Of a stretch of DNA of 64,000 nucleotides, positions 1 to 64,000 are shown one piece after another (position 1 is the first letter of the stretch; every line of letters begins with the position of its first letter). Under the pieces are notes generated by a model. That model ran no database searches, was not told the origin of the DNA, and saw only the letters and a program-made list of their open reading frames with translations. Origin of the DNA: Salinivirgaceae bacterium. Lineage in GTDB: Bacteria; Bacteroidota; Bacteroidia; Bacteroidales; SZUA-534. The DNA is taken from assembly GCA_017557605.1 (NCBI GenBank), contig JAFYYJ010000044.1:19655-83654 (forward strand), given 5' to 3'. The position numbers were made by a program, and so were the translations under genes.

Positions 1-117
1 GCAAAAATTTCACTCTCGAAACTTACCTTTCCGCACCAATTGGTTCGATTATTGTTTGTTGAGCAACTGTACCGCTGCCATACCATATTAAAGGGGGAGC
101 CGTATCATCATATTTAA

Positions 118-147
118 ACGATAACACTGACACTAACGCTGACGTAA
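118..147 (+). repeat. ACGATAAC/ACTGAC word-repeat element, copy 1
   Basis: The sequence 'acgataacactgacactaacgctgacgtaa' lies upstream of the kinase gene. The same syllables occur in the copies at 8.8, 13.9, 15.4 and 25.1 kb. Confidence 0.7.
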
Positions 148-196
148 GCAACCTACTTATAACTTAAAACTTCAAACACTAAACGCTACCCTTTCA

Positions 197-3100
197 ATGC
201 ACTTCCTATCGCGACACCGGCTTCTTATTCTAGCACTCATCTGCTTTGGAGCGATGTATGCGATGCTGCACACCGAAAAAAACGTCAACATTGTTGAGCC
301 GGAGCGGTTGGATTTCATCAACAGACTGCACAACAAGGAACTGCTGGCCGAGCAGCTTGCCGACTCACTTATGGAAGCGGCCAACCGCAACCAGATTCCG
401 CAATTCGCAAACGGCGACAATCCTCGTCCCGACAACCTCTATAACCGCCACGGCATAATACTTTATCTGTACGAGGGTAAAAACCTGACTTACTGGACAA
501 ACAGCAACATTGCCATACCCGAAGGCGAATGGTACAAGACTCCGTTTGTGCACTCGGGCAACGCCTATATAGTGCCGAAAATCAAGACTTCGGACACCCG
601 GGCAGCTGTTGCTGCGATAGTTGTCAAGGAGGAATATTCTTACGAGAATGCCTTTTTGAAGAACCACATCCACCCGTCGTTCGACATCGACAACACGCTT
701 GAAATATCAATGGACGACCGCGAGTCGGAGAATGCCATTTACAGCAACGACGGCAACTATCTGTTCACCTTCAGCCTGGAGCAGACCGACGCTACAGCCG
801 ACAAGCGCAAAGCAGCCTATCCGCTCCTTCTGCTTTCTCTGCTATTGTTGCTGCTCTACGCCCAGCAGGGCATAAAAAAGAACCGGCTCAGCAATCGCAA
901 GTTCTTCACCATAGCGCTTATCGCCATTGGTGTGCGTATAGCTTTACAAGTGTTCATACCGCGTGATTTCTACAACCAAATGGCCATTTTTCAACCGCAG
1001 CACTTTGCCTCGTCGGTGGTGTTCCCGTCACTTGGCGATATGCTTGTAACGGTGATTCTGGTTGTATATTTGATTTTTGTGTACTTCTACAAAGTGCACT
1101 TGCAGCGGCTCGACAAATACTCGGTAGTAAAGCGCACCGCCGTACTGCTTACCTGGATAATAGTACTGGGAAGTTATTTCTTCGGCATTCAATATCTGTT
1201 GCTTACGCTAATCCGCGACTCCAATTTCCAAATTGAAGTGTGCGAGTTCACCAACTTGAACCTATTTGGCGCAGCCAGCTACTCCATTCTGCTGTTGTTG
1301 TTCATCGGGTTCCTGTTTCTGCTCAGCAAGGCATCAATACAGATTCTTAAAACCTACAGTTTTGTCCACGCCATAGCCATAATAGTTCCGACGCTGCTGG
1401 CGGCGTCGCTTATGTGGCTGCACTACTACGACACGCCCACCAACCGGCTCACCTGCGCGGCGCTCATATCGCTGACAGTCATCTGGTTTCATCTGCGCAA
1501 ACGGCTGCAGGTCAACTATGTCAGCATTGCCATGTTCATCGGCCTGTTCGCATTGTATGTTACTGCTTTTCTGCGGATTGAAGAGCAGCGCCGGCAAGAC
1601 GAGGAGTGCGAGGTAATGGCCATAGGTCTGGCTCAAGTTCAGGACCCCGTGGCCGAAATGGTGCTGAACGATGTGATGAACGACATGAAGTCCGACAGCG
1701 AACTGACTGAGATTCTGCAAAGCGATGCCTTCGACTACGACTATCTGTGCCGATACCTGCAAAACCGCTATTTCACCGGATATATGAACCGGTACAATTT
1801 CACGCTCAGCATCTGCGACTCGCACAATAACCTGACCGCCGGCGCCGCTGTCGACCAGCAAAACTGCTACACATATTACAACAGATATCTGCGCCAGTAC
1901 GGCACACGCACACAGGTGCGCGGACTGTTCAACATAAAAGACCCACGCGCTGAGACCACCTATCTGTTCCGCGTGATAGTCCCCGTGCGGCACGGCAGCT
2001 ATGTGACAATGTATTTTGAGCTGTCACTGAAGATGAATTACGAGTCGCTTGGCTACCCCGAGCTACTGCTTGAGAAACCTCTCTCGACCGAGAAATACAA
2101 ACAGCACATCAGCTACGCCAAATATCAGAGCGGCAGACTTGTGCTTCATTCAGGCGCCTTCCCCTACGCCTTCGACCGTCAGGTTTACGGACAACACGAC
2201 AGCGAAACGGAGCATTTCCAGTACGAAAAGTACGACCATGTGATTTACAACAAAGACGCCGACAACTGCATCATTGTCAGCACACCGTCAATTCACCTGT
2301 TCAACCTGCTGATTTCCTTCACTTTCTCATTCTCGTTCTTCATCTTGATGATTACGCTGCTGGCGTTTCTGGCCAACTCGTACACCAAATTGTTTGATAT
2401 CCGCTTCACCATAAAAAACAAGATTCTGTCGTCAATAATGGTCATTCTGTTCATCTCGTCGGCAGCAATTGTGGCGGGTGTGGTTTACTACACAATAAAC
2501 CACTACCAGCAGTCGCAGAACGACATAATGACCTCAAAAATCCAGTCGATATTAATGGAAATGGAGCAGCACTACTCCAGAATAAGCGATATCAAGCGTA
2601 TACCGACCGACGAGCTGAACAACACCCTCACATCGTCGGCTAACATCTTCCTTACCGACATCAACCTCTACGACCGCGGCGGAAATCTGGTGGCCACATC
2701 GCGGCGTGAGATTTACTCGCGCAAGCTGACCAGCGAAAAGATGAACGCCACAGCCTACCGCGAATTGGAAATCAACAAGAAATCGCGGTTCATTCACAAG
2801 GAGAACATCGGGCAGCTCGAATACTACTCGGCCTACGTGCCGTTCATTAACGCGCAGAACCGGCTGCTGGGCTACATCAACCTCCCCTACTTCATCAAAC
2901 AAGCCGACTTGCGCGAGGAGCTGACAAACGTGTCGGTAACCGTAATCAACATTTTTGTGGTTATCATTATAATAAGCATATTGATAGCATTTTACCTATC
3001 GAAACGAATCACCAAACCTATTATCGATGTTCAGGAACGAATACGCAGCATCGACATTGGCAAGAGTAACCAACGGGTTGAATATGAAGGTGATGATGAG

Positions 3101-3853
3101 ATTGCCGAACTTGTGAACGAATACAACCTTATGCTCGACGAATTGAGCATAAGCGCGGCGCGGCTGGCCAAATCGGAGCGCGAGACAGCTTGGCGTGAAA
3201 TGGCGCGGCAAGTGGCGCACGAAATCAAGAATCCGCTTACGCCTATGAAACTCAGCGTTCAGCTGCTGGAGCGCTCGCTGCACAACGGCGACCCCGACTT
3301 CAAAGAGCGCTTTGAGAACACCTCGCGCACAATGATTGAACAAATTGACAGCCTGTCGTCGATAGCATCGGAGTTCTCGCAGTTTGCGCGTATGCCTGAA
3401 GGCCACACCGAATTAGTAAACCTGAACGAGCGCATCAATCAAAGTGTGGAGCTGTTCCGCGACACCACAAACACACAGATAAACTTTACCGAACCGGCAG
3501 GCCGAATAGTCAAGATAATGGCCGACAACGACCGCATGCTTCAGGTATTCAACAATCTGATTAAGAATGCTATACAAGCCATTCCGCAGAAACGGAAAGG
3601 CCGCATCAACATTTCGCTGAGGTGCTTCAAAGGCCGCGCCGTAGTTGAGGTGCAGGACAACGGCACTGGCATATCGCCCGAAACCGAGCCGAAGCTGTTC
3701 CAACCTAACTTCACCACCAAGACAAGCGGCACCGGACTTGGGCTTGCCATTGTCAAGAATATTGTGGAAGAGGCTGGCGGCGCTATCTGGTTCCGTTCAA
3801 AACCAGGGCGCGGAACGTCGTTCTTCGTTTCGTTCCCGCTGGCGGCAGAATAA
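197..3853 (+). CDS. Large multi-pass membrane sensor histidine kinase
   Basis: 1218-aa ORF with many hydrophobic segments in the N-terminal two thirds. H-box 'HEIKNPLTPM' is present. C-terminal HATPase motifs are 'NLIKNAIQA', 'DNGTGI' and 'GTGLGLAIV'. Confidence 0.85.
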   Translation: MHFLSRHRLLILALICFGAMYAMLHTEKNVNIVEPERLDFINRLHNKELLAEQLADSLMEAANRNQIPQFANGDNPRPDNLYNRHGIILYLYEGKNLTYWTNSNIAIPEGEWYKTPFVHSGNAYIVPKIKTSDTRAAVAAIVVKEEYSYENAFLKNHIHPSFDIDNTLEISMDDRESENAIYSNDGNYLFTFSLEQTDATADKRKAAYPLLLLSLLLLLLYAQQGIKKNRLSNRKFFTIALIAIGVRIALQVFIPRDFYNQMAIFQPQHFASSVVFPSLGDMLVTVILVVYLIFVYFYKVHLQRLDKYSVVKRTAVLLTWIIVLGSYFFGIQYLLLTLIRDSNFQIEVCEFTNLNLFGAASYSILLLLFIGFLFLLSKASIQILKTYSFVHAIAIIVPTLLAASLMWLHYYDTPTNRLTCAALISLTVIWFHLRKRLQVNYVSIAMFIGLFALYVTAFLRIEEQRRQDEECEVMAIGLAQVQDPVAEMVLNDVMNDMKSDSELTEILQSDAFDYDYLCRYLQNRYFTGYMNRYNFTLSICDSHNNLTAGAAVDQQNCYTYYNRYLRQYGTRTQVRGLFNIKDPRAETTYLFRVIVPVRHGSYVTMYFELSLKMNYESLGYPELLLEKPLSTEKYKQHISYAKYQSGRLVLHSGAFPYAFDRQVYGQHDSETEHFQYEKYDHVIYNKDADNCIIVSTPSIHLFNLLISFTFSFSFFILMITLLAFLANSYTKLFDIRFTIKNKILSSIMVILFISSAAIVAGVVYYTINHYQQSQNDIMTSKIQSILMEMEQHYSRISDIKRIPTDELNNTLTSSANIFLTDINLYDRGGNLVATSRREIYSRKLTSEKMNATAYRELEINKKSRFIHKENIGQLEYYSAYVPFINAQNRLLGYINLPYFIKQADLREELTNVSVTVINIFVVIIIISILIAFYLSKRITKPIIDVQERIRSIDIGKSNQRVEYEGDDEIAELVNEYNLMLDELSISAARLAKSERETAWREMARQVAHEIKNPLTPMKLSVQLLERSLHNGDPDFKERFENTSRTMIEQIDSLSSIASEFSQFARMPEGHTELVNLNERINQSVELFRDTTNTQINFTEPAGRIVKIMADNDRMLQVFNNLIKNAIQAIPQKRKGRINISLRCFKGRAVVEVQDNGTGISPETEPKLFQPNFTTKTSGTGLGLAIVKNIVEEAGGAIWFRSKPGRGTSFFVSFPLAAE

Positions 3854-3855
3854 GA

Positions 3856-6800
3856 TTATTGCAATTTCACCAATCGGCCGACACCGTTTTTCAGACTGGC
3901 ATTTTTCGTTGGACGACGGCTGATTTTCTCCCCGCCGATACGTGCCGTAACCTTATAGAAATATACACCCGCGGGCAGCGATGCACCATACCGGTTAGTG
4001 CCGTCCCAAACAAAAGCCGAGAGATTACGCCCGATATGCAAGCCTTGGAAATCAGCCAGAGTGAGCGTGCGGACAATCTCGCCCGTAGGAGCGTATATGT
4101 CGATAGTCAATTCGTCGGGCAACTCGGAGCCTGTTATTTCAAAAGCAAAGCGTGTGCTGACCGTGAATGGATTCGGAAAAGCATAAACATCTGTCATACT
4201 GCTTTCCGTAATTACCTGGAACGAAATAAGATAATCATCCGTACCCGACTCGTTACCCGACACGTCGTGGCATCGCACACGTAACTGGTAAACACCGTCG
4301 TCGAGCGAAAGAACAAGCACCAAACGCGCCTCGTTGTCAGCCACCGAACCAACCTCAAAGCTGACGGCAGAATTACCCAGGTTGATTTTCTCCTCAACAC
4401 CAGTTGACAAATTAGTCAGATAAACCGAGAACAGGCTTGTATCGACAAGAGCAAAATACTGATTATCATCAGTCATGCGGATTACTATTTCAGGCTTTGC
4501 TGAAACAATCTCGCCGTCTTGAATATGCCGACCGTCGATTGTCACGTCCATAAGCGGATTGCGGTTGTCGCCAACAACGCAGAACTGTCTGATTACAAAG
4601 TTGTTGAAATGCGTCAGCTCGGGTTGGTCGTAAGCTGATGAACCTTCGGGCTTCGGGTTAAGCTCGGCGTAGAAAACATTGTCGCCAACAAGCCCGGCTG
4701 TAGAGAAACCAACCGTATCTGTAATATATTCAGAAGGTTGTAAAGCCTTCAACCTATGGTAGCCAATATCAATAATCTGATTGGCGGCCGTCTGAATCCA
4801 ATAATGCACAAGCACGCTGTCGGCTGGTTGCAAGCCGATGTTCTCAATTGCAACCGACACGCGCCCGCGCTCGCCCTCGGCAAGAGTGTCGGCATAAAAA
4901 GACCACTCACGCTGCTGATTGACAGCCAAATCGGTGTATGGCTCATACAAAACGCGCCACATTTTCAGTTGCGACGGTGTTCGGAGCGAGTCGTCACGCG
5001 TCTCGAACTGCAGTCGCAAGTAGCTGTATCGTCCAGCATCGATGCCCGACAAATCGGTCACTGCCGTATCGATGCCGCTCATCAGGATTGTTGTGGAGCC
5101 ATTGGCCTCAACACCAAGGACATTCACGCAATTCACATCCATTGTGTCGGCATCGGCCTTCCACTGCAGCGCCCCCCACCGGCTCGACGGACCTATCGCC
5201 GGACTTGTTATAGTGCCGTAATTATAAGCCGTTTGCAGTGTCCGGTGAAAATCGATGACAGCGGTCGCCGACGAGCCGTAAATCTCCTCGGTCTGTTCGG
5301 GGTGGCCCTTCTGCGTGAAGAAGATATACGGAGTATTATCGCCAAGGATGCGGATGCCCTCAGAGCCCCAATCCTCAAACTTCTGGTAAGCCGAATCGGG
5401 CCATTGGCGGAACTTGCCCGAGATGAACGAATAGACCATAAAATAGTCACCGTCAGGCACATACGTTTCCACCATATTGATAAGTCTGTTGACACCTTCG
5501 GCCGGTGTCCACATATAAAATATGAAATATTGCTCGTAGTCGGCCAGCGAACAGTTAGGATAGTTCCATTGGCCGTATGCCGACCTGTCGGAACGCCACG
5601 GTAGCAACGTTGTTGAGTCGATGACAACCAGCAACAGCGCGGCGTTAACACCGCACGACGATGAGCCGCCGTAGCCGTCGAGCGAATAATAGATTCCCAT
5701 ATAGTCATTATCGTTTTTAGGCGAACCGATGTTGTGACAGCGAACGGTGCGGTAAGCTGGCGCAAAACGGAATCTTCGGGTTGCCGAATCGATAGTGATA
5801 TGTTCCAAATCGTTATCATCAAGTTGTTCAAAATGAGACTGTTCCCAGCCAGTCAGTCCGGCGTGAGCCACAAAAGAGCTCTCCGACCAGCCGTTGTCGC
5901 TACCGTCGCCAACGCGCCAGAAATATGTGGTACCTGTATCTAGGCGAGTTTGAGGCTGCCAGCGCACCACACTGCCATTGTGGACAATTTCCTCAGTAAG
6001 CCGAGCCGGACTGTCAAAACGTGCTGTAGTGTCGAGTTGGAAAATATCGGTTTGCGGGTCAGAAAGCGCGCTTGAGGTTGATGCCACCAACTCCTTGGGC
6101 GCCTGCGGATTAAGGCTGTAGTTGAAAGGCGACACGGCCCTCGTCTGGTGCGACGCCACAAATGCGGTGACGCTTGCCTGGTTGTTATCCTCCGACAGCT
6201 CCTCAATGGCATTTTGCGTGTCGAGCGTTATGGTAAACGTGTTCATACCCGCCTCTGACGATTGCCCTATCGGCAGGCGGAAATCGACCGTCTGTCTGTA
6301 GTTCAAGTTACTGATTGTCTTACTCAAACCAAACAAAGTACCGTCGGCAAGGCAGCGTTCAAGCTTAACATCGAAAGGCGATGTTATGGCGCGGCCTATG
6401 TTGCGTAAAGTGACGCTCACCGTGAACGAATCGACATCGGTTGACAGCAACGCCGGAGTGAACGACACATCGGACGACGAAATCTGCAAATCGGGCAGCG
6501 ACGGGCTGTTAAGCACAATGCAAGGGTCGCCATGCAGCACCATTTCGTGGACGGTGCTCATTGCCAGCCGCGAGCTAGCGTCGGCCATTGCCTTCTGAGC
6601 CGCAAGCATCTGCCGGCCTACCGTCTGGCCATACATATCCGATGCCAGATTGCGATAGAAAGCCGACGAGAAGCGGTCGAGATAGCTCGCTACTCCCTCG
6701 TTCACCGTGGCTATAAAACCAATGGCGCCCTTCCGCGCAATCATCACCCACTTCTCGCTTACGCTACTCTGCGTTGTTCCGAAGATATTGCCTGTGTAAC

Positions 6801-8706
6801 AAGAATTTGACAGTATCAGCGGATAGCGGCCGTCGTTGTGAAAAGTGGTTGGCGCGTCAATGTCCTGGTCGAAGCCCGACGCCGAACCGTGGCCGAAAAA
6901 GGTCATCAGACTTATACCACTGTTTACCAACATATTGACGCTGTCGTTTTTCGATGTCGAAATTGGGTCGGAGGTAGCCTTGTAGAACGATGTTACCGCG
7001 CCACCGAACAGCGTGTCGGAAATGGTGGCCGCATAGCTTGACATATAGCTGCGAATGCTACGTTGCTCGTTTTTGTTGTTTCCGCCGCAGAAATGCAGCA
7101 CGCGCTTCATCCACTCGGCAGGTTTGTTATTTTCAAACGCCTTAACCTTAGCAAGATAAGTATCGACATCATTTTCGGTTAGAGCCGCCAAACGGCCTGT
7201 GGCAAGCGTTGGCGCACAGCCCGAACCGCCTATGTAAGCCGAAAGTAGCGCGTCGGAAGCCGGATTGCCCATTGGCGGAATCAGGCTGTATTTGTCGTTT
7301 GTGGTGTTTTTGCGTGTTGAGTTGACGGGCAGGCCTTTGCCTATAATAAACAGATATTCAGGCTTGACACTCCAAACCGATGAGATATACTCAACAAATT
7401 TGCGGATAGCCAGCGGATGCCGGGTTATGCCATATCCGAACTGATTGTAAATATCTTCAACATCAACCAGATAAGCATCGCGGTAATCGGCATAGCGCTG
7501 AGCGGCCCGCATAAGCGAACTATGCGAGATAATCACCATTGATTTCCCGCTGACATTATGGTTGGACATATTGGCATTGGTGATGTCGCTCACAGTGGCA
7601 AACGCCCCATTATCGATAACAATCATCAGCACTGGCTCCGAATGCGCCGGCACAACCGCCGAGGCCTCGCTGCCGCTGACAAGCAATGGGATGCGCATAT
7701 TCCGAGTGATGTCGTAAAGCATCCCTCCTTCCGAGAATGTCATTCCGCTTATTGTCACGCTCTTATCGGAAGCCGACGGCGGCAACTGAAACACCTGCTG
7801 GCGGCGTTTCGCAAAATTGAATCCCGAAGGATAAACCACCTCAACATAAGCCAGTCGCGAATAGTCGGTTTCGACACTCATATCGTTCACACTGCTGACC
7901 GTCAGCTTGTTACTGGCGGCAAACTTATCGGCTCTGATTTGCGCCGAATATTTCAGCGTGCGCAAGCCAGTAAAAATGGTGTCGGCAGAAAAATCGATAA
8001 AAGAAACCGTAAGATGATGCCAACTTTTTGAATATGTGCCCAACGCCATACTGAAAGTGGCCCATAGCGAAGTGTCGGCATAAATGTCAGGTGTCGGTAT
8101 TGTCTTGGTTACACTTTTACCTATAGTGAGCGCCGTTGCGTCGAACCAGCCCTCGCCGGCGGTGTAAAGGCAGTTCTCCTCGCCCGACAGATAAGTGCCC
8201 GTGTACTGGCAAACGGTATCGACCATACAATATTCTGCCGCATCATACCCCTCAATGCTTTGCGTGGCAATCTGCTGATAGCGCAGATTTGAGAAACTTG
8301 AATTGAATGTCAGAAAAACAGCGCCCTCGTCGGTTACAAGGCTATAATGCGGATTGGCTTGATTTTCAGGATTGTCGTACATCTCGGCATCAAGACGTCC
8401 GTTGTTGCCTTCGGCATAAAACTCAATGAAGCGGCACAAACCCGAGGCCTCGCCGTCGATGTAACACGGTATCGGTTTTCCGTTCTGAATCATCTGGATA
8501 TTCTGCGGACTGTAGTTTCCAATGGGCACTCCGGCCGACTCAAGCTGGCTACGGTAAACCCGATAGACGCCCGTACGCGGCACGGCAAGGCGGTAATACT
8601 CCTGCCCGAAGCGCACCCAACTGTTGGTAAACGATTGGGCGACAGCATCAAAAGCCGCAAAAACAGCTAAAACCGAAAAAACTATGCCACAAAAACGCCT
8701 CATCAT
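3856..8706 (-). CDS. C25 (gingipain-like) family cysteine peptidase with T9SS C-terminal sorting domain
   Basis: 1616-aa ORF with signal peptide 'MMRRFCGIVFSVLAVFAAFDAVAQ'. His/Cys dyad context is 'FFGHGSASGF...LILSNSCYTGNIF'. The C-terminus has 'VYAFPNPF', typical of a T9SS type A CTD. Confidence 0.75.
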   Translation of the reverse strand: MMRRFCGIVFSVLAVFAAFDAVAQSFTNSWVRFGQEYYRLAVPRTGVYRVYRSQLESAGVPIGNYSPQNIQMIQNGKPIPCYIDGEASGLCRFIEFYAEGNNGRLDAEMYDNPENQANPHYSLVTDEGAVFLTFNSSFSNLRYQQIATQSIEGYDAAEYCMVDTVCQYTGTYLSGEENCLYTAGEGWFDATALTIGKSVTKTIPTPDIYADTSLWATFSMALGTYSKSWHHLTVSFIDFSADTIFTGLRTLKYSAQIRADKFAASNKLTVSSVNDMSVETDYSRLAYVEVVYPSGFNFAKRRQQVFQLPPSASDKSVTISGMTFSEGGMLYDITRNMRIPLLVSGSEASAVVPAHSEPVLMIVIDNGAFATVSDITNANMSNHNVSGKSMVIISHSSLMRAAQRYADYRDAYLVDVEDIYNQFGYGITRHPLAIRKFVEYISSVWSVKPEYLFIIGKGLPVNSTRKNTTNDKYSLIPPMGNPASDALLSAYIGGSGCAPTLATGRLAALTENDVDTYLAKVKAFENNKPAEWMKRVLHFCGGNNKNEQRSIRSYMSSYAATISDTLFGGAVTSFYKATSDPISTSKNDSVNMLVNSGISLMTFFGHGSASGFDQDIDAPTTFHNDGRYPLILSNSCYTGNIFGTTQSSVSEKWVMIARKGAIGFIATVNEGVASYLDRFSSAFYRNLASDMYGQTVGRQMLAAQKAMADASSRLAMSTVHEMVLHGDPCIVLNSPSLPDLQISSSDVSFTPALLSTDVDSFTVSVTLRNIGRAITSPFDVKLERCLADGTLFGLSKTISNLNYRQTVDFRLPIGQSSEAGMNTFTITLDTQNAIEELSEDNNQASVTAFVASHQTRAVSPFNYSLNPQAPKELVASTSSALSDPQTDIFQLDTTARFDSPARLTEEIVHNGSVVRWQPQTRLDTGTTYFWRVGDGSDNGWSESSFVAHAGLTGWEQSHFEQLDDNDLEHITIDSATRRFRFAPAYRTVRCHNIGSPKNDNDYMGIYYSLDGYGGSSSCGVNAALLLVVIDSTTLLPWRSDRSAYGQWNYPNCSLADYEQYFIFYMWTPAEGVNRLINMVETYVPDGDYFMVYSFISGKFRQWPDSAYQKFEDWGSEGIRILGDNTPYIFFTQKGHPEQTEEIYGSSATAVIDFHRTLQTAYNYGTITSPAIGPSSRWGALQWKADADTMDVNCVNVLGVEANGSTTILMSGIDTAVTDLSGIDAGRYSYLRLQFETRDDSLRTPSQLKMWRVLYEPYTDLAVNQQREWSFYADTLAEGERGRVSVAIENIGLQPADSVLVHYWIQTAANQIIDIGYHRLKALQPSEYITDTVGFSTAGLVGDNVFYAELNPKPEGSSAYDQPELTHFNNFVIRQFCVVGDNRNPLMDVTIDGRHIQDGEIVSAKPEIVIRMTDDNQYFALVDTSLFSVYLTNLSTGVEEKINLGNSAVSFEVGSVADNEARLVLVLSLDDGVYQLRVRCHDVSGNESGTDDYLISFQVITESSMTDVYAFPNPFTVSTRFAFEITGSELPDELTIDIYAPTGEIVRTLTLADFQGLHIGRNLSAFVWDGTNRYGASLPAGVYFYKVTARIGGEKISRRPTKNASLKNGVGRLVKLQ

Positions 8707-8783
8707 TCAAATTGCCGTAAAATCAAACAAATTTAAGCATTTAACGCTGTTGTGATATTGTTTTTTGGTGAATTGCCAAGGCT

Positions 8784-8909
8784 ATGGGGCGAATAACTGA
8801 AACGATAACTATGACGATAACGATAACTAAAACGATGACGATAACAGAAACGATGACGATGACGAAAACACAGACTAAAAATGAGGGCAGAATTGATGGT
8901 TTATCATAA
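8784..8909 (+). repeat. ACGATAAC word-repeat element, copy 2 (contains a 41-codon Thr-alternating mini-ORF)
   Basis: Tandem 'acgataac', 'atgacgata' and 'acgatgacg' syllables. The ATG-initiated frame reads MGRITETITMTITITKTMTITETMTMTKTQTKNEGRIDGLS. Confidence 0.7.
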
Positions 8910-8946
8910 AGGGAACATATAGGAATCCTTAAGGGAAGTCAAGGCG

Positions 8947-8974
8947 AAAAAAAAAATTTTTTCAAAAAAAAAAA
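8947..8974. repeat. Homopolymer cluster A10-T6-C-A11
   Basis: The sequence 'aaaaaaaaaattttttcaaaaaaaaaaa' was read directly. It lies in the intergenic region between the C25 peptidase start and the DUF2971 gene end. Confidence 0.9.
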
Positions 8975-9111
8975 TTCAAACCTCTGCTGCAATCTCGCAT
9001 AGGTTGCACTTTTGTTTATTCTAAAGTTCACTGTAGAACGGAAATGAAAGATGAATAATTGGTGTAGTTACAAAATTGCATTAGTATATCGTATTTGAAA
9101 AGACAGAAAAA

Positions 9112-10266
9112 CTAAATATTTGAGTCTTTATATGGGACAGTCCTCAATTGTCCGAAGTGTTCTTCGTCCATTTGCATCTCGTAAAACAGCACATTCTTGC
9201 CTTTCATAATTTTTAGGATTTTTCTTTTATCCTTTTTAGGACAATTTAATCCGAAATATATTGCTTCAATACTATTAGGAATACTAATCGTTGCGTGTTC
9301 ACCCTTGCCATTCACGTCGAAATAGAGAAACCGCAATTCATTTTCATATTTCCATTGTATACCTTTATAGAAAAAGGCTTTTTCAAAAGAAATGGAACCA
9401 TCTGGACTTTTTAAGTTTTCCACATGTCCGTTGTAATAATTTATATTATAGAAATATGCAACAACGTTTTCGTCCGTACACGCTACTTTGGAAACAGAAC
9501 TGTTGAATTTATACTTAATGCATACACCTTTATGAGAATCGGCATAATGTGCCCACATTAAACTTTCAAAAAAAATTGCCTCACAATTGGTTTGTTTTTC
9601 GTCGTTTCGTACTTCAGAATTAAGGTTGTTTAATGGATTACTTGTAAAACACGCGACTTTTAAACCTTCTTGGTATGCTTTATACATCAACTTGTTAATG
9701 TCTGAACTATCGGATTCCAATAAAGGTAAAAAAGGAGTATCGAACGGGTCATTAAAAATAGTGGGTGATGACAAAACTAACTGTTCGTTCATTAGTGACT
9801 TACGCAGATATTTATCACATTTACTAAAGTGGTAAGCGGTAATTGAGCGCGCTGCAAAATATGATGAAGAAATATTATAGTAAATATGTTTTTTGAAAGA
9901 TGCCACAGCCTTTTTATCCGCCCCTACTTTATGCCAACAAATACCGATTGCGTGATATAAAACATCATATATGGGCCCGTATTTTCGAATAAAACTATGA
10001 TGTAAATCAACATACTCGTTAACCAGTTTAGATAATAGTTTCACATCTTTTACTGTTGTTGTTGGCAATTCTATATGGGCTTTTGATAGAATATATAAAG
10101 ACTTACCATACTTTGATTCATCTTCAATACTGTCAGGAATAATTTTCCAATTCTCGTCAAACTCGGAAATGGCTAAATGAGCATTATGAACATTTACTTT
10201 TTCAAAGAATGTTTCGATGTATTTATAAAGCGCAGCTTCTAATTCTATGTGACTTTCGTTACTCAT
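9112..10266 (-). CDS. DUF2971 domain-containing protein
   Basis: The ORF carries the hallmark 'LSSPTIFNDPFDTPF' motif of DUF2971 and lies in an AT-rich context. I chose the ATG at 10266 (MSNESH...). The ORF track extends to 10329. Confidence 0.6.
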   Translation of the reverse strand: MSNESHIELEAALYKYIETFFEKVNVHNAHLAISEFDENWKIIPDSIEDESKYGKSLYILSKAHIELPTTTVKDVKLLSKLVNEYVDLHHSFIRKYGPIYDVLYHAIGICWHKVGADKKAVASFKKHIYYNISSSYFAARSITAYHFSKCDKYLRKSLMNEQLVLSSPTIFNDPFDTPFLPLLESDSSDINKLMYKAYQEGLKVACFTSNPLNNLNSEVRNDEKQTNCEAIFFESLMWAHYADSHKGVCIKYKFNSSVSKVACTDENVVAYFYNINYYNGHVENLKSPDGSISFEKAFFYKGIQWKYENELRFLYFDVNGKGEHATISIPNSIEAIYFGLNCPKKDKRKILKIMKGKNVLFYEMQMDEEHFGQLRTVPYKDSNI

Positions 10267-10408
10267 AACAACAAAATATGTTTGATTTCGACATTTGTGT
10301 ATCTTATTACGGCCAAAGGTAGGCAACATATGTTAAAGCAAAATAGAGAAACTTTACATCACACTCAAAAAATGATAAATGCTTACGATATGCCAACAAA
10401 AACATTCC

Positions 10409-10416
10409 TATATTTG
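10409..10416 (+). promoter_or_regulatory. Bacteroidota-type -7 promoter box (TAtaTTTG)
   Basis: Exact TAnnTTTG match 'tatatttg', about 350 nt upstream of the LRR gene ATG. Confidence 0.4.
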
Positions 10417-10660
10417 GGAAACCTTTGTGCGTTAGCGCATAGGTGGACATATTAGAAAGACGTTTACTGACGTTTTCCTTTGACACTTTGGAATCTCGCA
10501 AGGTTTGAATGGGTTGTCAGAGAAAGCAATTGTGAACGCCTCTTTGGTGTATTTAATTCGTAATATCTTATCTGTTAGGATGTTATGTCTTTTATATATC
10601 CAAACGTGGCTTTCGCGTTGCTCAATCTTACAACCCAGGGCAATGCGAGAGCCTCAAAGT

Positions 10661-10691
10661 GTGGGAGCGAGTAACAGAATCCCACGTTTTT
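10661..10691 (+). terminator. Terminator-like hairpin inside the 5' leader of the LRR gene
   Basis: Stem GTGGGA/TCCCAC with a 13-nt loop, followed by 'gtttttc'. It lies 75 nt upstream of the ATG at 10766. Confidence 0.45.
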
Positions 10692-10765
10692 CATTAATAG
10701 ACATACCGCAATTGGGGAGTCGGCGGACAAAGGTTGCGCACGACACGGATGCAGTGTATAAAACA

Positions 10766-12763
10766 ATGAAGCGGGTTTTAGCAGTTTTGTTTGCTACAAT
10801 GCTTGTTGGGCAAGCGTGGGCTACAAAGAATTACGACTTCAAATCAGAAATGTTGTATTATAAAATTGTAGACCAAAGTACTGTACAATTAGTTGGTAGT
10901 GATACTTATAAAAAACTTGTTTCGGTTATTATCCCAGAAACAGTAACATATAAAAAGAAAAACTACACGGTTGTTAGAATTGATGACAATGCGTTTTCTA
11001 ATTGTAGAGTATTAGAATATGTCTCTATTCCCGTTTCGGTAATAAGCATTGGTGGCAATGCTTTTGAGGGATGTGCGAAATTGAAAAAAGCCGAATTCGC
11101 CAGTGTTGAGAGCTTGTGTCAAATCAAGTTTACTGACACCAAAATGGAGGAGACAAAACAGAAACAGTATCAAGGCAGAGTGTATGAAACAATTAAATCT
11201 ACAAAAAACATTAATAGTAATCCTTTATTTTATGCGCATCACTTGTATATAAATGGCAAGGAGATAACAGATTTGATTATTCCCAAAGGTGTTACAAATA
11301 TTAGCAATAGAGCTTTTTGTGGTTGTAGTAGTATAACATCTGTAATTATTCCCGAATCGGTTATAAGTATTGGAAACTATGCGTTCGAAGGTTGCACCAA
11401 TTTAGTGTCAGTAACTATTCCTAATTCAGTTAAAAGCATTGGATTCTCTGCATTCGCAGATTGCACAAATCTAATGTCCGTTACTATTCCTAATACTGTC
11501 ACGGAAATATGTCCAATGACATTCCGTAAATGTTCAAAATTAGAATCTGTATCAATTCCTAATTCTGTTTTAAAAATTGGGCATTCAGCGTTTTACGGTT
11601 GTGAGAATTTAGTTGATGTAAACATACCCAATTCTGTTAAAGAAATAGAATATTCAGCATTTGGCCGATGCAAAATTCAAACATTAGATATTCCTTCTTC
11701 CGTTGAAAAAATAGGTGACAAAGCATTTATATCGTGCCTTAATTTAACACAAGTAAAAATCCCTGAATCAGTAAAAGCTATTGAGGAAGACGCGTTTTCT
11801 AACTGCCCTAATCTAAAAATTGTTTATTGCCAAGCAAAAGTCAAGCCTGAAGGTTGGGATACTTATTGGATTGCAGATAAACAATTGAGTAAAAGTTTTT
11901 CTCGTAACGAGATTATAAAATGGGGAAATGATGGAAACGCAACCGCTAATAAAGAGAAACAAAAAAACGCCGAAACACCATCAACGGTTAATAAGGAGAA
12001 TGAGGTGGAAAATCTATTTCAGGCGTGGGTGGATGTCCCTGCAGAGCGATACTATGATTTTTCTGCGGTATGCAGCAGTGGGCAGACGTTATATTTTAAA
12101 TATATGTTTAACCCGAAAACGGTGCGAATATGTAGGCCAATGTGGTATCCCAATTTAGTAGGTGAATACAAGACGTATGGTAATTGCGAAAAGCCAAAAG
12201 GAAATTTGATAATTCCTGAAACTGTAACCTATGAAGGGAAAACGTACATTGTAACTGAAATTAGTGCTGGTGTGTTTTATAATAGCAAAGGACTCACATC
12301 AGTAACTATACCTAATTCTATAAATAGCATCGGTTCTGATGCATTTGCTGGTTGTGATAATTTGACTTCAGTAACCATTAATAGTGAAGCACAAATCAAT
12401 GATGCTGGCATATATCTAAAAAAAGGTCAGTTGTGGTATTATGTGCTTGACAAAAGTACTGTTTCGGTTGTTTCTGATGGCAATCAAAACTATGCGGGTG
12501 ACATTGTAATACCATCAAAAATAACAGCAGGCAACACATTTTCTGTAATAGGCATTGGAGGATATGCATTTGCGGAATGCATTGATTTGAAATCAGTAAC
12601 CATTCCAAATACAATTAAAACCATTGGAGAGAACGCATTTAGAAGTTGTATTCATCTAACGGCAATATATTGTCAGGCAAAATCGGAACCATTTGGATGG
12701 AATGCAAATTGGAATCCTAATAAATATAAAGTGGTTTGGGGAGCAATTGATAAATTCAAATGA
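10766..12763 (+). CDS. BspA-type leucine-rich repeat surface protein
   Basis: The start was moved to 'MKRVLAVLFATMLVGQAWA' (signal peptide). There are many ~23-25-aa repeats of the form 'IPxSVxxIGxxAFxxCxxLxSV'. Confidence 0.8.
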   Translation: MKRVLAVLFATMLVGQAWATKNYDFKSEMLYYKIVDQSTVQLVGSDTYKKLVSVIIPETVTYKKKNYTVVRIDDNAFSNCRVLEYVSIPVSVISIGGNAFEGCAKLKKAEFASVESLCQIKFTDTKMEETKQKQYQGRVYETIKSTKNINSNPLFYAHHLYINGKEITDLIIPKGVTNISNRAFCGCSSITSVIIPESVISIGNYAFEGCTNLVSVTIPNSVKSIGFSAFADCTNLMSVTIPNTVTEICPMTFRKCSKLESVSIPNSVLKIGHSAFYGCENLVDVNIPNSVKEIEYSAFGRCKIQTLDIPSSVEKIGDKAFISCLNLTQVKIPESVKAIEEDAFSNCPNLKIVYCQAKVKPEGWDTYWIADKQLSKSFSRNEIIKWGNDGNATANKEKQKNAETPSTVNKENEVENLFQAWVDVPAERYYDFSAVCSSGQTLYFKYMFNPKTVRICRPMWYPNLVGEYKTYGNCEKPKGNLIIPETVTYEGKTYIVTEISAGVFYNSKGLTSVTIPNSINSIGSDAFAGCDNLTSVTINSEAQINDAGIYLKKGQLWYYVLDKSTVSVVSDGNQNYAGDIVIPSKITAGNTFSVIGIGGYAFAECIDLKSVTIPNTIKTIGENAFRSCIHLTAIYCQAKSEPFGWNANWNPNKYKVVWGAIDKFK

Positions 12764-12835
12764 TTATGATTGTATTGGTCATAAATATTTTAAAATAAAA
12801 GAGTTATCAAAACAATCTCTAAATAGATAACAGTG

Positions 12836-12868
12836 GGGTTGTTTCGTAAGACAACCCTGCTTTTTTTT
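12836..12868 (+). terminator. Rho-independent terminator of the LRR gene
   Basis: Stem GGGTTGT/ACAACCC followed by T8 ('ctgctttttttt'). Confidence 0.75.
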
Positions 12869-12932
12869 ATTTCAAATGAGACAATAACAAACTATCATTT
12901 TGACACTGCATAACGCGGAAATGCAAGAATGT

Positions 12933-12988
12933 TTTTTATCCATTATAAAAGATAAAATCGCTAATTTTTATCCATTATAAAAGATAAA
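12933..12988 (+). repeat. Perfect 24-bp direct repeat (two copies, 32-nt period)
   Basis: The sequence 'tttttatccattataaaagataaa' occurs at 12933-12956 and 12965-12988. This is about 125 nt upstream of pssA, at the edge of the AT-rich islet. Confidence 0.9.
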
Positions 12989-13112
12989 TTCTACTGCAAC
13001 TTGCTGCGCGCTGTAGTTTGCGCCACCATTTATCTCATTTCCCTATCGCCTTTCGCGTCACCCTCAACCAAAAAATATGCTACATTTGCACCTGTTTTTA
13101 AAACGCTGAACA

Positions 13113-13865
13113 ATGGCACAGAACAAAGTTATTTCGTGCATTCCAAACACCATAACACTGATGAACGCCTTATCGGGTTGTTTGTCAATAGTTTTCGCCT
13201 TTACTGGTAATCTTACATTAGCCGGATTGTTCATCCTGATAGCCGCAGTGTTCGACTTCTTCGACGGTATGGCGGCCCGTCTGCTTCACGTTTCATCGGC
13301 CATAGGCAAAGAACTCGACTCGCTTGCCGACGATATCAGTTTTGGCGTGGCTCCTTCGGCTATCGCCTTTATGCTTGTCAGCCAGCGGCTTAACCCCGAC
13401 GGCGCTAACATTGCCGACCTTCCGCTTGGCACAATGTTGCTCTGCCTGTTGCCGTTTGTAATGGCGGCTTTCTCGGCTCTGCGTCTTGCCAAATTCAACC
13501 TTGATGAGCGCCAGACTGACAAATTCATCGGCGTACCTACTCCGGCCAACGCTATGCTGTGGGCGTCGCTGCCATTCATCGCCAAATACAATGCCGACGG
13601 ATTTTTCGCGCACTATGTGATAACCGCCGAGGTGATGCTGCCGTTGTGTGTTGTGATGTCGCTGTTGCTGGTGTGCGAACTGCCACTTATCTCGCTGAAA
13701 TTCAAGACCTGGGATTTCGGCAGCAACAAAGCCCGTTACATCTTCATCGCTATCTGCGCCGTGCTGATTGCCACAATGCAGGTTGCCGCCATTCCCGCAA
13801 TATTGGCGGTTTATGTTGTTGTTTCGTTGTTCTGTATGAAGGAGAACGATGACGAAAAACGATAA
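13113..13865 (+). CDS. pssA: CDP-diacylglycerol--serine O-phosphatidyltransferase (CDP-alcohol phosphatidyltransferase family)
   Basis: Signature 'DFFDGMAARLLHVSSAIGKELDSLADDISFG' (DGx2ARx8Gx3Dx3D) in a multi-TM protein. Confidence 0.85.
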   Translation: MAQNKVISCIPNTITLMNALSGCLSIVFAFTGNLTLAGLFILIAAVFDFFDGMAARLLHVSSAIGKELDSLADDISFGVAPSAIAFMLVSQRLNPDGANIADLPLGTMLLCLLPFVMAAFSALRLAKFNLDERQTDKFIGVPTPANAMLWASLPFIAKYNADGFFAHYVITAEVMLPLCVVMSLLLVCELPLISLKFKTWDFGSNKARYIFIAICAVLIATMQVAAIPAILAVYVVVSLFCMKENDDEKR

Positions 13866-13950
13866 CAGAAAACGATGACGATAACACTGACGCTGACACT
13901 AACTAAAACTGAAAACTTAAACGTAAAACACTGACGCTAATGCTGACGTG
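13866..13950 (+). repeat. ACGATAAC word-repeat element, copy 3 (mini-ORF 13875..13934)
   Basis: The sequence is 'aacgatgacgataacactgacgctgacactaactaaaactgaaaacttaaacgtaaaacactga'. The mini-ORF reads MTITLTLTLTKTENLNVKH and begins 9 nt after the pssA stop. Confidence 0.7.
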
Positions 13951-13963
13951 ATTTATTCTTTTC

Positions 13964-13990
13964 GGACGTGGCAATGCCGCATCCCTACAT
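13964..13990 (+). repeat. GGACG..CGTCC-type hairpin followed by CCCTACAT (family copy)
   Basis: Arms 'ggacgtggc' and 'gccgcatcc' with a 3-nt loop, followed by 'ctacat'. It lies between the convergent pssA and kinase genes. Confidence 0.6.
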
Positions 13991-14099
13991 CGTAATTCGT
14001 AATTCAAAATTCGTAATTATCAACTCCTACATCCTAACTCCTAAATATCTTATGCCTTTTGCCTTATCACTTATCACTTGTAACTTCAAAAACTTATAA

Positions 14100-14723
14100 C
14101 TAAACATACGTCACTCCGGCAGGGAATTGCTGTTGCAGAATAATCTCCTTCATTTTCTCGTAATCAGCCTGATTATGAACAAAATCCATTTCAGTAGTGT
14201 TTATCACGACAATCGGGAACTTTAAGGCTGTCTTGAAATAGTTTAGATAGCTGTTCTGAACCTTGCTAAGGTATTCGGGGTCGATATTCTGCTCATACTC
14301 GCGCCCTCGCGCCTTGATATTACGCATCACCCGCTCAACCGACGAGTGCAGATAAACATAAAGCGAAGGCATAGGGATGTGCTGCCAGATGATGTCGAAA
14401 AGCTGACGGTAGAGACTGAACTCATCGTCCTCAAGAGTTATTCGGGCAAAAATCAGCGATTTGACAAAATAATAGTCGGCAATTGTAAGTGTCTGAAACA
14501 AATCGGTTTGCGCGATTTTATCGTTCAGCTGGCGATAACGCTCGGCCAAAAACGACAACTCGAGCGGAAAACTGTACTTGGCGGGATTGCTGTAAAACTT
14601 AGGCAGAAACGGATTGTCGGCATACTGCTCAAGCACCACGCGCGCACCCGTGTCGGCGGCAAGCATATTCACCAACGTTGACTTGCCGGCGCCTATATTT
14701 CCTTCAATTACAATATATTGCAT
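14100..14723 (-). CDS. Deoxynucleoside kinase
   Basis: P-loop 'IEGNIGAGKSTL' with dNK-family motifs 'LEQYADNPFLPKFY' and 'FLAERYRQ'. The start was set to the ATG at MQYIVIEG. Confidence 0.85.
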   Translation of the reverse strand: MQYIVIEGNIGAGKSTLVNMLAADTGARVVLEQYADNPFLPKFYSNPAKYSFPLELSFLAERYRQLNDKIAQTDLFQTLTIADYYFVKSLIFARITLEDDEFSLYRQLFDIIWQHIPMPSLYVYLHSSVERVMRNIKARGREYEQNIDPEYLSKVQNSYLNYFKTALKFPIVVINTTEMDFVHNQADYEKMKEIILQQQFPAGVTYV

Positions 14724-14835
14724 CCGTATCAGTTTTCGTAAATTGACATCAACAAAATAGATTTTATCGGCTTTGAGCGCATCGGCTTTCGGCATATTTT
14801 TTCCACAATTTAACTACATTTGAAAAAAATTACCA

Positions 14836-15402
14836 ATGAACGAGGATTTGAACAAAGCATTGGAAGTTCTGCGCGCCGGAGGTGTCATTCTGTACCCCAC
14901 CGACACCATTTGGGGCCTTGGCTGCGACGCCACCAACGCCGAAGCGGTGCGGCGCATCTACAGCATCAAACAGCGCGCCGACAACAAGTCGCTGATAGTG
15001 CTTGTCGATTCGGCTGCACGCATTGATTCATATGTGCAGAACGCACCGGAAGTGGCTTTCAGCCTTATAGAACTTGCTACATCGCCGCTGACCGTGATTT
15101 TTGAAGGGGCGAAAAACCTTGCCGACAATGTCATCAACGCCGAAGACCAGAGCGTAGGCATCCGCGTTGCCACCGACGACTTCTGCCCCACGCTCATCCA
15201 ACGGTTCCGCAAACCGATAGTCTCAACTTCGGCCAACATAAGCGGACAGCCGGCTCCGGCATGTTTCAGCGAGATTGACCAGCGCATAATCGACAGCGTC
15301 GACTATGTTGTGCGGCACCGGCAAGACGACAACTCGAAGCACAAGGCATCGGGAATTGTAAAGATTGGACGGAACGGCGAGGTGAAGGTGATAAGGGAAT
15401 AA
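14836..15402 (+). CDS. tsaC: L-threonylcarbamoyladenylate synthase (YrdC/TsaC family)
   Basis: Motifs 'ILYPTDTIWGLGCDATN' and 'KPIVSTSANISGQP' in a 188-aa ORF. Confidence 0.85.
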   Translation: MNEDLNKALEVLRAGGVILYPTDTIWGLGCDATNAEAVRRIYSIKQRADNKSLIVLVDSAARIDSYVQNAPEVAFSLIELATSPLTVIFEGAKNLADNVINAEDQSVGIRVATDDFCPTLIQRFRKPIVSTSANISGQPAPACFSEIDQRIIDSVDYVVRHRQDDNSKHKASGIVKIGRNGEVKVIRE

Positions 15403-15480
15403 AACTAGGACGATAACTGTAACGAAGACGATAACACTGACGATAACGAAAACAGAAAACTTAAACGTAAAACACTGATA
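15403..15480 (+). repeat. ACGATAAC word-repeat element, copy 4
   Basis: The sequence is 'acgataactgtaacgaagacgataacactgacgataacgaaaacagaaaacttaaacgtaaaacactga'. It shares the 30-nt tail 'gaaaacttaaacgtaaaacactga' with copy 3. There is no ATG in the Thr frame. Confidence 0.7.
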
Positions 15481-15482
15481 AT

Positions 15483-15504
15483 GACGCAAGCGTTGCGTCC
15501 CTAC
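15483..15504 (+). repeat. GACG..CGTC hairpin followed by CCCTAC (family copy; likely tsaC terminator region)
   Basis: Stem 'gacgcaa'/'ttgcgtc' with loop 'gcg', then 'cctac'. It overlaps the first codons of the track ORF, so the downstream CDS start was moved. Confidence 0.55.
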
Positions 15505-15516
15505 TTAAAACAAAAA

Positions 15517-16596
15517 ATGCGATTCGGTTCGGTTTTGATATTGCTTTTTTTGATTGCGGCTAAGGCGGCCGGACAGTCGCTTGGCGCTTTCACCGACTAC
15601 GACAAGCATTTCATCATTTTCGATGACGGCAACTTCCGCGATGTTGAGTTTCAGGAGGTGCGCTCATTTGCAATGGGCAGCGGCTGCGTGGCTTATGTCG
15701 ATAACTGGGGCTCGCTAAAGGCCTACGCCAACCATATCAGCTACGATGTGTCGCCGTCGGTTTCGGCCTACACTATGACCGACAATCTTTTCACCTTTCA
15801 GGTGGGCTCGCAACTTTATGTTTTTGAGAAGGGCGACAAACGACTGCTGTCGGCTTATACAGGCCGTTTTATGGTTGGTGACAGCATTGTGGCGTTCATT
15901 GACACCAACAAGCATTATTTCTGCGTCTACACCGGCGGCCACGTCTGGATTCTAGCCGATGTGATTGTGGAGGACGGCGCCCGATTCTGGCTTGGCGACA
16001 ACACTGTGGCTTATATCGACATACACAACATTCTGCGCCTTGTGTGCGGTATGCGCCAATACGAGTTGTTCAATGTTATAGACGACATTGAAGTTGGCTT
16101 GGGGCGCAACGTGGCGGCTTTTGTTGACAAGTCCGACGGAATTTTCAAGATTTTTTACGACGGCGAACTGCGCGACATTGAACAGTTTCCTCCAAAATCG
16201 TTCAAATGCGGATACGAGTGTGTGGCTTTTGTGAACGATGTTGAGAATTTCCGACTATTCAGCAACGGCGAGGTTTATGACATTGCCGGTTTCCAACCCG
16301 ACAATTACGAACTGCACCGCAATCTATTGGTTTACAGCCTGAACGAACAATTTTTCATTTTTAGCAACGGCGAGTCACACTTGGTGGAGAACTACATTCC
16401 GCAAAGCTACAGCATCAACGGCAACTTGCTTACCTACATTGACCAGAACGGCTATCTGTGCGTCTTCGAAAATGGCGAGAAGGTTGTGCTGTCGTACAAT
16501 GCCAACGAATACCAATCAGTTGGCGACCTTGTTATTTACAACGAAGGGCTGAACACCACCAAGATTTATTATCAAGGGAAGACTTATAAGAAGTAA
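15517..16596 (+). CDS. Secreted repeat protein of unknown function (beta-propeller-like ~40-aa repeats)
   Basis: Signal peptide 'MRFGSVLILLFLIAAKAAGQ'. There are about 8 repeats with recurring 'VA(Y/F)(I/V)D' strands. I recognise no family. Confidence 0.6.
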   Translation: MRFGSVLILLFLIAAKAAGQSLGAFTDYDKHFIIFDDGNFRDVEFQEVRSFAMGSGCVAYVDNWGSLKAYANHISYDVSPSVSAYTMTDNLFTFQVGSQLYVFEKGDKRLLSAYTGRFMVGDSIVAFIDTNKHYFCVYTGGHVWILADVIVEDGARFWLGDNTVAYIDIHNILRLVCGMRQYELFNVIDDIEVGLGRNVAAFVDKSDGIFKIFYDGELRDIEQFPPKSFKCGYECVAFVNDVENFRLFSNGEVYDIAGFQPDNYELHRNLLVYSLNEQFFIFSNGESHLVENYIPQSYSINGNLLTYIDQNGYLCVFENGEKVVLSYNANEYQSVGDLVIYNEGLNTTKIYYQGKTYKK

Positions 16597-16672
16597 TTCC
16601 CTGAGTGACAAGTGAAAAGTTACAAGTTATAAGGCTTTAGTTCCTTACTCTCTTAGCCCTAATCTCTAAACA

Positions 16673-17320
16673 CTAACCTTTCAGCTTCCGAACTGCCTCG
16701 GCAGGATTTGGGGCGCCGAAAACAGTGCTTCCAGCAACCATTAAGGTTACTCCGGCGGCAGCCAGCTTGGAAGCATTTTCGAAATTGACACCACCGTCAA
16801 CCTCAACAATAGGATTCACTCCGGCATCGGCCATAATCTTCTGAAGACGGGCAAGTTTTGCATATGAGTGCTCAATGAATTTTTGTCCGCCATAACCCGG
16901 ATTGACAGTCATAATAAGCACCAAATCAACATCTTGAATTATATCAGCAAGCACCTCAACAGGCGTATGCGGATTGAGCGCCACACCAGCTTTAGCACCC
17001 TTCTCCTTTATGTGGGCAATGGTACGGTGCAGGTGTGTGCAGGCCTCGTAATGGACAGTCAGAATTGAAGCGCCGGCATCGCAGAAACGGTCGATGTACT
17101 GGTCGGGGTTGACAATCATAAGATGCACATCGAGAGGCTTTTGCGCATATTTCTTAATCGATTTCAAAACCGGGAAACCCATTGAGATGTTCGGCACAAA
17201 AACACCGTCCATAATGTCAACGTGCAAATAATCGGCATCACTACTGTTTATTTTCTGAATGTCGGCTGCCAAGTTACCGAAATCGGCTGCCAACAACGAG
17301 GGTGCTACTTTTACGTCCAT
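16673..17320 (-). CDS. rpe: Ribulose-phosphate 3-epimerase
   Basis: Motifs 'APSLLAADFGNL', 'HVDIMDGVFVPN', 'VNPGYGGQKF' and 'VDGGV'. Confidence 0.95.
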   Translation of the reverse strand: MDVKVAPSLLAADFGNLAADIQKINSSDADYLHVDIMDGVFVPNISMGFPVLKSIKKYAQKPLDVHLMIVNPDQYIDRFCDAGASILTVHYEACTHLHRTIAHIKEKGAKAGVALNPHTPVEVLADIIQDVDLVLIMTVNPGYGGQKFIEHSYAKLARLQKIMADAGVNPIVEVDGGVNFENASKLAAAGVTLMVAGSTVFGAPNPAEAVRKLKG

Positions 17321-17383
17321 TGCTATAACATTTGCGGCAAAGCTAATAATTAAAGTTGAGAAGTTTAGAGGGATAAGGTTAGA

Positions 17384-18076
17384 TTAAATCAACCCTGCGT
17401 TACAGAAACTGTAGTAGCGTTTGTCGGCGACTATTATGTGGTCCATAAGGTTAATGTCGAAGAATTTGGCGGCCTCCTTTATCTTAGCTGTCAGCTGCTT
17501 ATCCTCGTTGCTCGGAGTGCTTGAACCCGAGGGGTGATTATGAACCAGCACAATGGAACTTGCAAGTTTCTCAAGAGCCAGCTTCATTATCATCCGCACA
17601 TCGGCAATTGTTGCATTGAGGCCTCCGCTGCCCACACGTTGTTTGTCAATCAGACGGTTGGCGCGGTTGAGCATCAACACCCAGAACTCCTCGTGCGGCA
17701 AATCGCCCAAAATGGGATGCATTATTTCAAAAATATCGTCAGGGCCTCCTATCTTATCATTTTCAATCTTCGATTCCTTACGGCGGCGGCCCAGTTCAAG
17801 AGCGGCCACTATGCTTATAGCCTTAGCCTCGCCTATGCCGTTTATTTTTGTAAGGTCGGCAACGGTTTGCTTGCCCAAGCGGTTCAGATTGCCGCCAGCT
17901 GACTGCAACACACTGCGCGCCAAATCAATAGCTGATAGATTCTTAGTTCCGGTTGATATCAATATCGCCAACAGCTCGGCGTCGCTCAGCGTGCGGACAC
18001 CATGCGCCAGCAGCTTCTCGCGCGGACGGTCGTCAGCAGCCCACTGCTTGATTGACAGATATTTGTTCTCGTCCAT
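17384..18076 (-). CDS. radC: RadC-family JAB/MPN domain protein
   Basis: JAMM motif 'LVHNHPSGSSTPSNED' with an N-terminal HhH region 'LSDAELLAILISTGT'. Confidence 0.9.
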   Translation of the reverse strand: MDENKYLSIKQWAADDRPREKLLAHGVRTLSDAELLAILISTGTKNLSAIDLARSVLQSAGGNLNRLGKQTVADLTKINGIGEAKAISIVAALELGRRRKESKIENDKIGGPDDIFEIMHPILGDLPHEEFWVLMLNRANRLIDKQRVGSGGLNATIADVRMIMKLALEKLASSIVLVHNHPSGSSTPSNEDKQLTAKIKEAAKFFDINLMDHIIVADKRYYSFCNAGLI

Positions 18077-18121
18077 GACAGACTGATTGACTAACTGATT
18101 AATTGACTAATTGATTGATTG

Positions 18122-18160
18122 AAAAATCAAAAAACGCAGGGACGTGGCACGCCACATCCC
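18122..18160 (-). terminator. Rho-independent terminator of the S46 peptidase gene (also a member of the GGACG hairpin family)
   Basis: 10-bp stem 'gggacgtggc'/'gccacatccc', with a G:U pair on the minus strand, followed on the minus strand by 'ttttttgattttt'. Confidence 0.7.
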
Positions 18161-18176
18161 TACATTGGTCTTATCA

Positions 18177-20312
18177 CTACTCTGCCAGAACCATTTCGTC
18201 GAGAAGATTCTGCGCACCGAAGTATTTGTCGAGAATCAGTAACACATAGCGGATATCGACCGAGATGCACTTCTGCAGTTCTTTTTCAAATGCTATGTCA
18301 CCGCTCATCGACTCCCAGTTGCCGTCGAAGGCCAAACCGATAAGCTCGCCTTTTGCATTCATTACAGGGCTGCCTGAGTTGCCGCCGGTGATGTCGTTAT
18401 TGGTGGTGAAGCAAACGTTCATCGAGCCGTCGGCATTGGCGTAGCGGCCGTAATCCTTGTTGGCGTATATGGTTTTCAGTTTTTCGGGAACGTTAAACTC
18501 GCGCTCGTCTGGATTTTCCTTCTCCATTATGCCCTCCATTGTTGTACGGTAGTCGTAGGTTGTGGCATCGGCAGGTTTGTAGCCGCCAACTGTTCCGTAG
18601 GTCAGGCGCATGGTGCTGTTGGCGTCGTAGTTGAACACGCTGTCGGGATACATCTCCATAAGACCGGCTGTGAACAGACGCATGCCTTTGGAAAGCTCCT
18701 CGTCGCCATTGTCCTCGTCAACAATCATAATCATCTGATAGAAGCTGTTGGCTGCGTCGAAAGCCGGGTCTTTCACCAAAGCCTTCATTGTCGGGTTGCG
18801 CATAAAAGCTTGATATTTAGCATCATCGCAGAATATCGATTTTGAGAACATATCATCGACATATTTATCCACGTTGCCCTTGTATTTCTTTTGGATGTCG
18901 AGCATAAAGCTGGGGTAGTTTTTCTGGTCAACATCGGCCATATATCGCTTGAACATTGCCTTTGTAACCTGTTTGTCGACATCACGGTTGTAGTCTTTCA
19001 TAAAATCGGCGAAGGCCTGTTTGCGGGTTTCCAGCACATCGTCGGGCACCTCGCCGGCAGTCAGGCTGCTAGCGAATTTCAGATGCGAGAACGCCTGTTT
19101 CAATATTTCAGAGCCTGAATATTGTGTCTCAATCAAATAGCCATAAACCGGGCTTGATTCGCTGTTCTTTTCGATACCTTTCTGAATTAGTTCAAGCGCC
19201 TGGCCATATTTCTCCTTACGGGCTGCATCAGCCTCAACCCAGTCAGCAAAATCTTTTTCTATCTTTTCCTTCTTCTCGACAATATGAAGCCGTTTCAGTC
19301 CGCGGTTCTGGCCAATCGAATATTTCCAATAGTTTGACGAGCCTGCAAATTTGGCCGAATACTGGATGCGGATTTTGTCGTTATCCTGCATGTATTCAGT
19401 CCAGATGTTCTGCTTCTCGCCGCGCACCTTGGCACGAATGGCATTGGTGACCATTGTCAGCTTCACCTCCCATGACGATATGTAGCGGTCAGTTGAGCCC
19501 GGATAGCCCATTACAAAGGCGAAGTCGCCCTCCTTGTATCCACCTAGCGAAACGGGCAGGAAATGTTTGGGTTTGTAAGGCACATTCTCCTCGGAATATT
19601 CGGCCGGCGAGCCGTCGGGAGCGCAATAGACGCGGAACATTGAGAAGTCGCCCGTGTGGCGCGGCCACATCCAGTTGTCGGTGTCTGCACCATATTTGCC
19701 AACCGACTCGGGCGGAGCAGCCACCAATCGTACGTCTTTGAATATCTGATATACAAATAGATAATAGAAGTTACCATACATCATTCCTTTCACTTTGGCA
19801 GTATAACTGGTGCTGTCGGTAGCCGCTTTGATTAACTCGTCGGAACGCGCATCGATTATCGAGTCGCGCTCAGATTCAGATGTTTTGTCGGTGATATCAG
19901 CAAGCACATTGTCGGTTACATCCTCGACGCGCACAAGCAGCCAGGCCGTTTTGCCAGGGTTGGCAAGCTCCTCGCTCTTGCTGCGGGCCACAAAACCATT
20001 GGTAAGCAGGTCATTATCGACTGTGCTGTGGCTCTGTATCTCGTCGTAGCCGCAGTGGTGGTTGGTCATCATCAAGCCTTCTGCCGACACAAACGACGCG
20101 GTGCACATTCCGCCGTCGAGCGCCACAATGGCGTCTTTCACGCAGGCCTGGTTGATATTGTAGATGTCTTCGGCTGTCAGTTTGAAACCCTCTTCGGTCA
20201 TCGTAGCCAAATTCTTCTCGATAAGGCATGGCAGCCACATTCCTTCGTCGGCGCGAGCCACAACTGATGCCAGCACAACGGCCGACACCAAAATCAAAAA
20301 TTTGTTTTTCAT
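18177..20312 (-). CDS. S46 family dipeptidyl-peptidase (DPP7/DPP11-like)
   Basis: A signal peptide is followed by the family-typical 'DEGMWLP'. The catalytic Ser context is 'GGNSGSPV'. 711 aa. Confidence 0.9.
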   Translation of the reverse strand: MKNKFLILVSAVVLASVVARADEGMWLPCLIEKNLATMTEEGFKLTAEDIYNINQACVKDAIVALDGGMCTASFVSAEGLMMTNHHCGYDEIQSHSTVDNDLLTNGFVARSKSEELANPGKTAWLLVRVEDVTDNVLADITDKTSESERDSIIDARSDELIKAATDSTSYTAKVKGMMYGNFYYLFVYQIFKDVRLVAAPPESVGKYGADTDNWMWPRHTGDFSMFRVYCAPDGSPAEYSEENVPYKPKHFLPVSLGGYKEGDFAFVMGYPGSTDRYISSWEVKLTMVTNAIRAKVRGEKQNIWTEYMQDNDKIRIQYSAKFAGSSNYWKYSIGQNRGLKRLHIVEKKEKIEKDFADWVEADAARKEKYGQALELIQKGIEKNSESSPVYGYLIETQYSGSEILKQAFSHLKFASSLTAGEVPDDVLETRKQAFADFMKDYNRDVDKQVTKAMFKRYMADVDQKNYPSFMLDIQKKYKGNVDKYVDDMFSKSIFCDDAKYQAFMRNPTMKALVKDPAFDAANSFYQMIMIVDEDNGDEELSKGMRLFTAGLMEMYPDSVFNYDANSTMRLTYGTVGGYKPADATTYDYRTTMEGIMEKENPDEREFNVPEKLKTIYANKDYGRYANADGSMNVCFTTNNDITGGNSGSPVMNAKGELIGLAFDGNWESMSGDIAFEKELQKCISVDIRYVLLILDKYFGAQNLLDEMVLAE

Positions 20313-20366
20313 AGATACACTTGTTTTGTTGTGCCAAATGTATTAAGAATAGGCATTGAGAGACTG

Positions 20367-21527
20367 CTATTTTGCAGTTTTTTTCGGCAGAAGGATGCGG
20401 AAAGTTGTGCCAACGTCAATCTCCGACGACAACACCGATATGCGGCCTTTGTGATAATTCTGGATTATGCGCTGCGACAGCGACAGTCCCAGACCCCAGC
20501 CGCGCTCCTTAGTGGTGTAGCCCGGCTTGAACACCGTTTTGAACTGATTCTTGTAAAGGCCTTTGCCGGTGTCAGACACCAACAGAACGGCTTTCTTAGC
20601 CGTCTCGCTTATGGTTATTGTTATGGTGCCGCGGCCGTTCATGGCGTCAATGGCGTTTTTAATCAGATTCTCGATAACCCAGTTGAACAGCGGGCCGCTC
20701 AAGCTGACAAAAACAGCGCTATCGGCCTCGTTTTCAATCTTGATGACCACATTCTCCGACACGCGGCGGCGCATGTAATCGACAGCGTTGGCGACAGCCT
20801 GCTCTAAATCACATTGCTGGAGGTCGGGCACCGAGCCCACCTTCGAGAAGCGGTCGGCTATTATCTGCAAGCGGTCCACATCTTTCTGCATCTCATCAAG
20901 ATAGGTAGAATCGACCTTGCTTTGCCGCAACAGCTCAACCCAGGCCATAAGCGACGATATGGGCGTTCCCAGCTGGTGAGCCGTCTCCTTGGCCATTCCC
21001 ACCCACACGCGGTTCTGCTCAGCCCTGCGCGACGAGCTGAAAATCAAGTAGGCGACAAGCGCAAACAGTGCTATTATCGACAGCTGGATAATCGGGTAAT
21101 AAGCCAGACGCTTCAAGATTTTCGAATCGTCGTAATAGAGATAGTTTTTCCGATTATCGGGCAGGTCGATTTTGATTGGCTCGTGTTTCATTGCCATTTC
21201 GTCGATGTGGTTCACGCAGTAGGCGCTGTCGCTCTCGCGGTGCTTAGGCAGATTCATGGCGGAAATAATATCGCCGTCCTCATCAACGAGAATAACCGGT
21301 ATTGTATTGTTATTCTGTATTATATTAAAATAAAAACTGACATCGGTATCCGTATCGCTGAGCGCAATCTGGCGGGTTGCTCCGGCCCACAGCTGCATCC
21401 GTTTTGTCTCCTCAACGGCGATATCCGACGCCAGACGGTTGTTGTAATAAAGCGACAAACCTCCTATAAGCAAGGCTGTTACGACAAGTAACACTTTCCC
21501 GATTATCTTTTCTCTGTAGATGTTCAT
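20367..21527 (-). CDS. Sensor histidine kinase (2 TM)
   Basis: H-box 'AHQLGTPISSL' with HATPase motifs 'NLIKNAIDA', 'DTGKG' and 'GWGLGLS'. The ATG at MNIYRE was preferred over the upstream TTG. Confidence 0.8.
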   Translation of the reverse strand: MNIYREKIIGKVLLVVTALLIGGLSLYYNNRLASDIAVEETKRMQLWAGATRQIALSDTDTDVSFYFNIIQNNNTIPVILVDEDGDIISAMNLPKHRESDSAYCVNHIDEMAMKHEPIKIDLPDNRKNYLYYDDSKILKRLAYYPIIQLSIIALFALVAYLIFSSSRRAEQNRVWVGMAKETAHQLGTPISSLMAWVELLRQSKVDSTYLDEMQKDVDRLQIIADRFSKVGSVPDLQQCDLEQAVANAVDYMRRRVSENVVIKIENEADSAVFVSLSGPLFNWVIENLIKNAIDAMNGRGTITITISETAKKAVLLVSDTGKGLYKNQFKTVFKPGYTTKERGWGLGLSLSQRIIQNYHKGRISVLSSEIDVGTTFRILLPKKTAK

Positions 21528-21584
21528 ATCCGTTTTCGATAAAATAGTCAAACGCAGAAAGCCACGCGTTATTGCATCGGGCGG

Positions 21585-24125
21585 CTATTCGTCGTCGTCG
21601 CTGTCGTCCCAGTCGATTACAAAGCCCGATGACTGCTGTGGTTTCTTCTCCTCAACTTTGACGGTGGTGTCTTTCTTGAACAGTCCGAACTCCTTTTTCA
21701 GAATCTGCTTCACCTCCTGCTTCTGCTGCTGTACCTCGGTGCGCAACTGTTGCTTTATCTCGGGGCGGTCGAATTTGATTTTAGTGACGCCGTCGGTGCG
21801 TGAGGCCAGAAGGAACACCGATGTCCGCGTGCCGTCCTCCACCACTCCGTAGGGCGTGTTCAGATTCTCAAGGCGCTTGGCTTTGCCGCGCATGAAATCG
21901 CTCAGCACGGCCTTGAAGTGGTACTCGTAGTTGCCGCTGAACTTCTGTTGCCCGTAGAGCGATATGTCGCAGGCGTTGCAGCCCACATTCATTTTCGGCA
22001 CATCGATGACGCCGCCCGAAATGGTGATGTCGTTGGTTAGGGTTGAGAACTCAAGGTTTCGGAACTCGTCAATCTTGGTGAAATCGGCGATACTATTGGT
22101 AGCCTCAACATTATGCAGCTTGCCGTCGGTAACCTCAAGATGCCCGTCGAAGTCCATTCTGTCGGTGTCGGGCTTGTCGCCATTGAAAGGCAGCAACAGC
22201 GCGAATGTAGCCGCCAGAGTGCCCTCGATGTTGCTGGTGGTGATGTAGGTCTGCCCGAAATTGCCGAAAGCGTCGAACAGCTTGTTGATGTTGATGCTGC
22301 TAACCGTACCCTTGCAAGCCAGATTTCGGTTTTTGTCCATTCGGTAGCTTAGGGTGCTGTTCATCCGGCCGTCGAACGAATAGAAATTCAAATTGTTGAC
22401 AACAAGCGCATTGCCGGCATATTGCAAGCGTCCCGACACGCGCTCGGCCACAAATTTCTCATAGGTGAATCGTGCGGCAGTAGTCTGCAAATCAACGTTA
22501 TAGGTTATTTTCGACTTGCCGTCGCCGCTGAAAAGCGGTTCAATCTGTTTATAGTCGAAAGCGTCGGTAACATTGAGCGTTCCGATGATGTTCATTGCCG
22601 GATAAGGCTCAACAACGGCCCGCATCAGATTGTTGATATTCAAGCTGAAATCGGTTTTGATGCCATTAAGCCGCGCGTCCACGTTTGTCAGTTTGAGAGC
22701 CACGCCCGCGAGTTGCGCCGTGCCTTCAATCTCGGTCAATTTGATTTTCTGCGCGTCGGAATAGGAGCCGCCGCTGACGGTTGCCGAAATTTTCGGATTG
22801 AGCTTCAAAAACGCTTGAACATCAAACTTTTTGCTCATATCGATATTGCCCACAGCCTTTACATGGCCTTTGACGTGACCGGCGGCGCGGTCGGGCATAT
22901 CACTGAAAATGAAGCGGTTCCAATCGTCAAGCTCGCCTTCGACATCGGCTTCGGCATTGATATGCGGGCTAGCCAGATTGTCGACCTTGACTCTGCCGCC
23001 AATGCTTGTCCGCTCAACTACGGTGGCCACCTCGTCGATATTGACATACGACTTGCGGCTGCGTGGCGAACCACCATTGCTATAGGTGCCTTTCAAGTTG
23101 GTGTGGCTCAGCTCAAGGTCAAGCTCGGGATATTTTATGGTGGCATCGTTGAGGCCGAAGCGGGCGGTGATGAGCGGTGTGCTGCGTTTGTCGAAACGTC
23201 CGCGTATGTTTGCGCTGAAATCGACAAGGCCGTTACTCTGAATTTTCGGTTTCTCTTTGGTTGCAAGGGTGAAATACTGCAAAGCATTGGCCACCGATAT
23301 TTTGCGACCGCGCAGTGTCAGGTTGAGGTAGGTTGTGGCGCTCAGCATCACCGCACCCGATAGTTCCATGTCGATGCCGCGCGACGAGAGCCGTCCCTCG
23401 CTGATTAGCAGACTGTCGTTGCGATAGCTCAGGTCCATGCGGATATTGGTGGGTGCAAGCGGCACAATCTCGACATTGTTGGCAGCAAACCACTGCAAGG
23501 TCATGCCACCTTTGGTCTGCAAGCGGACGGCCGTGCTGTCGAAAGTACCGTTTACCTCAAAATCGGGCAGATAGAGCTCCGTTCCGTTACCCTTGAACTG
23601 GTTGCTTATCTGAATCACACAGTCGTTGAAACGCAGACGCTCAAGCTCAACTTTCATCTTCACCGATGATGCTTGCTCTTTTTTCTCTTTGATAATATGG
23701 AAGTTATCGTTACCCTTATTGTCTATCAAGATGAAGAATTTGCCGTCGTTCACTTTAACCGACTGCAGCTCCAGCTCGTTGTCGAACAGCTTGCGGGCAT
23801 TGAACGACAGCACCAACTTTCTGACATTCAGCAATGTATCGGCCGAAGTATGGGCAAATCCTCGGTGATTGAACCCAACTGTTGGCGACATCACCGTAAC
23901 ATTATTGAGCACCATTGACGCATAGGGGAAACTGTTTATTAATGAGAAAGATATCTCGCCAACATTCACCGGCGCGTTCAGCTCCTCGTTTATGGCCTGC
24001 ACGCCGCGCTGTATCAGCCGGTCTTTAAGCAAAACCGTTCCACCGACAATTACACCGGCAAACAGCACTACCACTACCAGCAGCCAGAACAATATTTTAA
24101 GCAGAATCTTCGGTATTTTTTTCAT
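21585..24125 (-). CDS. AsmA-family / TamB-like outer-membrane assembly protein
   Basis: 846 aa with an N-terminal TM anchor, a long beta-rich body and an acidic C-terminus. The architecture is typical of AsmA-like proteins. Confidence 0.65.
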   Translation of the reverse strand: MKKIPKILLKILFWLLVVVVLFAGVIVGGTVLLKDRLIQRGVQAINEELNAPVNVGEISFSLINSFPYASMVLNNVTVMSPTVGFNHRGFAHTSADTLLNVRKLVLSFNARKLFDNELELQSVKVNDGKFFILIDNKGNDNFHIIKEKKEQASSVKMKVELERLRFNDCVIQISNQFKGNGTELYLPDFEVNGTFDSTAVRLQTKGGMTLQWFAANNVEIVPLAPTNIRMDLSYRNDSLLISEGRLSSRGIDMELSGAVMLSATTYLNLTLRGRKISVANALQYFTLATKEKPKIQSNGLVDFSANIRGRFDKRSTPLITARFGLNDATIKYPELDLELSHTNLKGTYSNGGSPRSRKSYVNIDEVATVVERTSIGGRVKVDNLASPHINAEADVEGELDDWNRFIFSDMPDRAAGHVKGHVKAVGNIDMSKKFDVQAFLKLNPKISATVSGGSYSDAQKIKLTEIEGTAQLAGVALKLTNVDARLNGIKTDFSLNINNLMRAVVEPYPAMNIIGTLNVTDAFDYKQIEPLFSGDGKSKITYNVDLQTTAARFTYEKFVAERVSGRLQYAGNALVVNNLNFYSFDGRMNSTLSYRMDKNRNLACKGTVSSININKLFDAFGNFGQTYITTSNIEGTLAATFALLLPFNGDKPDTDRMDFDGHLEVTDGKLHNVEATNSIADFTKIDEFRNLEFSTLTNDITISGGVIDVPKMNVGCNACDISLYGQQKFSGNYEYHFKAVLSDFMRGKAKRLENLNTPYGVVEDGTRTSVFLLASRTDGVTKIKFDRPEIKQQLRTEVQQQKQEVKQILKKEFGLFKKDTTVKVEEKKPQQSSGFVIDWDDSDDDE

Positions 24126-24128
24126 CTC

Positions 24129-25013
24129 CTAAACGTTTCGGCTGTTGGTGAACAAAGTGCGTTTCTCATCTTCGGTGAGACCGTTGTAGCCTGTTTTGGC
24201 AATCTTCTCAAGAATGGCGTCAATCTCTTGCTGATTGTCGTGCTTGCGCTGGTTATACTCGTAGTCGGTCTCAGCGCGCTTGTAAGTTACTTTCATCTTA
24301 GGCTTGCGCGGTTTGAAACACGTTGCAAACCAGTCGATTATCCTTCCGAGCCAGGCTGTTATGTCGGTTCCGCGCCGCAACCCCACAATATACCACATTC
24401 CGAACAGTGCTCCGCCAATGTGCGCTATATGGCCGCCTGCGTTGGTGCCGTCGAGCATCGCAAGGTCGGAAACAACCGAAAAGACGGCTATCCACTTGAT
24501 ACGCACCTGTCCAAGAAACATGACATAAATGGAGTAGTTGGGCACATAAGCCGCCACTGCCAGCACCACCGCATAAACAGCTGCCGAGGCGCCGAGCGCA
24601 CAGGCGTAGGTGGCGTCGAAGCGCGGCAATAGATTGTAGCACAATATGAAAAGCAAGGCTCCGGCTATACCTCCGCACAAATAAACGTTCAGCAGCTGGC
24701 GGTTGCTGAAATATTCCAAAAAGATACGGCCAAACCAGAACAACCACAACATGTTGAACAATATGTGCATAAATCCTTGATGCAAAAACATATAGCTAAT
24801 CACGCCCCACGGATGTGTCAGCAGATTGTGCCAGCCGGCGTACACCATGCACCACTCGACAATTGGGTTGCCGGCCTTAACATTGAACAGCATCATCAGA
24901 ATATCGACCAATTTGACCAGCACAAACACCGCCAAATTGACGTAAATCAGCTTGTTGAGCATTGTTCCGCTACGGAATTCCGACATTATGTTATTCATTG
25001 TGCGATTGGACAT
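24129..25013 (-). CDS. Rhomboid family intramembrane serine protease
   Basis: Polytopic protein with 'GASAAVY' (Ser) and 'AHIGGALFG' (His) motifs and a C-terminal soluble tail. Confidence 0.85.
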   Translation of the reverse strand: MSNRTMNNIMSEFRSGTMLNKLIYVNLAVFVLVKLVDILMMLFNVKAGNPIVEWCMVYAGWHNLLTHPWGVISYMFLHQGFMHILFNMLWLFWFGRIFLEYFSNRQLLNVYLCGGIAGALLFILCYNLLPRFDATYACALGASAAVYAVVLAVAAYVPNYSIYVMFLGQVRIKWIAVFSVVSDLAMLDGTNAGGHIAHIGGALFGMWYIVGLRRGTDITAWLGRIIDWFATCFKPRKPKMKVTYKRAETDYEYNQRKHDNQQEIDAILEKIAKTGYNGLTEDEKRTLFTNSRNV

Positions 25014-25046
25014 AAAGCTTAGAGTTAAAAGTTTAGAGGTAAGAGT

Positions 25047-25114
25047 TTAGTGTTTAATTTTTTGCCTCAGTGTTATCGTCTTTGTCAGTGTTAGTGTTAT
25101 CGTCATCGTTATAG
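25047..25114 (-). repeat. ACGATAAC word-repeat element, copy 5 (mini-ORF 25047..25106)
   Basis: The minus strand reads 'aacgatgacgataacactaacactgacaaagacgataacactgagg'. The mini-ORF MTITLTLTKTITLRQKIKH starts 8 nt after the upstream rhomboid stop. Confidence 0.7.
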
Positions 25115-25951
25115 TTAATACCCATTCCACTCCATGTTTCCGCCTTTTTTGTTCCAATAACGAATCAGGAAGAATCCGAAAATCATGCCGCCAAGATGCG
25201 CGAAATGCGCCACATTATCACCGGCTTGGGGCACTATCACAGCCATAAGCTCAAGCAAACCATAGCCCAAAACGAACCATTTGGCACGAATTGGAATAGG
25301 CGGGAAAAGCAGCATCAACTGAACATTCGGGAACATCATTCCAAAAGCCAGCAGTACGCCGAACACCGCTCCTGAGGCGCCAACCGTAGGCGTATCGATG
25401 TACATGTTAACCAGCGAGTTGACTATGCCTATGCCTTGCTGTATGTAGGCCTGATTGTCGGGACTTGTGCTGTAAGCCGCCAGAAAATCATTCACCCACG
25501 CGGCCGGATGCTCAAGGTGACCGCGGACAATACGCATCAGCAACTCAGGGTCGGGAGTGTTGATGTAAGCTGTCACCTCGGCTTGCAAGCCTGACAGCGA
25601 CAGATACGACACCGTCAGCTGACACAAAGCCGCCCCGATGCCCGTCACAAAATAATAAACCAGAAAGCGCTTGCCGCCCCACACTTGCTCCAAGATACGC
25701 CCGAACATCACTAACGCAAACATATTGAAGAAGATATGCGTAATGCCGCCGTGCATGAACATATAGGTTACAAGCTGAATGGGCTTGAATTTATCGGACT
25801 GGAAGTTATGCAGCGCAAACCAGTCGGTCATGTTGAAAACGCCGCCTTGTGGCAGCAGCGAGTCGATAACAAAAACCGCGATATTGGCTATCAGCAGATT
25901 TTTAATCACTGGCGGCAGATTGCCAAACAACGGTGCTCTATATCCTTGCAT
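25115..25951 (-). CDS. Rhomboid family intramembrane serine protease
   Basis: Motifs 'MFMHGGITHIFFNM', 'GASGAVFGVL' and 'AHLGGMIFG'. Confidence 0.85.
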   Translation of the reverse strand: MQGYRAPLFGNLPPVIKNLLIANIAVFVIDSLLPQGGVFNMTDWFALHNFQSDKFKPIQLVTYMFMHGGITHIFFNMFALVMFGRILEQVWGGKRFLVYYFVTGIGAALCQLTVSYLSLSGLQAEVTAYINTPDPELLMRIVRGHLEHPAAWVNDFLAAYSTSPDNQAYIQQGIGIVNSLVNMYIDTPTVGASGAVFGVLLAFGMMFPNVQLMLLFPPIPIRAKWFVLGYGLLELMAVIVPQAGDNVAHFAHLGGMIFGFFLIRYWNKKGGNMEWNGY

Positions 25952-25956
25952 ATCAA

Positions 25957-27858
25957 TTATTTAAACAATTTTTCAATTTCATCCATAGTCAGTATTGCCA
26001 CAATAGGCCGCCCCGACGGCGTAAAGTTAGGCATCTTGCAGGCAAACAGGCGGTTATTGATGTCGGCCATTTCCTCCTGCGACAGTTGTTTTCCGTAGCC
26101 GATAGCCATATACCGAGCCATTGATGCCACAATGCCCTCGCGCATCGAGTCCTTGATAACCATATACTCCTCGCCTGTCAGCATCAGCATTGAGTTTATC
26201 CAATCTTTCAATTCCGACTCTGGGAAAGTCGCCGGTATGGCCGAGAACGAGAAGTTGTTACCGCCAAGGTCGTTTACCTCAAAGCCAAGTTTCTCGAGCT
26301 CAGGCACCATTTGGCGGAACAAATCGGTGTCTTTCAGATTCAAATCGAGGCGCTCGGGGTAAAGCAACCGCTGCGAGGCTCCGGCATCAGTGCGGCGTAC
26401 CATAAGATGCTCAAATAGGATGCGCTCGTGGGCACGGTGCTGGTCGATAACCATTAAACCCGATTTGACGTTTGTAAGTATGTATTTGTTTTTCAGCTGG
26501 AAAAACCGTCCGTTGCAAGCCGTTTCCTTTTCGTTTTCAAACATCGACGACTGCACAGTTTGCTCCTGACTGTCGGCAAGCGCGGGTGCTTCCAACTTGC
26601 TATTTTGCAGATTATCAACAATATTATCATCAGTCTGATGACGGGTGTTTTCAAAACCCGAGTACAGCTTCTCCCAATCGGTGTTGCCGCCCGACATACG
26701 GCTGCGGAACGTGGCTGTCTGGCTTATTCCGCGGCCTTTGCTGTTGCTGAACGGATTGTAATCGTTGGAGTAGTGAATCTGCGGCGGACGCACCTCGTCG
26801 GCGCTGTTGAAGACCGGAATGTCAATAGCCGGCTGATTATCAAAATCGATTGTCGGCGCCACAATTATCTTGCCCAGCGCCTCACGCACGGTGGCTTGCA
26901 TTATCGGCCATATCGATTGTTCGTTTTCGAACTTGATTTCAGTTTTTGTTGGGTGTATGTTGATATCGATTGTAGCCGGGTCAACATCAATATAGATGAA
27001 AAACGCGGGATTTTTGCCTTGCGGCAGAAGTTGGTCGTAGGCTTTCTGCACGGCGCGGCAAAACACAGGGTGCTTCATAAAACGGCCGTTCACAAAAAAG
27101 TATTGGTCGGCATCGTTCTTGTTCACCTTGGCGCAGTCGGGAGTGCCAACATAGCCCTTGATGCGCGCTACCGACGTTTCTGACTCCACTGGAAGCAACT
27201 TTTTGGCGTACGATTTGCCAACAATGCCCAAAATACGGTTGAAGATGTTGCCTATCGGAAGGTTAAGCATCTCCACGCCATTGTGTGTCAGCGACATCTC
27301 TACATCAGGGTGAGCAAGCGCTACATGATAAAACTCCTTGGTGACCTCTTTTAGCTCGGTGCTGTCCGATTTCAGGAACTTGCGCCGCGCCGGAACGTTG
27401 TAGAACAAGTTTTTCACCATTATGTTGGTGCCGTTCGGACATGATGTCGGCTCCTGAGCCTCAACCACCGAGCCGGTCATCTTGATAAAAGTGCCCAGCT
27501 CGTCGCCGTATTTGCGGGTGCGCATCTCGACGGTGGCAATGGCAACAATCGATGCCATGGCCTCGCCACGGAAACCCATTGTCTGAATGTCGAACAAGTC
27601 GGCGGCTTTCTGGATTTTCGATGTAGCGTGCCGTTCAAAGCACATCCGCGCGTCGGTAGCCGACATTCCACAGCCGTTGTCAATAACTTGGATGAGCGTC
27701 TTGCCGGCATCTTTCACAATAACCTGAATCTTGGTGGCACCGGCGTCAATGGAATTCTCCATAAGCTCTTTGATAACCGATGCCGGGCGTTGCACAACTT
27801 CGCCGGCGGCTATCTGGTTGGCCACATGGTCAGGTAATAGGTTGATGATGTCAGACAT
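25957..27858 (-). CDS. mutL: DNA mismatch repair protein MutL
   Basis: N-terminus 'LPDHVANQIAAGEVVQRPASVIKELMENSIDAGA' and 'DNGCGM'. 633 aa. Confidence 0.95.
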   Translation of the reverse strand: MSDIINLLPDHVANQIAAGEVVQRPASVIKELMENSIDAGATKIQVIVKDAGKTLIQVIDNGCGMSATDARMCFERHATSKIQKAADLFDIQTMGFRGEAMASIVAIATVEMRTRKYGDELGTFIKMTGSVVEAQEPTSCPNGTNIMVKNLFYNVPARRKFLKSDSTELKEVTKEFYHVALAHPDVEMSLTHNGVEMLNLPIGNIFNRILGIVGKSYAKKLLPVESETSVARIKGYVGTPDCAKVNKNDADQYFFVNGRFMKHPVFCRAVQKAYDQLLPQGKNPAFFIYIDVDPATIDINIHPTKTEIKFENEQSIWPIMQATVREALGKIIVAPTIDFDNQPAIDIPVFNSADEVRPPQIHYSNDYNPFSNSKGRGISQTATFRSRMSGGNTDWEKLYSGFENTRHQTDDNIVDNLQNSKLEAPALADSQEQTVQSSMFENEKETACNGRFFQLKNKYILTNVKSGLMVIDQHRAHERILFEHLMVRRTDAGASQRLLYPERLDLNLKDTDLFRQMVPELEKLGFEVNDLGGNNFSFSAIPATFPESELKDWINSMLMLTGEEYMVIKDSMREGIVASMARYMAIGYGKQLSQEEMADINNRLFACKMPNFTPSGRPIVAILTMDEIEKLFK

Positions 27859-27891
27859 CTTGCTTGCTGTTTTTGATTGGACACCGGATTG

Positions 27892-28152
27892 TTACATCAG
27901 AAATCTTTGGCGCAGGAAATAATAGGCGGCCGCCAATGTCAGGAAAATCACCAGCACGCGACGGCTCGATTTCTGCCGTTCCTTGCGGGCGAAATGTATG
28001 AAGTTGGGCGCCTCGCCGGGCTGCTCGCCCTGCGACTGCCTGTACTCGCGCTCTATCTGCTTGCGGCGCTCACGCCTTTTTTCCTCCTGCTCGTTGTAGA
28101 ACAGCGGTTTGTAGTTGAATTGGCGTGTGCCGGGTAATTTGAAGAATGCCAT
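27892..28152 (-). CDS. Small tail-anchored membrane protein, unknown function
   Basis: 86 aa from the ATG (MAFFKLPG...). It has a highly charged middle and a C-terminal TM 'VLVIFLTLAAAYYFL'. No family was recognised. Confidence 0.45.
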   Translation of the reverse strand: MAFFKLPGTRQFNYKPLFYNEQEEKRRERRKQIEREYRQSQGEQPGEAPNFIHFARKERQKSSRRVLVIFLTLAAAYYFLRQRFLM

Positions 28153-28256
28153 TTCCTGTCGTTTAATTGCACAAAGATATGAGATTTGGCGGTTCAATAA
28201 ACGCAACTGCCGCATTTCCTCACGAAAATGCGGCAGCCGTCGTGATATTGTTCCAA

Positions 28257-28862
28257 TTACTGTTTATACTTCTTAATTTTCTTCATTGCATCGTAAACCG
28301 AAGCCGCCCAGTAGTTGCGCAACCCGAAGCCGCTGGCGGCGCCTGTCAGCTTAAAGCTGGTGACAACATTGCGTGACTTAATGTCGAAGAAGACCATTTG
28401 GAATGTGCCAACCTGGCTCGATTTGTTAAGTTGATGAACGACAACAACCAAACCGGTACCGCTGTCGCCCGAATCGATTTTCAGGTTCTTTAAAGCAGTG
28501 GCTACGTTCTGGTCGTTGATAGAATAACCGCTGTTGGTGGTTTTCACATTGTCGGCCGGAATGCTGCTATTCGAGCTGCTGACAGCCTTAATGTTGGTGT
28601 TGTTCACTTTCTTGCCAGTCAGCTCCTCGATATTGTATTTTGAAGCCTCTGTCACAAACAAGTTGTTGATATCCTCGTAAGCTTTTTTCAACTTATCGGG
28701 CTCATCTGTAGCACCATACACCTTGCCTTGCGAAAAATCGACACCATAGAAGCTGATGCTCTCAATGTTGGCAATCGGACTTTTCTTTTTAGCGGTCTTT
28801 TGCGCGTTTGCCGATACCGCCACACAGGCAATCATCAGCACTGATAATAATAACTTTTTCAT
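28257..28862 (-). CDS. Secreted protein of unknown function
   Basis: Signal peptide 'MKKLLLSVLMIACVAVSANAQ'. The ORF is 201 aa from the ATG. No family was recognised. Confidence 0.6.
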   Translation of the reverse strand: MKKLLLSVLMIACVAVSANAQKTAKKKSPIANIESISFYGVDFSQGKVYGATDEPDKLKKAYEDINNLFVTEASKYNIEELTGKKVNNTNIKAVSSSNSSIPADNVKTTNSGYSINDQNVATALKNLKIDSGDSGTGLVVVVHQLNKSSQVGTFQMVFFDIKSRNVVTSFKLTGAASGFGLRNYWAASVYDAMKKIKKYKQ

Positions 28863-28915
28863 TTTCAATTAATTTTAAATAAGATTTAAACGTTGTTTGA
28901 TATCGAATATTGTTG

Positions 28916-30214
28916 TTATCGCAAATCGTAGAATTTCACTGGTTTGCGGCTCATCTCGGGATAGAGCAGCTTGTTGATGTACTCGGGCGACTCAAAGCTG
29001 ATTGACGGCGCCACACGCACCTTCGAGCGGAAGATGTCCTTAATCTCTTTAGCGTAGGCCTCGTCTGAACGGAGAGAGCCGATGCGGACCTTGATGTCGT
29101 CGGTGCCAAGTTCGTTGGTGAACACCTCAACCACGTAATTCTTCACATCGTGGATGCCGTCCAGGATGTCGAACAATGCAGGCGGATAAAGTGTTGTGCC
29201 TTTATATTTTATCATCTGTCCTTTGCGGCCGATTACCGAGCTCAGACGCATCGTGTTGCGGCCGCATTTGCAAGGCTCGTTGTAGTGATAGCAGACGTCA
29301 CCCGTTTTGAATCGCAGTAGCGGCATTCCCTCAACGCCAAGCGATGTGATTGTCACCTCGCCCGGCTCGTCGTCGGCAACTGGCTGGTTGTTCTCGTCGA
29401 GGAACTCAACAATAATCAGCTCGGGCTGCACGTGGCCGCCGTTGTATTGGTCGCAGTCGGTAAACGACGACTGCATCTCGGTCGATGCGTAGGTAGTGTG
29501 CAGTTTCAGCTCGGGCCATTTCTCGTTGATACGCTGGCCGAGCGTGGTGTAGGTGCCGTCGGGTTTGTAGAGCGCCTCGCCAATGCAGATGCACTTTTTC
29601 AGGCTCGAGCGGTGATGGTCGATGCCGTTCTTCTCGGCAAAATCGGCCAACTTTATCAGGAACGACGGCACGCACATACAGCAGGTTGGCTGGATGCGGT
29701 TGATGGTGTCCCATTGCAACTCGGGGATTCCGTTGCCCACGCGCGAAACACCCATTCCAACCTCGCGGCAGCCGAGGAAATAAGCCAGACCGGCCATAAA
29801 GCGGCGGTCGATGGTGACCATTTCCTGCATAATGTCGTTGCGGGTGAGCCCGGCCGTGGTGAACGAGAGGTACTCGTTGTAGGCCAGACGGTCGAGGTCG
29901 TTATTGGTGAGGGCGAACGTGACGGGATTTCCCATTGTGCCCGAGGTGGTTACGTAGTCGATGACATCGGCCTTGTCAACGCACAGGAACTCATCGTTGT
30001 GCATCTGAAGGTCGGTTTTGGTTGTGACGGGAATCTGCCGCAAATCCTCAATGGTGCGTATCTTGCTGATGTCGATATGGTTATCAGCAAACATACGCTG
30101 ATAGAATTTCGAGTGAGCCTGCAGATAGGCCAACGCCTCAGCCAGCCTCGCCTCCTGAAAAGCCTTGATTTCGGCCGGAGACTTATACTGTATTTTTGAA
30201 TCTTTAGTAATCAT
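28916..30214 (-). CDS. Phenylacetate--CoA ligase-like adenylate-forming enzyme (PaaK / F390 synthetase family)
   Basis: Motifs 'TTSGTMGNPV' (AMP-binding core), 'YASTE' and 'FKTGD'. The size and layout are typical of PaaK-like enzymes. The start was set to MITKDSKI. Confidence 0.75.
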   Translation of the reverse strand: MITKDSKIQYKSPAEIKAFQEARLAEALAYLQAHSKFYQRMFADNHIDISKIRTIEDLRQIPVTTKTDLQMHNDEFLCVDKADVIDYVTTSGTMGNPVTFALTNNDLDRLAYNEYLSFTTAGLTRNDIMQEMVTIDRRFMAGLAYFLGCREVGMGVSRVGNGIPELQWDTINRIQPTCCMCVPSFLIKLADFAEKNGIDHHRSSLKKCICIGEALYKPDGTYTTLGQRINEKWPELKLHTTYASTEMQSSFTDCDQYNGGHVQPELIIVEFLDENNQPVADDEPGEVTITSLGVEGMPLLRFKTGDVCYHYNEPCKCGRNTMRLSSVIGRKGQMIKYKGTTLYPPALFDILDGIHDVKNYVVEVFTNELGTDDIKVRIGSLRSDEAYAKEIKDIFRSKVRVAPSISFESPEYINKLLYPEMSRKPVKFYDLR

Positions 30215-30369
30215 TATCAATATTTTAAATAGCGAGCGTACAATGCGCGCCACAAATTGTGTGCTTCAAAAATAATGAAATTGACGGGCAATTTTTCAAC
30301 AGATTGTTACGATTTTGTACCCGCAGCCGTATCTTGGCGCATATCAGCGACATACAAATTTCGGCTATA

Positions 30370-32058
30370 CTAATCAAGCCCCCAGCATTTTCCAAGTTCG
30401 GCGGCTTTGGCCTCAATGCGCTCACGTTCAGGCAGGCGCGGGATAACCTTCTGCAAGGCCGTCTGCCACTCATTGTAGGCCTGCAGACTGTCGCCAACGC
30501 TCATATAATAGTCGCCAAGGAACTCATGCGTGCCAAAGAAATCGGGGTTGATAAGCTCAAAATCGAGTAGTTTGAGACTGTCAATTGTGCCGCCCAATTT
30601 GAACGAATCGCGAAGCTCGTGATTCAGCTGGCGGAAATGCACCAAATCAGCTATCATCTTATCGCTCACATTCTTATCAGCGCCAAATTCCTTCTCGACA
30701 TCGTTCACAGCATTGGCGAAACTTATTTTTCCGCTGAAAATATCCGCCAGATTATAAGCCACATACGGCCCCGCCTGCCACGGTGATGTCGAAACCCACA
30801 TCTGCAGCTTGCTGGCGTTGAAAACCACCGAGTGATGACCAATGAACTGGTTTATAGCCATTTCGTTCGTCATTCCTAAAATGCTATCGTTCAAGCCTTT
30901 ATTGTCGCGCAAAATAGCAACGGCCTTTTGCTCGTCGAGCGGGAACGAGCGGTTCATCAGCTCCTCGATACGCATATAACGGCGGCGGCTGTCGGAGTTG
31001 CGGATGTTTTCCAAATTGCGCTTATCGTTCTTAAAAACACCTGACTGATAATGATTTGTGCTGATTATAAATGTTGTATCGGCATCGACAATTCCCATGC
31101 GGTCGGGCGATTTTTCGATTATCGCCGCACGCCCGTCGGTGACAGAAGCTATCAGCAGCGACTCCGAGACAAAAGTCTGACGGCGGTTGGCTATCTGCAC
31201 AGCCTCGTTAATGGTGGAAGCGTACTGCAGAATCTCGCGCGCCAGCAACGATATTGGAGTGGCCGAAGCCGTCGGTATTGTCGATTTGGCCGCGTTTATA
31301 GTCACTGTCAGGCCTTTCTCGTTCATGCCCGACATCACGCCCATCATGCCGGCCCAGCTTACCGACGCAAACCGATAGCCGTTGGCCGGGAAATAGAAGG
31401 CCACTATCTTGTCGCGGGCAAACTCATCACCCATATAGAAATCGAAATTGCGCCCCACAATAAGGTCGCCGCCAACGCTGCTGGTGTCCCAGGCGGCAAA
31501 CGAGCTACAGCCCACCAGCATATAATCCTGCATGGCATGGCCGATGTCGTGGGCCGAATGAAAGTTCATCTGCCGCTCGTAAGGTTCGCTCACAAAGTTG
31601 AAATCGTTTGAGCATGAGAGCGATACGCCGTAAATCTCCTGCCGGTACTCCTCGTTGACATATTTTCCGAGCGAGTGGTTGAAAATAAGTGTCAGTTGGC
31701 GCAGGAAATTGAGATAGCGTTCCGACGGCACTATTCGCCGCAACTGCTCGATGAATGTCTTTTCCTGATGATATATAAGGTCTTGTGTCAGTTTTCCGTA
31801 GCCTTCGCCGCGCTCGAAAGGTGTGCCGCAGAGCTTCACCTCCCACAGTCCCGGCCGGTTGTGGCGCAAGGTGTCGTCGGCAAAAACGCGCATGCTGTCA
31901 GACACAACAACCTCAACGCCCGAGCGCGGTTGCATGCCGACAGGCTTTTTCATATCGGCTGTGACATAGAGATAGCCCAGAATCAACACCGGCATAAGCG
32001 CCAGAATCAACACGAAACCAAGCGTCACATAAAATATCTTCCAGATACGTTTGAGCAT
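30370..32058 (-). CDS. Peptidase C45 / acyl-CoA:6-APA acyltransferase-like (Ntn hydrolase) protein
   Basis: N-terminal TM followed by a candidate nucleophile context 'LVGCSSFAAW'. The length and order resemble C45-family proteins, with a C-terminal helical extension. Confidence 0.55.
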   Translation of the reverse strand: MLKRIWKIFYVTLGFVLILALMPVLILGYLYVTADMKKPVGMQPRSGVEVVVSDSMRVFADDTLRHNRPGLWEVKLCGTPFERGEGYGKLTQDLIYHQEKTFIEQLRRIVPSERYLNFLRQLTLIFNHSLGKYVNEEYRQEIYGVSLSCSNDFNFVSEPYERQMNFHSAHDIGHAMQDYMLVGCSSFAAWDTSSVGGDLIVGRNFDFYMGDEFARDKIVAFYFPANGYRFASVSWAGMMGVMSGMNEKGLTVTINAAKSTIPTASATPISLLAREILQYASTINEAVQIANRRQTFVSESLLIASVTDGRAAIIEKSPDRMGIVDADTTFIISTNHYQSGVFKNDKRNLENIRNSDSRRRYMRIEELMNRSFPLDEQKAVAILRDNKGLNDSILGMTNEMAINQFIGHHSVVFNASKLQMWVSTSPWQAGPYVAYNLADIFSGKISFANAVNDVEKEFGADKNVSDKMIADLVHFRQLNHELRDSFKLGGTIDSLKLLDFELINPDFFGTHEFLGDYYMSVGDSLQAYNEWQTALQKVIPRLPERERIEAKAAELGKCWGLD

Positions 32059-32181
32059 TTTTCTGTTTTCAAAAAGCCGCCAAATATAACAACCCAAACC
32101 TAATTTGAAAATTTAAATTCAAACGAACACCGACTGAAATGCGCCGTTCCATTTTTCGGCTTTCAAAATCAACATAAATTC

Positions 32182-32189
32182 TATCTTTG
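32182..32189 (+). promoter_or_regulatory. Bacteroidota-type -7 promoter box (TAtcTTTG)
   Basis: Exact TAnnTTTG match, 17 nt upstream of the M23 gene ATG. Confidence 0.5.
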
Positions 32190-32206
32190 CACGTTTCAAG
32201 ATAATT

Positions 32207-33055
32207 ATGGGAAAAGCGAAAAAGGCGGCAAAGAAACCGAACGAGCGATACAGAGTAACCGTTCTCAACAATCGTACACTTGACGAGGTGTGGCACACTG
32301 TGACATCGAAGCGGACGGTGGTGGCTCTGTCGGTACTCATAATTGTGGTTGCCATAGCCGCAGGCTGCGCCATTGCGATGTTCACACCGCTGCGCCAACA
32401 GATTCCCGGCTACCCCAGCAATGCCGACCGCATGATGCTTATAGACAACATTCTGCGCATCGACTCAATAGAGAAAATACTGTTACAGAAAGACTTATAC
32501 ATCAACAATCTGAACGATATACTGTCGGGGAAGCCGACGCAGTCGCACACCGTTGAGAAAGGCTCGATTCACACCGACGATAACCTGCCTTCGATTAAAC
32601 GCGACTCATCGATTTACAGAAACACCGACAATCAGTTCAACATCAAACAGATAAACAGTTTGAACGAGCCCGTCGAAAGCACTGTCGAGATGTATTTCTA
32701 CAGCCCGGTGCGCGGCTCGATAACCAACCCCCACTCCCCCGAAACAGGGCATTACGGCGTTGATGTGGTGGCAAACACAAAAGACCCTATCCTCTCAATC
32801 CTCGACGGTACAGTGATTATGGCCGGATGGACGCTTGAGGCAGGCTACGTGATTATTGTGCAGCACCGCAACAACATTGTGTCGCAATACAAGCACAACT
32901 CGTTCCTGCTCAAAAAGATAGGCGACCACGTGAGGGCCGGCGAGCCGCTGGGCATCATCGGCAACACAGGCGAGTACACCACTGGACCGCACCTGCATTT
33001 TGAGTTGTGGCAGAACGGCATGCCGCTGAATCCGACTGACTACATAATCTTCTGA
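32207..33055 (+). CDS. M23 family metallopeptidase
   Basis: Motifs 'GHYGVDV' and 'GNTGEYTTGPHLHFEL' with an N-terminal TM. Confidence 0.85.
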   Translation: MGKAKKAAKKPNERYRVTVLNNRTLDEVWHTVTSKRTVVALSVLIIVVAIAAGCAIAMFTPLRQQIPGYPSNADRMMLIDNILRIDSIEKILLQKDLYINNLNDILSGKPTQSHTVEKGSIHTDDNLPSIKRDSSIYRNTDNQFNIKQINSLNEPVESTVEMYFYSPVRGSITNPHSPETGHYGVDVVANTKDPILSILDGTVIMAGWTLEAGYVIIVQHRNNIVSQYKHNSFLLKKIGDHVRAGEPLGIIGNTGEYTTGPHLHFELWQNGMPLNPTDYIIF

Positions 33056-33061
33056 CATACA

Positions 33062-34213
33062 ATGACAAAACACATAGCAATACTTGGTTCGACAGGTTCT
33101 ATCGGGACACAGACGCTTGATGTGGCCCGCGCCCACGCCGACAAACTGACGGTGGAGGTGCTCACTGCCGGACACAATTCGCAACTGCTTATCAATCAGG
33201 CGCGGGAGTTCAAACCCAACGCTGTGGTTATTGCCGATGAATCGAAATACAACGAGGTGAAATCGGCCTTGGCCGACCTTGACATCAAGGTGTGGACGGG
33301 CGCCAAAGCCATTGAGGACGTGGTGCAGATGAACACCGTTGACACCGTGGTTACGGCTATGGTGGGCTACGCCGGTCTGTCGTCGACAATAAAGGCCATT
33401 GAGGCGGGAAAAAACATCGCCCTTGCCAACAAAGAGACGCTGGTTGTTGCTGGCGAGCTGATTACCAAACTGGTGGCAAAGCACAAGGTGCGCGTCACGC
33501 CGGTTGATTCGGAACATTCGGCCATTTTCCAATGCCTTGTGGGCGAACCCGACGTGGAGAAATTGATAATCACCGCTTCGGGCGGACCGTTCCGCACAAA
33601 AAGCTTCGACGAACTGCGCACCGCAACACCGCAACAGGCGCTGAAGCACCCCAACTGGAATATGGGCGCGAAAATCACTATCGACTCGGCCACAATGATG
33701 AACAAAGGTCTGGAAGTGATTGAGGCTCACTGGCTTTTCGGCATTCCGTACGAGCAAATTGAGGTCACGGTTCATCCGCAGTCAATCATACATAGTATGG
33801 TTCAGTTTATCGATGGCAGCGTGAAGGCGCAGATGGGCCTGCCCGATATGAAACTGCCAATCCAATACGCTTTGAGTTATCCCGACCGCTGGCCGTCGGA
33901 TTTTGGCCGCATCAATTTCAAGAGCCAACAGCCGCTGACATTTGAGGCGCCCGATTTGGAGAAATTCCGCTGCCTGGCGCTGGCTTACGAGGCTTTGGGT
34001 AAAGGCGGCAATATGCCCGCCATTATGAATGCCGCCAACGAGGTGGCCGTTGATGCTTTCCTGAAAGGCCGCATCGGATTCCTTGACATTGCCGAAACTA
34101 TCGGGAAAACAATGGAGCAAATGCCGTTCGTCAGCCAACCAACCTACGACGACTACGTGGCTACCGACCGCGAGTCGAGGAAGTTTGCGAGGAAAATTGT
34201 TGAAAAGATATAA
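33062..34213 (+). CDS. dxr: 1-deoxy-D-xylulose-5-phosphate reductoisomerase
   Basis: Motifs 'ILGSTGSIGTQTLDV', 'PVDSEHSAIFQC' and 'NKGLEVIEA'. Confidence 0.95.
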   Translation: MTKHIAILGSTGSIGTQTLDVARAHADKLTVEVLTAGHNSQLLINQAREFKPNAVVIADESKYNEVKSALADLDIKVWTGAKAIEDVVQMNTVDTVVTAMVGYAGLSSTIKAIEAGKNIALANKETLVVAGELITKLVAKHKVRVTPVDSEHSAIFQCLVGEPDVEKLIITASGGPFRTKSFDELRTATPQQALKHPNWNMGAKITIDSATMMNKGLEVIEAHWLFGIPYEQIEVTVHPQSIIHSMVQFIDGSVKAQMGLPDMKLPIQYALSYPDRWPSDFGRINFKSQQPLTFEAPDLEKFRCLALAYEALGKGGNMPAIMNAANEVAVDAFLKGRIGFLDIAETIGKTMEQMPFVSQPTYDDYVATDRESRKFARKIVEKI

Positions 34214-34237
34214 ATCTTGCGCATAAACACAGCCGAT

Positions 34238-35482
34238 ATGAGTGCAGAAACAGATACTAACAAATTATCTTTCAATAACCTATTCGATACGGTATCAAGC
34301 CTTGACAAGGCTTTTGCCGACAATACCGCAAAGGCTATCAACAGGAATATTACTGCACGTAACTGGCTGATAGGCTATTATATAGTCAACTATGAGCAAA
34401 ATGGTAGCGACCGCGCCAAATACGGAGCCAAAACACTTCAAACATTGGCTGAAAGGCTCAATTCACGTTCGATGTCATATCGTAATTTGAGACTTTACCG
34501 ACAATTCTTTTTGGAGTTTCCATCGTTGGCTCAACCAATTTGCGATTATATTGCACAAGAATTTGGAAATGAGCAAAATACAATTGGGCAATCAATGGTT
34601 GCCCAATTGGAAAGTGGCGAAAAGTCAATTTGGCAACCAATGGTTGCCAAATTAGAGAATGGTCCAACGTTAATTTGGCAATCAGCGATTGCCAAATTAG
34701 ACTCAGACTTGCAAATACCTGCAGATAAGCTATTTGGCCATTTATCCTTCACTCATTTTTCTCAAATAATGAGCGTTGAGAATCCGTTGGCTCGTGTATT
34801 TTATGAACTTGAGACAATGAAAGGCGTTTGGACAGTTCGCGAACTCAAACGGCAAATCGACACAAACTATTTTGAGCGCAGCGGAATCAGCAGCAATCCC
34901 GCAAAAATGAGCCAATATGTGCAGAACAAAGCCGAGCAGATGTCGCTTGCCGAAACCATAAAATCGCCTTACGTTTATGAGTTTTTGGGATTGAAAGACA
35001 CCGAAATAATTGAGGAAGACGAACTTGAGCAGGCACTAATCGACCACCTTGAGGAGTTTATACTCGAATTGGGCACAGGCTTTTGCTTCGAGGCACGCCA
35101 AAAACGCATACTTGTCGATGACGAATACTACTTCTGCGACCTTGTTTTCTACAATCGCATTCTGAAGTGCCACGTGCTCATCGACTTGAAATCTGTCCGT
35201 TTGAAATATGACGATGTGGCGCAGATGAATCTCTATCTGTCGTATTTCAAGCACAACGTTATGCAACCCGACGACAATCCGCCTATAGGGATTCTGATGT
35301 GCACTGAGGCAGGCAAAGAACTTGTACAATATGCCACCGATGGAATCGATGACAATCTCTTTGTCAAGAAATACCGTTTAGCCTTGCCCGTGGAATCGAA
35401 ACTCACGCAATGGCTCAAAAACGAAATCAAGAATTTCGCCAACGCCCAAGCGCAAAGTAAACCAAACAACTTAAATAACTAA
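34238..35482 (+). CDS. YhcG/DUF1016-family PD-(D/E)xK nuclease domain protein
   Basis: C-terminal nuclease core 'DLVFYNRILKCHVLIDLK' (D...D/ExK), with the overall order typical of DUF1016. The ATG is at 34238. Confidence 0.8.
   Translation: MSAETDTNKLSFNNLFDTVSSLDKAFADNTAKAINRNITARNWLIGYYIVNYEQNGSDRAKYGAKTLQTLAERLNSRSMSYRNLRLYRQFFLEFPSLAQPICDYIAQEFGNEQNTIGQSMVAQLESGEKSIWQPMVAKLENGPTLIWQSAIAKLDSDLQIPADKLFGHLSFTHFSQIMSVENPLARVFYELETMKGVWTVRELKRQIDTNYFERSGISSNPAKMSQYVQNKAEQMSLAETIKSPYVYEFLGLKDTEIIEEDELEQALIDHLEEFILELGTGFCFEARQKRILVDDEYYFCDLVFYNRILKCHVLIDLKSVRLKYDDVAQMNLYLSYFKHNVMQPDDNPPIGILMCTEAGKELVQYATDGIDDNLFVKKYRLALPVESKLTQWLKNEIKNFANAQAQSKPNNLNN
34581..34699 (+). repeat. Three tandem perfect palindromes inside the YhcG coding sequence
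   Basis: The palindromes are 'caattgggcaa-N7-ttgcccaattg' (34581-34609), 'aatttggcaac-N5-gttgccaaatt' (34627-34653) and 'taatttggcaat-N5-attgccaaatta' (34671-34699). Confidence 0.9.
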
Positions 35483-35486
35483 TACT

Positions 35487-36974
35487 ATGAACACAAACAT
35501 TTTCAAATCCGCTATCGCCGCTTTGGCACTTGCAACTTTAACCTTCAACTCGTGCAAGAAAGATGAACCAATAGATGAACCAATAGAACTACCATCATTC
35601 CCTACAGATGATATTAAACTGTTGTTCGAGGATGGTAAAGTTTTCACCCAAGAGGATTCTCTACGTTCTGAATATTTTTATAGCGGCGAAAAAGAAGGCA
35701 TGGAAACACAATTTTGGTTAGGGGCTTCACCCGATAATCTTTATACTGGCCATGGACCATTAAATGTTGGAAACGTACTTAAACCTTTCACCAAATATTA
35801 TTGGTGTATAAGGGTGCGGGATAAGAAAAAATCTAAATCTGACGAATACATACAATCCGAAATCCGCACCTTCTATTATGTAACCATTCCGCAAATAACC
35901 AAAGTGTACAACCCGGAAGGCGATTGGGCAACAATATTAAAATGGGAGCACAACGACTATATGAAAGAAGCAACAGTGACGCTAACCCCTGACAAGGACT
36001 GCCAATACAACAAAACACCAATAGCTGTTGATGCCGCACAAGATTCCTGCTACATATCGGCAGGTGGCGAGTTCAATACAGATAACCAAAAATATGCTGT
36101 ATATCACCAATGGTGGGACGACTCAAAGGCGCAATACTACGAGCCTGTTGTTTACAATTTCATCGTGAAATTCAGAGGGGAAATTGACGGACACTCATAT
36201 AGTGTAACTTCCGACACCGTAAAATACATCTTCCTTGACCGTGCAAAATATGCAGCCGACAAATATTTCAACGTTTATCGTATGGGGCGAATTGGCAACC
36301 GCACTTGGTTGCTTGAGGATTTAAGAGGAATACCTGTTATTCAAGGCTATCAGCTAAAACATAGTTTGCTAACATCACCATTAGGGTTTAAAGCTTGTGC
36401 ATACCCATATTATTATATGAACAATGAAGATTCCGGTGAAGAAATCGGTATTATCCCCGAGGGGTTCCATTTAGCAACGGATGATGATTGGCAAGATTTG
36501 GAATACACCTATGGTGTAGAAAAAATGGATTTCAACAATTATGTAAAATCAGATATGTACACTGAAATTAATTTAAAACAAACTATGGAAATAGCTTACT
36601 CATTCGGTGGTGACTTTCTTGAATCTTGCATAAAAGAGATGAATGATACTACAAAATATTTTGGTAAAGGGACTGGTATTTTTGAAAAACTTATTTCCAA
36701 AAATGAATGGAAGACCATCGATTCTACAGAAACCATATTAGAAGGATTGGGGGGCTTTAATGTCCGTCCTTATGGTGTGGTACTAAGTATGCATGATAAT
36801 GAAGCTTACCATATAGGATATATTTCATTATTTCTTACAAACACAGAAGACCCAACCGATAGTAATAGACAAATAATAAGGTGTTTATGGAGTGGCAATC
36901 AAGGCATAGTCCGTGTTTGTGTGAGCGATTTAAGTGCTGATTATTATTTATATCGTTGTGTAAAGGATAATTGA
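35487..36974 (+). CDS. Lipoprotein with C-terminal FISUMP-like (Fibrobacter succinogenes major paralogous) domain
   Basis: Lipobox 'LTFNSC'. Family-like motifs are 'NRTWLLEDL' and 'IPEGFHLATDDDWQDLE'. Confidence 0.55.
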   Translation: MNTNIFKSAIAALALATLTFNSCKKDEPIDEPIELPSFPTDDIKLLFEDGKVFTQEDSLRSEYFYSGEKEGMETQFWLGASPDNLYTGHGPLNVGNVLKPFTKYYWCIRVRDKKKSKSDEYIQSEIRTFYYVTIPQITKVYNPEGDWATILKWEHNDYMKEATVTLTPDKDCQYNKTPIAVDAAQDSCYISAGGEFNTDNQKYAVYHQWWDDSKAQYYEPVVYNFIVKFRGEIDGHSYSVTSDTVKYIFLDRAKYAADKYFNVYRMGRIGNRTWLLEDLRGIPVIQGYQLKHSLLTSPLGFKACAYPYYYMNNEDSGEEIGIIPEGFHLATDDDWQDLEYTYGVEKMDFNNYVKSDMYTEINLKQTMEIAYSFGGDFLESCIKEMNDTTKYFGKGTGIFEKLISKNEWKTIDSTETILEGLGGFNVRPYGVVLSMHDNEAYHIGYISLFLTNTEDPTDSNRQIIRCLWSGNQGIVRVCVSDLSADYYLYRCVKDN

Positions 36975-37026
36975 AACCTGAACTTCTAAATTCTCAACTT
37001 TAAAATCAATAAATCAACAATTATAA

Positions 37027-38346
37027 ATGGAAACATTAATTCGAATTGCACAACTGCTTTTGAGCCTGTCGATACTGGTGATATTCCACGAGTTCGGGCA
37101 TTTTATTTTCGCGAAAGCGTTCAAAACAAGAGTTGAGAAGTTCTACCTTTTCTTCGACCCGTGGTTCTCGCTTTTCAAGTTCAAGCCGAAGGGCAGCGAC
37201 ACGGAGTACGGCATTGGCTGGCTGCCGCTGGGCGGCTACGTGAAAATTGCCGGAATGATTGACGAGAGTATGGACAAGGAGCAAATGGCTCTGCCGCCCA
37301 AACCCGATGAGTTCCGCTCGAAAAAACCGTGGCAAAGGCTACTGATTATTGTGGCCGGCGTGATGTTCAACCTGATAATGGCAATGGGCATCTATGCGGG
37401 AATTCTGTTCACTTGGGGCGAGGAGTATCTGCCCACCGAGAATATGAAATACGGTGTGGTTTGCGATTCAATTGCGCTTGAGACCGGTCTGCAGAACGGC
37501 GATAAGATTATCAGCGTTGATGGCGAAAAGGTGGAGAAAGCCACAGCCATTACGGCGTACATTTTACTGAATGAATCGAAGAGCATCCAGGTGGAGCGCA
37601 ACGGCGAGCGCATCGATATTGCCTTGTCGGACAGCATCATACCTTACATTCTCAAAGGCAGCTCGTTCATTACACCGCGTATTCCGTTTGTGGCTGGAGG
37701 ATTCGTCAAAGGCTCACCGGCCGAGGCTGCCGGAATGCAGGTTGGCGACAAGATTGTTGGCATCGACACAATCCCGACCGAATATTTCGACGAGTTCCGC
37801 ACAGCCATTGCCGCATATAAAGACACCACAATCGGCATCAACATTATTCGCGACGGACAGCCGCAGACGCTTGCCGTTGCCATTGGCGCCGACAGCAAAA
37901 TCGGTGTGCAGGCAAGTTCGGAGGGCATCTTCGAGTTGCGCAAGATTGAATACGGATTCTTTGCCGCCATTCCCGCAGGAGCCAAAAAGGCCTTCGTTGT
38001 GGCGCGCGACTATCTGAAACAGTTCAAACTGATTGTGAAGCCCGAAACCAAAGCCTACGAGTCGCTTGGCGGATTCATCGCCATTGGCAAAATTTTCCCC
38101 GGCACGTGGGACTGGTACTCGTTCTGGAGTATGACAAGTTTCTTGAGCATTATGCTGGCAGTGCTTAACATTCTGCCCATTCCGGCTCTCGACGGCGGCC
38201 ACGCAATGTTCATCCTTTACGAGATGATTACCCGCCGCAAACCGAGCGACCGCGCTATGGAGATTGCACAATACATTGGCCTGATTCTGCTGCTCACACT
38301 GCTCATCTATGCCAACGGTAACGATATTGTGAAGTTGTTCAGGTAA
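37027..38346 (+). CDS. rseP: RIP metalloprotease RseP (site-2 protease, M50)
   Basis: Zinc site 'HEFGHF', PDZ regions, and a C-terminal 'NILPIPALDGGH'. Confidence 0.9.
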   Translation: METLIRIAQLLLSLSILVIFHEFGHFIFAKAFKTRVEKFYLFFDPWFSLFKFKPKGSDTEYGIGWLPLGGYVKIAGMIDESMDKEQMALPPKPDEFRSKKPWQRLLIIVAGVMFNLIMAMGIYAGILFTWGEEYLPTENMKYGVVCDSIALETGLQNGDKIISVDGEKVEKATAITAYILLNESKSIQVERNGERIDIALSDSIIPYILKGSSFITPRIPFVAGGFVKGSPAEAAGMQVGDKIVGIDTIPTEYFDEFRTAIAAYKDTTIGINIIRDGQPQTLAVAIGADSKIGVQASSEGIFELRKIEYGFFAAIPAGAKKAFVVARDYLKQFKLIVKPETKAYESLGGFIAIGKIFPGTWDWYSFWSMTSFLSIMLAVLNILPIPALDGGHAMFILYEMITRRKPSDRAMEIAQYIGLILLLTLLIYANGNDIVKLFR

Positions 38347-38400
38347 ATAAGGGTGTTAGGTGTTGGGTGTTAGTGGGTTAGTATAATTACGAGCGGTTAC

Positions 38401-38453
38401 TAAACAGCGAAGCACTAAACTTTCTCAACCTTAAACTTATTAAACAGCGAAGC
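38401..38453 (+). repeat. Direct repeat 'taaacagcgaagc' x2 containing GCGAAGC mini-hairpin words
   Basis: 13-mers at 38401-38413 and 38441-38453. The heptamer GCGAAGC is at 38407-38413 and 38447-38453. Confidence 0.85.
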
Positions 38454-38507
38454 GTTTCAACCTGTTCAACTTAAAACTTCGAGAACTTCGAACTTAAAAC
38501 TTTAACA

Positions 38508-39158
38508 ATGCCGCAGCGATTCGACCACAGCGTTGACCAATACATCGAGGAGCACACAACAGCCGCGAGCGACTTGCTCAACGAATTGGAGCGTCAGACC
38601 TACCTGAAAATCCTTCGTCCGCAGATGGTGGCTGGGCACCTTCAGGGTAAGGTTTTGGAGATGATGTGCCGGATGATACGCCCGCAGCGCGTGCTCGAGT
38701 TGGGCACCTTTACGGGATATTCGGCTCTGTGTATGGCCGCCGGAATGCCCGAAGGCTCTGTCTTACACACCATTGATGTGAACGATGAGCTGGAGGATTT
38801 CACACGCTCGTTTCTCGACCGCAGCCCTTACGCCAACCGCATTGTCTATCATTTGGGCGATGCGCGGCAGATTGTCCCCACTCTGGGCGGCAATTTCGAT
38901 TTGGTTTTTATCGATGCCGACAAACGCGAATATCCCGAATACTACAACCTGATAATCGGTGAAGTACGCACGGGCGGCTTCATTGTTGCCGACGATGTGC
39001 TGTGGTACGGCAAAATCAACGGCGACACGCCCCACAGCGACAACCACACCGCCGGTCTTCAGCAATTCAACGATATGGTCCACAACGACTCGCGCGTCGA
39101 AAACGTGCTGTTCCCAATCCGCGACGGATTGATGGTGATGCAGAAAATCAAGGATTGA
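38508..39158 (+). CDS. Class I SAM-dependent O-methyltransferase (caffeoyl-CoA OMT-like, family 3)
   Basis: Motifs 'VLELGTFTGYSAL' and 'FDLVFIDADKREY'. 216 aa. Confidence 0.85.
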   Translation: MPQRFDHSVDQYIEEHTTAASDLLNELERQTYLKILRPQMVAGHLQGKVLEMMCRMIRPQRVLELGTFTGYSALCMAAGMPEGSVLHTIDVNDELEDFTRSFLDRSPYANRIVYHLGDARQIVPTLGGNFDLVFIDADKREYPEYYNLIIGEVRTGGFIVADDVLWYGKINGDTPHSDNHTAGLQQFNDMVHNDSRVENVLFPIRDGLMVMQKIKD

Positions 39159-39554
39159 CTGATTGACTGATTGATTAATAGAATAACTGAAGGATTGAAG
39201 GCAGAAGTTACTAGTTACAAGTGACAAGGCATAAGGCAAAAGGCATAAGGGGGAATGATTAATGATTAGTGATTAATGATAGATGTAGGGACTCGCACTG
39301 CCACATCCGCATAAAGGCAGTAATACACTGCAAGTGTCTGAAGTCTGTTGTCCGTTGTCTGTAGTCCAATTAAATTCCACCCCCCGAAACCATTCACTCG
39401 TCGGGTTAAACGATGCGGTTCACCGATATAGGCTTTCAGAACACTCACAACCACAATACTTTTGCCACTGCAAACAAAAAGGTGCGCAACTGCAGAACAT
39501 TTTTTCGTTTGCGTTGTCAATAAACGTATTTTTAAACCGTAAAAAACTTGAATT

Positions 39555-40313
39555 ATGGAAAATTGTGAAAATGTAAATCGCCGCCACCGCCTGTCGTGGG
39601 GCATTGTTTTGATTGTTATCGGCGGAGTGCTCTGCCTACAGTTTACCGGATTGTTGCCAAACAGTCTCTACCAACTGCTTTTCTGCTGGCAATCGATATT
39701 TCTGGCAATCGGCTTGGCCGAACTCATTCAAGGCAAATTGCGTAATAGTTTAATATTCTTTGCTATAGGCATTGTTGCCAACTATCACCGCTGGGTGGAA
39801 TTCATTGGCACATTTTTGCCCGAAGGAATGCCGCACGGAAATCAAATTAACGCCATTTTCTGGTCGGTTTTGTTTGTTGGTGTGGGCTTGATTCTGATTT
39901 TCACCAAACCGCGCCACAACCGCCATTTAACTATGGGAAGCGCATTCGCCGCAAAGCACGGACAAACCGAACAAAACGTTGAAGACGGCCGTATTAATTA
40001 CCGATTTGTTTTCAGCGGCATCGAGCAAGTGTTTATGGAGCCAGTTTTCCGTGGTGGAAACATCAGCGCAACCTGCGGCGGAGTTATGCTCGACCTGCGC
40101 CACACCACTCTGCCCGAAGGCGACACAATACTCAACATCGACGCCACTTGCGGCGGTTTCACACTGAAAGTGCCAAGTGATTGGAAGATTGTGAACCAAT
40201 GCAGCTTTGTGCTGGGCGGCATAACCGACAAACGTTTTGCAGTTGAAATGGACAACACCCGCCGGCTGATAATCACCGGACGATGTGTAATGGGCGGTGG
40301 TTCAATCGAATAA
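39555..40313 (+). CDS. LiaF-like / DUF2154-like membrane protein
   Basis: Four N-terminal TMs and a C-terminal beta-rich domain ('GGVMLDLRHTTLPEGDTILNIDATCGGFTLKVP'), resembling cell-wall-active antibiotic response LiaF C-terminal domains. It sits immediately upstream of a LytTR gene. Confidence 0.5.
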   Translation: MENCENVNRRHRLSWGIVLIVIGGVLCLQFTGLLPNSLYQLLFCWQSIFLAIGLAELIQGKLRNSLIFFAIGIVANYHRWVEFIGTFLPEGMPHGNQINAIFWSVLFVGVGLILIFTKPRHNRHLTMGSAFAAKHGQTEQNVEDGRINYRFVFSGIEQVFMEPVFRGGNISATCGGVMLDLRHTTLPEGDTILNIDATCGGFTLKVPSDWKIVNQCSFVLGGITDKRFAVEMDNTRRLIITGRCVMGGGSIE

Positions 40314-40317
40314 CACT

Positions 40318-41115
40318 ATGAATCCATTTCTGCGAAACCGCGCCACAACCATTGTTGCAGCCATTGTGCTCGCAGCCGTTGCCGCCTGCTACAGTGCGGC
40401 ATTTGGCTTGCTGGCCGATATGGGCGTTGCAACCTCGATTGCCGATGGCGCGGTGTTTGCCGTCATATTCGCACTTGAGTGCATAATCATTTGGAACATA
40501 ATTAAATACGTACTTCAGCCGATGACCAATGGCTACATCAACCAACACCTGACCATTATCGGGTTCTTTGTTGTGGTGAGCACGGCCGGCATTGAATTGG
40601 CAGTCAACTATTTTATTGATGGTGAGAATCTTATCGCTTTCGCGAAGACACTGCCGGCGCGTGCGTTGGTTTTGGCATTGCTTTACGGCATGGTTGTGCA
40701 ATTCTACAACCAAAACCTGAACGCCGACGATGAACCTGATGACATAGACACCCAACCAGCTGCCGAACCGCTATCAGCCCCGACCGAGCCAATTGACAAG
40801 ATAACCGTGCGCAGCGGACAGAAAATCAGCGTGATAAACATTGCCGATGTGAATTTCATCAAAGCCGATGGCGATTATGTATCGATAGCCACCGAAGCCG
40901 GCCGCTGGCTCAAGGAACAGACAATGAAATACTACGAGCAAAACCTGCCAACCGCCGATTTTGTGCGGGTTCACAGGTCGTATATTGTGAATGTGGCCAA
41001 GATTTCAAAAATCGAGCGCTACGGTCAGCAACAGCTTATCGAACTGCGAAACGGTGAGAAAATCAAAGTCAGCAACTCGGGGTATAAGGCGCTGAAAGAG
41101 AGGCTGAATCTGTAG
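40318..41115 (+). CDS. Membrane-anchored LytTR-family DNA-binding protein (no receiver domain)
   Basis: About 4 TMs followed by a C-terminal LytTR-type domain ('ITVRSGQKISVINIADVNFIKADGDYV...FVRVHRSYIVN'). Confidence 0.8.
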   Translation: MNPFLRNRATTIVAAIVLAAVAACYSAAFGLLADMGVATSIADGAVFAVIFALECIIIWNIIKYVLQPMTNGYINQHLTIIGFFVVVSTAGIELAVNYFIDGENLIAFAKTLPARALVLALLYGMVVQFYNQNLNADDEPDDIDTQPAAEPLSAPTEPIDKITVRSGQKISVINIADVNFIKADGDYVSIATEAGRWLKEQTMKYYEQNLPTADFVRVHRSYIVNVAKISKIERYGQQQLIELRNGEKIKVSNSGYKALKERLNL

Positions 41116-41144
41116 GAAATAGGCCTCGTTAAGGCGCGAAGTGT

Positions 41145-41175
41145 TTTGCAAGTTGCGGGTTATCGCTTACCTTTG
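41145..41175 (+). promoter_or_regulatory. Strong Bacteroidota promoter (TTTG-N19-TAccTTTG)
   Basis: The -33 'tttg' is at 41145-41148 and the -7 'tacctttg' at 41168-41175. The promoter lies 27 nt upstream of a small ORF. Confidence 0.6.
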
Positions 41176-41201
41176 CGGCTAGTTCTAAAACACTTAAGAA
41201 A

Positions 41202-41459
41202 ATGGGAAAGAGACAAAAACCAACGTTTCTCGAGTACCTAAACGCCGTGAAGAAGGCTGACAGGGAAAGAGAGATAGCGACGCACGGAAAACTGATTTCC
41301 ACAAGGCCGCTACGAATCGTGAAATCGAAAAAGGTTTACGACCGAAACCGCAAAAAGAGAGATTGTTCGAATTATGATGACAGTCTCTCTTTTTTTCTGC
41401 CAGTCTTCTTGTTAAATATTCAAATACCGATGCCACAAATAGAGAACAAGCAATGCTAA
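41202..41459 (+). CDS. Small basic ORF (85 codons) or non-coding transcript
   Basis: The sequence 'MGKRQKPTFLEYLNAVKKADREREIA...KVYDRNRKKRD' has a good promoter. However, the frame runs through a terminator hairpin and overlaps the 3' end of the opposite-strand gene. Confidence 0.3.
   Translation: MGKRQKPTFLEYLNAVKKADREREIATHGKLISTRPLRIVKSKKVYDRNRKKRDCSNYDDSLSFFLPVFLLNIQIPMPQIENKQC
41352..41396. terminator. Bidirectional rho-independent terminator
   Basis: A5-'agagaga' ... 'tctctct'-T6. The stem is flanked by an A-run and a T-run, so it can act on both strands. It lies directly downstream of the minus-strand paralogue array. Confidence 0.7.
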
Positions 41460-42080
41460 GAAAAAGACATGATATAGGAACGACAACATCCTTTTTTCGT
41501 CGGGAATATACCACGCGCCTAATCCGACAATCAGAAAAAAGCCGGCTGCACCAATAATGAACAAGTCGAGCAACGGATATTTGAGCCTGGTCATCCGGCA
41601 GACTTTCGGATTGCTTCGCTTACATAAAATCGTAACGCGCGAGCTCGACACATCCTTGGTCAGTCTCACACGGCTTATGTATTCGACATTGTTGAAGGTG
41701 TACTCCACCTTGGCCCATTCCTCGTAATAGGGCATCGAGCCGCCGACACTATACCTTGAGCCGAATATCGGGATTTGGCCTTTTACAACGTATGAATCGG
41801 TTATGGTTGCGCCAACCTTAGTGTAGAGGCAGGCATCGATGCGCGCCCACGCAAGTCCGGCGAAACATATCGCGAAGAATGCGACTACGGTTATTTTGAA
41901 TGATTTCCACCGTTTCGCGGCACTTTCGTCTTTCAACTCTTCAAGCTCGCGGTCGGCTTTCGCAAAGTCGGACATGATTTTTCCGTAATCGTACAAGTCG
42001 TCGTCATTGCGCCTCTTTTCGCGCCTCTTTTGGCGCAAGGCGGCCCTTTTCTCCTTGTCGGCTTTATTCTTCTTTGCCAT
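41412..42080 (-). CDS. DUF3592-like membrane protein, paralogue A (K/R-rich N-tail, extra C-terminal TM)
   Basis: 'MAKKNKADKEKRAALRQKRREKRR', then an acidic coil, a TM, a ~95-aa beta-rich segment ('WAKVEYTFNNVEYISRVRL...ILCKRSNP') and further TMs. Confidence 0.8.
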   Translation of the reverse strand: MAKKNKADKEKRAALRQKRREKRRNDDDLYDYGKIMSDFAKADRELEELKDESAAKRWKSFKITVVAFFAICFAGLAWARIDACLYTKVGATITDSYVVKGQIPIFGSRYSVGGSMPYYEEWAKVEYTFNNVEYISRVRLTKDVSSSRVTILCKRSNPKVCRMTRLKYPLLDLFIIGAAGFFLIVGLGAWYIPDEKRMLSFLYHVFFLALLVLYLWHRYLNI

Positions 42081-42104
42081 GATTCGTTTTATTTCAGGAA
42101 CAAA

Positions 42105-42641
42105 CTATACACATAATCCGATAACCAGAACTATGCCGAAAATAATCATAATGCCCGTATCGAGCATCGGGTATTTGAGTCTGGTCATCCGGCACTCATG
42201 TGGGTGATTTTTCTTGCAGTAAACCATAATGTGCGTGCCCTGCACATCCTTGGTCAGTCTCACACGGCTCTTGTATTCGATATCGTTGTAAGTGTACTCC
42301 ACCTTAGCCCATTCCTCGTAATAAGGCATCAAGCCGCCATGACTTGTCCGTGAGGCGAATATCGGGATTTGGCGTTTTACGGAGTATGAATTGGTTATGG
42401 TTGCGCCAACCTTTGTGTAGAGGCTGGCATCGATACGTGCCCACACCAGTCCGGCGAAACATAGCGCAAGAAATACAACCATAGTTATTATGTAGGATTT
42501 TTGCCGTCTTGCGGCACTTTCCTTTTTCATCTCTTCAATTTCGGGTCCGGCTACTTTAAAACAGTACCGGAGGTCGCGTCTGCGCCTCTTTTCGCGCAAA
42601 GCGGCCCTTTTCTCCTTATCGGCTTTGTTCTTTTTTGGCAT
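42105..42641 (-). CDS. DUF3592-like membrane protein, paralogue B
   Basis: 'MPKKNKADKEKRAALREKRRRR...'. The TM and beta core are near-identical to A ('WARIDASLYTKVGATITNSY', 'YYEEWAKVEYTYNDIEY'). The linker is shorter. Confidence 0.8.
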   Translation of the reverse strand: MPKKNKADKEKRAALREKRRRRDLRYCFKVAGPEIEEMKKESAARRQKSYIITMVVFLALCFAGLVWARIDASLYTKVGATITNSYSVKRQIPIFASRTSHGGLMPYYEEWAKVEYTYNDIEYKSRVRLTKDVQGTHIMVYCKKNHPHECRMTRLKYPMLDTGIMIIFGIVLVIGLCV

Positions 42642-42648
42642 GATTCAT

Positions 42649-43269
42649 TTACTTTTCCTTCGAAGGCGGACCTACACATAATCCGATAACCAGAACTACG
42701 CCGAAAATAATCATAATTCCCAGGTCGAGTTTCGGATATTTTAGTTTGGTGAGCCGGCACTCCTGCGGGTGATTCTTCTTGCAGTAAACCATAATGTGCT
42801 GGCTCTGCACATTCTTGTCGAGTTTCACACTGCCCTTGTATTCGATATCGTTGAAAGTGTACTCCACCGTAACCCAGGTTTCATAATAAGGGAACACACC
42901 GCCCTGCGTTGTGTAGGTGTCGAATATCGGTTGCTGGCGTTGTACGTTGCGATAACCGGTTATGGTTGCGCCAACCTCGGTATACCGGCTGGCATCGACG
43001 CGCGACCATACAAATTCGGCGAAACATAGCGCAAGAACCACAAGAATGGTTGTCTTAAAGGATTTCGCACTCCGTTGTGCGCTTTCCTTCTTCATCTCTT
43101 CAAACTCCTGGTCGGCTTCCTCAAAACTCTCCTGAATGTATTGATAATACACTTGTTGCTCGCGCATCTCCCCGCGCATCTTCTCGCGTCTCTTTTCGCT
43201 CATCACTTTGCGCATCTTATCGAGTCCGGCGGCTCTTCTCTTTTTGGCGGTTTTGCTTTTGTTTGGCAT
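42649..43269 (-). CDS. DUF3592-like membrane protein, paralogue C
   Basis: 'MPNKSKTAKKRRAAGLDK...'. It has the same TM, beta domain and TM layout ('WVTVEYTFNDIEYKGSVKL...VYCKKNHP'). Confidence 0.8.
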   Translation of the reverse strand: MPNKSKTAKKRRAAGLDKMRKVMSEKRREKMRGEMREQQVYYQYIQESFEEADQEFEEMKKESAQRSAKSFKTTILVVLALCFAEFVWSRVDASRYTEVGATITGYRNVQRQQPIFDTYTTQGGVFPYYETWVTVEYTFNDIEYKGSVKLDKNVQSQHIMVYCKKNHPQECRLTKLKYPKLDLGIMIIFGVVLVIGLCVGPPSKEK

Positions 43270-43295
43270 AGATATCGGGTGTTAGGTGTTGGGGG

Positions 43296-44666
43296 TTAGT
43301 TGATTGTGATAATTATCGCCACCACGCAAAGCACTATATAACATACAATTAATCCAATTGCAATGCAGGCTGCCACAAAGAGTTTCGGGTGGTGCGTCTT
43401 GAAGTTTTTGATTTTTGTGCGAAGGTTGCTATCGCCTTCAACATAGACAAATTCGGGGACGGGTTCGGCGGATTTATCGTTTCGATTGTCAATGGATTTG
43501 GCTTGCGTTTTCGTAATCATCCACTTTCGGTAGAGACCGAACACCAAAAGACCGCAGCCGACAACAAGCGCGGGAAGCCAGCGGAGAGTGTGCGAAAAGA
43601 GTCGGCTGACCGAATCGTCGTACCAGAAAATGGTTGTGTGGCCCGAACGGAGCACCTCGAAAACATCGAAATCGAGCCAGGCGTGAACCAGAAACGGCAC
43701 CAGTAGAACCAAGCCCGCAACTATGGCTATTGTGTGGAGCCGCGCCATAAACGTCGCTTTTTTCTTTGCAATGGCCCGAAGCGCCATCCACGCCTCAACC
43801 TTCCGACGGTGCTCCTCCGCTTCGGCCTGTTGGCGCTCCATTTCGGCCTCAATGGGCAGCCTCCGCTCCTTTTCCAAATGACTTTCAACGAATGGAATGG
43901 CTTGCGGAGTGGCGCCTTGCAAAGCGTTGGCAATCTGCACATTGCCCGTTTTTGATTTCTTAATGGATTGAGGTTCGAGGACTTTGTAAATTATTTTGAA
44001 ATCTTTCCGTTTCGACAATTTCAGAAGCCAAATGCCATAAATTGTGAAAGCACCGCCAACAATATCCATAATAATAAATGGCCGATAATACTTCAAGCAT
44101 ACTGTGCCAATAATGAGAAGTATACAGCCCACAATAATGAGAATTATGCATGTTGAAACCAACGTCCTGCAAGTTTTTCCATAAACGACGATTCTCTTTT
44201 CTTTAACATTCAAATCAATCCTGGCAAACCCACTCCAACTGAACGACGCCAACCTGTTTCGGTACATAAAGGTGCCGAAAAAGAAGAACAAGGCAGTGAA
44301 AATCATGCAGAAAAATGCTGCGGCTGGATAGTTGCGGAGCAAACCCATTGAGAGGAACCAGACTGTGAGTGCGCCCGAGAAAACGCCAATGACCAAAAAT
44401 ATGATTCCAACCATCCGAGTGCCGTTGAGCGCAAGCCTATCCAAGAGTTCGGGGTGCGCCGCAACGTTCAGGTTCAAAATACCAGCGGCGATAAACGCAA
44501 CCGCACCCAAGCCGAACATGGTCACAAACAGAATGTTGCCTGCAAGTTCACTAAACCCGCCAAGAACGAAAATAAACACTCCTATCAGGAACAAGAAGAC
44601 GCAGCCAAAGAAAATAAATGCTATGCCTTTGGTCCTGCGGTCGGTTATAGGTATTTGTTTTCGCAT
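43296..44666 (-). CDS. Polytopic membrane protein with central charged coiled-coil, unknown function
   Basis: 456 aa with about 9-10 hydrophobic helices and a central 'EKERRLPIEAEMERQQAEAEEHRRKVEAW' segment. No family was recognised. Confidence 0.75.
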   Translation of the reverse strand: MRKQIPITDRRTKGIAFIFFGCVFLFLIGVFIFVLGGFSELAGNILFVTMFGLGAVAFIAAGILNLNVAAHPELLDRLALNGTRMVGIIFLVIGVFSGALTVWFLSMGLLRNYPAAAFFCMIFTALFFFFGTFMYRNRLASFSWSGFARIDLNVKEKRIVVYGKTCRTLVSTCIILIIVGCILLIIGTVCLKYYRPFIIMDIVGGAFTIYGIWLLKLSKRKDFKIIYKVLEPQSIKKSKTGNVQIANALQGATPQAIPFVESHLEKERRLPIEAEMERQQAEAEEHRRKVEAWMALRAIAKKKATFMARLHTIAIVAGLVLLVPFLVHAWLDFDVFEVLRSGHTTIFWYDDSVSRLFSHTLRWLPALVVGCGLLVFGLYRKWMITKTQAKSIDNRNDKSAEPVPEFVYVEGDSNLRTKIKNFKTHHPKLFVAACIAIGLIVCYIVLCVVAIIITIN

Positions 44667-44747
44667 TTGCTGTTGTTTTTATCGTTGTTTTTTGCCTGTT
44701 CTGTTTTTATAAATCTCTTATTTTCAGCGTATAATCGAGCCGTCGGT

Positions 44748-45542
44748 TCAATCCATTCCCGCCATATACGATATGGTTGCATCGGTGTCATCGGTGTTTT
44801 TGGTTTCGACATCATCGCTGAACGTGAGAGCCGACACCACAAAAATTATGAACGCCGCGCATCCGAACAGAAATATTATCCAAATAAGATTCTTATTCTG
44901 ATAATGAAGAACCCAGTGGCGGTCATCTTCATCGCCAAATACAGAGGCGTATGTATCCTTGCTGACATACAGTTTCATTTTCCGCCCTATAGCGGGAGAA
45001 CCCGACAACTCGTAAGTTTCCGTCTTGCCGTCGATACTGTATTCTACCGTAAAATATGAGCTTTTGTTGTTCGAATTTCCGCGTTTGTGATTCGAACCAC
45101 TCTCTGTCCGTTTACTGATAACTGTGCCTTCAACCTCAATGCCCATGGCTTTCTTCTCGCGGTCGCTCAACACTATCACAACGCCTATGGTAATGAGTAC
45201 CAGACTGATACCCATACCAACCTTGAATATTGCCCAGTCGCGCTTCGGTTTTTCGGGCTGACTTTCGGGCTGCGGTTGCGGTTCGTTTGAGCGCTCATAC
45301 ACACTCCCGCGTTTGTAAGCCCGCCGCGCACGGATAATTATCGTCAGCGACGGAACTATGAACGCCAGCGGGAACGCAAGGAGCATTATTATGCCGCCAA
45401 TTGTCCACGCCCTATCCGCAATTGTTTGTAACTCAAACAAATGTTTGATTCCTGCATAAACGACATAACAAATTGGCGGAAGTGAGATTAACCCGATAAT
45501 CAGGAAAATCAATACCATGCCGTGTGTTCGCTGTGGGTTCAT
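44748..45542 (-). CDS. DUF3592-like membrane protein (divergent fourth member)
   Basis: 2 TMs, a P/Q/E linker, a TM, the segment 'VEGTVISKRTE...YFTVEYSIDGKTETYELSG...KMKLYVSKD' and a final TM. The beta-segment pattern is typical of DUF3592. Confidence 0.75.
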   Translation of the reverse strand: MNPQRTHGMVLIFLIIGLISLPPICYVVYAGIKHLFELQTIADRAWTIGGIIMLLAFPLAFIVPSLTIIIRARRAYKRGSVYERSNEPQPQPESQPEKPKRDWAIFKVGMGISLVLITIGVVIVLSDREKKAMGIEVEGTVISKRTESGSNHKRGNSNNKSSYFTVEYSIDGKTETYELSGSPAIGRKMKLYVSKDTYASVFGDEDDRHWVLHYQNKNLIWIIFLFGCAAFIIFVVSALTFSDDVETKNTDDTDATISYMAGMD

Positions 45543-45617
45543 AACTGACTGATTGAAGATTTCTCTATCTCTCTGATTCTCTAACTCTCTAATTCTCTAA
45601 CTCTCAATTCTTCCGCA

Positions 45618-46127
45618 TTAGTCTCTTTTCTTCATCCAGATTGTGCCAAGCACAAGGAACGGCGCGGCGAACAGGAGGCAGACAGCAAAACAGAGTATTG
45701 TTTCAACGTCGGCATCGGCAATGTGGTTGTCGAAAACCAAGGCTATGGGAATGGCCACCGCTATAAGCCCGATAATGAAGAAAACAAGGCCCTCCGCAAA
45801 TCGTGGGTGCTCCTGACTGAATTTCCGCGGCGGACGGAACGTGCCTGTCTTCTCTCTGATAGCGTTTTTCAGAAACGCAATGCCGCCCACAAGGAACGCA
45901 AGTGAGCACAAGCCCCAGAACGAGTACAGAAAAATGGTGACTCCTGGCGAGTACACACGTTCGTAGGGACCGCCGTTAATGGACATATTCAGATAGAACA
46001 TGTCGGGGCTGCCAATTTGGTTGTAAAGGACAATTGCCATAATCGTCAACGACGCCAACCCGAAAAACATAAAAAACGCCGCGATAGCCCATTTGTTCGT
46101 TATTGGTTTTGAAAATCCTACACGCAT
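45618..46127 (-). CDS. Four-TM membrane protein, paralogue 1
   Basis: 'MRVGFSKPITNKWAIAAFFMFFGLASLT...'. It aligns along its full length with the ORF at 46309..46827. Confidence 0.75.
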   Translation of the reverse strand: MRVGFSKPITNKWAIAAFFMFFGLASLTIMAIVLYNQIGSPDMFYLNMSINGGPYERVYSPGVTIFLYSFWGLCSLAFLVGGIAFLKNAIREKTGTFRPPRKFSQEHPRFAEGLVFFIIGLIAVAIPIALVFDNHIADADVETILCFAVCLLFAAPFLVLGTIWMKKRD

Positions 46128-46308
46128 AAATTATTGATTGACTTATTGATTAATTGATTAATTGATTGACTGATTAAAGGATTGAAGGATTGACTGACTG
46201 ATTGATTGATTGACTGATTAATAGATTAACAGATTGATTGAAGGATTGAAGGATTGATTGAATAACACTCTAATTCTCTACTTTTCTATCTCTCTAATTC
46301 TCTAACTC
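46128..46308. repeat. Word-repeat spacer (GATTGA/AAGGATTGA words, then CTCTAA/TTCTCT words)
   Basis: Plus strand 46128-46263 is almost C-free G/A/T words. 46264-46308 has no G. This was read directly. Confidence 0.9.
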
Positions 46309-46827
46309 TCAATTCTCCCTCCATTCCTCTTTTTTCTTCATCCAGATTGTTCCAAGCACAAGGAACGGCGCGGCGAACAGGAGGCAAAGAGAGTATAACA
46401 CCAAATTCACGCCCGTCGCATGGTTGCCGTCGAAAACCAAGGCTATGGGAACGGCCACCGATATAAGCCCGATAATAAAGAAGACAAGGCCCGTAGCAAA
46501 ATATGGGCGCTCCTGACTGAATTTTCGCGGTGGTCGGACCGTACCTTTCTTCTCTCTGATTGCTTGTTTCAGATACGCAATGCCGCCCGCAACGAAGGCA
46601 AGCGAGCCCAAGCCCCAGAACGAGAACCAAAAAATGGTGGTTCCTGGCGAGTACACACGTTCGTAGGGGCCGCCGTTAGTGGACACATTCTGATAGAACA
46701 TGTCGGGGTCGCCAATGTTGTTGCAAATGACGATTATCATACCCGTCAACGACGCCAACCCGAATAACATAAAAACCGCCGCTTTAGCCCATTTATTCGT
46801 TATTGATTTATAAATTCCTACACGCAT
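46309..46827 (-). CDS. Four-TM membrane protein, paralogue 2
   Basis: 'MRVGIYKSITNKWAKAAVFMLFGLASLT...'. It is a tandem duplicate of 45618..46127. Confidence 0.75.
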   Translation of the reverse strand: MRVGIYKSITNKWAKAAVFMLFGLASLTGMIIVICNNIGDPDMFYQNVSTNGGPYERVYSPGTTIFWFSFWGLGSLAFVAGGIAYLKQAIREKKGTVRPPRKFSQERPYFATGLVFFIIGLISVAVPIALVFDGNHATGVNLVLYSLCLLFAAPFLVLGTIWMKKKEEWREN

Positions 46828-46928
46828 AAATTATTGATTGATTTATTGATTAATAGATTGATTGACTGATAGACTAATTGAAGGATTGAGGGATTGAAGG
46901 ATTGAATTGCATACAACTGAATATTTGC

Positions 46929-47145
46929 GTATGAAGTAATTGTCTGAAAGACAACATTTTCATAACCGGGGGTTAAGCGAAGCGCAACCCGCGGATAACG
47001 ACACATATCTGACACCAGTCTGGAAGACTGAACCTTTTTAATGTTCACTCTTTCAGAGTGTTGCTCTGCGTGGTACTTCGACCGGAGGCTGCGCTTCGCT
47101 TGCGTCCGGATATGCAGATTCAGTCCTTCGGACTGCTCTTTTAAG
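46929..47145 (+). ncRNA. Candidate structured small RNA, antisense in orientation to the surrounding locus
   Basis: A -7-like box 'aataTTTG' (46920-46927) is followed by six hairpins: 46930-46964, 46967-46993, 47016-47030, 47046-47060, 47082-47109 and 47121-47135. The last is C(UUCG)G followed by 'ctctttt'. A 12-nt long-range complement links 46975-46986 and 47090-47101. Confidence 0.35.
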
Positions 47146-47239
47146 TTTGTTGTTATACTATATCCATACATTTTTAATTCTAACATTCAGTTATTCACAC
47201 ATTCAATCCTTCTCTCCTTCACGCATTCAGTTATTGTCT

Positions 47240-48010
47240 TTACCAACTTCCGCTGGCGCCGCCGCCGCCGAAGTGTCCGCCGCCAAATCCACCAAAACTA
47301 CTGTGACTAAATCCGCCACCCGAACTCCTACCGCCTGAACTCCAGTCGCTTGAATGCCAAGTGCCCGAACGGTAAACCGACGAACCTGGCGTAGTGTAAT
47401 GGTTCTTGCTGAACTTTAACGCCAGCAAAACAGTAACTACAATAAAGACAAGGAAAAAGACAATGGCGGCAATGTCGCCCGCAGTGTGCTCAATGTGCTG
47501 GTCGGCAGGTTGGAACTCGCCTTTAGTCATCGCAATGCAGGCATCCACAGCCTCGTCAATTCCCTCGTAAATCTCATTCTGGCGGAAATGCGGAATCATC
47601 TTGTAATTGATTATCCAACTGCACCTTGCGTCGGGAATGAGCGACTCAATGCCATAGCCCGTCTGAATGGTTACGCGCCCCGACTCGTAGTCGGTTTTCG
47701 GTTTATAGACAATGACAATGCCGTTGTCGAAGCCGTTCTGACCAACGCCCCAGCCCTCGCCCAACCGCTGGCCGAAGTCGGCAACATCGTAGCCGTGCAG
47801 GTTGGTTGTGGTGTAAATCAGAATCTGCGTGGAGGTCTCACGGTTGAAGGCTTCAAGTTTTTCGGTCAAGGCCGCGTGCTGCTCGTCGGTGAAGGCGTTG
47901 GCGCTGTCAACCACAAGCGCCTGCTCCGCTGGACGGCTGAAAATTTCGTCATCGGCAAACGAGGTAACCGTTGCCGCTAAAAATGTGATTATTAATAATA
48001 TCCGTTTCAT
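47240..48010 (-). CDS. TPM domain-containing protein (YgcG-like), paralogue 1
   Basis: Signal peptide, TPM core ('VVDSANAFTDEQHAAL...ILIYTT...GWGVGQNGFDNGIVIV'), a TM and a Gly-rich tail 'GGFGGGHFGGGGASGSW'. Confidence 0.85.
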   Translation of the reverse strand: MKRILLIITFLAATVTSFADDEIFSRPAEQALVVDSANAFTDEQHAALTEKLEAFNRETSTQILIYTTTNLHGYDVADFGQRLGEGWGVGQNGFDNGIVIVYKPKTDYESGRVTIQTGYGIESLIPDARCSWIINYKMIPHFRQNEIYEGIDEAVDACIAMTKGEFQPADQHIEHTAGDIAAIVFFLVFIVVTVLLALKFSKNHYTTPGSSVYRSGTWHSSDWSSGGRSSGGGFSHSSFGGFGGGHFGGGGASGSW

Positions 48011-48064
48011 TTTTCAATCTTTCAATCCTTCAGTTATTCAATCCTTCAATTAATCAATCCTTGT

Positions 48065-48811
48065 TTACCAACTGCCTCGTGCTCCGCCGCCACCAAAATG
48101 ACCGCCGCCGTAACTGTGGCTGCTGCTCGAACTGCGAGAACTTCTGTGGCTGCTGCCACCCGACGAACCTCTGCCGCTGCTCACAGTAACACCACTACTG
48201 GCGCCAATCCATATCAAAGCCATTAAGGACATAAAAAGAATCGAATATATAAACCGAAAAAGGGGACTCTCGAACCATCTTCTTTCTTTTTTAGCCATAT
48301 ATTCTTTCGCCGCGTTCTCGTCGCTTGCGAACTGCATGCAGAGGTCAACCGCCCTATCGATTCCCGAATAATAATGTCCTTTTTTGAACTCTGGAATCAT
48401 CTCAAAGTCAATAATTTGTTTGCAGACTGCATCAGGCATGAACGGTTCAATGCCGTAGCCCACCTGAATGGTCACCTCGCCTTTTACGAAACTCGTTTTC
48501 GGCTTACATACAATGACAATGCCATTGTCGGCACCCTCCTGCCCAACGCCCCAGCCCTCGCCTAACCTCTGGGCAAAATCAACAATGTCGTAACCATACA
48601 AAGAATAGGTGGTGTAAATCTGTATCTGCACCGTTGTGGCCCGTTCAAACGAGTCCAACTTGGCTGTCAGAGCCGCAAACTGTTCTGTGGTAAACACATT
48701 AGCACTGTCAACAACAAGATGCACCTCCGCTGGACGGCTGAAAATATCGTCATCGGCAAAAGTGGCAAGGGTTGCTGATATAAGGGTGATTATGAATAGA
48801 ATGCGGCGCAT
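48065..48811 (-). CDS. TPM domain-containing protein (YgcG-like), paralogue 2
   Basis: Same architecture as paralogue 1 ('VVDSANVFTTEQFAAL...GWGVGQEGADNGIVIV...GGGHFGGGGARGSW'). Confidence 0.85.
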   Translation of the reverse strand: MRRILFIITLISATLATFADDDIFSRPAEVHLVVDSANVFTTEQFAALTAKLDSFERATTVQIQIYTTYSLYGYDIVDFAQRLGEGWGVGQEGADNGIVIVCKPKTSFVKGEVTIQVGYGIEPFMPDAVCKQIIDFEMIPEFKKGHYYSGIDRAVDLCMQFASDENAAKEYMAKKERRWFESPLFRFIYSILFMSLMALIWIGASSGVTVSSGRGSSGGSSHRSSRSSSSSHSYGGGHFGGGGARGSW

Positions 48812-48837
48812 TGTAGTTTCTTAATTATTATCCTCAC

Positions 48838-51087
48838 TTACTTTTTGTTTGTCGCTGTTCTAACTATCCGAGCCCCAATGCCTGGGTCCGATTCAAAGCG
48901 CCGTCCATCGGGCCAATTATATTGACGGGCAGTGACGGTACAACGCCCTGCGGCTTCCTCATCTGTATATTCTGAGCCTTCAAACCGATAGCCACCGCCC
49001 CTGATAATACGGCCAAGTTTGTTTTCGGGCGCACGGCCATACCAGTAAGCCCAGTCCCAGCACCACTCGTAAAAATTGCCTGACATATCGTAAATTCCCA
49101 GTTCGTTAGGTTTTTTGGTTTTCACCTCGCGAGGTTCGTGATAATGAACTTGGGCGCCGCTGGACATAACAAAATCTTTTATATAAGCGGTTCCGCTGTA
49201 CCAAGCCACATCGGCAATGTTGTTACTGCCGCTGTATTTATAGCCCTTACTAAATTTTCCACCTCGCGCCGCATACTCCCATTCAGCCTCGGTGGGCATA
49301 CGATAGCCGTTGGCCGAGAAATCGCACTGAATCACATCCCAGTTGGTTGGCGTTTTGAGATATTCCAGTACCCGCCTGGGTTCCCAAGTCTTTACATCGG
49401 TACTTCCTTTGTATGAGTAGCAAGGTGTCAGCCCTCTGGCTTCGCTCAATAGGTTGCAGTACAAAACAACCTCGTACCAATTGACCCATACCGGTTTCGT
49501 ATCGCCGTCGAAAGGGCCGGGATTAACACGCATTATTTCCTTGAATTCGGCTTGAGTTAATTCATGGTCACACATATAGAAACTGCCCACCGTTACGCTG
49601 TGCACAGGTCTCTCTTCTTCATCTCCCATAGCGTTTCCCATTTTGAAGGTTCCGCCTTCAACGAACACAAACTTGTCGTCGGTGCGCTGAACACTCTTTT
49701 TGGGTGCCGGCGAACTGGCATAACTGACACCCGGAACATTTTTCACCACACGGAAACCAAAGCTATTAGTAGCCTTGTATGGTCTTATAACTGAATTTCT
49801 GGCCGAAATGCGTGAACGAAAAGAATCAGATTCGTATGTACCTCCCCTATAAGCTCTTACAATGTAAATGCCCATAAAGTAAAAACCGTCAGAAAAACCT
49901 TTTGGGTTGGTTTCGCTTCCGTCAGCATAAGTGGCGAACCAGTCCCAGCACCATTCGGTCACATTGCCGCTCATATCGTACAATCCGAGTTCGTTGGCTT
50001 TTTTCTGCATTACGGCGTGCGGTTTGCTTCCGCTGTTGCCTTTGTGCCAGGCCACCTCGTCAATATTGTTGCTTCCGCTGTAAGTGTAGCCTTTGCTCTT
50101 TTTCCCACCACGGGCAGCCCACTCCCATTCGGCCTCTGTGGGCAGCCTGTAGCCGTTGGCAGTCCAGTCACAGGTAAGCTTCCAATGGGGATAAGGGTCG
50201 TCACTGTAGAACTTGGTATAGTCGTCACCCCATTTCTGGACATCGGTTTCTCCCTTGAACGCGTAGCACGGAGTCAGACCTTCGCTCATACTGAGTTTGT
50301 TGCAGTAATAGACGGCATCGTACCAGCTCACCTTTTCCATCGGGAAGTTTGTGCCTTTATGTCCGCTCACGTTAGACTTTCTTGTAACCGATGTGTATTC
50401 CTCCTGCGTCACCTCGTGGTCGCACATATAGAAGCTGCTCACCGTGACGCTGTGCGCGGGTTTCTCAAACTCGCCACCGGAATTGTCTCCCATAACAAAT
50501 GTTCCTCCCTCGACAAGGATAAAACCCTCACTTGCCTTCTTTTTCGTCCCCTGCGTACTCTGTCCGCCGCCCTGTGTGCTCTGTCCGCCACCCTGCGCAT
50601 TTTTGTTGTTTGTCAATGCAAGCCGAGCATCGCTGCTTAGTTTTGATTTTGGGTCGATATTGATTGATTTAAGGTTTTTACAATCAGCAAAAACCTCTTT
50701 GTCAACCACGGTTACGCTTGCCGGAATGGTTATTTCGCGAATTGCCGTATTCTTGAAAAGTCTGTAATTCAGATTTGTAAGCCCATTATGCAGTGTCACT
50801 TTCGATAGTGATGTGCAGTTTTGGAATGCAGCCTTGCCTATTGTCTTTACAGAAGCCGGAATATCGATTTCGGTCAGATTCGAACACCCATGAAAGGCAA
50901 GGTCGCCAATTTTAGTTACCGATGACGGAATGACAACTTTTTTTATGCTGGTGTTGCCATAATACGCCATTGACTTTATTTCTGCGGTACCACCGGCAAT
51001 GGTCAGCACTCCATTAACAATTTTTTGCGCCGACAACGAACCTGTCGCCAACAGAAAGGATGAGATTAAAACAAATATTTTTTTCAT
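48838..51087 (-). CDS. Secreted BspA-type LRR protein fused to two FGE-sulfatase (SUMF1/formylglycine-generating-enzyme-like) domains
   Basis: Signal peptide 'MKKIFVLISSFLLATGSLSAQ', LRR units 'IPxSVxxIGxxAFxxC' and a 'GGGQSTQGGGQSTQG' linker. Two copies of 'FYMCDHE(V/L)TQ', 'ANGYR(L/M)PTEAEWE(W/Y)AARGG' and 'YDMSGN..EWCWDW' follow. Confidence 0.8.
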   Translation of the reverse strand: MKKIFVLISSFLLATGSLSAQKIVNGVLTIAGGTAEIKSMAYYGNTSIKKVVIPSSVTKIGDLAFHGCSNLTEIDIPASVKTIGKAAFQNCTSLSKVTLHNGLTNLNYRLFKNTAIREITIPASVTVVDKEVFADCKNLKSINIDPKSKLSSDARLALTNNKNAQGGGQSTQGGGQSTQGTKKKASEGFILVEGGTFVMGDNSGGEFEKPAHSVTVSSFYMCDHEVTQEEYTSVTRKSNVSGHKGTNFPMEKVSWYDAVYYCNKLSMSEGLTPCYAFKGETDVQKWGDDYTKFYSDDPYPHWKLTCDWTANGYRLPTEAEWEWAARGGKKSKGYTYSGSNNIDEVAWHKGNSGSKPHAVMQKKANELGLYDMSGNVTEWCWDWFATYADGSETNPKGFSDGFYFMGIYIVRAYRGGTYESDSFRSRISARNSVIRPYKATNSFGFRVVKNVPGVSYASSPAPKKSVQRTDDKFVFVEGGTFKMGNAMGDEEERPVHSVTVGSFYMCDHELTQAEFKEIMRVNPGPFDGDTKPVWVNWYEVVLYCNLLSEARGLTPCYSYKGSTDVKTWEPRRVLEYLKTPTNWDVIQCDFSANGYRMPTEAEWEYAARGGKFSKGYKYSGSNNIADVAWYSGTAYIKDFVMSSGAQVHYHEPREVKTKKPNELGIYDMSGNFYEWCWDWAYWYGRAPENKLGRIIRGGGYRFEGSEYTDEEAAGRCTVTARQYNWPDGRRFESDPGIGARIVRTATNKK

Positions 51088-51282
51088 AATCAAATAATTA
51101 ACCAACACAATCGCGTCAATATTTCATTTTTCAATATAGATATTTTTTGCGTTTAGAGATTACCGGCATTTTATGGAGAAGAGTTTACACTGTTTCATTA
51201 TTGTTTGCACTGAAGTTTTTTAAGTTCAACTATTATTGTGTATTTTTATCGCATTAGTACTAATCATAATTATTAAAACAAA

Positions 51283-52440
51283 ATGAGAACTAATCGTTTA
51301 CAAACACTTATGGCGGCAGCATCGCTTATGTTTTGCGTAAGTTGCTCGAATAATTGTCAGACATCAACACAACCTCAGCCAATTCAGCCGGGCGAACAAG
51401 CCCCTTTGGCTGATGTGGGACAGAAAAATTTCGGCGGATTTCAGAATGGCGACACCACAGGCATGGCGGCCCGACGCAAAGCTATGTTGGAGGCTATGAA
51501 CAAAATCCGCACGCTCTCGTTCGACGAACTCTCTATGAGTGACCCATTCATCTATCCTGACCCCGAAACCAAGACATACTACCTTACAAGTTCGGGCGGA
51601 CGTATGTACAAGAGTAAAGATTTGAAAACCTGGGAAGGCCCATATAACATAATCGACATCAAAGGCTTATGGCTCGAAAAAGCCGGTTTTGCCGCAGCAG
51701 CCGAAATTCACAAGATTGGCGACTATTACTACTACGCCGGCACTTGGAGCGACCATTCTGACCTTATACAGCAAATCCCCCGCCGATACAATGTGCCTCA
51801 CAATCAGACCTATCTGCTCAGGTCGAAAAATGTTGAAGGTCCGTACACATCATTTGCCGTTACTCCTGGTTACGATTACGAGCCGCGCGAGTGGGACTGC
51901 ATCGACGGTACTCTCTATCAGGAAAATGGGAAAACGTATATGATTTTTGTTCACGAGTGGACGCAGATAATCGACGGCACAATGGATTACATCGAACTGT
52001 CAGAAGACCTGACACATACCGTTTCTGAATGGCCTGTAACAATGTTCCGCGCATCAGAAGCACCTTACTGCGGTGAGATGAACAGTTTGGGCGAAGCAAC
52101 ATTCGGACTGAAAATGCCCGGTTGGGTTACCGACGGTCCGCAAATGTTCCGCACACAAACCGGCAAACTCGGAATGTTGTGGTCAACTTGGGGCAAAGAG
52201 CGTTACCTGCAAGCCGTCTGCTATTCTGAATCGGGCACAATCGCCGGACCTTGGGTGCAGGAACCCGAACCGTTCCTGGCTAACAATTCGGGACACGGAA
52301 TGCTATTCAAAACTTTCGAAGGTAAGTTGATTTACATCGTCCACCACGTTGAGAACGACGGCCCACGCAAACCGCAAATGTGGGAAATTGACGATAGCGG
52401 CGACAAACTTGTCTTGGGGAAAAGGTATTTTCCGGAATAA
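51283..52440 (+). CDS. Glycoside hydrolase family 43 lipoprotein
   Basis: Lipobox 'FCVSCS'. GH43-type motifs are 'MSDPFIYPDPETKTYYLT', 'DCIDGTLY' and 'ATFGLKMPGWVTDGP'. Confidence 0.75.
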   Translation: MRTNRLQTLMAAASLMFCVSCSNNCQTSTQPQPIQPGEQAPLADVGQKNFGGFQNGDTTGMAARRKAMLEAMNKIRTLSFDELSMSDPFIYPDPETKTYYLTSSGGRMYKSKDLKTWEGPYNIIDIKGLWLEKAGFAAAAEIHKIGDYYYYAGTWSDHSDLIQQIPRRYNVPHNQTYLLRSKNVEGPYTSFAVTPGYDYEPREWDCIDGTLYQENGKTYMIFVHEWTQIIDGTMDYIELSEDLTHTVSEWPVTMFRASEAPYCGEMNSLGEATFGLKMPGWVTDGPQMFRTQTGKLGMLWSTWGKERYLQAVCYSESGTIAGPWVQEPEPFLANNSGHGMLFKTFEGKLIYIVHHVENDGPRKPQMWEIDDSGDKLVLGKRYFPE

Positions 52441-52471
52441 GGCTTGAATAGAGGATATTGATGGAAATAAA

Positions 52472-52516
52472 AAAGCCTTGTAGGTGTTTAACTGCAAGGC
52501 TTTGTTTTGTTTCTAG
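52472..52516 (+). terminator. Terminator hairpin of the GH43 gene; 45-nt repeat, copy 1
   Basis: AAAGCCTTG-N14-CAAGGCTTT followed by 'gttttgtttctag'. It is near-identical to the reverse complement of 54201-54246. Confidence 0.7.
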
Positions 52517-52634
52517 TGGAGAACAAGGTAAAACTCTATTGACTTTACCCTTCAACGTATTTATGCAAAAACACGAATTATCCGACAAGATTGTTGTTTT
52601 GATGATATTTGGTATATGTTACAAAACTGTTTGA

Positions 52635-52766
52635 TTGTCTTTTATAATATTTCGAGCGAGTCTAATACCTTTTGTTTCTATTTTTGGCAAACCTGTCGAA
52701 ATTGAAGACAGTGAAGATTTAAGTGTGTTTGGTGTTGTTACGTGGGTAATGAAAAAGAAAGCCTAA
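52635..52766 (+). pseudogene. 3' remnant of an S24 peptidase (UmuD/LexA-like) gene
   Basis: The frame abutting the umuC ATG reads '...SLIPFVSIFGKPVEIEDSEDLSVFGVVTWVMKKKA*', which resembles UmuD C-termini ('GVV' strand). It is open for only 44 codons after an in-frame TGA and has no catalytic Ser/Lys region. Confidence 0.4.
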
Positions 52767-54041
52767 ATGATTCTGCATATTGATTGCAATACATTCTACG
52801 CCTCGTGTGAGGTTGCTTTGCACCCCGACTTGCAAGGCAAGCCTGTTGTTGTCGCAAACTGCAATGAGGCTGGTGGCGGCATCATTCTGGCACTTACCAA
52901 AGAGGCTAAAGCCCTCGGACTAAAGCGCGGCGACCCAGTGTTTAAGGTTACCAAATTGTTGAATGACAACAATGTGACTGTATTTCCCGCCAACTTGCCA
53001 AAGTACGTTGATATTAGCCGCCGTCTGATGCGGATTGTCCGTGAGCAAAATATTGTGGTGAACTTTCAGCAGTATTCAGTTGATGAATTTTTCGGCGAGT
53101 TGCCAACAGACGATAAAGACCAACTGCGTGAGGCGGCACTCAAAATCAAACACCACATAGAGCAAAGCACAGACATACCCGTCAGCTGTGGAGTTTCGCT
53201 AACGTACACACTCGGTAAGGTTGCCACGTGGTATGCCAAGCACTATCCTGGCTATGAAGGTGTTTGCGTTTTGCCTAAAGACAAAATCGAGGTTGCTTTA
53301 AATAATTTCCCCATTGCTGAAGTGTGGGGTATAGGCCGTCGCACAGCGCCGAAACTCAAAGCCAACGGCATTGATAATGCCTTGCAGTTTTACAATACCG
53401 ATGAGAGACACATTCGCCGCTGGCTCAATATCAATGGTGTGTGCACATGGAAGGAGTTGCATGGTATACCTTCAATCAGCATCGATAATCCTGAACGTCA
53501 GCAATCTATTTGTCACTCGCGCACATTCGCCTATATGACAAGCGACCTCAACACGCTACGCACTTACATTTCCGATTATGCGGTGGCTGTAGCTCGCAAA
53601 CTTCGCGCGCAACATTCAGTTTGTCTGACGGTTAGCGCGTTCTTGTCAACCAATCCGTTCCGTGAGGATTTAGACCAGTACAGCAATATGGCAACCACAA
53701 AATTAAATGTTGCCACTGCCGACAGTCGGGATATCTGCAAAGCCGCCATAAGCGCATTGGAAGAAATATACAAGCCTGGATTGCAATACAAGAAGGCCGG
53801 AGTCATTCTCTCAAACATTACAAGCGATGAGAACATACAGTTTGATTTGTTCCAAGACCCCGAGCAAACGTCAAAGTCCAGCAAGTTAATGGCCGCACTT
53901 GATTCGCTAACAGACAAGTATGGTATGGATTCAGTCAAACTAGCCGCACAAGGATTTGAAAAGCCTAATTTGAACCTCTCCAACTTTCAATCATCGCAGA
54001 ATCAAAGTACCAACATAAACGATATAATTAAAGCAAAATAA
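52767..54041 (+). CDS. umuC: Y-family translesion DNA polymerase (UmuC-like)
   Basis: N-terminus 'ILHIDCNTFYASCEV' and 'YSVDEFF'. At 424 aa it matches the ImpB/MucB/SamB family layout. Confidence 0.85.
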   Translation: MILHIDCNTFYASCEVALHPDLQGKPVVVANCNEAGGGIILALTKEAKALGLKRGDPVFKVTKLLNDNNVTVFPANLPKYVDISRRLMRIVREQNIVVNFQQYSVDEFFGELPTDDKDQLREAALKIKHHIEQSTDIPVSCGVSLTYTLGKVATWYAKHYPGYEGVCVLPKDKIEVALNNFPIAEVWGIGRRTAPKLKANGIDNALQFYNTDERHIRRWLNINGVCTWKELHGIPSISIDNPERQQSICHSRTFAYMTSDLNTLRTYISDYAVAVARKLRAQHSVCLTVSAFLSTNPFREDLDQYSNMATTKLNVATADSRDICKAAISALEEIYKPGLQYKKAGVILSNITSDENIQFDLFQDPEQTSKSSKLMAALDSLTDKYGMDSVKLAAQGFEKPNLNLSNFQSSQNQSTNINDIIKAK

Positions 54042-54200
54042 AAACTTAGATAGTACTTTGTGAGCACGCGATACATCAATTTTGCTCTGGATTCATTTTT
54101 TCGTTATATAAAACCTTCTATAGACAAAATCACAAAGATTAAGTTTGGTCGGGGATAGTGAAAAACTACAGTTTTTAATATTTTTTTCAGTATAGTTTCA

Positions 54201-54246
54201 CTAAACAAACAACAAAGCCTTGCAAGTTATTCACCTACAAGGCTTT
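54201..54246 (-). terminator. Terminator hairpin downstream of tRNA-Ala; 45-nt repeat, copy 2 (inverted)
   Basis: The minus strand reads AAAGCCTTG-N15-CAAGGCTTT followed by 'gttgtttgtttag'. Confidence 0.7.
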
Positions 54247-54260
54247 AATCTTTTGATTTG

Positions 54261-54336
<76 letters not shown>

Positions 54337-54356
54337 GGCGGTGCAAATGTATAAAA

Positions 54357-55001
54357 TCATTCCAAACGTGCAAACTCAAACCCCAAATCGGTAAAATGCT
54401 GAAGCACACGCGGCAAGGCGAAATACAGATTCATACGCGCCTTCATTGAGTCGTGGAAGGTGATTATGGAGCCGCCGGTGGCGTATTTCAGCACGCAGTT
54501 GCAGCACTCGTGTGGTTTCACGCGGTGATTGTAGTCCTCTGGCATCACGTCCCACAAAATCATACGGTAGCCCTGTTGGCGCAACGGCTCAATCTGTTTT
54601 TTGGTGAACCGTCCGTAAGGCGGGCGCATCAGCTTCGAATCAACATACTGCGAGGCCAAATCCACATCGTCAATATATTCCTTCGCACTTACGTGCCAGC
54701 CGTTCAAATGGCTGTAGGTGTGGTTACCGACGGCGTGGCCCTCATCAATTATGCGGCGATAGATTTCGGGATAATGGTCAACATTGCGGCCAAGGCAGAA
54801 GAAAGTAGCCTTTGCGTTGTATTCGGCCAGATTATTGAGCACCCACTCGGTAACTTCGGGCGTCGGTCCGTCATCGAAAGTCAGATAGAGTGTCTTGGGG
54901 GCACCCTCAACTTTCCATTGAAACTTCGGGAAAAAACGCCTTACAAACTGCGGCGGATGATTTATTACTCGAATCACTTCTGTCGTTTTTACAGGCCGCA
55001 A
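54357..55001 (-). CDS. Polysaccharide deacetylase (NodB homology domain, CE4)
   Basis: Motifs 'LTFDDGP' and 'GNHTYSH'. The start is uncertain, because the ORF opens with TTG and has no upstream ATG. Confidence 0.8.
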   Translation of the reverse strand: MRPVKTTEVIRVINHPPQFVRRFFPKFQWKVEGAPKTLYLTFDDGPTPEVTEWVLNNLAEYNAKATFFCLGRNVDHYPEIYRRIIDEGHAVGNHTYSHLNGWHVSAKEYIDDVDLASQYVDSKLMRPPYGRFTKKQIEPLRQQGYRMILWDVMPEDYNHRVKPHECCNCVLKYATGGSIITFHDSMKARMNLYFALPRVLQHFTDLGFEFARLE

Positions 55002-55092
55002 AGATAATGATTAATGTAGGAATGATTAATGTTTAATGAGTAAAGTATAATGGTTTCTTCACTCATTCATCACGATAGCTATCAGGTTTCAA

Positions 55093-55875
55093 TCATTGTT
55101 TTTCTGTCAGATGCTTCCAATAACGCACGGGCATATCTTGCTTCATTTTCCGTGGGTTGCGCCGCGACTCAATGGATATCGACTTGTAATAAGTTCGCCA
55201 CAGCGACTGGAAAAGTTGCTCGTCGGCATCCATAATGCTTTTGTCGAGGAGACCGTCTTGGGCAATTTTGTTGTCGGCGGCAAACGTTATGCGGTTAACC
55301 TCGTGCAAATCATACATATAACCATATTGCCGAAGCAAATCATAGATTACCCACCGCTGGTCGGCGAAACGGTCGGAAAAATGTTCGAGCGTAAGCGGCA
55401 GCACATTGTGGCGCGGCTCAAAAGCGGCAAAATAGATACCATCGGCAGTCTTCTGAAACCGCAGAAACTGAAGCATCCGAAGCCGTTCGCCACAAACTTG
55501 CTTGTACACTTGCGACAGCCGCAGCACATCAGCATCGCCGAAATTCGTCTCGATTGACTTAGGCGAGTCAATCATCTTGCAGATATACCTGAAAATCAGT
55601 TCGTCAACATCGGTAATACTATCGGCAAGCCAGCTGACAGTTAGGCTGTGCAGAGCCAGCTCCGTCATCTTTTTCTCAAGGTGCGCCCAAACGCGGGCCG
55701 CTTTATTCTCATCGGTGGCAACGGTGTGCGCCACCTCGCAAAACAATGGTGCGGGCTCGTCAAACGCTAGCAGGCGCTGAGGTTTTCTTTTCAGCAGATA
55801 CGAGTCGAAAACGCACGTAAGCAAGCCGTCGAAGGTCTTGTCGTACGCAAAAGCCGATTCCACAACATCGCTCAT
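55093..55875 (-). CDS. DUF4130 / TIGR03915-type putative DNA-metabolism protein (partner of the radical SAM gene)
   Basis: 260 aa with a 1-nt stop/start overlap (TGATG) with the upstream radical SAM gene. The N-terminus 'YDKTFDGLLTCVFDSY' and the C-terminus 'RNPRKMKQDMPVRYWKHLTE' are typical of this family. Confidence 0.7.
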   Translation of the reverse strand: MSDVVESAFAYDKTFDGLLTCVFDSYLLKRKPQRLLAFDEPAPLFCEVAHTVATDENKAARVWAHLEKKMTELALHSLTVSWLADSITDVDELIFRYICKMIDSPKSIETNFGDADVLRLSQVYKQVCGERLRMLQFLRFQKTADGIYFAAFEPRHNVLPLTLEHFSDRFADQRWVIYDLLRQYGYMYDLHEVNRITFAADNKIAQDGLLDKSIMDADEQLFQSLWRTYYKSISIESRRNPRKMKQDMPVRYWKHLTEKQ

Positions 55876-57161
55876 CAGTAGGGAGTTACAAGTTGCACAG
55901 GTTGTTCAAAATTCAGTTCAAGTTGCCCCTCCAAACCTTTTTTGGCGTTTTTGGCAACAAGCAGCGAGCGCACCTTCTCGGGCTTCAACTCATTGATTGT
56001 GCCCATAATAGGCAGTTCGCGGCAGCTTATGAAATATTGCGCCTTCTTCAGCACCACGCCAATCTTCTTCAATTGGAAGAAAGTGAGCGCACCATACCGC
56101 CGCGAGGCCACTATCTGCATAGCCGACTTGACGCCTATACCCGGCACGCGCAGAATATGTTCGTAGCAAGCCGTGTTCACATCGACAGGGAAAAACTCGG
56201 GATGTCGCAGCGCCCAAGCCAATTTGGGGTCAACCTCAAGGTCAAGGTTGGGATATGTGTCGTCAACTATCTCATTCACTTTGAATTTGTAGAACCTCAT
56301 CAGCCAGTCGGCCTGATACAGACGGTTCTCTCGAACAAGCGGCGGCTGTTTAAGTGCAGGCAGACGGTTGTCGTATGTGTTAACCGCCACATATCCTGAA
56401 TAGTATACGCGCCGGATTGAAGGCCTTTGGTAGAACGCCGATGACAGGCGAAGAATATCCTTGTCGGTGTCGTCGGTTGCGCCAACAATCATCTGGGTGC
56501 TCTGTCCGGCAGGCACAAAACGTGGCGCCGAGCGATGCCGCAAGTGCTCCTCGTGGCTCTCCAGCACACCCTGGTGAATTACCTTCATAGGTTGGAAAAT
56601 ACTGTCGTAGCTCTTTTCGGGTGCAAGCATTTTTAGGTTGCTTTCCGTCGGAATCTCGATGTTGACGCTCATTCGGTCGGCATACAAACCGGCTTCGGTT
56701 ATCAGCTGCCGGCTGGCTCCGGGTATGCTTTTCAGATGTATGTAGCCATTGAACCGCTGAGCGCGCAAATCTTTCACAACCCGCACAAGCCGTTCCATAG
56801 TGTAATCAGCGTTTTGCATCACGCCCGAACTCAGAAACAACCCCTCGATGTAATTGCGGCGGTAGAACTCCATTGTTATCTCCACCACCTCGGCGGGTGT
56901 AAATGTGGCACGGCGGACATCGTTGCTGCGGCGGTTGACGCAATAGGCGCAATCGAAGATGCAGTAGTTGGTCAACATCACTTTCAAAAGCGAGATGCAG
57001 CGTCCGTCCTCGGCAAAGCTGTGGCAGATGCCTAAGCCGCCAACAGTGTTGCCCAATCCTTTCCCGTTGTTGCGCCGCACGGTTCCGCTTGACGAGCACG
57101 ACACATCGTACTTCGCCGACTCGGCAAGAATCTTCAGCTTATCCAACATTCGCGCGTCCAT
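55875..57161 (-). CDS. Putative DNA modification/repair radical SAM protein (TIGR03916-type)
   Basis: CxxxCxxC cluster 'NYCIFDCAYCVNR' and a C-terminal HhH-like 'LRVPGIGVKSAMQIV'. It is conserved as a pair with the DUF4130 gene. Confidence 0.75.
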   Translation of the reverse strand: MDARMLDKLKILAESAKYDVSCSSSGTVRRNNGKGLGNTVGGLGICHSFAEDGRCISLLKVMLTNYCIFDCAYCVNRRSNDVRRATFTPAEVVEITMEFYRRNYIEGLFLSSGVMQNADYTMERLVRVVKDLRAQRFNGYIHLKSIPGASRQLITEAGLYADRMSVNIEIPTESNLKMLAPEKSYDSIFQPMKVIHQGVLESHEEHLRHRSAPRFVPAGQSTQMIVGATDDTDKDILRLSSAFYQRPSIRRVYYSGYVAVNTYDNRLPALKQPPLVRENRLYQADWLMRFYKFKVNEIVDDTYPNLDLEVDPKLAWALRHPEFFPVDVNTACYEHILRVPGIGVKSAMQIVASRRYGALTFFQLKKIGVVLKKAQYFISCRELPIMGTINELKPEKVRSLLVAKNAKKGLEGQLELNFEQPVQLVTPY

Positions 57162-57195
57162 CGGGGAGAATGATTACGCTTAGATATTCGTTTTA

Positions 57196-57597
57196 TCACA
57201 AAAGATTTACTGACGCAAGTTCTCTGCCAATTTTGTGAATGGCGGTTTGTATCTTTTTCCTTTGACCGGCCGATATGTATTGCCCGCTTTTGTATTGGCG
57301 CATTAGTGACGGATTTATTTTTGCGTATTCCGCGAATTTGCTCATATTCAATATTTTATAGTAACTCAAAAATGAAGGCAAATCATATTTGTATTCAAAT
57401 TCGACATCGCGCAACTCTTCCGGCAACGGCTTTCCTGTTTCATTGTAACATTCAAGCACTTCGCTCACCGAATTTTCAAAATCGGCTTTAGCCTCCTCAA
57501 CTGTTGCTCCTTCGCCAATTATAGTACTCTCAATATCAGGGGTGTAAATGCCGAAAGTGCCGTCTTTACCCATTTCTATCAATGCTGTAGTTTTCAT
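57196..57597 (-). CDS. hicB: HicB-family antitoxin with C-terminal DNA-binding region
   Basis: The N-terminus 'MKTTALIEMGKDGTFGIYTPD...GEGATVEEAKADF' is a HicB fold. The gene lies directly downstream of hicA. Confidence 0.75.
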   Translation of the reverse strand: MKTTALIEMGKDGTFGIYTPDIESTIIGEGATVEEAKADFENSVSEVLECYNETGKPLPEELRDVEFEYKYDLPSFLSYYKILNMSKFAEYAKINPSLMRQYKSGQYISAGQRKKIQTAIHKIGRELASVNLL

Positions 57598-57608
57598 ATC
57601 TTTTGTTT

Positions 57609-57791
57609 TTAAAAACCAATTTGTTTTTTCAATTTGCTGAATGTACCAGTTTTTATTTCTTCCTTATCATGCCGCCCTATTTCAATAATGAAGTCCTTGT
57701 CGGGATGAGCGTATATGTCATGCCTTTTTCCGTTCCGCAACAGATACCAGCCGCTTCGCTCTGCAATACGTCTCAATTCACTCCACTTCAT
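57609..57791 (-). CDS. hicA: HicA-family mRNA interferase toxin
   Basis: 60 aa: 'MKWSELRRIAERSGWYLLRNGKRHDIYAHPD...GTFSKLKKQIG'. This is the typical HicA/YcfA pattern. Confidence 0.85.
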   Translation of the reverse strand: MKWSELRRIAERSGWYLLRNGKRHDIYAHPDKDFIIEIGRHDKEEIKTGTFSKLKKQIGF

Positions 57792-57821
57792 TCTTTATTC
57801 AGTTGTTTTTGACAAAACAAA

Positions 57822-57843
57822 TATATAACTTTTTTGTTATATA
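57822..57843. promoter_or_regulatory. Palindrome upstream of hicA (candidate operator)
   Basis: 'tatataac'-tttttt-'gttatata', about 30-50 nt upstream of the hicA ATG. Confidence 0.35.
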
Positions 57844-57997
57844 CTAAATCTGATTATTTTATATATTTATTGGGTAATGGAATTTGACCAATTGATTTAA
57901 AACAGCAGAGACACAACAAATTCATGTTTTAATCCAGAAACACGTAGAGGCGCCATAATATGACGCCTCTACAATGATTATCAATATTAAAACAATG

Positions 57998-60283
57998 TTA
58001 TTTCTTCACAATCTTATGTGTCGCTCCGTCTGAAGTATTGAGCAAATAAACACCTTCGGGATATTCCGACAAATCAAGCAGATACGATGCCGCATTTTCC
58101 TCTTTACGCAACAGTTTACCATTGATGTCGGTTAGTACATACGAAAATCCTTCCTCAGCATCAACGGTCACAAACGAAACGGTTGGATTAGGATAGATTT
58201 TCACGCCAATTGCATTCACTTCTGAAACAGCTGTTTGCAAATAAATTGTATCCGTTTTGGTGATGTAGATTGTGTCGTGAATAAATTTAACATCTTTATA
58301 GTAAATAACTGTGTCATGGACCAAAACCTCTGTTTTTACCGTATCGTGAACAAATTTCACATCCTTAAACAAATAGACAGTGTCTGGCTCGGTAACGAAG
58401 ACAGTGTCGTGTTCTATTGTTTTGATGGTATCGCGAACTATAACATCAATTTTTACAGTATCGCGAACAACAACTGGCACTTCAATCTTAATTGTATCCA
58501 CAACTGTTATGGGTTCAAAAACCGCTGTAAATGAAGTGTCTTTTGTTACTGTAATTGTACGAGGATTCTCTGTGACGACATCGTTCCAACAGTAAAACTG
58601 ATAGCCAATAGCTGGCGTTGCAATTAGTGTTGTCTGTTTGCCGTGAGTGTAAGTTCCGCCGCCAACAACTAAACCATTCTCGGCCATTGTTGTAACCGTA
58701 TAAACATTGATTGCAAATTCGGCTGTGTAGCTGCCGCTTTCTGTAACTGCGATTGTCCGTGTTGGTTCTGTATTGCCATCGCTCCATTTCACAAAATGAT
58801 AGCCTTCGTTGGACACTGCTGTTAGCGTTGTAGACGGACTTGCTGTATTTGACAAATACCACAACGAACCATTAGCTGCTTTAAACTCGTAATTACCTGT
58901 AGTTTTCACTGTGCCAAATTCAGCATTATTGGTTGAAACATCCACAGTTTTGCAATTCCATTCAACATTTTTAACATAACTCTCTAAATCACCATATCCT
59001 TCTGGTTTGCTTTGGGCTTGACAATATAGTGTAGCGTTGTTGCAACCAGATAATGCAGCCCAACCAATTTCAACTACTGTACTGGGAATAGTTAATGTTT
59101 TCAGATTGGAACAGTTGCAAAAAGCCATACTACGTATAAATTTACAACTACTGTTTATCTCGCACGACGCGATTTCATTATTTATAGCCTTTACCAATAA
59201 TATATATGAGTTGCTGCTGTTTCCTAAATAGTAGGCGTTGATGTACTCGGTGAATTGCATTTTGTTACACCCGGCAAAAACAGCAGTGCCGATGCTCAAT
59301 ATTGAGTTCGGAATCTCGATTGATGTTAAATTGCTGCAATCATTAAACGCATAACTGCCTATTTTGGTGAGCGATTCGGGAAGGGTAACTGATGTCAGAT
59401 TGTTGCAATTTCGGAATGCATCGTCGCTAATTTCAGTAACTCCATTTGTAACAACAACCGACGTTAGGCTTGTGCAGTTCGAAAAAGCCTGATTGCCAAT
59501 ACGGGTTACACCGTTCGGAATTGTTACTGAAGCACTATTGCCGATGTATGCCGTTAGTTGTGTTTTCTCGGCATCAGTGTACATAAAATCACCATCAATT
59601 GTTCCATTGACATTTAGTGCTCCCCACGGGCCATCTTCTGCTGTTCCATAGTAAACTATATTTTTCACCCCCGAAAAAGCAGCCCAACCAATTCCAACTA
59701 CACTGTTAGGAATGGTTAGTGTTTTCAGATTGAAACAGTTGCAGAAAGCCATACTGCATATAATTTTACAGTTGCTGTTTATCTCGCACGACGCGATTTC
59801 ATTATTTTTAGCCTTTACCAATAACAGGTAAGGATTGTCATTGTTTCCAAAATAGTAGGCGTTGTCGTATAGGGTGAATTGTAAATTGTTACACCCACTG
59901 AAAACACCAGTGCCGATGCTCAATATTGAGTTTGGAATATCAATTGATGTTAAATTGCTGCAATCATTAAACGCACAACTGCCTATTTTGGTGAGCGATT
60001 CGGGAAGGGTAATTGAACTTAAATTTTTGCAACAGCAAAAAGCGTCATCGCCAATGCGGGTTACTAAATAGGTTACACCGTTGTTGGTTACTACTTCAGG
60101 AATTGTAACGGTTGTCAATTTGGAATAATTATCTGTATTCCAACTATATTCAAATGTAACCTCTACAGTATAAGGTTCTGTGTTACTTGTGATATTATAA
60201 TACAAATCACCACTTTGAAAATCGTATGCAAATGCTTGAGTCATAGGCATTGTTGCAAATAGAAATGTAAAAATCCTTTTCAT
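57998..60283 (-). CDS. BspA-type LRR protein with T9SS C-terminal sorting domain
   Basis: Signal peptide, LRR units 'IPNS(I/V)xxIGxxxFxxC', a repeat region 'VRDTVK/HDTV', and a C-terminus 'KIYPNPTVSFVTV...LLNTSDGATHKIVKK'. Confidence 0.8.
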   Translation of the reverse strand: MKRIFTFLFATMPMTQAFAYDFQSGDLYYNITSNTEPYTVEVTFEYSWNTDNYSKLTTVTIPEVVTNNGVTYLVTRIGDDAFCCCKNLSSITLPESLTKIGSCAFNDCSNLTSIDIPNSILSIGTGVFSGCNNLQFTLYDNAYYFGNNDNPYLLLVKAKNNEIASCEINSNCKIICSMAFCNCFNLKTLTIPNSVVGIGWAAFSGVKNIVYYGTAEDGPWGALNVNGTIDGDFMYTDAEKTQLTAYIGNSASVTIPNGVTRIGNQAFSNCTSLTSVVVTNGVTEISDDAFRNCNNLTSVTLPESLTKIGSYAFNDCSNLTSIEIPNSILSIGTAVFAGCNKMQFTEYINAYYLGNSSNSYILLVKAINNEIASCEINSSCKFIRSMAFCNCSNLKTLTIPSTVVEIGWAALSGCNNATLYCQAQSKPEGYGDLESYVKNVEWNCKTVDVSTNNAEFGTVKTTGNYEFKAANGSLWYLSNTASPSTTLTAVSNEGYHFVKWSDGNTEPTRTIAVTESGSYTAEFAINVYTVTTMAENGLVVGGGTYTHGKQTTLIATPAIGYQFYCWNDVVTENPRTITVTKDTSFTAVFEPITVVDTIKIEVPVVVRDTVKIDVIVRDTIKTIEHDTVFVTEPDTVYLFKDVKFVHDTVKTEVLVHDTVIYYKDVKFIHDTIYITKTDTIYLQTAVSEVNAIGVKIYPNPTVSFVTVDAEEGFSYVLTDINGKLLRKEENAASYLLDLSEYPEGVYLLNTSDGATHKIVKK

Positions 60284-60287
60284 ATAC

Positions 60288-60992
60288 TTATTCCATTAAT
60301 TGTTTAACACATTCATCACGTTTCATATCAGATAATCCTGCTTCCCAAACAAGGTATAGTTGCTTTTTTAAGATTGCGTTCCATAGCAGTAAGTCAATCG
60401 CCACGAACAGCAATATCAATATTGCCACAACGGTGTGTATGATATCAGCATAATAACCTATTATAAAAATGCCGACAGGCAAGGCATTCCGCAGAAAAGC
60501 GATTTGTGCTTCAAGAATGTGTACAGTGGTAAGCAGTCCGTTCTTTTCCGCACGGAAATAGCACCAGTTGTAGGCTGCTCGAATTTCTTCATCACTGTCT
60601 GTTTCTGCCGTTTTTTCAATTGTTTTACCGCTTTCGGATAGAAAGAAATCTGCGGTGCAGGGTTGCGATTGGCTCTTTTCAAGAATATACGGCTTCTTTA
60701 AGAAATCAGCCATCGTCTTTCGCATCTTCTTTGTTACATTGAACAAGCAACAGCATTTTTCAATTTTTCCATAAAGCCACTCCATAGTCTTGTTCAAAAT
60801 CAAACCAATAAAAAAACTGATGGTTAGCAAAAACGTCACTGATACTATTTCATTACAAATGCAAAGGTCTCTCGAAAACAATGAGGGGAAATTTGCTCCA
60901 AACCATATATCATTAGCAGTGTGACACACAAGAATGCCTATAGCTGTCATTGCTAACGAATCATAAAACGATGCTCCTTGAATAGATTTCAT
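60288..60992 (-). CDS. Membrane protein of unknown function
   Basis: 234 aa with about 4 hydrophobic helices. It lies 4 nt upstream of the LRR gene. No family was recognised. Confidence 0.6.
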   Translation of the reverse strand: MKSIQGASFYDSLAMTAIGILVCHTANDIWFGANFPSLFSRDLCICNEIVSVTFLLTISFFIGLILNKTMEWLYGKIEKCCCLFNVTKKMRKTMADFLKKPYILEKSQSQPCTADFFLSESGKTIEKTAETDSDEEIRAAYNWCYFRAEKNGLLTTVHILEAQIAFLRNALPVGIFIIGYYADIIHTVVAILILLFVAIDLLLWNAILKKQLYLVWEAGLSDMKRDECVKQLME

Positions 60993-61070
60993 AGGCGAAT
61001 TCGATTTAAAGTTACTAACACCTCAAAATTACTTATGCGAGCCGCCTATAATTCAAACTGATAGTAACGA

Positions 61071-61298
61071 TTATTTTACGATTTGTACATTATTTGTTGA
61101 CGCATCGCGTCGGTAGAAGTCAAAGAAATCTATATTGAGAAGCTCTCCGATAAGGGCAAGTTGTGCGCTGTCTATGCTTTGGCGCTTGTAAATGCTGTAG
61201 ATATTCTGCCGCTCACAATTGAGTTGTCGCGCCAGCCATGAGGGGCTGCGCCCCTGCTGTTTCATTGCTTGTTGTATTTCCTTGCCTATGTGTACCAT
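61071..61298 (-). CDS. Small helix-turn-helix (XRE-like) protein
   Basis: 'MVHIGKEIQQAMKQQGRSPSWLARQLNCERQNIYSIYKRQSIDSAQL' has an HTH pattern. The start was chosen at the internal ATG. The ORF track extends to 61394. Confidence 0.6.
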   Translation of the reverse strand: MVHIGKEIQQAMKQQGRSPSWLARQLNCERQNIYSIYKRQSIDSAQLALIGELLNIDFFDFYRRDASTNNVQIVK

Positions 61299-61744
61299 AA
61301 AAAAAGGATATGAACCATTCGTTTTTTTGTTCATCCCATATCGAGGTAAACCGCCAAGTAAACCCAGCAAAGAAGATAAACACGAACAGTTCACACCCTT
61401 GTCGGGTGCGAACTATTGCCTTGTCTTTCTTTGCTTTTCCGAAAAAAATATATGGCGGTTTCTTCGATATAAAGAATTAATGGCAAAAGCCCACTATGTT
61501 ATTTGAAAAATGTCTGGTTCTTAATACAATATTTTAATTAGCAATCATTTTATCTTTTATTCAATTATTCAAACCTTCATTAATAGTTCAAATGTATAAA
61601 AGTAGGTTGGAAACGGAAAATGTTTTTGTCAAAAGCGCAAAATGCATTTCAACTATAGGATTATCTTAATACAAAAACCAGAACAGCCAAGGCGGAATCT
61701 TGAACCATAATTTGCTTAACCCATTAAACACAAACGCATTTTAC

Positions 61745-61780
61745 CAAATAAAAAACGGGCCAGCAAAGCGCCGCCCGTTT
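61745..61780 (-). terminator. Rho-independent terminator of the aminotransferase gene
   Basis: Stem AACGGGC/GCCCGTT. On the minus strand it is followed by 'ttttttatt'. Confidence 0.7.
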
Positions 61781-61864
61781 GATTTATGGTTAATGATTAA
61801 TCTTTTATCATTTATCACTAATCACTAACTCCTAACTTATCACTTGTAACTTATAACTTTCAAC

Positions 61865-63064
61865 TTAAATCGTCCTTCCCGGATATTGCTCAAGCGCAAC
61901 GGCTAACACGTTGAGAGCCTGTGCCAAATCCTCTTTTTTCAGCACGTAGGCAATGCGCGCCTCGTTGCGGCCAAGTTCGGGTGTAGTGTAGAATCCGCTT
62001 GCCGGAGCTAGCATAACTGTCTGACCTTCATACTCAAAGTCGCGCAGCAACCACTCGCAGAACTTGTCGATGTCGTCCACTGGCAGTTTGGCTACCGTAT
62101 AGAACGCGCCCATTGGTATCGGTGTGTAGCAGCCCGGAATCTTGTTCAGTCCGTCAATCAGGAACTTACGGCGCTCAACAAACTCATCATAGGTGTTGAG
62201 CATATAATCTTCAGGCGTGTCGATTGACGCTTCGGCAATTATCTGTCCGATGAGCGGCGGACACAACCTCGCCTGACAGAATTTCATTACGCAGGCGCGA
62301 ACCTCTTCGTTCTTTGTGATGAGTGCGCCAATGCGGATACCGCACTCGCTGTATCGTTTTGAAACAGAGTCGATTAGAATTACATTCTGTTCTATTCCCT
62401 CAAGGTTGAATGCCGAAATGTAGGGCGCACCCGTGTAGCAGAACTCGCGGTAAACTTCGTCAGAGAAAAGGAACAGGTTGTGCTTCTTCACTATATCGCG
62501 TAACTGATTCATTTCCTTGCGGGTATAAAGGTACCCCGTTGGGTTGTTTGGATTGCAGATGAGGATGCCCTTGGTGCGTTCGGTAATCAGCGCCTCGAAT
62601 TTGTCCATCGACGGAAGTGCGAAACCATCATCGATAGTCGACGGAATGGTCTTGATGACCGCACCTGCCGAAATTGCGAAAGCCATATAGTTGGCGTAAG
62701 CCGGCTCCGGTACAATGATTTCGTCGCCTGGGTCGAGGCACGACATAAACGAGAACAGCACCGCTTCCGAACCGCCCGTGGTGATGATGATGTCCTCAAC
62801 GTTGGCGTTGATGTTGAACTTGGCGTAGTAAGACACCAACTTCGCCCGCAGACTCAAAAGACCTTCGCTGGGGGTGTATTCCAATACTTTACGGTCGATT
62901 TTCTTCATCGCTTCCAAACCCACTTCCGGTGTCGGAAGGTCGGGCTGGCCGATGTTCAGGTGATAGACTTTGATTCCTTTCTTTTTTGCAGCGTTTGCAA
63001 GCGGCACCAATCGGCGGATTGGCGACGACGGCATAATTATACCGCGTTCTGATATTTTTGGCAT
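61865..63064 (-). CDS. Pyridoxal-phosphate-dependent aminotransferase (class I/II, aspartate aminotransferase-like)
   Basis: Motifs 'NIGQPDLPTP', 'NPNNPTG' and the PLP-Lys context 'DSVSKRYSECGIRIG'. 399 aa. Confidence 0.85.
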   Translation of the reverse strand: MPKISERGIIMPSSPIRRLVPLANAAKKKGIKVYHLNIGQPDLPTPEVGLEAMKKIDRKVLEYTPSEGLLSLRAKLVSYYAKFNINANVEDIIITTGGSEAVLFSFMSCLDPGDEIIVPEPAYANYMAFAISAGAVIKTIPSTIDDGFALPSMDKFEALITERTKGILICNPNNPTGYLYTRKEMNQLRDIVKKHNLFLFSDEVYREFCYTGAPYISAFNLEGIEQNVILIDSVSKRYSECGIRIGALITKNEEVRACVMKFCQARLCPPLIGQIIAEASIDTPEDYMLNTYDEFVERRKFLIDGLNKIPGCYTPIPMGAFYTVAKLPVDDIDKFCEWLLRDFEYEGQTVMLAPASGFYTTPELGRNEARIAYVLKKEDLAQALNVLAVALEQYPGRTI

Positions 63065-63066
63065 TA

Positions 63067-63483
63067 TTATTCTTTATTTTTGGTTTCTTCCATCGTGCCC
63101 TTTATCTTGAGCTCGATAGGTTCGTTACTGAAATTCGTATACACATACACTGTCTTGTCGAAAACTCCGATGCGGGCTGAGTCGTAAGCCACCTTCACAA
63201 CTGCAGTTTTGCCGCTTTTCACGGGGCGCTTCGAATATGTGGGGGTGGTGCAGCCGCACGATGTTGTGATATTCTTGATTACAAGCGTTTCCGCACTGTC
63301 GTTCTTGATTTGAAATTCGAATTCGGTTTTGGTGTACAATGGTTTTGTGCCGAAATCGTGCTCCAATTCATTGACACTCACGTTGAAGCCGGCTACTTTA
63401 GTCCAGTTCCCGGTTTGCGCTGAGGCCGGCGCCGAAAAAATAAGCGCCACTGCGGCCGTTGCTATTAAAAACAATTTCTTCAT
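63067..63483 (-). CDS. DUF1573 domain-containing secreted protein
   Basis: Signal peptide plus hallmark 'TSCGCTTP'. 138 aa. Confidence 0.8.
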   Translation of the reverse strand: MKKLFLIATAAVALIFSAPASAQTGNWTKVAGFNVSVNELEHDFGTKPLYTKTEFEFQIKNDSAETLVIKNITTSCGCTTPTYSKRPVKSGKTAVVKVAYDSARIGVFDKTVYVYTNFSNEPIELKIKGTMEETKNKE

Positions 63484-63527
63484 ATAGAATGATTTTTATC
63501 GGGTGCAAACATACCAAATTGCCACAA

Positions 63528-63998
63528 TCATTTTGCGGCTACGAGCTTTTTAATCTGTTCGGCGTGATTTTTTGTGTCAACCTTGCCCACAACATACTCA
63601 ATTTTGCCGTCGGCGCCAATGATGAACGTTGTTCTGATAACGCCCATCGAAGTGCGTCCGTACATTTTCTTCTCGCCCCAAGCACCGTAAGCGTTCAGAA
63701 TGCTTTTGTCAGTATCGGGCAGAAGGTGGAAATTAAGATTGTGCTTCTGTGCGAATTTCAAGTGCGACTGCGCCGAATCAGGACTGACGCCGATTATCTC
63801 GAAGCCCATTTCGGCAAGGTCGGTGTAGCCGTCGCGCAAGCTGCAGGCCTCGGCGGTGCAGCCCGAAGTGTTGTCCTTCGGATAAAAATACAAAATAACA
63901 CGCTTGCCTTTCAATTCGCTGAGCGACACACTTTTACCGTTTTGGTCGATTCCCGAGAAATCAGGTGCGACATCTCCTGTCTGCAATTTCGTACTCAT
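63528..63998 (-). CDS. bcp: Thioredoxin-dependent thiol peroxidase (Bcp-type peroxiredoxin)
   Basis: Motif 'FYPKDNTSGCTAEAC' in a 156-aa ORF. Confidence 0.9.
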   Translation of the reverse strand: MSTKLQTGDVAPDFSGIDQNGKSVSLSELKGKRVILYFYPKDNTSGCTAEACSLRDGYTDLAEMGFEIIGVSPDSAQSHLKFAQKHNLNFHLLPDTDKSILNAYGAWGEKKMYGRTSMGVIRTTFIIGADGKIEYVVGKVDTKNHAEQIKKLVAAK

Positions 63999-64000
63999 AG

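Follow-up and report, generated by a model that had tools for sequence, protein, structure and literature searches.

The ten co-oriented genes described here may form one conserved, probably co-transcribed and clade-restricted envelope module, an inner-membrane complex with TPM adapters; judging from the sequences, we place this reading a little below an even chance. The genes lie on the minus strand of the window, the 64,000-nucleotide stretch of DNA that was analysed, with exactly the coordinates and spacings given in the first-pass annotation:

48838-51087, minus strand, g1, LRR_5 and two FGE-sulfatase domains, 749 aa
48065-48811, minus strand, g2 (TPMa), Pfam TPM
47240-48010, minus strand, g3 (TPMb), Pfam TPM
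46309-46827, minus strand, g4 (4TMa), 172 aa, four TM helices
45618-46127, minus strand, g5 (4TMb), 169 aa, four TM helices
44748-45542, minus strand, g6, 264 aa, 4 TM helices
43296-44666, minus strand, g7, 456 aa polytopic protein, ∼9 TM helices
42649-43269, minus strand, g8, g8-10 family, 2 TM helices
42105-42641, minus strand, g9, g8-10 family, 2 TM helices
41412-42080, minus strand, g10, g8-10 family, 3 TM helices

The intergenic gaps from g1 to g10 measure 26, 54, 412, 181, 75, 81, 26, 7 and 24 nt, in that order. The ATG at 51087 gives g1 a classical signal peptide; the ORF listing extends to a GTG at 51108. Topology prediction makes every product exported or membrane-bound, as expected from the initial description of an envelope locus, and the locus contains no mobility genes. 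The identity comparison returns the proposed paralogue sets of two, two and three genes: amino acid identity is 53% between g2 and g3, 72% between g4 and g5, and 45–61% among g8, g9 and g10. For four of the seven protein families of the cluster, relatives of known function are undetectable.

The association of these genes, originally drawn from orientation and spacing, extends to related genomes: the families occur together in ∼10 distinct loci of ruminant 'Salinivirgaceae' MAGs, in two chromosomal contexts. Gene order and genomic neighbourhood each come in two forms. Type A loci (the window, L001, L004, L016, L017, L018, L023 and L025) adjoin GH43 and LytTR and follow the order [LRR_5-X]n, TPMa, TPMb, 4TMa, 4TMb, g6, g7, g8-like x1-3, the g8-like count applying where the contig extends to that end. 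Type B loci (L010, L011 and L013) follow the order [LRR_5-X]n, TPMa, TPMb, g7, x246, 4TM, g6, 4TM, and the g8-like family is absent from their core. They adjoin hisS instead of the LiaF-like and LytTR genes that the array faces in the window, which are thus not conserved partners. Without exception, the LRR_5 gene or genes lie 9–26 nt upstream of TPMa. A TPM::g8-like fusion of 409–413 aa, with a self-consistent topology, is found beside a free g8-like gene in L013, L018 and L026, and x246 has a C-terminal TM tail in common with g7. L001 is without g6 and g7, and therefore not all parts are obligatory.

The taxonomic range is a small clade of uncultured ruminant Bacteroidales with the NCBI name 'Salinivirgaceae bacterium', five loci being found across 185,579 species genomes. 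This narrowness weakens synteny as evidence. It is unlikely, in our estimate, that there is no functional unit here at all, and that unrelated hypothetical membrane genes are adjacent through a young, narrow clade with the TPM pair as the only real module. The confinement of the families to ∼5 species-level genomes and a handful of metagenome contigs is what such an account would predict, and the long internal spacers, the toleration of a strain-specific insertion between g3 and g4, and the incomplete locus L001 agree with it. However, the families remain together after a move to another chromosomal site and internal reordering. Their togetherness persists at near-saturated synonymous divergence: dS between type A and type B is 0.7–2.2 for most genes, a span long enough for unlinked genes to have lost their adjacency. 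The TPM::g8-like fusion and the modules that the component proteins have in common likewise argue for a unit.

The non-coding features of the locus are as follows:

46128-46308, word-repeat spacer with an 8-nt period; on the coding strand, GAGAATTA-type words, then AATCAATC-type words to the g5 ATG
45543-45617, similar word-repeat spacer
46828-46905, similar word-repeat spacer
48011-48064, similar word-repeat spacer
46905-47170, hairpin-rich insertion of ∼265 nt within the g3/g4 spacer
41352-41396, A-run, hairpin and T-run where the array and the LytTR gene converge

The 181-nt gap, described at first as made of word repeats, is indeed 8-nt periodic, but it is an intergenic feature found across the window rather than a property of the locus: the same kind of spacer recurs at 8793-8869, 18081-18122 and 39153-39280, and in related loci. 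The element in the 412-nt gap, noted earlier as hairpin-rich, folds strongly on both strands (MFE −95.5 and −91.5 kcal/mol, z −5.75 and −5.93), and bears two terminator-like hairpins, on the + strand only. It proves, however, to be a strain-specific insertion, missing at the same site in L001, L016, L017 and L018; it has no Rfam match and probably does not belong to the system. The 122-aa ORF that public gene calls show within it is probably spurious. At the end of the array, where a bidirectional terminator was suggested, an A-run, hairpin and T-run (−21 kcal/mol, z = −2.4) is present and invariant across L001, L004 and L016; it is a plausible bidirectional terminator. The consensus terminator scan does not flag this hairpin because its loop is long. 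The internal spacers of 75–412 nt could hold internal promoters. The canonical Bacteroidetes −7 box (TAnnTTTG) is absent upstream of g1 and in every spacer.

The Pfam check upheld the TPM assignments of g2 (E=5.7e-34) and g3 (E=1.7e-34), and the PDB search matched g2 to the TPM structures 7tbr, 2kw7 and 5anp. Both proteins follow the YgcG-type layout: a signal peptide leads into a periplasmic TPM domain, and a single TM helix precedes a Ser/Gly-rich tail that ends in GSW. Every related locus, type B included, has a g2 orthologue of 84–93% identity (dS just 0.10–0.22), and each also has a separate full-length orthologue of g3 (75–97% identity). Widespread LemA-TPM-TPM operons are YgcG/TPM-pair membrane modules (TPM = TLP18.3/Psb32/MOLO-1, PF04536). 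The cluster resembles them in its two tandem TPM genes, whose products share the canonical layout from signal peptide through TPM domain and TM helix to a Gly-rich tail with a final W. Unlike them, it has no LemA, carries LRR_5 upstream and four clade-restricted membrane families downstream, and in some loci has TPM fused to the TM-beta-TM protein. Published work sees TPM domains as adapters in membrane complexes or as subunits for their assembly (PMC11237479; PMC13456599).

Among the downstream families, g4 found no match in Pfam or NCBIfam, and 26 homologue clusters were found for the 4TM family. For g7 neither Pfam nor PDB gave a match. This protein has a charged 97-aa loop, a cytoplasmic coiled coil rich in E/R/K, a periplasmic loop with the conserved motif 'IFWYDDS' and, at its C-terminus, a TM helix; the module at its N-terminus shares homology with the 4TM family (g4 versus g7 residues 45–138, E=4e-5). 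The N part of g7 is 95% identical to L004 and 44–45% identical to all other alleles, and the C part is 80–89% identical to type A alleles; the copy in the window is a divergent allele. A low-confidence model of g6 (pLDDT 51) suggests two TM helices, then a Pro/Glu-rich linker, and after it a small beta domain flanked by a TM helix on either side, with an acidic tail at the end. Orthologues of g6 in type B loci are 61–65% identical, and none of its 25 homologue clusters contains a Pfam domain. Its scores against DUF2500 (E=0.0014) and DUF3592 (E=0.072) are below threshold.

g8, g9, g10 and g6 had all been labelled DUF3592-like. The label fails the HMM test for the four of them: DUF3592 is undetected at significance in g8-10, where the best score is E=0.038 in two of 18 family members, and the g6 score arises in one of 15. 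Nor does g6 stand as a fourth, divergent paralogue, since its relation to g8-10 is undetectable (hhalign probability 4%). An exhaustive profile search with the g8-10 family recovered just 15 g8-like representatives in 1.84 billion proteins and did not reach the large DUF3592 family. In order, g8 comprises a K/R-rich cytoplasmic tail, an acidic helix, a TM helix, an OB-like beta domain with a conserved Cys pair and a second TM helix; the N-terminal tails of g8, g9 and g10 contain 19–21 K/R, and g10 has an additional C-terminal TM helix. The g9 model (pLDDT 80.5) likewise shows a TM helix, an OB-like beta domain and a TM helix. It matches DUF3592-annotated giant-virus proteins in Foldseek (E from 3.5e-5, TM-score 0.3–0.47) and, weakly, a BK-channel beta auxiliary subunit. 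The architecture of TM, ∼90-aa beta domain and TM is that of DUF3592 (PF12158), whereas the long N-terminal tail rich in K/R and the conserved pair of Cys are features of g8-10. What g8-10 have in common with DUF3592 is only the TM-beta-TM fold. A mycobacterial DUF3592 protein is predicted to be a cofactor or accessory subunit of the MptB membrane complex (bioRxiv 10.64898/2026.07.15.738315).

The duplications, first taken to be recent, are mostly older than the species splits, and only g9 is young. For TPMa and for TPMb separate orthologues exist in the divergent type B loci, as they do for g4, g5, g8 and g10 in other type A loci, those of g10 being 92–98% identical in L001, L004 and L016. 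The third g8-like copy, g9, was found only in contigs of this strain; related loci reaching that end have one or two. In sliding-window identity, the 5' and central part of g9 is 81–90% identical to g10 and the 3' part 82–87% identical to g8. This pattern marks g9 as a chimera of a g10 5' part and a g8 3' part, the expected outcome of unequal crossover.

Diversifying selection had also been put forward. We regard as improbable a conflict interface in which a variable secreted LRR-X effector or adhesin would stand beside small membrane proteins for immunity, exclusion or receptor masking, with phages or competitors imposing diversifying or dosage selection. Several kinds of variation would suit it. 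The head genes of the loci are highly variable in domains (two to three FGE domains in some, a C10 peptidase in others, or only LRR and CTD-like tails), g8-like copies number from one to three, g6 and g7 are present or absent, and the g7 genes of otherwise similar loci fall into two allele classes that diverge deeply. DUF3592 proteins, moreover, are neighbours of LXG toxins (PMC12482557). The selection estimates contradict it: dN/dS is 0.1–0.5 nearly everywhere (0.44–0.57 in g7) and reaches ∼1.07, a value that would favour such selection, only for g4 against L017 and L018. The variable part of g7 is chiefly TM and cytoplasmic rather than surface-exposed, and TPMa is strongly conserved. The locus matched no PADLOC defence family beyond two sub-significant, chance-level matches, its PHROG matches are confined to the g1 domains, and it has no toxin, nuclease or secretion-system domain. 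With dN/dS at 0.1–0.5 in nearly all pairs, the divergence reflects old alleles and recombination, not positive selection. The g7 alleles, the g9 chimera and the g8-like copy number make the locus a recombination mosaic, and its promoter-distal 3' half, g6 to g10, is plastic via homologous recombination.

In g1, the secreted product of the head gene, a signal peptide precedes a BspA-type LRR_5 module, which a GGGQSTQ linker joins to two FGE-fold domains, the Pfam check returning LRR_5 at E=2e-30 and FGE-sulfatase at E=1.9e-80 in two copies. Its orthologue in L001 is 91–92% identical. The closest solved structure to the two FGE domains is TvpA (2y3c, E=1e-35 and 4e-27), true FGEs scoring 1e-14. 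The fold is non-catalytic and of a binding type, which supports the early view of the FGE and LRR modules as binding scaffolds. That g1 works as a formylglycine-generating enzyme, or as a related oxidase, and matures an envelope enzyme is the least probable reading of all: the strong Pfam match and weaker matches to EgtB, PvdO and SenA are outweighed by F and A at both catalytic Cys positions of domain 2 (alignment to Streptomyces FGE), an equivalent segment without Cys in domain 1 (by eye), NCBIfam scores all far under the cut-offs, and the absence of a sulfatase gene from the locus.

TvpA is the variable protein of a diversity-generating retroelement (DGR), and the locus might have been built around g1 as a hypervariable, ligand-binding DGR target. 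We consider this very improbable, and for this window it is already largely refuted. No template repeat of any g1 segment occurs elsewhere in the 64-kb window. Neither a crude YxDD scan covering every long ORF nor the Pfam labels for about two thirds of the window, excluding the ORFs at ∼14,100-33,055, revealed a reverse transcriptase. Differences between strains are concentrated in the linker rather than at the C-terminal ends of the FGE domains; over the C-terminal 378 aa, identity to L016 is 100%. Since there is no DGR, g1 is not variable in the TvpA sense; it further differs from TvpA in its N-terminal LRR_5 module. The matches to GldK and GldJ models and the missing catalytic cysteines recall the structural FGE-fold lipoproteins PorK, GldK and GldJ, but g1 has no lipobox and scores far under the GldK and GldJ cut-offs. 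With its N-terminal LRR_5 it also resembles the BspA-type LRR_5 surface proteins, T9SS cargo of Bacteroidales, as do the relatives' head genes with CTD-like tails. In g1, by contrast, the LRR_5 module is fused to FGE-fold domains and a T9SS C-terminal domain is lacking (no Por_Secre_tail match), so that the protein is predicted to stay in the periplasm. The window carries two more LRR_5 genes, one of them with a clear T9SS CTD. Because head genes vary so widely between loci, the head protein may be cargo or a mere neighbour rather than a subunit.

Under the preferred reading of a single envelope module, the two inner-membrane-anchored TPM proteins would act as periplasmic adapter or assembly subunits. 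They would serve a hetero-oligomeric inner-membrane complex of the polytopic 4TMa, 4TMb and g7 and the bitopic TM-beta-TM proteins g6 and g8-10, whose charged tails and coiled coil would point into the cytoplasm. This complex may cooperate with the LRR_5 protein or proteins encoded immediately upstream, here a putative periplasmic LRR-lectin-fold binder and in relatives LRR proteins with probable T9SS sorting domains. Overall, the locus looks clade-specific and recombination-shuffled, and not like a defence or toxin system.

The ten minus-strand reading frames were recovered at exactly the coordinates of the first-pass annotation, and are listed here in transcription order:

48838-51087 (-), g1, protein with LRR_5 and two FGE-fold domains
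48065-48811 (-), g2 (TPMa), TPM protein
47240-48010 (-), g3 (TPMb), TPM protein
46309-46827 (-), g4 (4TMa), four-TM protein
45618-46127 (-), g5 (4TMb), four-TM protein
44748-45542 (-), g6, polytopic membrane protein
43296-44666 (-), g7, polytopic membrane protein
42649-43269 (-), g8, TM-beta-TM paralogue
42105-42641 (-), g9, TM-beta-TM paralogue
41412-42080 (-), g10, TM-beta-TM paralogue

The gaps, which had been described as mostly small, measure 26, 54, 412, 181, 75, 81, 26, 7 and 24 nt from g1 to g10. Translation of g1 from the ATG at 51087 begins with a classical signal peptide (MKKIFVLISSFLLATGSLSAQ), and the product has the same 749 aa in the public gene calls. An all-against-all BLASTP comparison of the products bears out the three paralogue sets, with amino acid identities of 53% for g2/g3, 72% for g4/g5 and 45-61% for g8/g9/g10, and finds residues 45-138 of g7 homologous to the 4TM proteins (E=4e-5). 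The proposed topologies agree with a hydropathy scan, which places one TM helix C-terminal to the TPM domain in g2 and g3, four helices each in g4, g5 and g6, about nine helices and a charged loop of 97 residues in g7, and two, two and three helices in g8, g9 and g10; the N-terminal tails of the last three each carry 19-21 Lys/Arg. The earlier description of the locus holds up in most respects, but goes too far on evolution and on DUF3592.

Homologues of g8, g4 and g6 are rare, with 5, 26 and 25 clusters, respectively, in an index of 5.8 billion proteins. A scan with the 4TM alignment that took a single genome for each GTDB species recovered five loci, all in ruminant MAGs labelled 'Salinivirgaceae bacterium' (buffalo, yak, sheep), and the same alignment found one further locus in JGI metagenomes. 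A 169-aa neighbour in the related locus L027 was rejected as a 4TM-family member at only 20% identity. The loci were mapped against the window proteins and public gene calls. The families that had been grouped into one locus do co-localise in related genomes, in two arrangements.

Gene orders of the related loci
Type A (window, L001, L004, L016, L017, L018, L023, L025): [LRR_5-X]n, TPMa, TPMb, 4TMa, 4TMb, g6, g7 and, where the contig reaches that end, one to three g8-like genes; flanked by GH43 and, at the opposite end, by LiaF-like/LytTR
Type B (L010, L011, L013): [LRR_5-X]n, TPMa, TPMb, g7-like, x246, (x150 lipoprotein), 4TM, g6-like, 4TM; neighbour hisS

Most genes differ between the two types by a dS of 0.7-2.2, so the families have stayed together through relocation, reordering and near-saturating divergence. 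The LRR_5 gene or genes always lie 9-26 nt upstream of TPMa, and g6 and g7 are both absent from L001. These envelope protein genes are co-oriented, tightly linked, conserved and centred on the TPM pair, and we consider it likely that they form one functional unit; a mere neighbourhood of genes with no shared function seems unlikely to us.

In L013, L018 and L026 an extra module lies upstream. It comprises a TPM protein, a TPM::g8-like fusion of 409-413 aa, an unfused g8-like protein and a TM protein of 82 aa; the last has a Gly-rich tail with a final W, as the TPM tails do. The fusions lie at:

L013 3775-5007, TPM::g8-like fusion
L018 6090-7319, TPM::g8-like fusion
L026 348-1589, TPM::g8-like fusion

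Their layout (periplasmic TPM, TM, cytoplasmic K/R-acidic segment, TM, periplasmic beta domain, TM) is topologically coherent, and the fusion is the strongest single evidence of a functional link between the TPM and g8-10 proteins. The type B gene x246 encodes a TM-beta-TM protein with the same C-terminal TM tail as g7, which indicates that the component families share modules.

The LiaF-like/LytTR membrane regulator pair that the array faces is real (LiaF-TM E=4.6e-7, LytTR E=1.4e-24) and convergent with the cluster. It occurs only at type A loci and is not a conserved partner, as type B adjoins hisS. Strains also differ beyond GH43: the window has a Y-family polymerase gene (IMS) at 52767-54041 (+), and the same place in L001 (767-3306) holds an ATPase_2/AAA gene and two small ORFs, as it does in L002. 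This marks the region as a second variable spot flanking the cluster.

The TPM assignments of g2 and g3 are firm in Pfam (PF04536; 117.3 bits, E=5.7e-34 and 118.9 bits, E=1.7e-34, cut-off 22.1), and the PDB matches of the TPM proteins are 7tbr, 2kw7 and 5anp. Both have the YgcG-type layout of signal peptide, TPM domain, TM helix and Gly-rich tail, the last terminating in GGGG(A)xGSW. Unlike the LemA-TPM-TPM operon, in which LemA adjoins the TPM pair, this locus lacks LemA, which no product of it or of the related loci matches. TPM domains serve as adapter or assembly subunits of membrane complexes, among them PSII repair factors, the mycobacterial CIII-CIV subunit AscF/AscG and the PspA-associated YdjH (PMC11237479; PMC13456599). 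In our model, TPMa and TPMb would be periplasmic adapters of a hetero-oligomeric inner-membrane complex made of 4TMa, 4TMb, g7, g6 and g8-10, and this complex would cooperate with the LRR_5 protein or proteins encoded upstream. Taken as a whole the model is tentative, at slightly below an even chance, and our confidence in any specific activity of the complex is much lower than in the functional unit.

The TPMa gene (48065-48811) displays an abnormally low dS of 0.10-0.22 against every related locus, type B included; against type B L011 (5455-6201) it is 0.12, compared with 0.7-2.2 in neighbouring genes. This suggests either recent exchange between lineages or constraint at the nucleotide level.

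Neither Pfam nor NCBIfam gives a significant family for g4, g5, g7, g8, g9 or g10, and four component families have no model in either database. Profiles of the g7, 4TM and g6 families returned nothing under E=0.29 against PDB sequences. The g8-10 proteins had been called DUF3592-like, with g6 as a fourth, divergent gene of this kind. Pfam finds no match to DUF3592 (PF12158, gathering threshold 25.3 bits) in g8-10, and g6 reaches 14.2 bits against the same threshold (E=0.072); DUF2500 in g6 has E=0.0014, under the curated cut-off. DUF3592 is touched by one of 15 g6-family members and by two of 18 g8-10-family members (best E=0.038). Searched exhaustively by HMM with the g8-10 profile, 1.84 billion representative proteins yielded 15 matches, and the profile did not reach the large DUF3592 family; the contexts of the most distant g8-like proteins are mostly on contigs too short to inform. 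With a profile-profile probability of 4% between the g6 and g8-10 families, g6 is dropped as a fourth paralogue; its structure model is poor (pLDDT 51). The AlphaFold model of g9 (pLDDT 80.5) starts with a long helix that continues into a TM helix; a beta domain (residues 75-143) and a second TM helix at the C-terminus follow. Its best Foldseek matches among the BFVD viral predicted structures are giant-virus membrane proteins, and 7 of the best 36 viral matches are annotated as DUF3592 (E=3.5e-5 to 4e-3, TM-score 0.3-0.47). Matches in the PDB are weak: the BK-channel beta4 auxiliary subunit, which like g9 is built as TM, extracellular domain and TM, comes first, and OB folds come next. By the g9 model and its viral matches the DUF3592-like label may fit the architecture and fold of g8-10; the HMM searches do not support family membership. 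One DUF3592 protein has a predicted cofactor role in the MptB membrane complex (bioRxiv 10.64898/2026.07.15.738315).

The paralogue sets had been read as recent duplications in a locus under diversifying or dosage selection. TPMa, TPMb, g4, g5, g8 and g10 are each matched by separate orthologues in related loci, which speaks against a recent origin: for g4 and g5 these are 83-97% identical in other type A loci, and for TPMa and TPMb they occur in both locus types, so that the TPM duplication is old. The orthologues of g8 and g10 lie in L001, L004 and L016. Over its 5' and central part g9 shares 81-90% identity with g10, and over its 3' part 82-87% with g8, exactly as in a g8/g10 hybrid made by one unequal crossover; it is the only young copy. 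Other loci reaching this end of the cluster carry one or two g8-like copies. Diversifying selection is not borne out, as dN/dS is 0.1-0.5 for almost every pair, g7 included; the only exception is g4 against L017 and L018 (~1.07). Between the window and L016, dS spans 0.025-0.61 within one locus pair. Such heterogeneity within single locus pairs is the signature of a recombination mosaic, which g7 displays best: its N-terminal part (~330 aa) in the window and L004 is 44-45% identical to every other allele, in L016, L018 and L023 this part is 81-96% identical to type B alleles, and the C-terminal third tracks the locus type.

Variable head genes (the LRR_5 genes upstream of TPMa) and copy-number variation would fit a conflict or immunity locus. 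Purifying selection and the lack of any toxin, defence or mobility signature speak against it; the ten products gave two weak, chance-level matches in PADLOC-DB 2.0 (E=0.006 and 0.001) and no defence or phage-structural signal in PADLOC and PHROGs. We regard such a locus as improbable.

Both domain assignments of g1 are supported by Pfam: the BspA-type LRR_5 (PF13306) scores 105.7 bits (cut-off 27.7, E=2e-30), and the FGE-sulfatase fold (PF03781) is present in two domains at 270.7 bits (cut-off 23.3, E=1.9e-80). The LRR proteins 4fs7 (E=1e-45) and 4gt6 (E=5e-37) of the PDB match g1. Among solved structures, both FGE-fold domains come closest to TvpA, the DGR variable protein of Treponema denticola (E=1e-35), and we therefore checked g1 as a DGR target, which calls for a reverse transcriptase and a template repeat matching a 3' variable repeat. 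The 64-kb window yields neither: no g1 segment has a repeat copy elsewhere in it, and a crude YxDD motif scan of all its long ORFs detects no reverse transcriptase (Pfam labels cover roughly two-thirds of the window, outside about 14,100-33,055). Between strains g1 lacks VR-like divergence; against the L001 orthologue, changes concentrate in the GGGQSTQ linker rather than at the C-terminal ends of the domains, and the last 378 residues are identical in L016. We consider a DGR target very improbable. True FGEs match the g1 domains at only ~1e-14. The catalytic cysteines of human FGE are Cys336 and Cys341. A catalytic formylglycine-generating enzyme is a negligible prospect, as domain 2, aligned to Streptomyces FGE 6muj/2q17, has F and A at both catalytic Cys positions, and domain 1, read by eye, has no Cys in the segment equivalent to the catalytic site. 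Judged by its sequence, g1 is predicted to bind rather than to catalyse.

No T9SS sorting domain (TIGR04183 or PF18962) matches the C-terminus of g1, and the protein is therefore predicted to stay periplasmic; the LRR genes of relatives score 15-20 bits, under the 23-bit cut-off. In L017 the head gene at 5648-8260 encodes a signal peptide and three FGE-fold domains without LRR, and follows a separate LRR gene with a CTD-like tail. Compared with this split arrangement, g1 of the window looks like an LRR 5' part fused to an FGE-repeat gene. Other surface and signalling genes of the window include:

10505-12763 (+), BspA-type LRR_5 gene in a low-GC patch
57998-60283 (-), BspA-type LRR_5 gene in a low-GC patch, with a clear T9SS sorting domain (41.8 bits) and an InlB B-repeat-like domain
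3856-8706 (-), 1616-aa gingipain-like Peptidase_C25 protein with CARDB and a C-terminal FlgD_ig-type domain
197-3853 (+), 1218-aa HAMP/HisKA/HATPase sensor kinase, adjoining the Peptidase_C25 gene

The GC content of the two patches is 0.35-0.40, against ~0.48.

The spacers of the locus consist of 8-nt periodic words: on the coding strand, GAGAATTA-type words follow the stop codon and AATCAATC-type words then run up to the next ATG. Word-built spacers, with words of 6-8 nt in either orientation (e.g. GATTGACT, AACGAT, TTCTCTAA), are found at 8793-8869, 13845-13881, 15409-15454, 18081-18122, 25014-25117, 39153-39280, 45561-45611, 46129-46317, 46831-46905, 48006-48062 and 55005-55043, and similar arrays recur in the related loci. 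They appear to be a genome-wide habit of the organism and its relatives, not a property of the locus, and the words may act as unstructured leaders. The Bacteroidetes promoter motif TAnnTTTG was not found in any spacer, and a sigma-70 scan did no better than shuffles (20 sites against 16 expected).

The 412-nt gap between g3 and g4, compared with 120-190-nt spacers in other strains, contains a strain-specific insertion of ~265 nt at ~46905-47170 that folds far better than shuffles on both strands (z=-5.75 and -5.93). Its two hairpin-plus-T-run sites are on the + strand only, and the insertion is not expected to end transcription of the cluster. Possible identities are a small mobile palindromic element and a gene for an antisense small RNA; the insertion has no second copy in the window or the related loci obtained, and Rfam (gathering and E-value thresholds) matches neither the gap nor the spacers, the only hit being a tRNA at 54261-54334. 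In L017 this site carries a small hairpin insertion too, but a different one. A 122-aa ORF at 46818-47186 in the public gene calls is probably spurious. At the other end, the A-run/hairpin/T-run at 41352-41396, described as a bidirectional terminator, does not vary between strains and could serve both convergent units as a terminator. It is crossed by a small ORF at 41202-41459 (+), between the LytTR gene and the 3' end of g10, which it overlaps. The first ~54 codons of this ORF (MGKRQKPTFLEYLNAVKKADREREIATHGK...VYDRNRKKRD) are almost DNA-invariant across strains, whereas the flanks differ by 7%; a 1-nt indel in L004 alters the tail. With no Pfam match, the ORF could encode a real small basic protein or be a conserved RNA element.

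Few bacterial envelope proteins without an assigned mechanism are as widespread as TPM (YgcG-type) and DUF3592-like proteins, and searches of the literature on the TPM domain, YgcG, LemA and DUF3592 turned up no such cluster. A more ambitious reading, which we hold to be distinctly doubtful, is that the cluster of these rumen Bacteroidales encodes a so far undescribed inner-membrane apparatus of several subunits, devoted to the surface or periplasmic LRR_5 proteins whose genes lie upstream. The TPM and TM-OB-TM subunits would assemble with the 4TM and g7 proteins into a machine for cargo-specific handling, quality control or trans-envelope signalling, with g7 allele classes and g8-like copy number setting partner specificity. 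If true, this would be the first defined bacterial job of TPM and DUF3592-like proteins outside respiration and photosynthesis.

The cluster is best filed among the TPM-pair envelope modules, as a clade-specific form. The organism is uncultured, the cluster is known from few rumen species and no new biochemical principle is indicated, so its immediate impact is limited, lying in the annotation of rumen Bacteroidales and in hypotheses on TPM function. The fusion of TPM to a TM-beta-TM protein, the fixed co-inherited partners and the variants lacking parts together provide a testable model for TPM-pair docking, and the main value of the cluster is as a natural experiment on what TPM pairs dock onto.

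What the first reader, a model, noticed from the sequence alone, without database searches (positions are those of the whole stretch)
46128..46308. Strand-specific three-letter pattern in intergenic spacers: C-depleted words after stop codons, G-depleted words before start codons
Most spacers in this window are concatenations of short words, such as GATTGA, AAGGATTGA, CTCTAATTCTCT, TAACTT, GGTGTTAG and ATGATTAAT. Each word set uses essentially three of the four bases.

Read on the sense strand of the flanking genes, the segment right after a stop codon is C-poor:
- 46264-46308 has no G on plus, so no C on the gene strand.
- 38347-38386 has no C.
- 39159-39285.
- 61790-61864 and 13996-14099, read on minus.
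- Both halves of the convergent spacer 16597-16672.

The segment right before a start codon is G-poor: 150-196, 38399-38507, 46128-46263, 46828-46910, 18077-18120 and 43270-43295. Where a terminator hairpin exists, it sits between the two segments. One short spacer (48011-48064) contains only the after-stop type.

Identical words recur far apart. For example, 'ataaggcaaaaggcataag' at ~39.23 kb matches its complement at ~14.06 kb. A three-letter alphabet cannot form G:C pairs. G-depletion upstream of starts would therefore keep initiation regions unfolded, which fits the known Shine-Dalgarno-independent, structure-sensitive initiation of Bacteroidota. The C-depleted post-stop modules have no obvious explanation.
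Basis: partly seen in the sequence, partly recalled or inferred. Interest (0 to 1): 0.65.

Follow-up and report, generated by a model that had tools for sequence, protein, structure and literature searches.

The report
Polarised short tandem repeats between genes
About half of the gaps between genes in this uncultured ruminant-gut Bacteroidales genome are filled with unstable 6-8-base tandem repeats that lack C just after stop codons and lack G just before start codons, a polarity already reported for heptamer repeats in Xanthomonas and Nostoc and still without a proven function.

Summary
Spacers hold 23 runs of 30 nt or more with no G or no C, against 10.7±2.6 in shuffles.

The "words" are imperfect tandem arrays with units of 6, 7 or 8 nt. 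They cover 16% of intergenic bases and 0.14% of coding bases.

In this clade, arrays next to a stop are C-poor on the sense strand (14 of 16). Arrays next to a start are G-poor (8 of 10). Fisher p=3e-6.

G-poor leaders are general in Bacteroidales. C-poor trailers are specific to this clade.

The arrays are transcribed, mostly lie inside operons, are unstructured, and vary in length between strains. They also mark the breakpoints of a gene duplication/deletion.

The same (GAAGGATT)n arrays, in the same order (C-poor, then G-poor), occur in metagenome contigs of 31-68% GC.

The same polarity was published for Xanthomonas and Nostoc heptamers (PMC4692102). I therefore rate this a new variant of a known kind.

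The leader half fits Shine-Dalgarno-independent initiation. The trailer half remains unexplained. A test for direction-specific enrichment of stop codons failed.

The parts
118..149 (+). Hexamer trailer (GATAAC/ACTGAC/GCTGAC) directly after the stop of the upstream rlmH-like gene. T-poor, holds both G and C.
150..196 (+). G-poor heptamer leader (ACTTAAA type) ending at the start of the histidine kinase gene 197..3853.
   Evidence: G1/C14. TRF period 7. No -7 promoter box.
8793..8869 (-). Hexamer array in the opposite orientation (GTTATC/GTCATC on the gene strand), 97 nt upstream of the start of 3856..8703.
13866..13950 (+). Hexamer/heptamer trailer after the stop of 13113..13865.
13959..13990 (.). 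GC-rich hairpin (GTAGGGATGCGGC...GCCACGTCC) between the two trailers of a convergent gene pair. One of three copies of this hairpin in the window.
13996..14099 (-). C-poor patchwork of heptamer arrays (AAGTTAC, AAGTGAT, AAGGCAT, TAGGAGT, ATTACGA) after the stop of 14100..14795.
   Evidence: C5/G25 on minus..
15403..15480 (+). Hexamer array filling the whole spacer between 14836..15402 and 15481..16596.
   Evidence: MFE -1.3 kcal/mol, z=+1.76.
16597..16672 (.). Convergent spacer in which each half is a C-poor heptamer trailer on its own gene strand. On plus it reads C-poor, then G-poor.
   Evidence: Not a hairpin: z=+0.58.
18077..18122 (-). G-poor octamer leader (TCAATCAA/TTAGTCAA) ending 4 nt before the start of the radC-like gene.
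18128..18170 (-). Terminator-like hairpin with a T run, lying between the stop of 18177..20312 and the G-poor leader.
   Evidence: z=-4.39..
25014..25114 (-). Two-module spacer: a hexamer trailer (25065-25114) followed by a G-poor heptamer leader (25014-25064).
   Evidence: z=+0.52.
36975..37026 (+). Single-module spacer, G-poor, leader of rseP.
   Evidence: G1 of 52 nt. MFE 0 kcal/mol.
38347..38389 (+). C-free GGTGTTA heptamer trailer after the rseP stop.
38397..38507 (+). G-poor leader of the O-methyltransferase gene. It holds a 41-nt direct repeat carrying AAACAGCGAAGC, followed by AACTTAA heptamers.
39159..39285 (+). C-poor patchwork trailer (GATTGACT, AAGTTAC, AAGGCAT, AATGATT). Its first unit overlaps the stop codon. 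A hairpin-like copy of the GTAGGGA element follows.
43270..43295 (-). Short G-poor spacer (CTAACACC type).
45543..45617 (-). Two-module spacer: a C-poor GAGAGTTA/GAGAATTA trailer (45561-45617), then a short G-poor TCAATC leader. The leader is 36 nt longer in a near-identical assembly.
   Evidence: z=+2.43.
46128..46263 (-). 136-nt G-poor leader array (TCAATC/CCTTCAATCC) ending 1 nt before the start of 45618..46127. This is the finding's main segment.
   Evidence: G6/C30.. An RNA contig spans 46011-46241. Length variants.
46264..46308 (-). C-free trailer (GAGAATTA/GAGAGATA) overlapping the stop of 46309..46827.
   Evidence: 0 G on plus..
46828..46910 (-). G-poor leader of 46309..46827, paralogous to 46128-46263.
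   Evidence: MFE 0 kcal/mol. 12-nt deletion variant in an RNA contig.
46905..47193 (-). Structured insertion lying between the trailer and the leader and absent in other strains. It is annotated as a 122-aa ORF, which is probably spurious.
   Evidence: z=-6.3. Contigs of other strains skip 46905->47193, 46864->47169 and 46869->47225.
47187..47239 (-). C-poor trailer after the stop of 47240..48010 (TAACTGAA/GAAGGA words).
48011..48064 (-). Single-module spacer, C-poor (AAGGATTGA), running from stop to start.
   Evidence: C2/G13..
55005..55043 (-). G-poor heptamer array (ATTAATC) upstream of the -7 promoter box of 54357..54977.
61790..61864 (-). C-poor heptamer trailer after the stop of 61865..63064, followed at about 61752-61785 by a hairpin with a T run.
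   Evidence: C2/G16..

Best explanation
The spacers are filled with simple-sequence repeats. These are short imperfect tandem arrays of 6-8 nt units that arise and turn over by replication slippage and unequal recombination. Each array uses about three letters because its unit is so short.

Most arrays lie inside transcribed, operon-internal spacers or in 3' trailers. Which strand of an array ends up as mRNA is filtered by what the mRNA tolerates at each gene boundary.

- Next to a start codon, only the G-poor orientation persists. It cannot fold, carries almost no AUG/GUG/UUG, and has no purine-rich blocks. That suits the Shine-Dalgarno-independent, structure-sensitive initiation of Bacteroidota.
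- Next to a stop codon, the C-poor orientation persists. It is automatically dense in stop triplets, often begins at the stop codon itself, and is not complementary to the leader words. The whole spacer therefore stays single-stranded.

Shown: the tandem-repeat nature, instability, transcription, polarity, lack of structure and operon-internal position.

Inferred: that selection on the mRNA, rather than a mutational bias, sets the polarity, and what the benefit of the C-poor trailer is.
For: - Units of 6, 7 and 8 nt in head-to-tail arrays.
- 16% of intergenic bases against 0.14% of coding bases lie in arrays.
- Between near-identical assemblies, the only indel in 20.6 kb is a 36-nt gain of GATT units. 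Other length variants and array-bounded deletions are seen in other strains.
- Polarity: stop-abutting arrays are 14 C-poor, 0 G-poor and 2 neither. Start-abutting arrays are 0, 8 and 2. Fisher p=3e-6.
- Spacer-level polarity in the clade: p=6e-4 and 4e-3.
- At orthologous spacers in genomes whose RseP is 86-89% identical, the trailer units differ while their composition class is kept. The leaders keep both class and part of their sequence.
- Twelve stop-abutting arrays start at or overlap the stop codon.
- No TAnnTTTG -7 box lies in any spacer where a G-poor array reaches the start, whereas 12 other genes have one 17-39 nt upstream.
- RNA contigs run from coding sequence into the arrays.
- Array spacers are unstructured: mean z=0.03 against -1.16 in array-poor relatives, p=0.015.
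- NTG start triplets in G-poor arrays: 1 observed against 5.0 in shuffles and 7 in reversed sequences.
- 17 of 22 C-poor arrays have stops in all three frames.
- Published: AUG is under-represented and pairing is low in Bacteroidetes initiation regions (PMC6847099).
Against: - Stop triplets and ATG show no direction-specific bias against the reversed-sequence control: stops 115 vs 105, ATG 12 vs 4. Stop density is therefore a by-product of C-free composition and is not evidence of selection for stops.
- A G-poor trailer would be just as unstructured, and several short spacers have one (17321-17383, 36975-37026, 43270-43295). Two spacers have C-poor words right up to the start codon (47187-47239, 48011-48064).
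- The same polarity is reported in Shine-Dalgarno-using Xanthomonas and in Nostoc, so the cause may be more general.
- In 18 of 39 metagenome loci the two modules are complementary and form very stable hairpins. That is the opposite of "keep it unfolded".
- Arrays are correlated copies and two spacer pairs are paralogous, so the effective sample sizes are smaller than the counts.
Confidence: 0.4

Rival explanations
1. Control of Rho loading. G-poor, C-rich, unstructured modules are Rho-loading (rut-like) sites placed on whichever strand is read towards a gene. C-poor modules are stretches that resist Rho. In the sense direction, a leader that is not being translated would trigger polarity. In the antisense direction, the complement of a trailer would stop transcripts from running into the gene's 3' end.
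For: - The rule does not change when the strands are swapped: on either strand every spacer type reads C-poor, then G-poor (metagenome loci 32 vs 9). A transcription-level cause would predict this.
- 46128-46263 is 136 nt with C30/G6, regularly spaced TC dinucleotides and almost no structure.
Against: - No functional data are available.
- A 136-nt rut-like leader inside an operon would be expected to be harmful.
- Nostoc shows the same polarity, and cyanobacteria lack Rho (my own knowledge).
- All-G-poor and all-C-poor spacers both exist.
Confidence: 0.15
2. Arms of terminator or stabiliser hairpins. The two modules are the 5' (G-rich) and 3' (C-rich) arms of long hairpins built from tandem units. 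In this clade the arms have drifted apart.
For: - In 18 of 39 metagenome loci carrying the same (GAAGGATT)n array, the spacer folds with z between -3.4 and -14. Its arms are AAGGATTG...CAATCCTT.
- Complement-type words lie downstream 13 times and upstream once.
- Discrete hairpins sit between the modules in the window.
Against: - In the window and its clade, the modules within a spacer use non-complementary words, and the spacers fold no better than shuffles. z ranges from +0.2 to +2.4, and for 45543-45617 all 200 shuffles fold at least as well.
- The hypothesis does not explain why the G-rich arm always comes first.
Confidence: 0.12
3. Neutral slippage plus mutational bias. The arrays have no function. 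Purine-rich sense strands arise from transcription-linked bias (cytosine deamination on the non-template strand, or R-loop-driven expansion of arrays that give purine-rich RNA). Only the general G-poor leader constraint acts on top of that.
For: - Arrays turn over fast and differ in unit between close species.
- C-poor trailers are clade-specific, while G-poor leaders are general.
- There is no direction-specific signal for stop codons.
Against: - Leader arrays stay C-rich although they are transcribed. A deamination bias cannot explain that.
- The switch between modules is sharp and lies inside a single spacer.
- The same order is seen in contigs of 31-68% GC.
Confidence: 0.15
4. Binding sites for a single-strand RNA- or DNA-binding protein (ribosomal protein S1, cold-shock or RRM-type proteins, or a nucleoid protein) that reads units spaced 7-8 nt apart.
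For: - Regular 7-8 nt spacing.
- Perfect (GAAGGATT)n is very abundant in rumen metatranscriptome contigs, with depth up to about 6200 at 46890.
- The same proposal was made for TAACTGA repeats (PMC4679880).
- G-free leaders with 8-nt direct repeats resemble the TMV omega enhancer (my own knowledge).
Against: - At least 12 different units occur in 64 kb, and units change between close relatives. This argues against a sequence-specific binder.
- No candidate protein was identified.
Confidence: 0.1

Closest known systems
G-rich heptamer repeats GGGAATC (Xanthomonas) and GGGGA(T/C)T (Nostoc), Rehm et al. 2015, PMC4692102
   Same: Intergenic tandem heptamers with the same polarity. The G-rich strand is the coding strand within 0-50 bp after the stop codon or overlapping it, and the non-coding strand within 0-50 bp before the start. 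Tandemly inverted pairs also occur.
   Different: - There, one unit per genome, chosen for its G-tracts and its ability to form quadruplexes. Here, at least 12 units, none able to form G4.
- Here the arrays are joined into patchworks.
- Those repeat-containing regions were reported as more conserved than control regions. Here the arrays are hypervariable.
- Different phyla.
TAACTGA heptamer direct repeats of Beggiatoaceae, Cyanobacteria and five Bacteroidetes, MacGregor 2015, PMC4679880
   Same: - Intergenic heptamer repeats that are unstructured as RNA and give stops in all three frames in the forward orientation.
- Found next to start or stop codons, with other heptamer repeats alongside them in Bacteroidetes spacers.
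- The word TAACTGA belongs to the vocabulary here: 13 copies, 7 of them in array spacers.
   Different: - TAACTGA is never tandem here.
- In the Beggiatoaceae genome studied there (BOGUAY), the forward orientation lies just upstream of starts. Here the corresponding C-poor words mostly follow stops, and their complements precede starts.
Long simple sequence repeats with 5-11 nt units in prokaryotes (Mrazek et al. 2007, as summarised in PMC4679880) and cyanobacterial STRR heptanucleotides (Mazel et al. 1990, my own knowledge)
   Same: Tandem short units, with heptamers prominent. They are intergenic, phylogenetically patchy, and attributed to polymerase slippage.
   Different: As far as I found, those reports do not describe a two-module G/C polarity or a patchwork of many units within one spacer.
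Shine-Dalgarno-independent initiation regions of Bacteroidetes (Baez et al. 2019, PMC6847099; Accetto and Avgustin 2011, PMC3155529)
   Same: A-rich, G-poor, weakly paired leaders with few extra AUGs. The window shows the same features.
   Different: Those are statistical properties of ordinary leaders about 20 nt long. Here the leaders are 40-136 nt tandem arrays.
TMV omega leader and CA-rich translational enhancers (my own knowledge)
   Same: G-free, unstructured, with 8-nt direct repeats. Reported to enhance translation without a Shine-Dalgarno sequence. This resemblance concerns how it may work.
   Different: Viral or eukaryotic origin with no sequence relation. The function was not tested here.

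Membership tests
Prokaryotic long simple sequence repeats (unit 5-11 nt) | Head-to-tail copies of a short unit | tested here: met
   TRF finds arrays of period 6, 7 and 8 with 2.8-14 copies.
Prokaryotic long simple sequence repeats (unit 5-11 nt) | Units that are not multiples of 3 are confined to non-coding DNA | tested here: met
   984 of 6143 intergenic nt against 80 of 57857 coding nt lie in arrays. The arrays inside genes have period 6 or 9.
Prokaryotic long simple sequence repeats (unit 5-11 nt) | Copy number varies between strains | tested here: met
   Variants seen: 36-nt gain, 12-nt loss, 58-nt and 64-nt losses, and a 35-nt gain.
G-rich heptamer repeats of Xanthomonas/Nostoc (PMC4692102) | The G-rich strand is the coding strand next to stops and the non-coding strand next to starts | tested here: met
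   14/0/2 against 0/8/2, Fisher p=3e-6.
G-rich heptamer repeats of Xanthomonas/Nostoc (PMC4692102) | G-tracts of 3 or more that can form a quadruplex | tested here: not met
   No G3+N1-7 x4 motif in any array. The single match in the window lies inside a gene at 48534.
TAACTGA direct repeats (PMC4679880) | Two or more tandem copies of TAACTGA | tested here: not met
   13 single copies and no tandem pair.
TAACTGA direct repeats (PMC4679880) | Forward orientation within a few nt upstream of a start codon | tested here: inconclusive
   One spacer ends in ...TAACTGA directly before ATG (47187-47239). Most forward-type words follow stops.
Cyanobacterial STRR | Canonical STRR heptamers in heterocystous cyanobacteria | not tested
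   The host is a Bacteroidales. I know the STRR unit sequences only from memory and did not search for them.
REP/BIME/MITE-type extragenic palindromes | The unit is a palindrome that forms a stable hairpin | tested here: not met
   Arrays fold no better than shuffles. Only the elements between modules are palindromic: the 18.13 kb hairpin (z=-4.4) and 46905-47193 (z=-6.3).
CRISPR array | Repeats of 23-50 nt separated by unique spacers | tested here: not met
   Units are 6-8 nt and directly adjacent.
Phase-variable contingency repeats | The repeat lies inside an ORF or between promoter elements, so that a copy change switches expression | tested here: not met
   Arrays lie outside ORFs. Spacers where an array reaches the start have no -7 box.
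Rho utilisation (rut) site | C>G, unstructured RNA of roughly 70 nt or more | tested here: met
   46128-46263 has C30/G6 over 136 nt and little structure.
Rho utilisation (rut) site | Rho-dependent termination downstream | not testable with these tools
   Only assembled metatranscriptome contigs without direction were available.
Shine-Dalgarno-independent Bacteroidota initiation region | No SD motif, low pairing, few extra start triplets upstream of the start | tested here: met
   SD core in 5% of leaders. MFE 0 to -3 kcal/mol. NTG triplets: 1 against 5.0 or 7 expected (p=0.02 and 0.06).

The most novel reading that the evidence does not exclude
The two-module arrangement (stop, C-free repeat array, optional hairpin, G-free repeat array, start) is a dedicated cis-acting intergenic "grammar" that is maintained across phyla. 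It would insulate neighbouring cistrons and set up translation of internal cistrons without a Shine-Dalgarno sequence. The arrays' instability would act as a tuning knob for expression and as a substrate for gene duplication and loss. The shared polarity in Bacteroidota, Xanthomonas and Nostoc would then reflect one general principle of bacterial mRNA design that has not yet been named.
Probability: 0.15. Interest if true: 0.75.

Novelty: new variant of a known kind. Interest (0 to 1): 0.5.

Why it matters
Tandem repeats of 6-8 nt between bacterial genes have been noted for decades, and their function is still unknown. This window shows three things.

1. The stop/start polarity reported for quadruplex-forming heptamers also holds for many unrelated units that cannot form quadruplexes. 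It also holds in contigs of 31-68% GC. The polarity is therefore a matter of G/C content and not of any particular motif or G4 structure.
2. In a lineage without Shine-Dalgarno sequences, long repeat leaders take the place of ordinary initiation regions inside operons. That makes the question testable with reporter constructs.
3. The arrays are hot spots of structural change, including copy-number changes, a gene duplication/deletion and an insertion.

There are practical consequences. These arrays break metagenome assemblies, extend ORFs falsely (the 122-aa ORF here), and attract reads from many genomes.

Tried and rejected
- **Hairpin arms within the window:** rejected. z ranged from +0.2 to +2.4.
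- **Selection for stop codons or against ATG in the C-poor arrays:** enrichment against mononucleotide shuffles vanished with a reversed-sequence control.
- **Tandem TAACTGA and G-quadruplex motifs:** absent.
- **GCGAAGC and AAACAGCGAAGC as a general motif:** not enriched in the window. The motif does recur at module boundaries in L002-L004.
- **Recurrent GTAGGGAYGYGGC hairpin:** three good copies, but the loose pattern count is not above chance.
- **Rfam:** only the tRNA matched.
- **Structured insertion 46905-47193:** no other copy in any fetched locus.
- **Viral contigs:** 21 hits to AAGGATTGAAGGATTGA. Most are two-copy matches, apparently by chance, inside coding-like sequence. Only L101, L104 and L109 are real arrays.
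- **Literature search for the exact repeat words:** no paper found.
- **RNA data:** only undirected assembled contigs were available, so transcript starts and ends could not be mapped.
- **Taxonomy of the high-GC carriers:** only L116 could be placed, through a SusC/RagA protein. SD usage in the GC 0.66 group was inconclusive.
- **Gene-neighbour counts in the metagenome loci:** 33 arrays follow a stop in the C-poor sense, against 10 in the G-poor sense. These counts are biased, because ORFs run through G-poor arrays; 14 arrays fell inside an ORF. I rely instead on the ORF-independent module order.
Full report

- 46264-46308 has no G on plus. 38347-38386 has no C.
- 46128-46263, read on the gene strand, has G6/C30.
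- 48011-48064 has C2/G13.
- The 19-mer at 39231 recurs as its reverse complement at 14049.

In the 38 spacers of 25 nt or more (6023 nt) there are 23 runs of at least 30 nt with no G or no C (910 nt). Shuffling within each spacer gives 10.7±2.6 runs (389±93 nt), and none of 1000 shuffles reached the observed values.

"Most spacers" is too strong. About 19 of 38 carry such sequence. The spacers of the three low-GC islands and those that carry a canonical promoter directly upstream of the start look ordinary.

**2. What are the words?**

They are not a dictionary. They are imperfect head-to-tail tandem arrays with units of 6, 7 or 8 nt. Examples are GATTGACT/TTCAATCC, TTCTCTAA, GGTGTTA, AATGATT, AAGGCAT, AAGTTAC, TCGTAAT, CTTATCA, ACTTAAA and the hexamers GATAAC/GATGAC/ACTGAC.

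Several short arrays with different units are joined end to end in one spacer. Arrays cover 984 of 6143 intergenic bases and 80 of 57857 coding bases.

A unit of 7-8 nt drawn from AT-rich sequence will often lack G or C. The three-letter look is therefore largely a consequence of tandem repetition. The polarity is not.

**3. Polarity**

- In the window alone, a blind test of the first or last 40 nt of every spacer is not significant: after stop G>C 23:12, p=0.09; before start G<C 21:14, p=0.31.
- Adding the three closest genomes (L002-L004, whose RseP is 86-89% identical) makes it significant. After stops G is 0.221 and C 0.142 (43:16, p=6e-4). Before starts G is 0.134 and C 0.177 (42:19 for C>G, p=4e-3).
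- The arrays carry the signal. Arrays within 15 nt of a stop only are 14 C-poor, 0 G-poor and 2 neither (the hexamers). Arrays within 15 nt of a start only are 0, 8 and 2. Fisher p=3e-6.
- Twelve stop-abutting arrays begin at or overlap the stop codon.
- In 69 related but array-poor Bacteroidales loci, leaders are also G-depleted (0.135 vs 0.158, p=4e-9), but trailers show no skew (0.162 vs 0.167). The leader half is therefore a general property of the order, and the trailer half is special to array carriers.

Two cautions apply.
- 45563-46201 and 46268-46905 are an 83%-identical tandem duplication of a gene together with its flanking arrays.
- The rule does not change when the strands are swapped. 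For co-directional, convergent and divergent spacers alike it reduces to "either strand reads C-poor, then G-poor". Top-strand G-C is +2.77 in the left half and -2.11 in the right half (34:16, p=0.015). The direction is the same for ++, -- and +- spacers.

**4. Context**

The window is nearly identical to a 256-kb scaffold from a gut metagenome. It recurs in bovine-gut runs. Its nearest named relatives are rumen MAGs labelled Salinivirgaceae or uncultured Bacteroidales.

Leaders lack Shine-Dalgarno cores (5%) and are A-rich and G-poor.

Twelve genes have a Bacteroidota -7 box (TAnnTTTG) 17-39 nt upstream. No spacer in which a G-poor array reaches the start codon has one. Those arrays are therefore inside operons.

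Metatranscriptome contigs run from coding sequence into the arrays (46011-46241 and 46777-46939). Perfect (GAAGGATT)n is present at very high depth in rumen RNA.

**5. Dynamics**

- Against a 99.7%-identical assembly, the only indel in 20.6 kb is a 36-nt gain of GATT units at 45543.
- Other strains show a 12-nt loss at 46855, losses of 58 and 64 nt at 46209, and a 35-nt gain at 45542-45554.
- One-copy alleles of the duplicated gene have breakpoints inside the GATTGA arrays: 45551->46153 and 45556->46189.
- Some strains lack 46905-47193. That 287-nt piece folds with z=-6.3 and sits exactly between a C-poor and a G-poor module. The 122-aa ORF called across it is probably spurious.

**6. Distribution**

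- Arrays of the same kind but with different units flank rseP in several other Bacteroidales MAGs and are absent from many more.
- One contig of GC 0.58 encodes a SusC/RagA protein, so high-GC Bacteroidota are among the carriers.
- With each locus oriented by the C-poor array, a G-free run of 20 nt or more lies within 200 nt downstream in 32 of 65 loci and upstream in 9. Complement-type words lie downstream in 13 loci and upstream in 1.
- In 18 of 39 of these loci the two modules are complementary and form very stable hairpins (z -3.4 to -14). In another 18 they do not.

**7. Structure in the window**

Array spacers fold no better than shuffles. z ranges from +0.2 to +2.4, and 45543-45617 folds worse than all 200 shuffles. 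Structure appears only where a discrete hairpin is present (18.13 kb, z=-4.4).

Across the clade, mean z is 0.03, against -1.16 in array-poor relatives (p=0.015).

**8. Codon content**

Against mononucleotide shuffles, C-poor arrays looked rich in stops (115 vs 85.8±5.6) and poor in ATG (12 vs 25.0). G-poor arrays looked poor in start triplets (1 vs 5.0).

A stricter control reads each array backwards, which keeps its composition and repeat structure. It removes the first two effects (stops 115 vs 105, ATG 12 vs 4) and leaves only the start-triplet effect in leaders (1 vs 7, p=0.06).

Stop density is therefore a by-product of the absence of C, because all three stop codons lack C. It is not evidence of selection for stops.

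**9. What is known**

- Heptamer-rich long simple sequence repeats in prokaryotes, and TAACTGA repeats in Beggiatoaceae, Cyanobacteria and five Bacteroidetes, are described in PMC4679880.
- Rehm et al. (PMC4692102) report the same polarity for GGGAATC in Xanthomonas and GGGGA(T/C)T in Nostoc. The G-rich strand is the coding strand within 50 bp after the stop or overlapping it, and the non-coding strand within 50 bp before the start.
- Bacteroidetes initiation regions are known to be weakly paired and poor in AUG (PMC6847099).
- No paper contains the octamer words found here.

**10. Mechanism**

My best reading (confidence 0.4) is as follows. The arrays are slippage-born simple repeats that fill transcribed spacers. 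Their orientation is filtered at the mRNA level. The G-poor orientation survives next to starts because it is unfolded and free of start codons, which suits Shine-Dalgarno-independent initiation. The C-poor orientation survives next to stops.

The first half is reasonably supported. The second half is not explained by my tests.

The rivals are control of Rho loading (0.15), degenerate hairpin arms (0.12), neutral slippage with a transcription-linked bias (0.15) and protein binding (0.1).

The occurrence of the same polarity in Shine-Dalgarno-using and in Rho-less bacteria argues that the true cause is more general than any of these taken alone.

**11. Verdict**

The feature is real and statistically supported. 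It belongs to a known but poorly understood class. It is a new variant because:
- many different units that cannot form G4 are joined into patchworks;
- the arrangement has two modules;
- the arrays take the place of ordinary leaders inside operons;
- the arrays are shown to be hot spots of structural variation.

I score interest at 0.5.

Noticed in passing
window 45563-46201 and 46268-46905: Tandem duplication, 83% identical, of a small membrane-protein gene (169 and 172 aa, no Pfam match) together with its flanking repeat arrays. Other bovine-gut strains carry one-copy alleles whose breakpoints lie inside the GATTGA arrays (45551->46153, 45556->46189).
   Followed up: yes
window 46905-47193 (minus strand): A 287-nt strongly structured element (MFE -93.5 kcal/mol, z=-6.3) that is absent in other strains. 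It is annotated as a 122-aa ORF (46818..47186) whose C-terminus reads through the G-poor array. The ORF is probably spurious and the element looks like a mobile insertion. No second copy exists in any fetched locus and there is no Rfam match.
   Followed up: partly
window 13959-13990, 18128-18165, 39284-39313; also in L003 and L004 spacers: A recurrent GC-rich hairpin, GTAGGGAYGYGGC...GCCACRTCC, sometimes followed by a T run. It lies between repeat modules and looks like a shared terminator or REP-like element.
   Followed up: partly
window 38402-38413 and 38442-38453; L002 2331-2776, L003 9839-10000 and 11321-11527, L004 1898-2092 and 2912-3001: The motif AAACAGCGAAGC(G), which contains the GCGAAGC mini-hairpin sequence, recurs in either orientation at the boundary between C-poor and G-poor modules in four related genomes. 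It is not enriched in the window as a whole.
   Followed up: partly
window 46876-46906 and 48013-48051: Very short (31-46 nt) metatranscriptome contigs of near-perfect (GAAGGATT)n reach depths of hundreds to thousands (up to about 6200 in run X26). This repeat is therefore abundant in rumen RNA, either because many loci carry it or because some carrier transcript is highly expressed.
   Followed up: no
window 37308-38831: All 23 substitutions between the window and a near-identical assembly (L001) cluster in this 1.5-kb stretch of rseP and the methyltransferase gene. That suggests a recombination tract.
   Followed up: no
window 9000-13000, 34200-37000, 57200-61800: Low-GC islands (33-40% against about 49%) carrying BspA-type LRR_5 proteins, DUF2971, DUF1016/YhcG, a Fib_succ_major protein and a HicA toxin gene with the adjacent 133-aa ORF (no Pfam hit), possibly its antitoxin. 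Their spacers lack repeat arrays, which suggests the arrays build up in place on resident DNA.
   Followed up: no
window 45060 and 44990-45005 (inside gene 44748..45542): Other strains carry a 21-nt in-frame deletion and several small compensating indels inside this gene of unknown function.
   Followed up: no
L116, L117, L138, L170, L175 (metagenome loci, GC 0.57-0.68): In high-GC Bacteroidota-like contigs, the same octamer arrays form long, nearly perfect hairpins, mostly between or after genes ((AAGGATTG)n ... (CAATCCTT)n, z down to -14). They probably act as terminators built from tandem repeats.
   Followed up: partly
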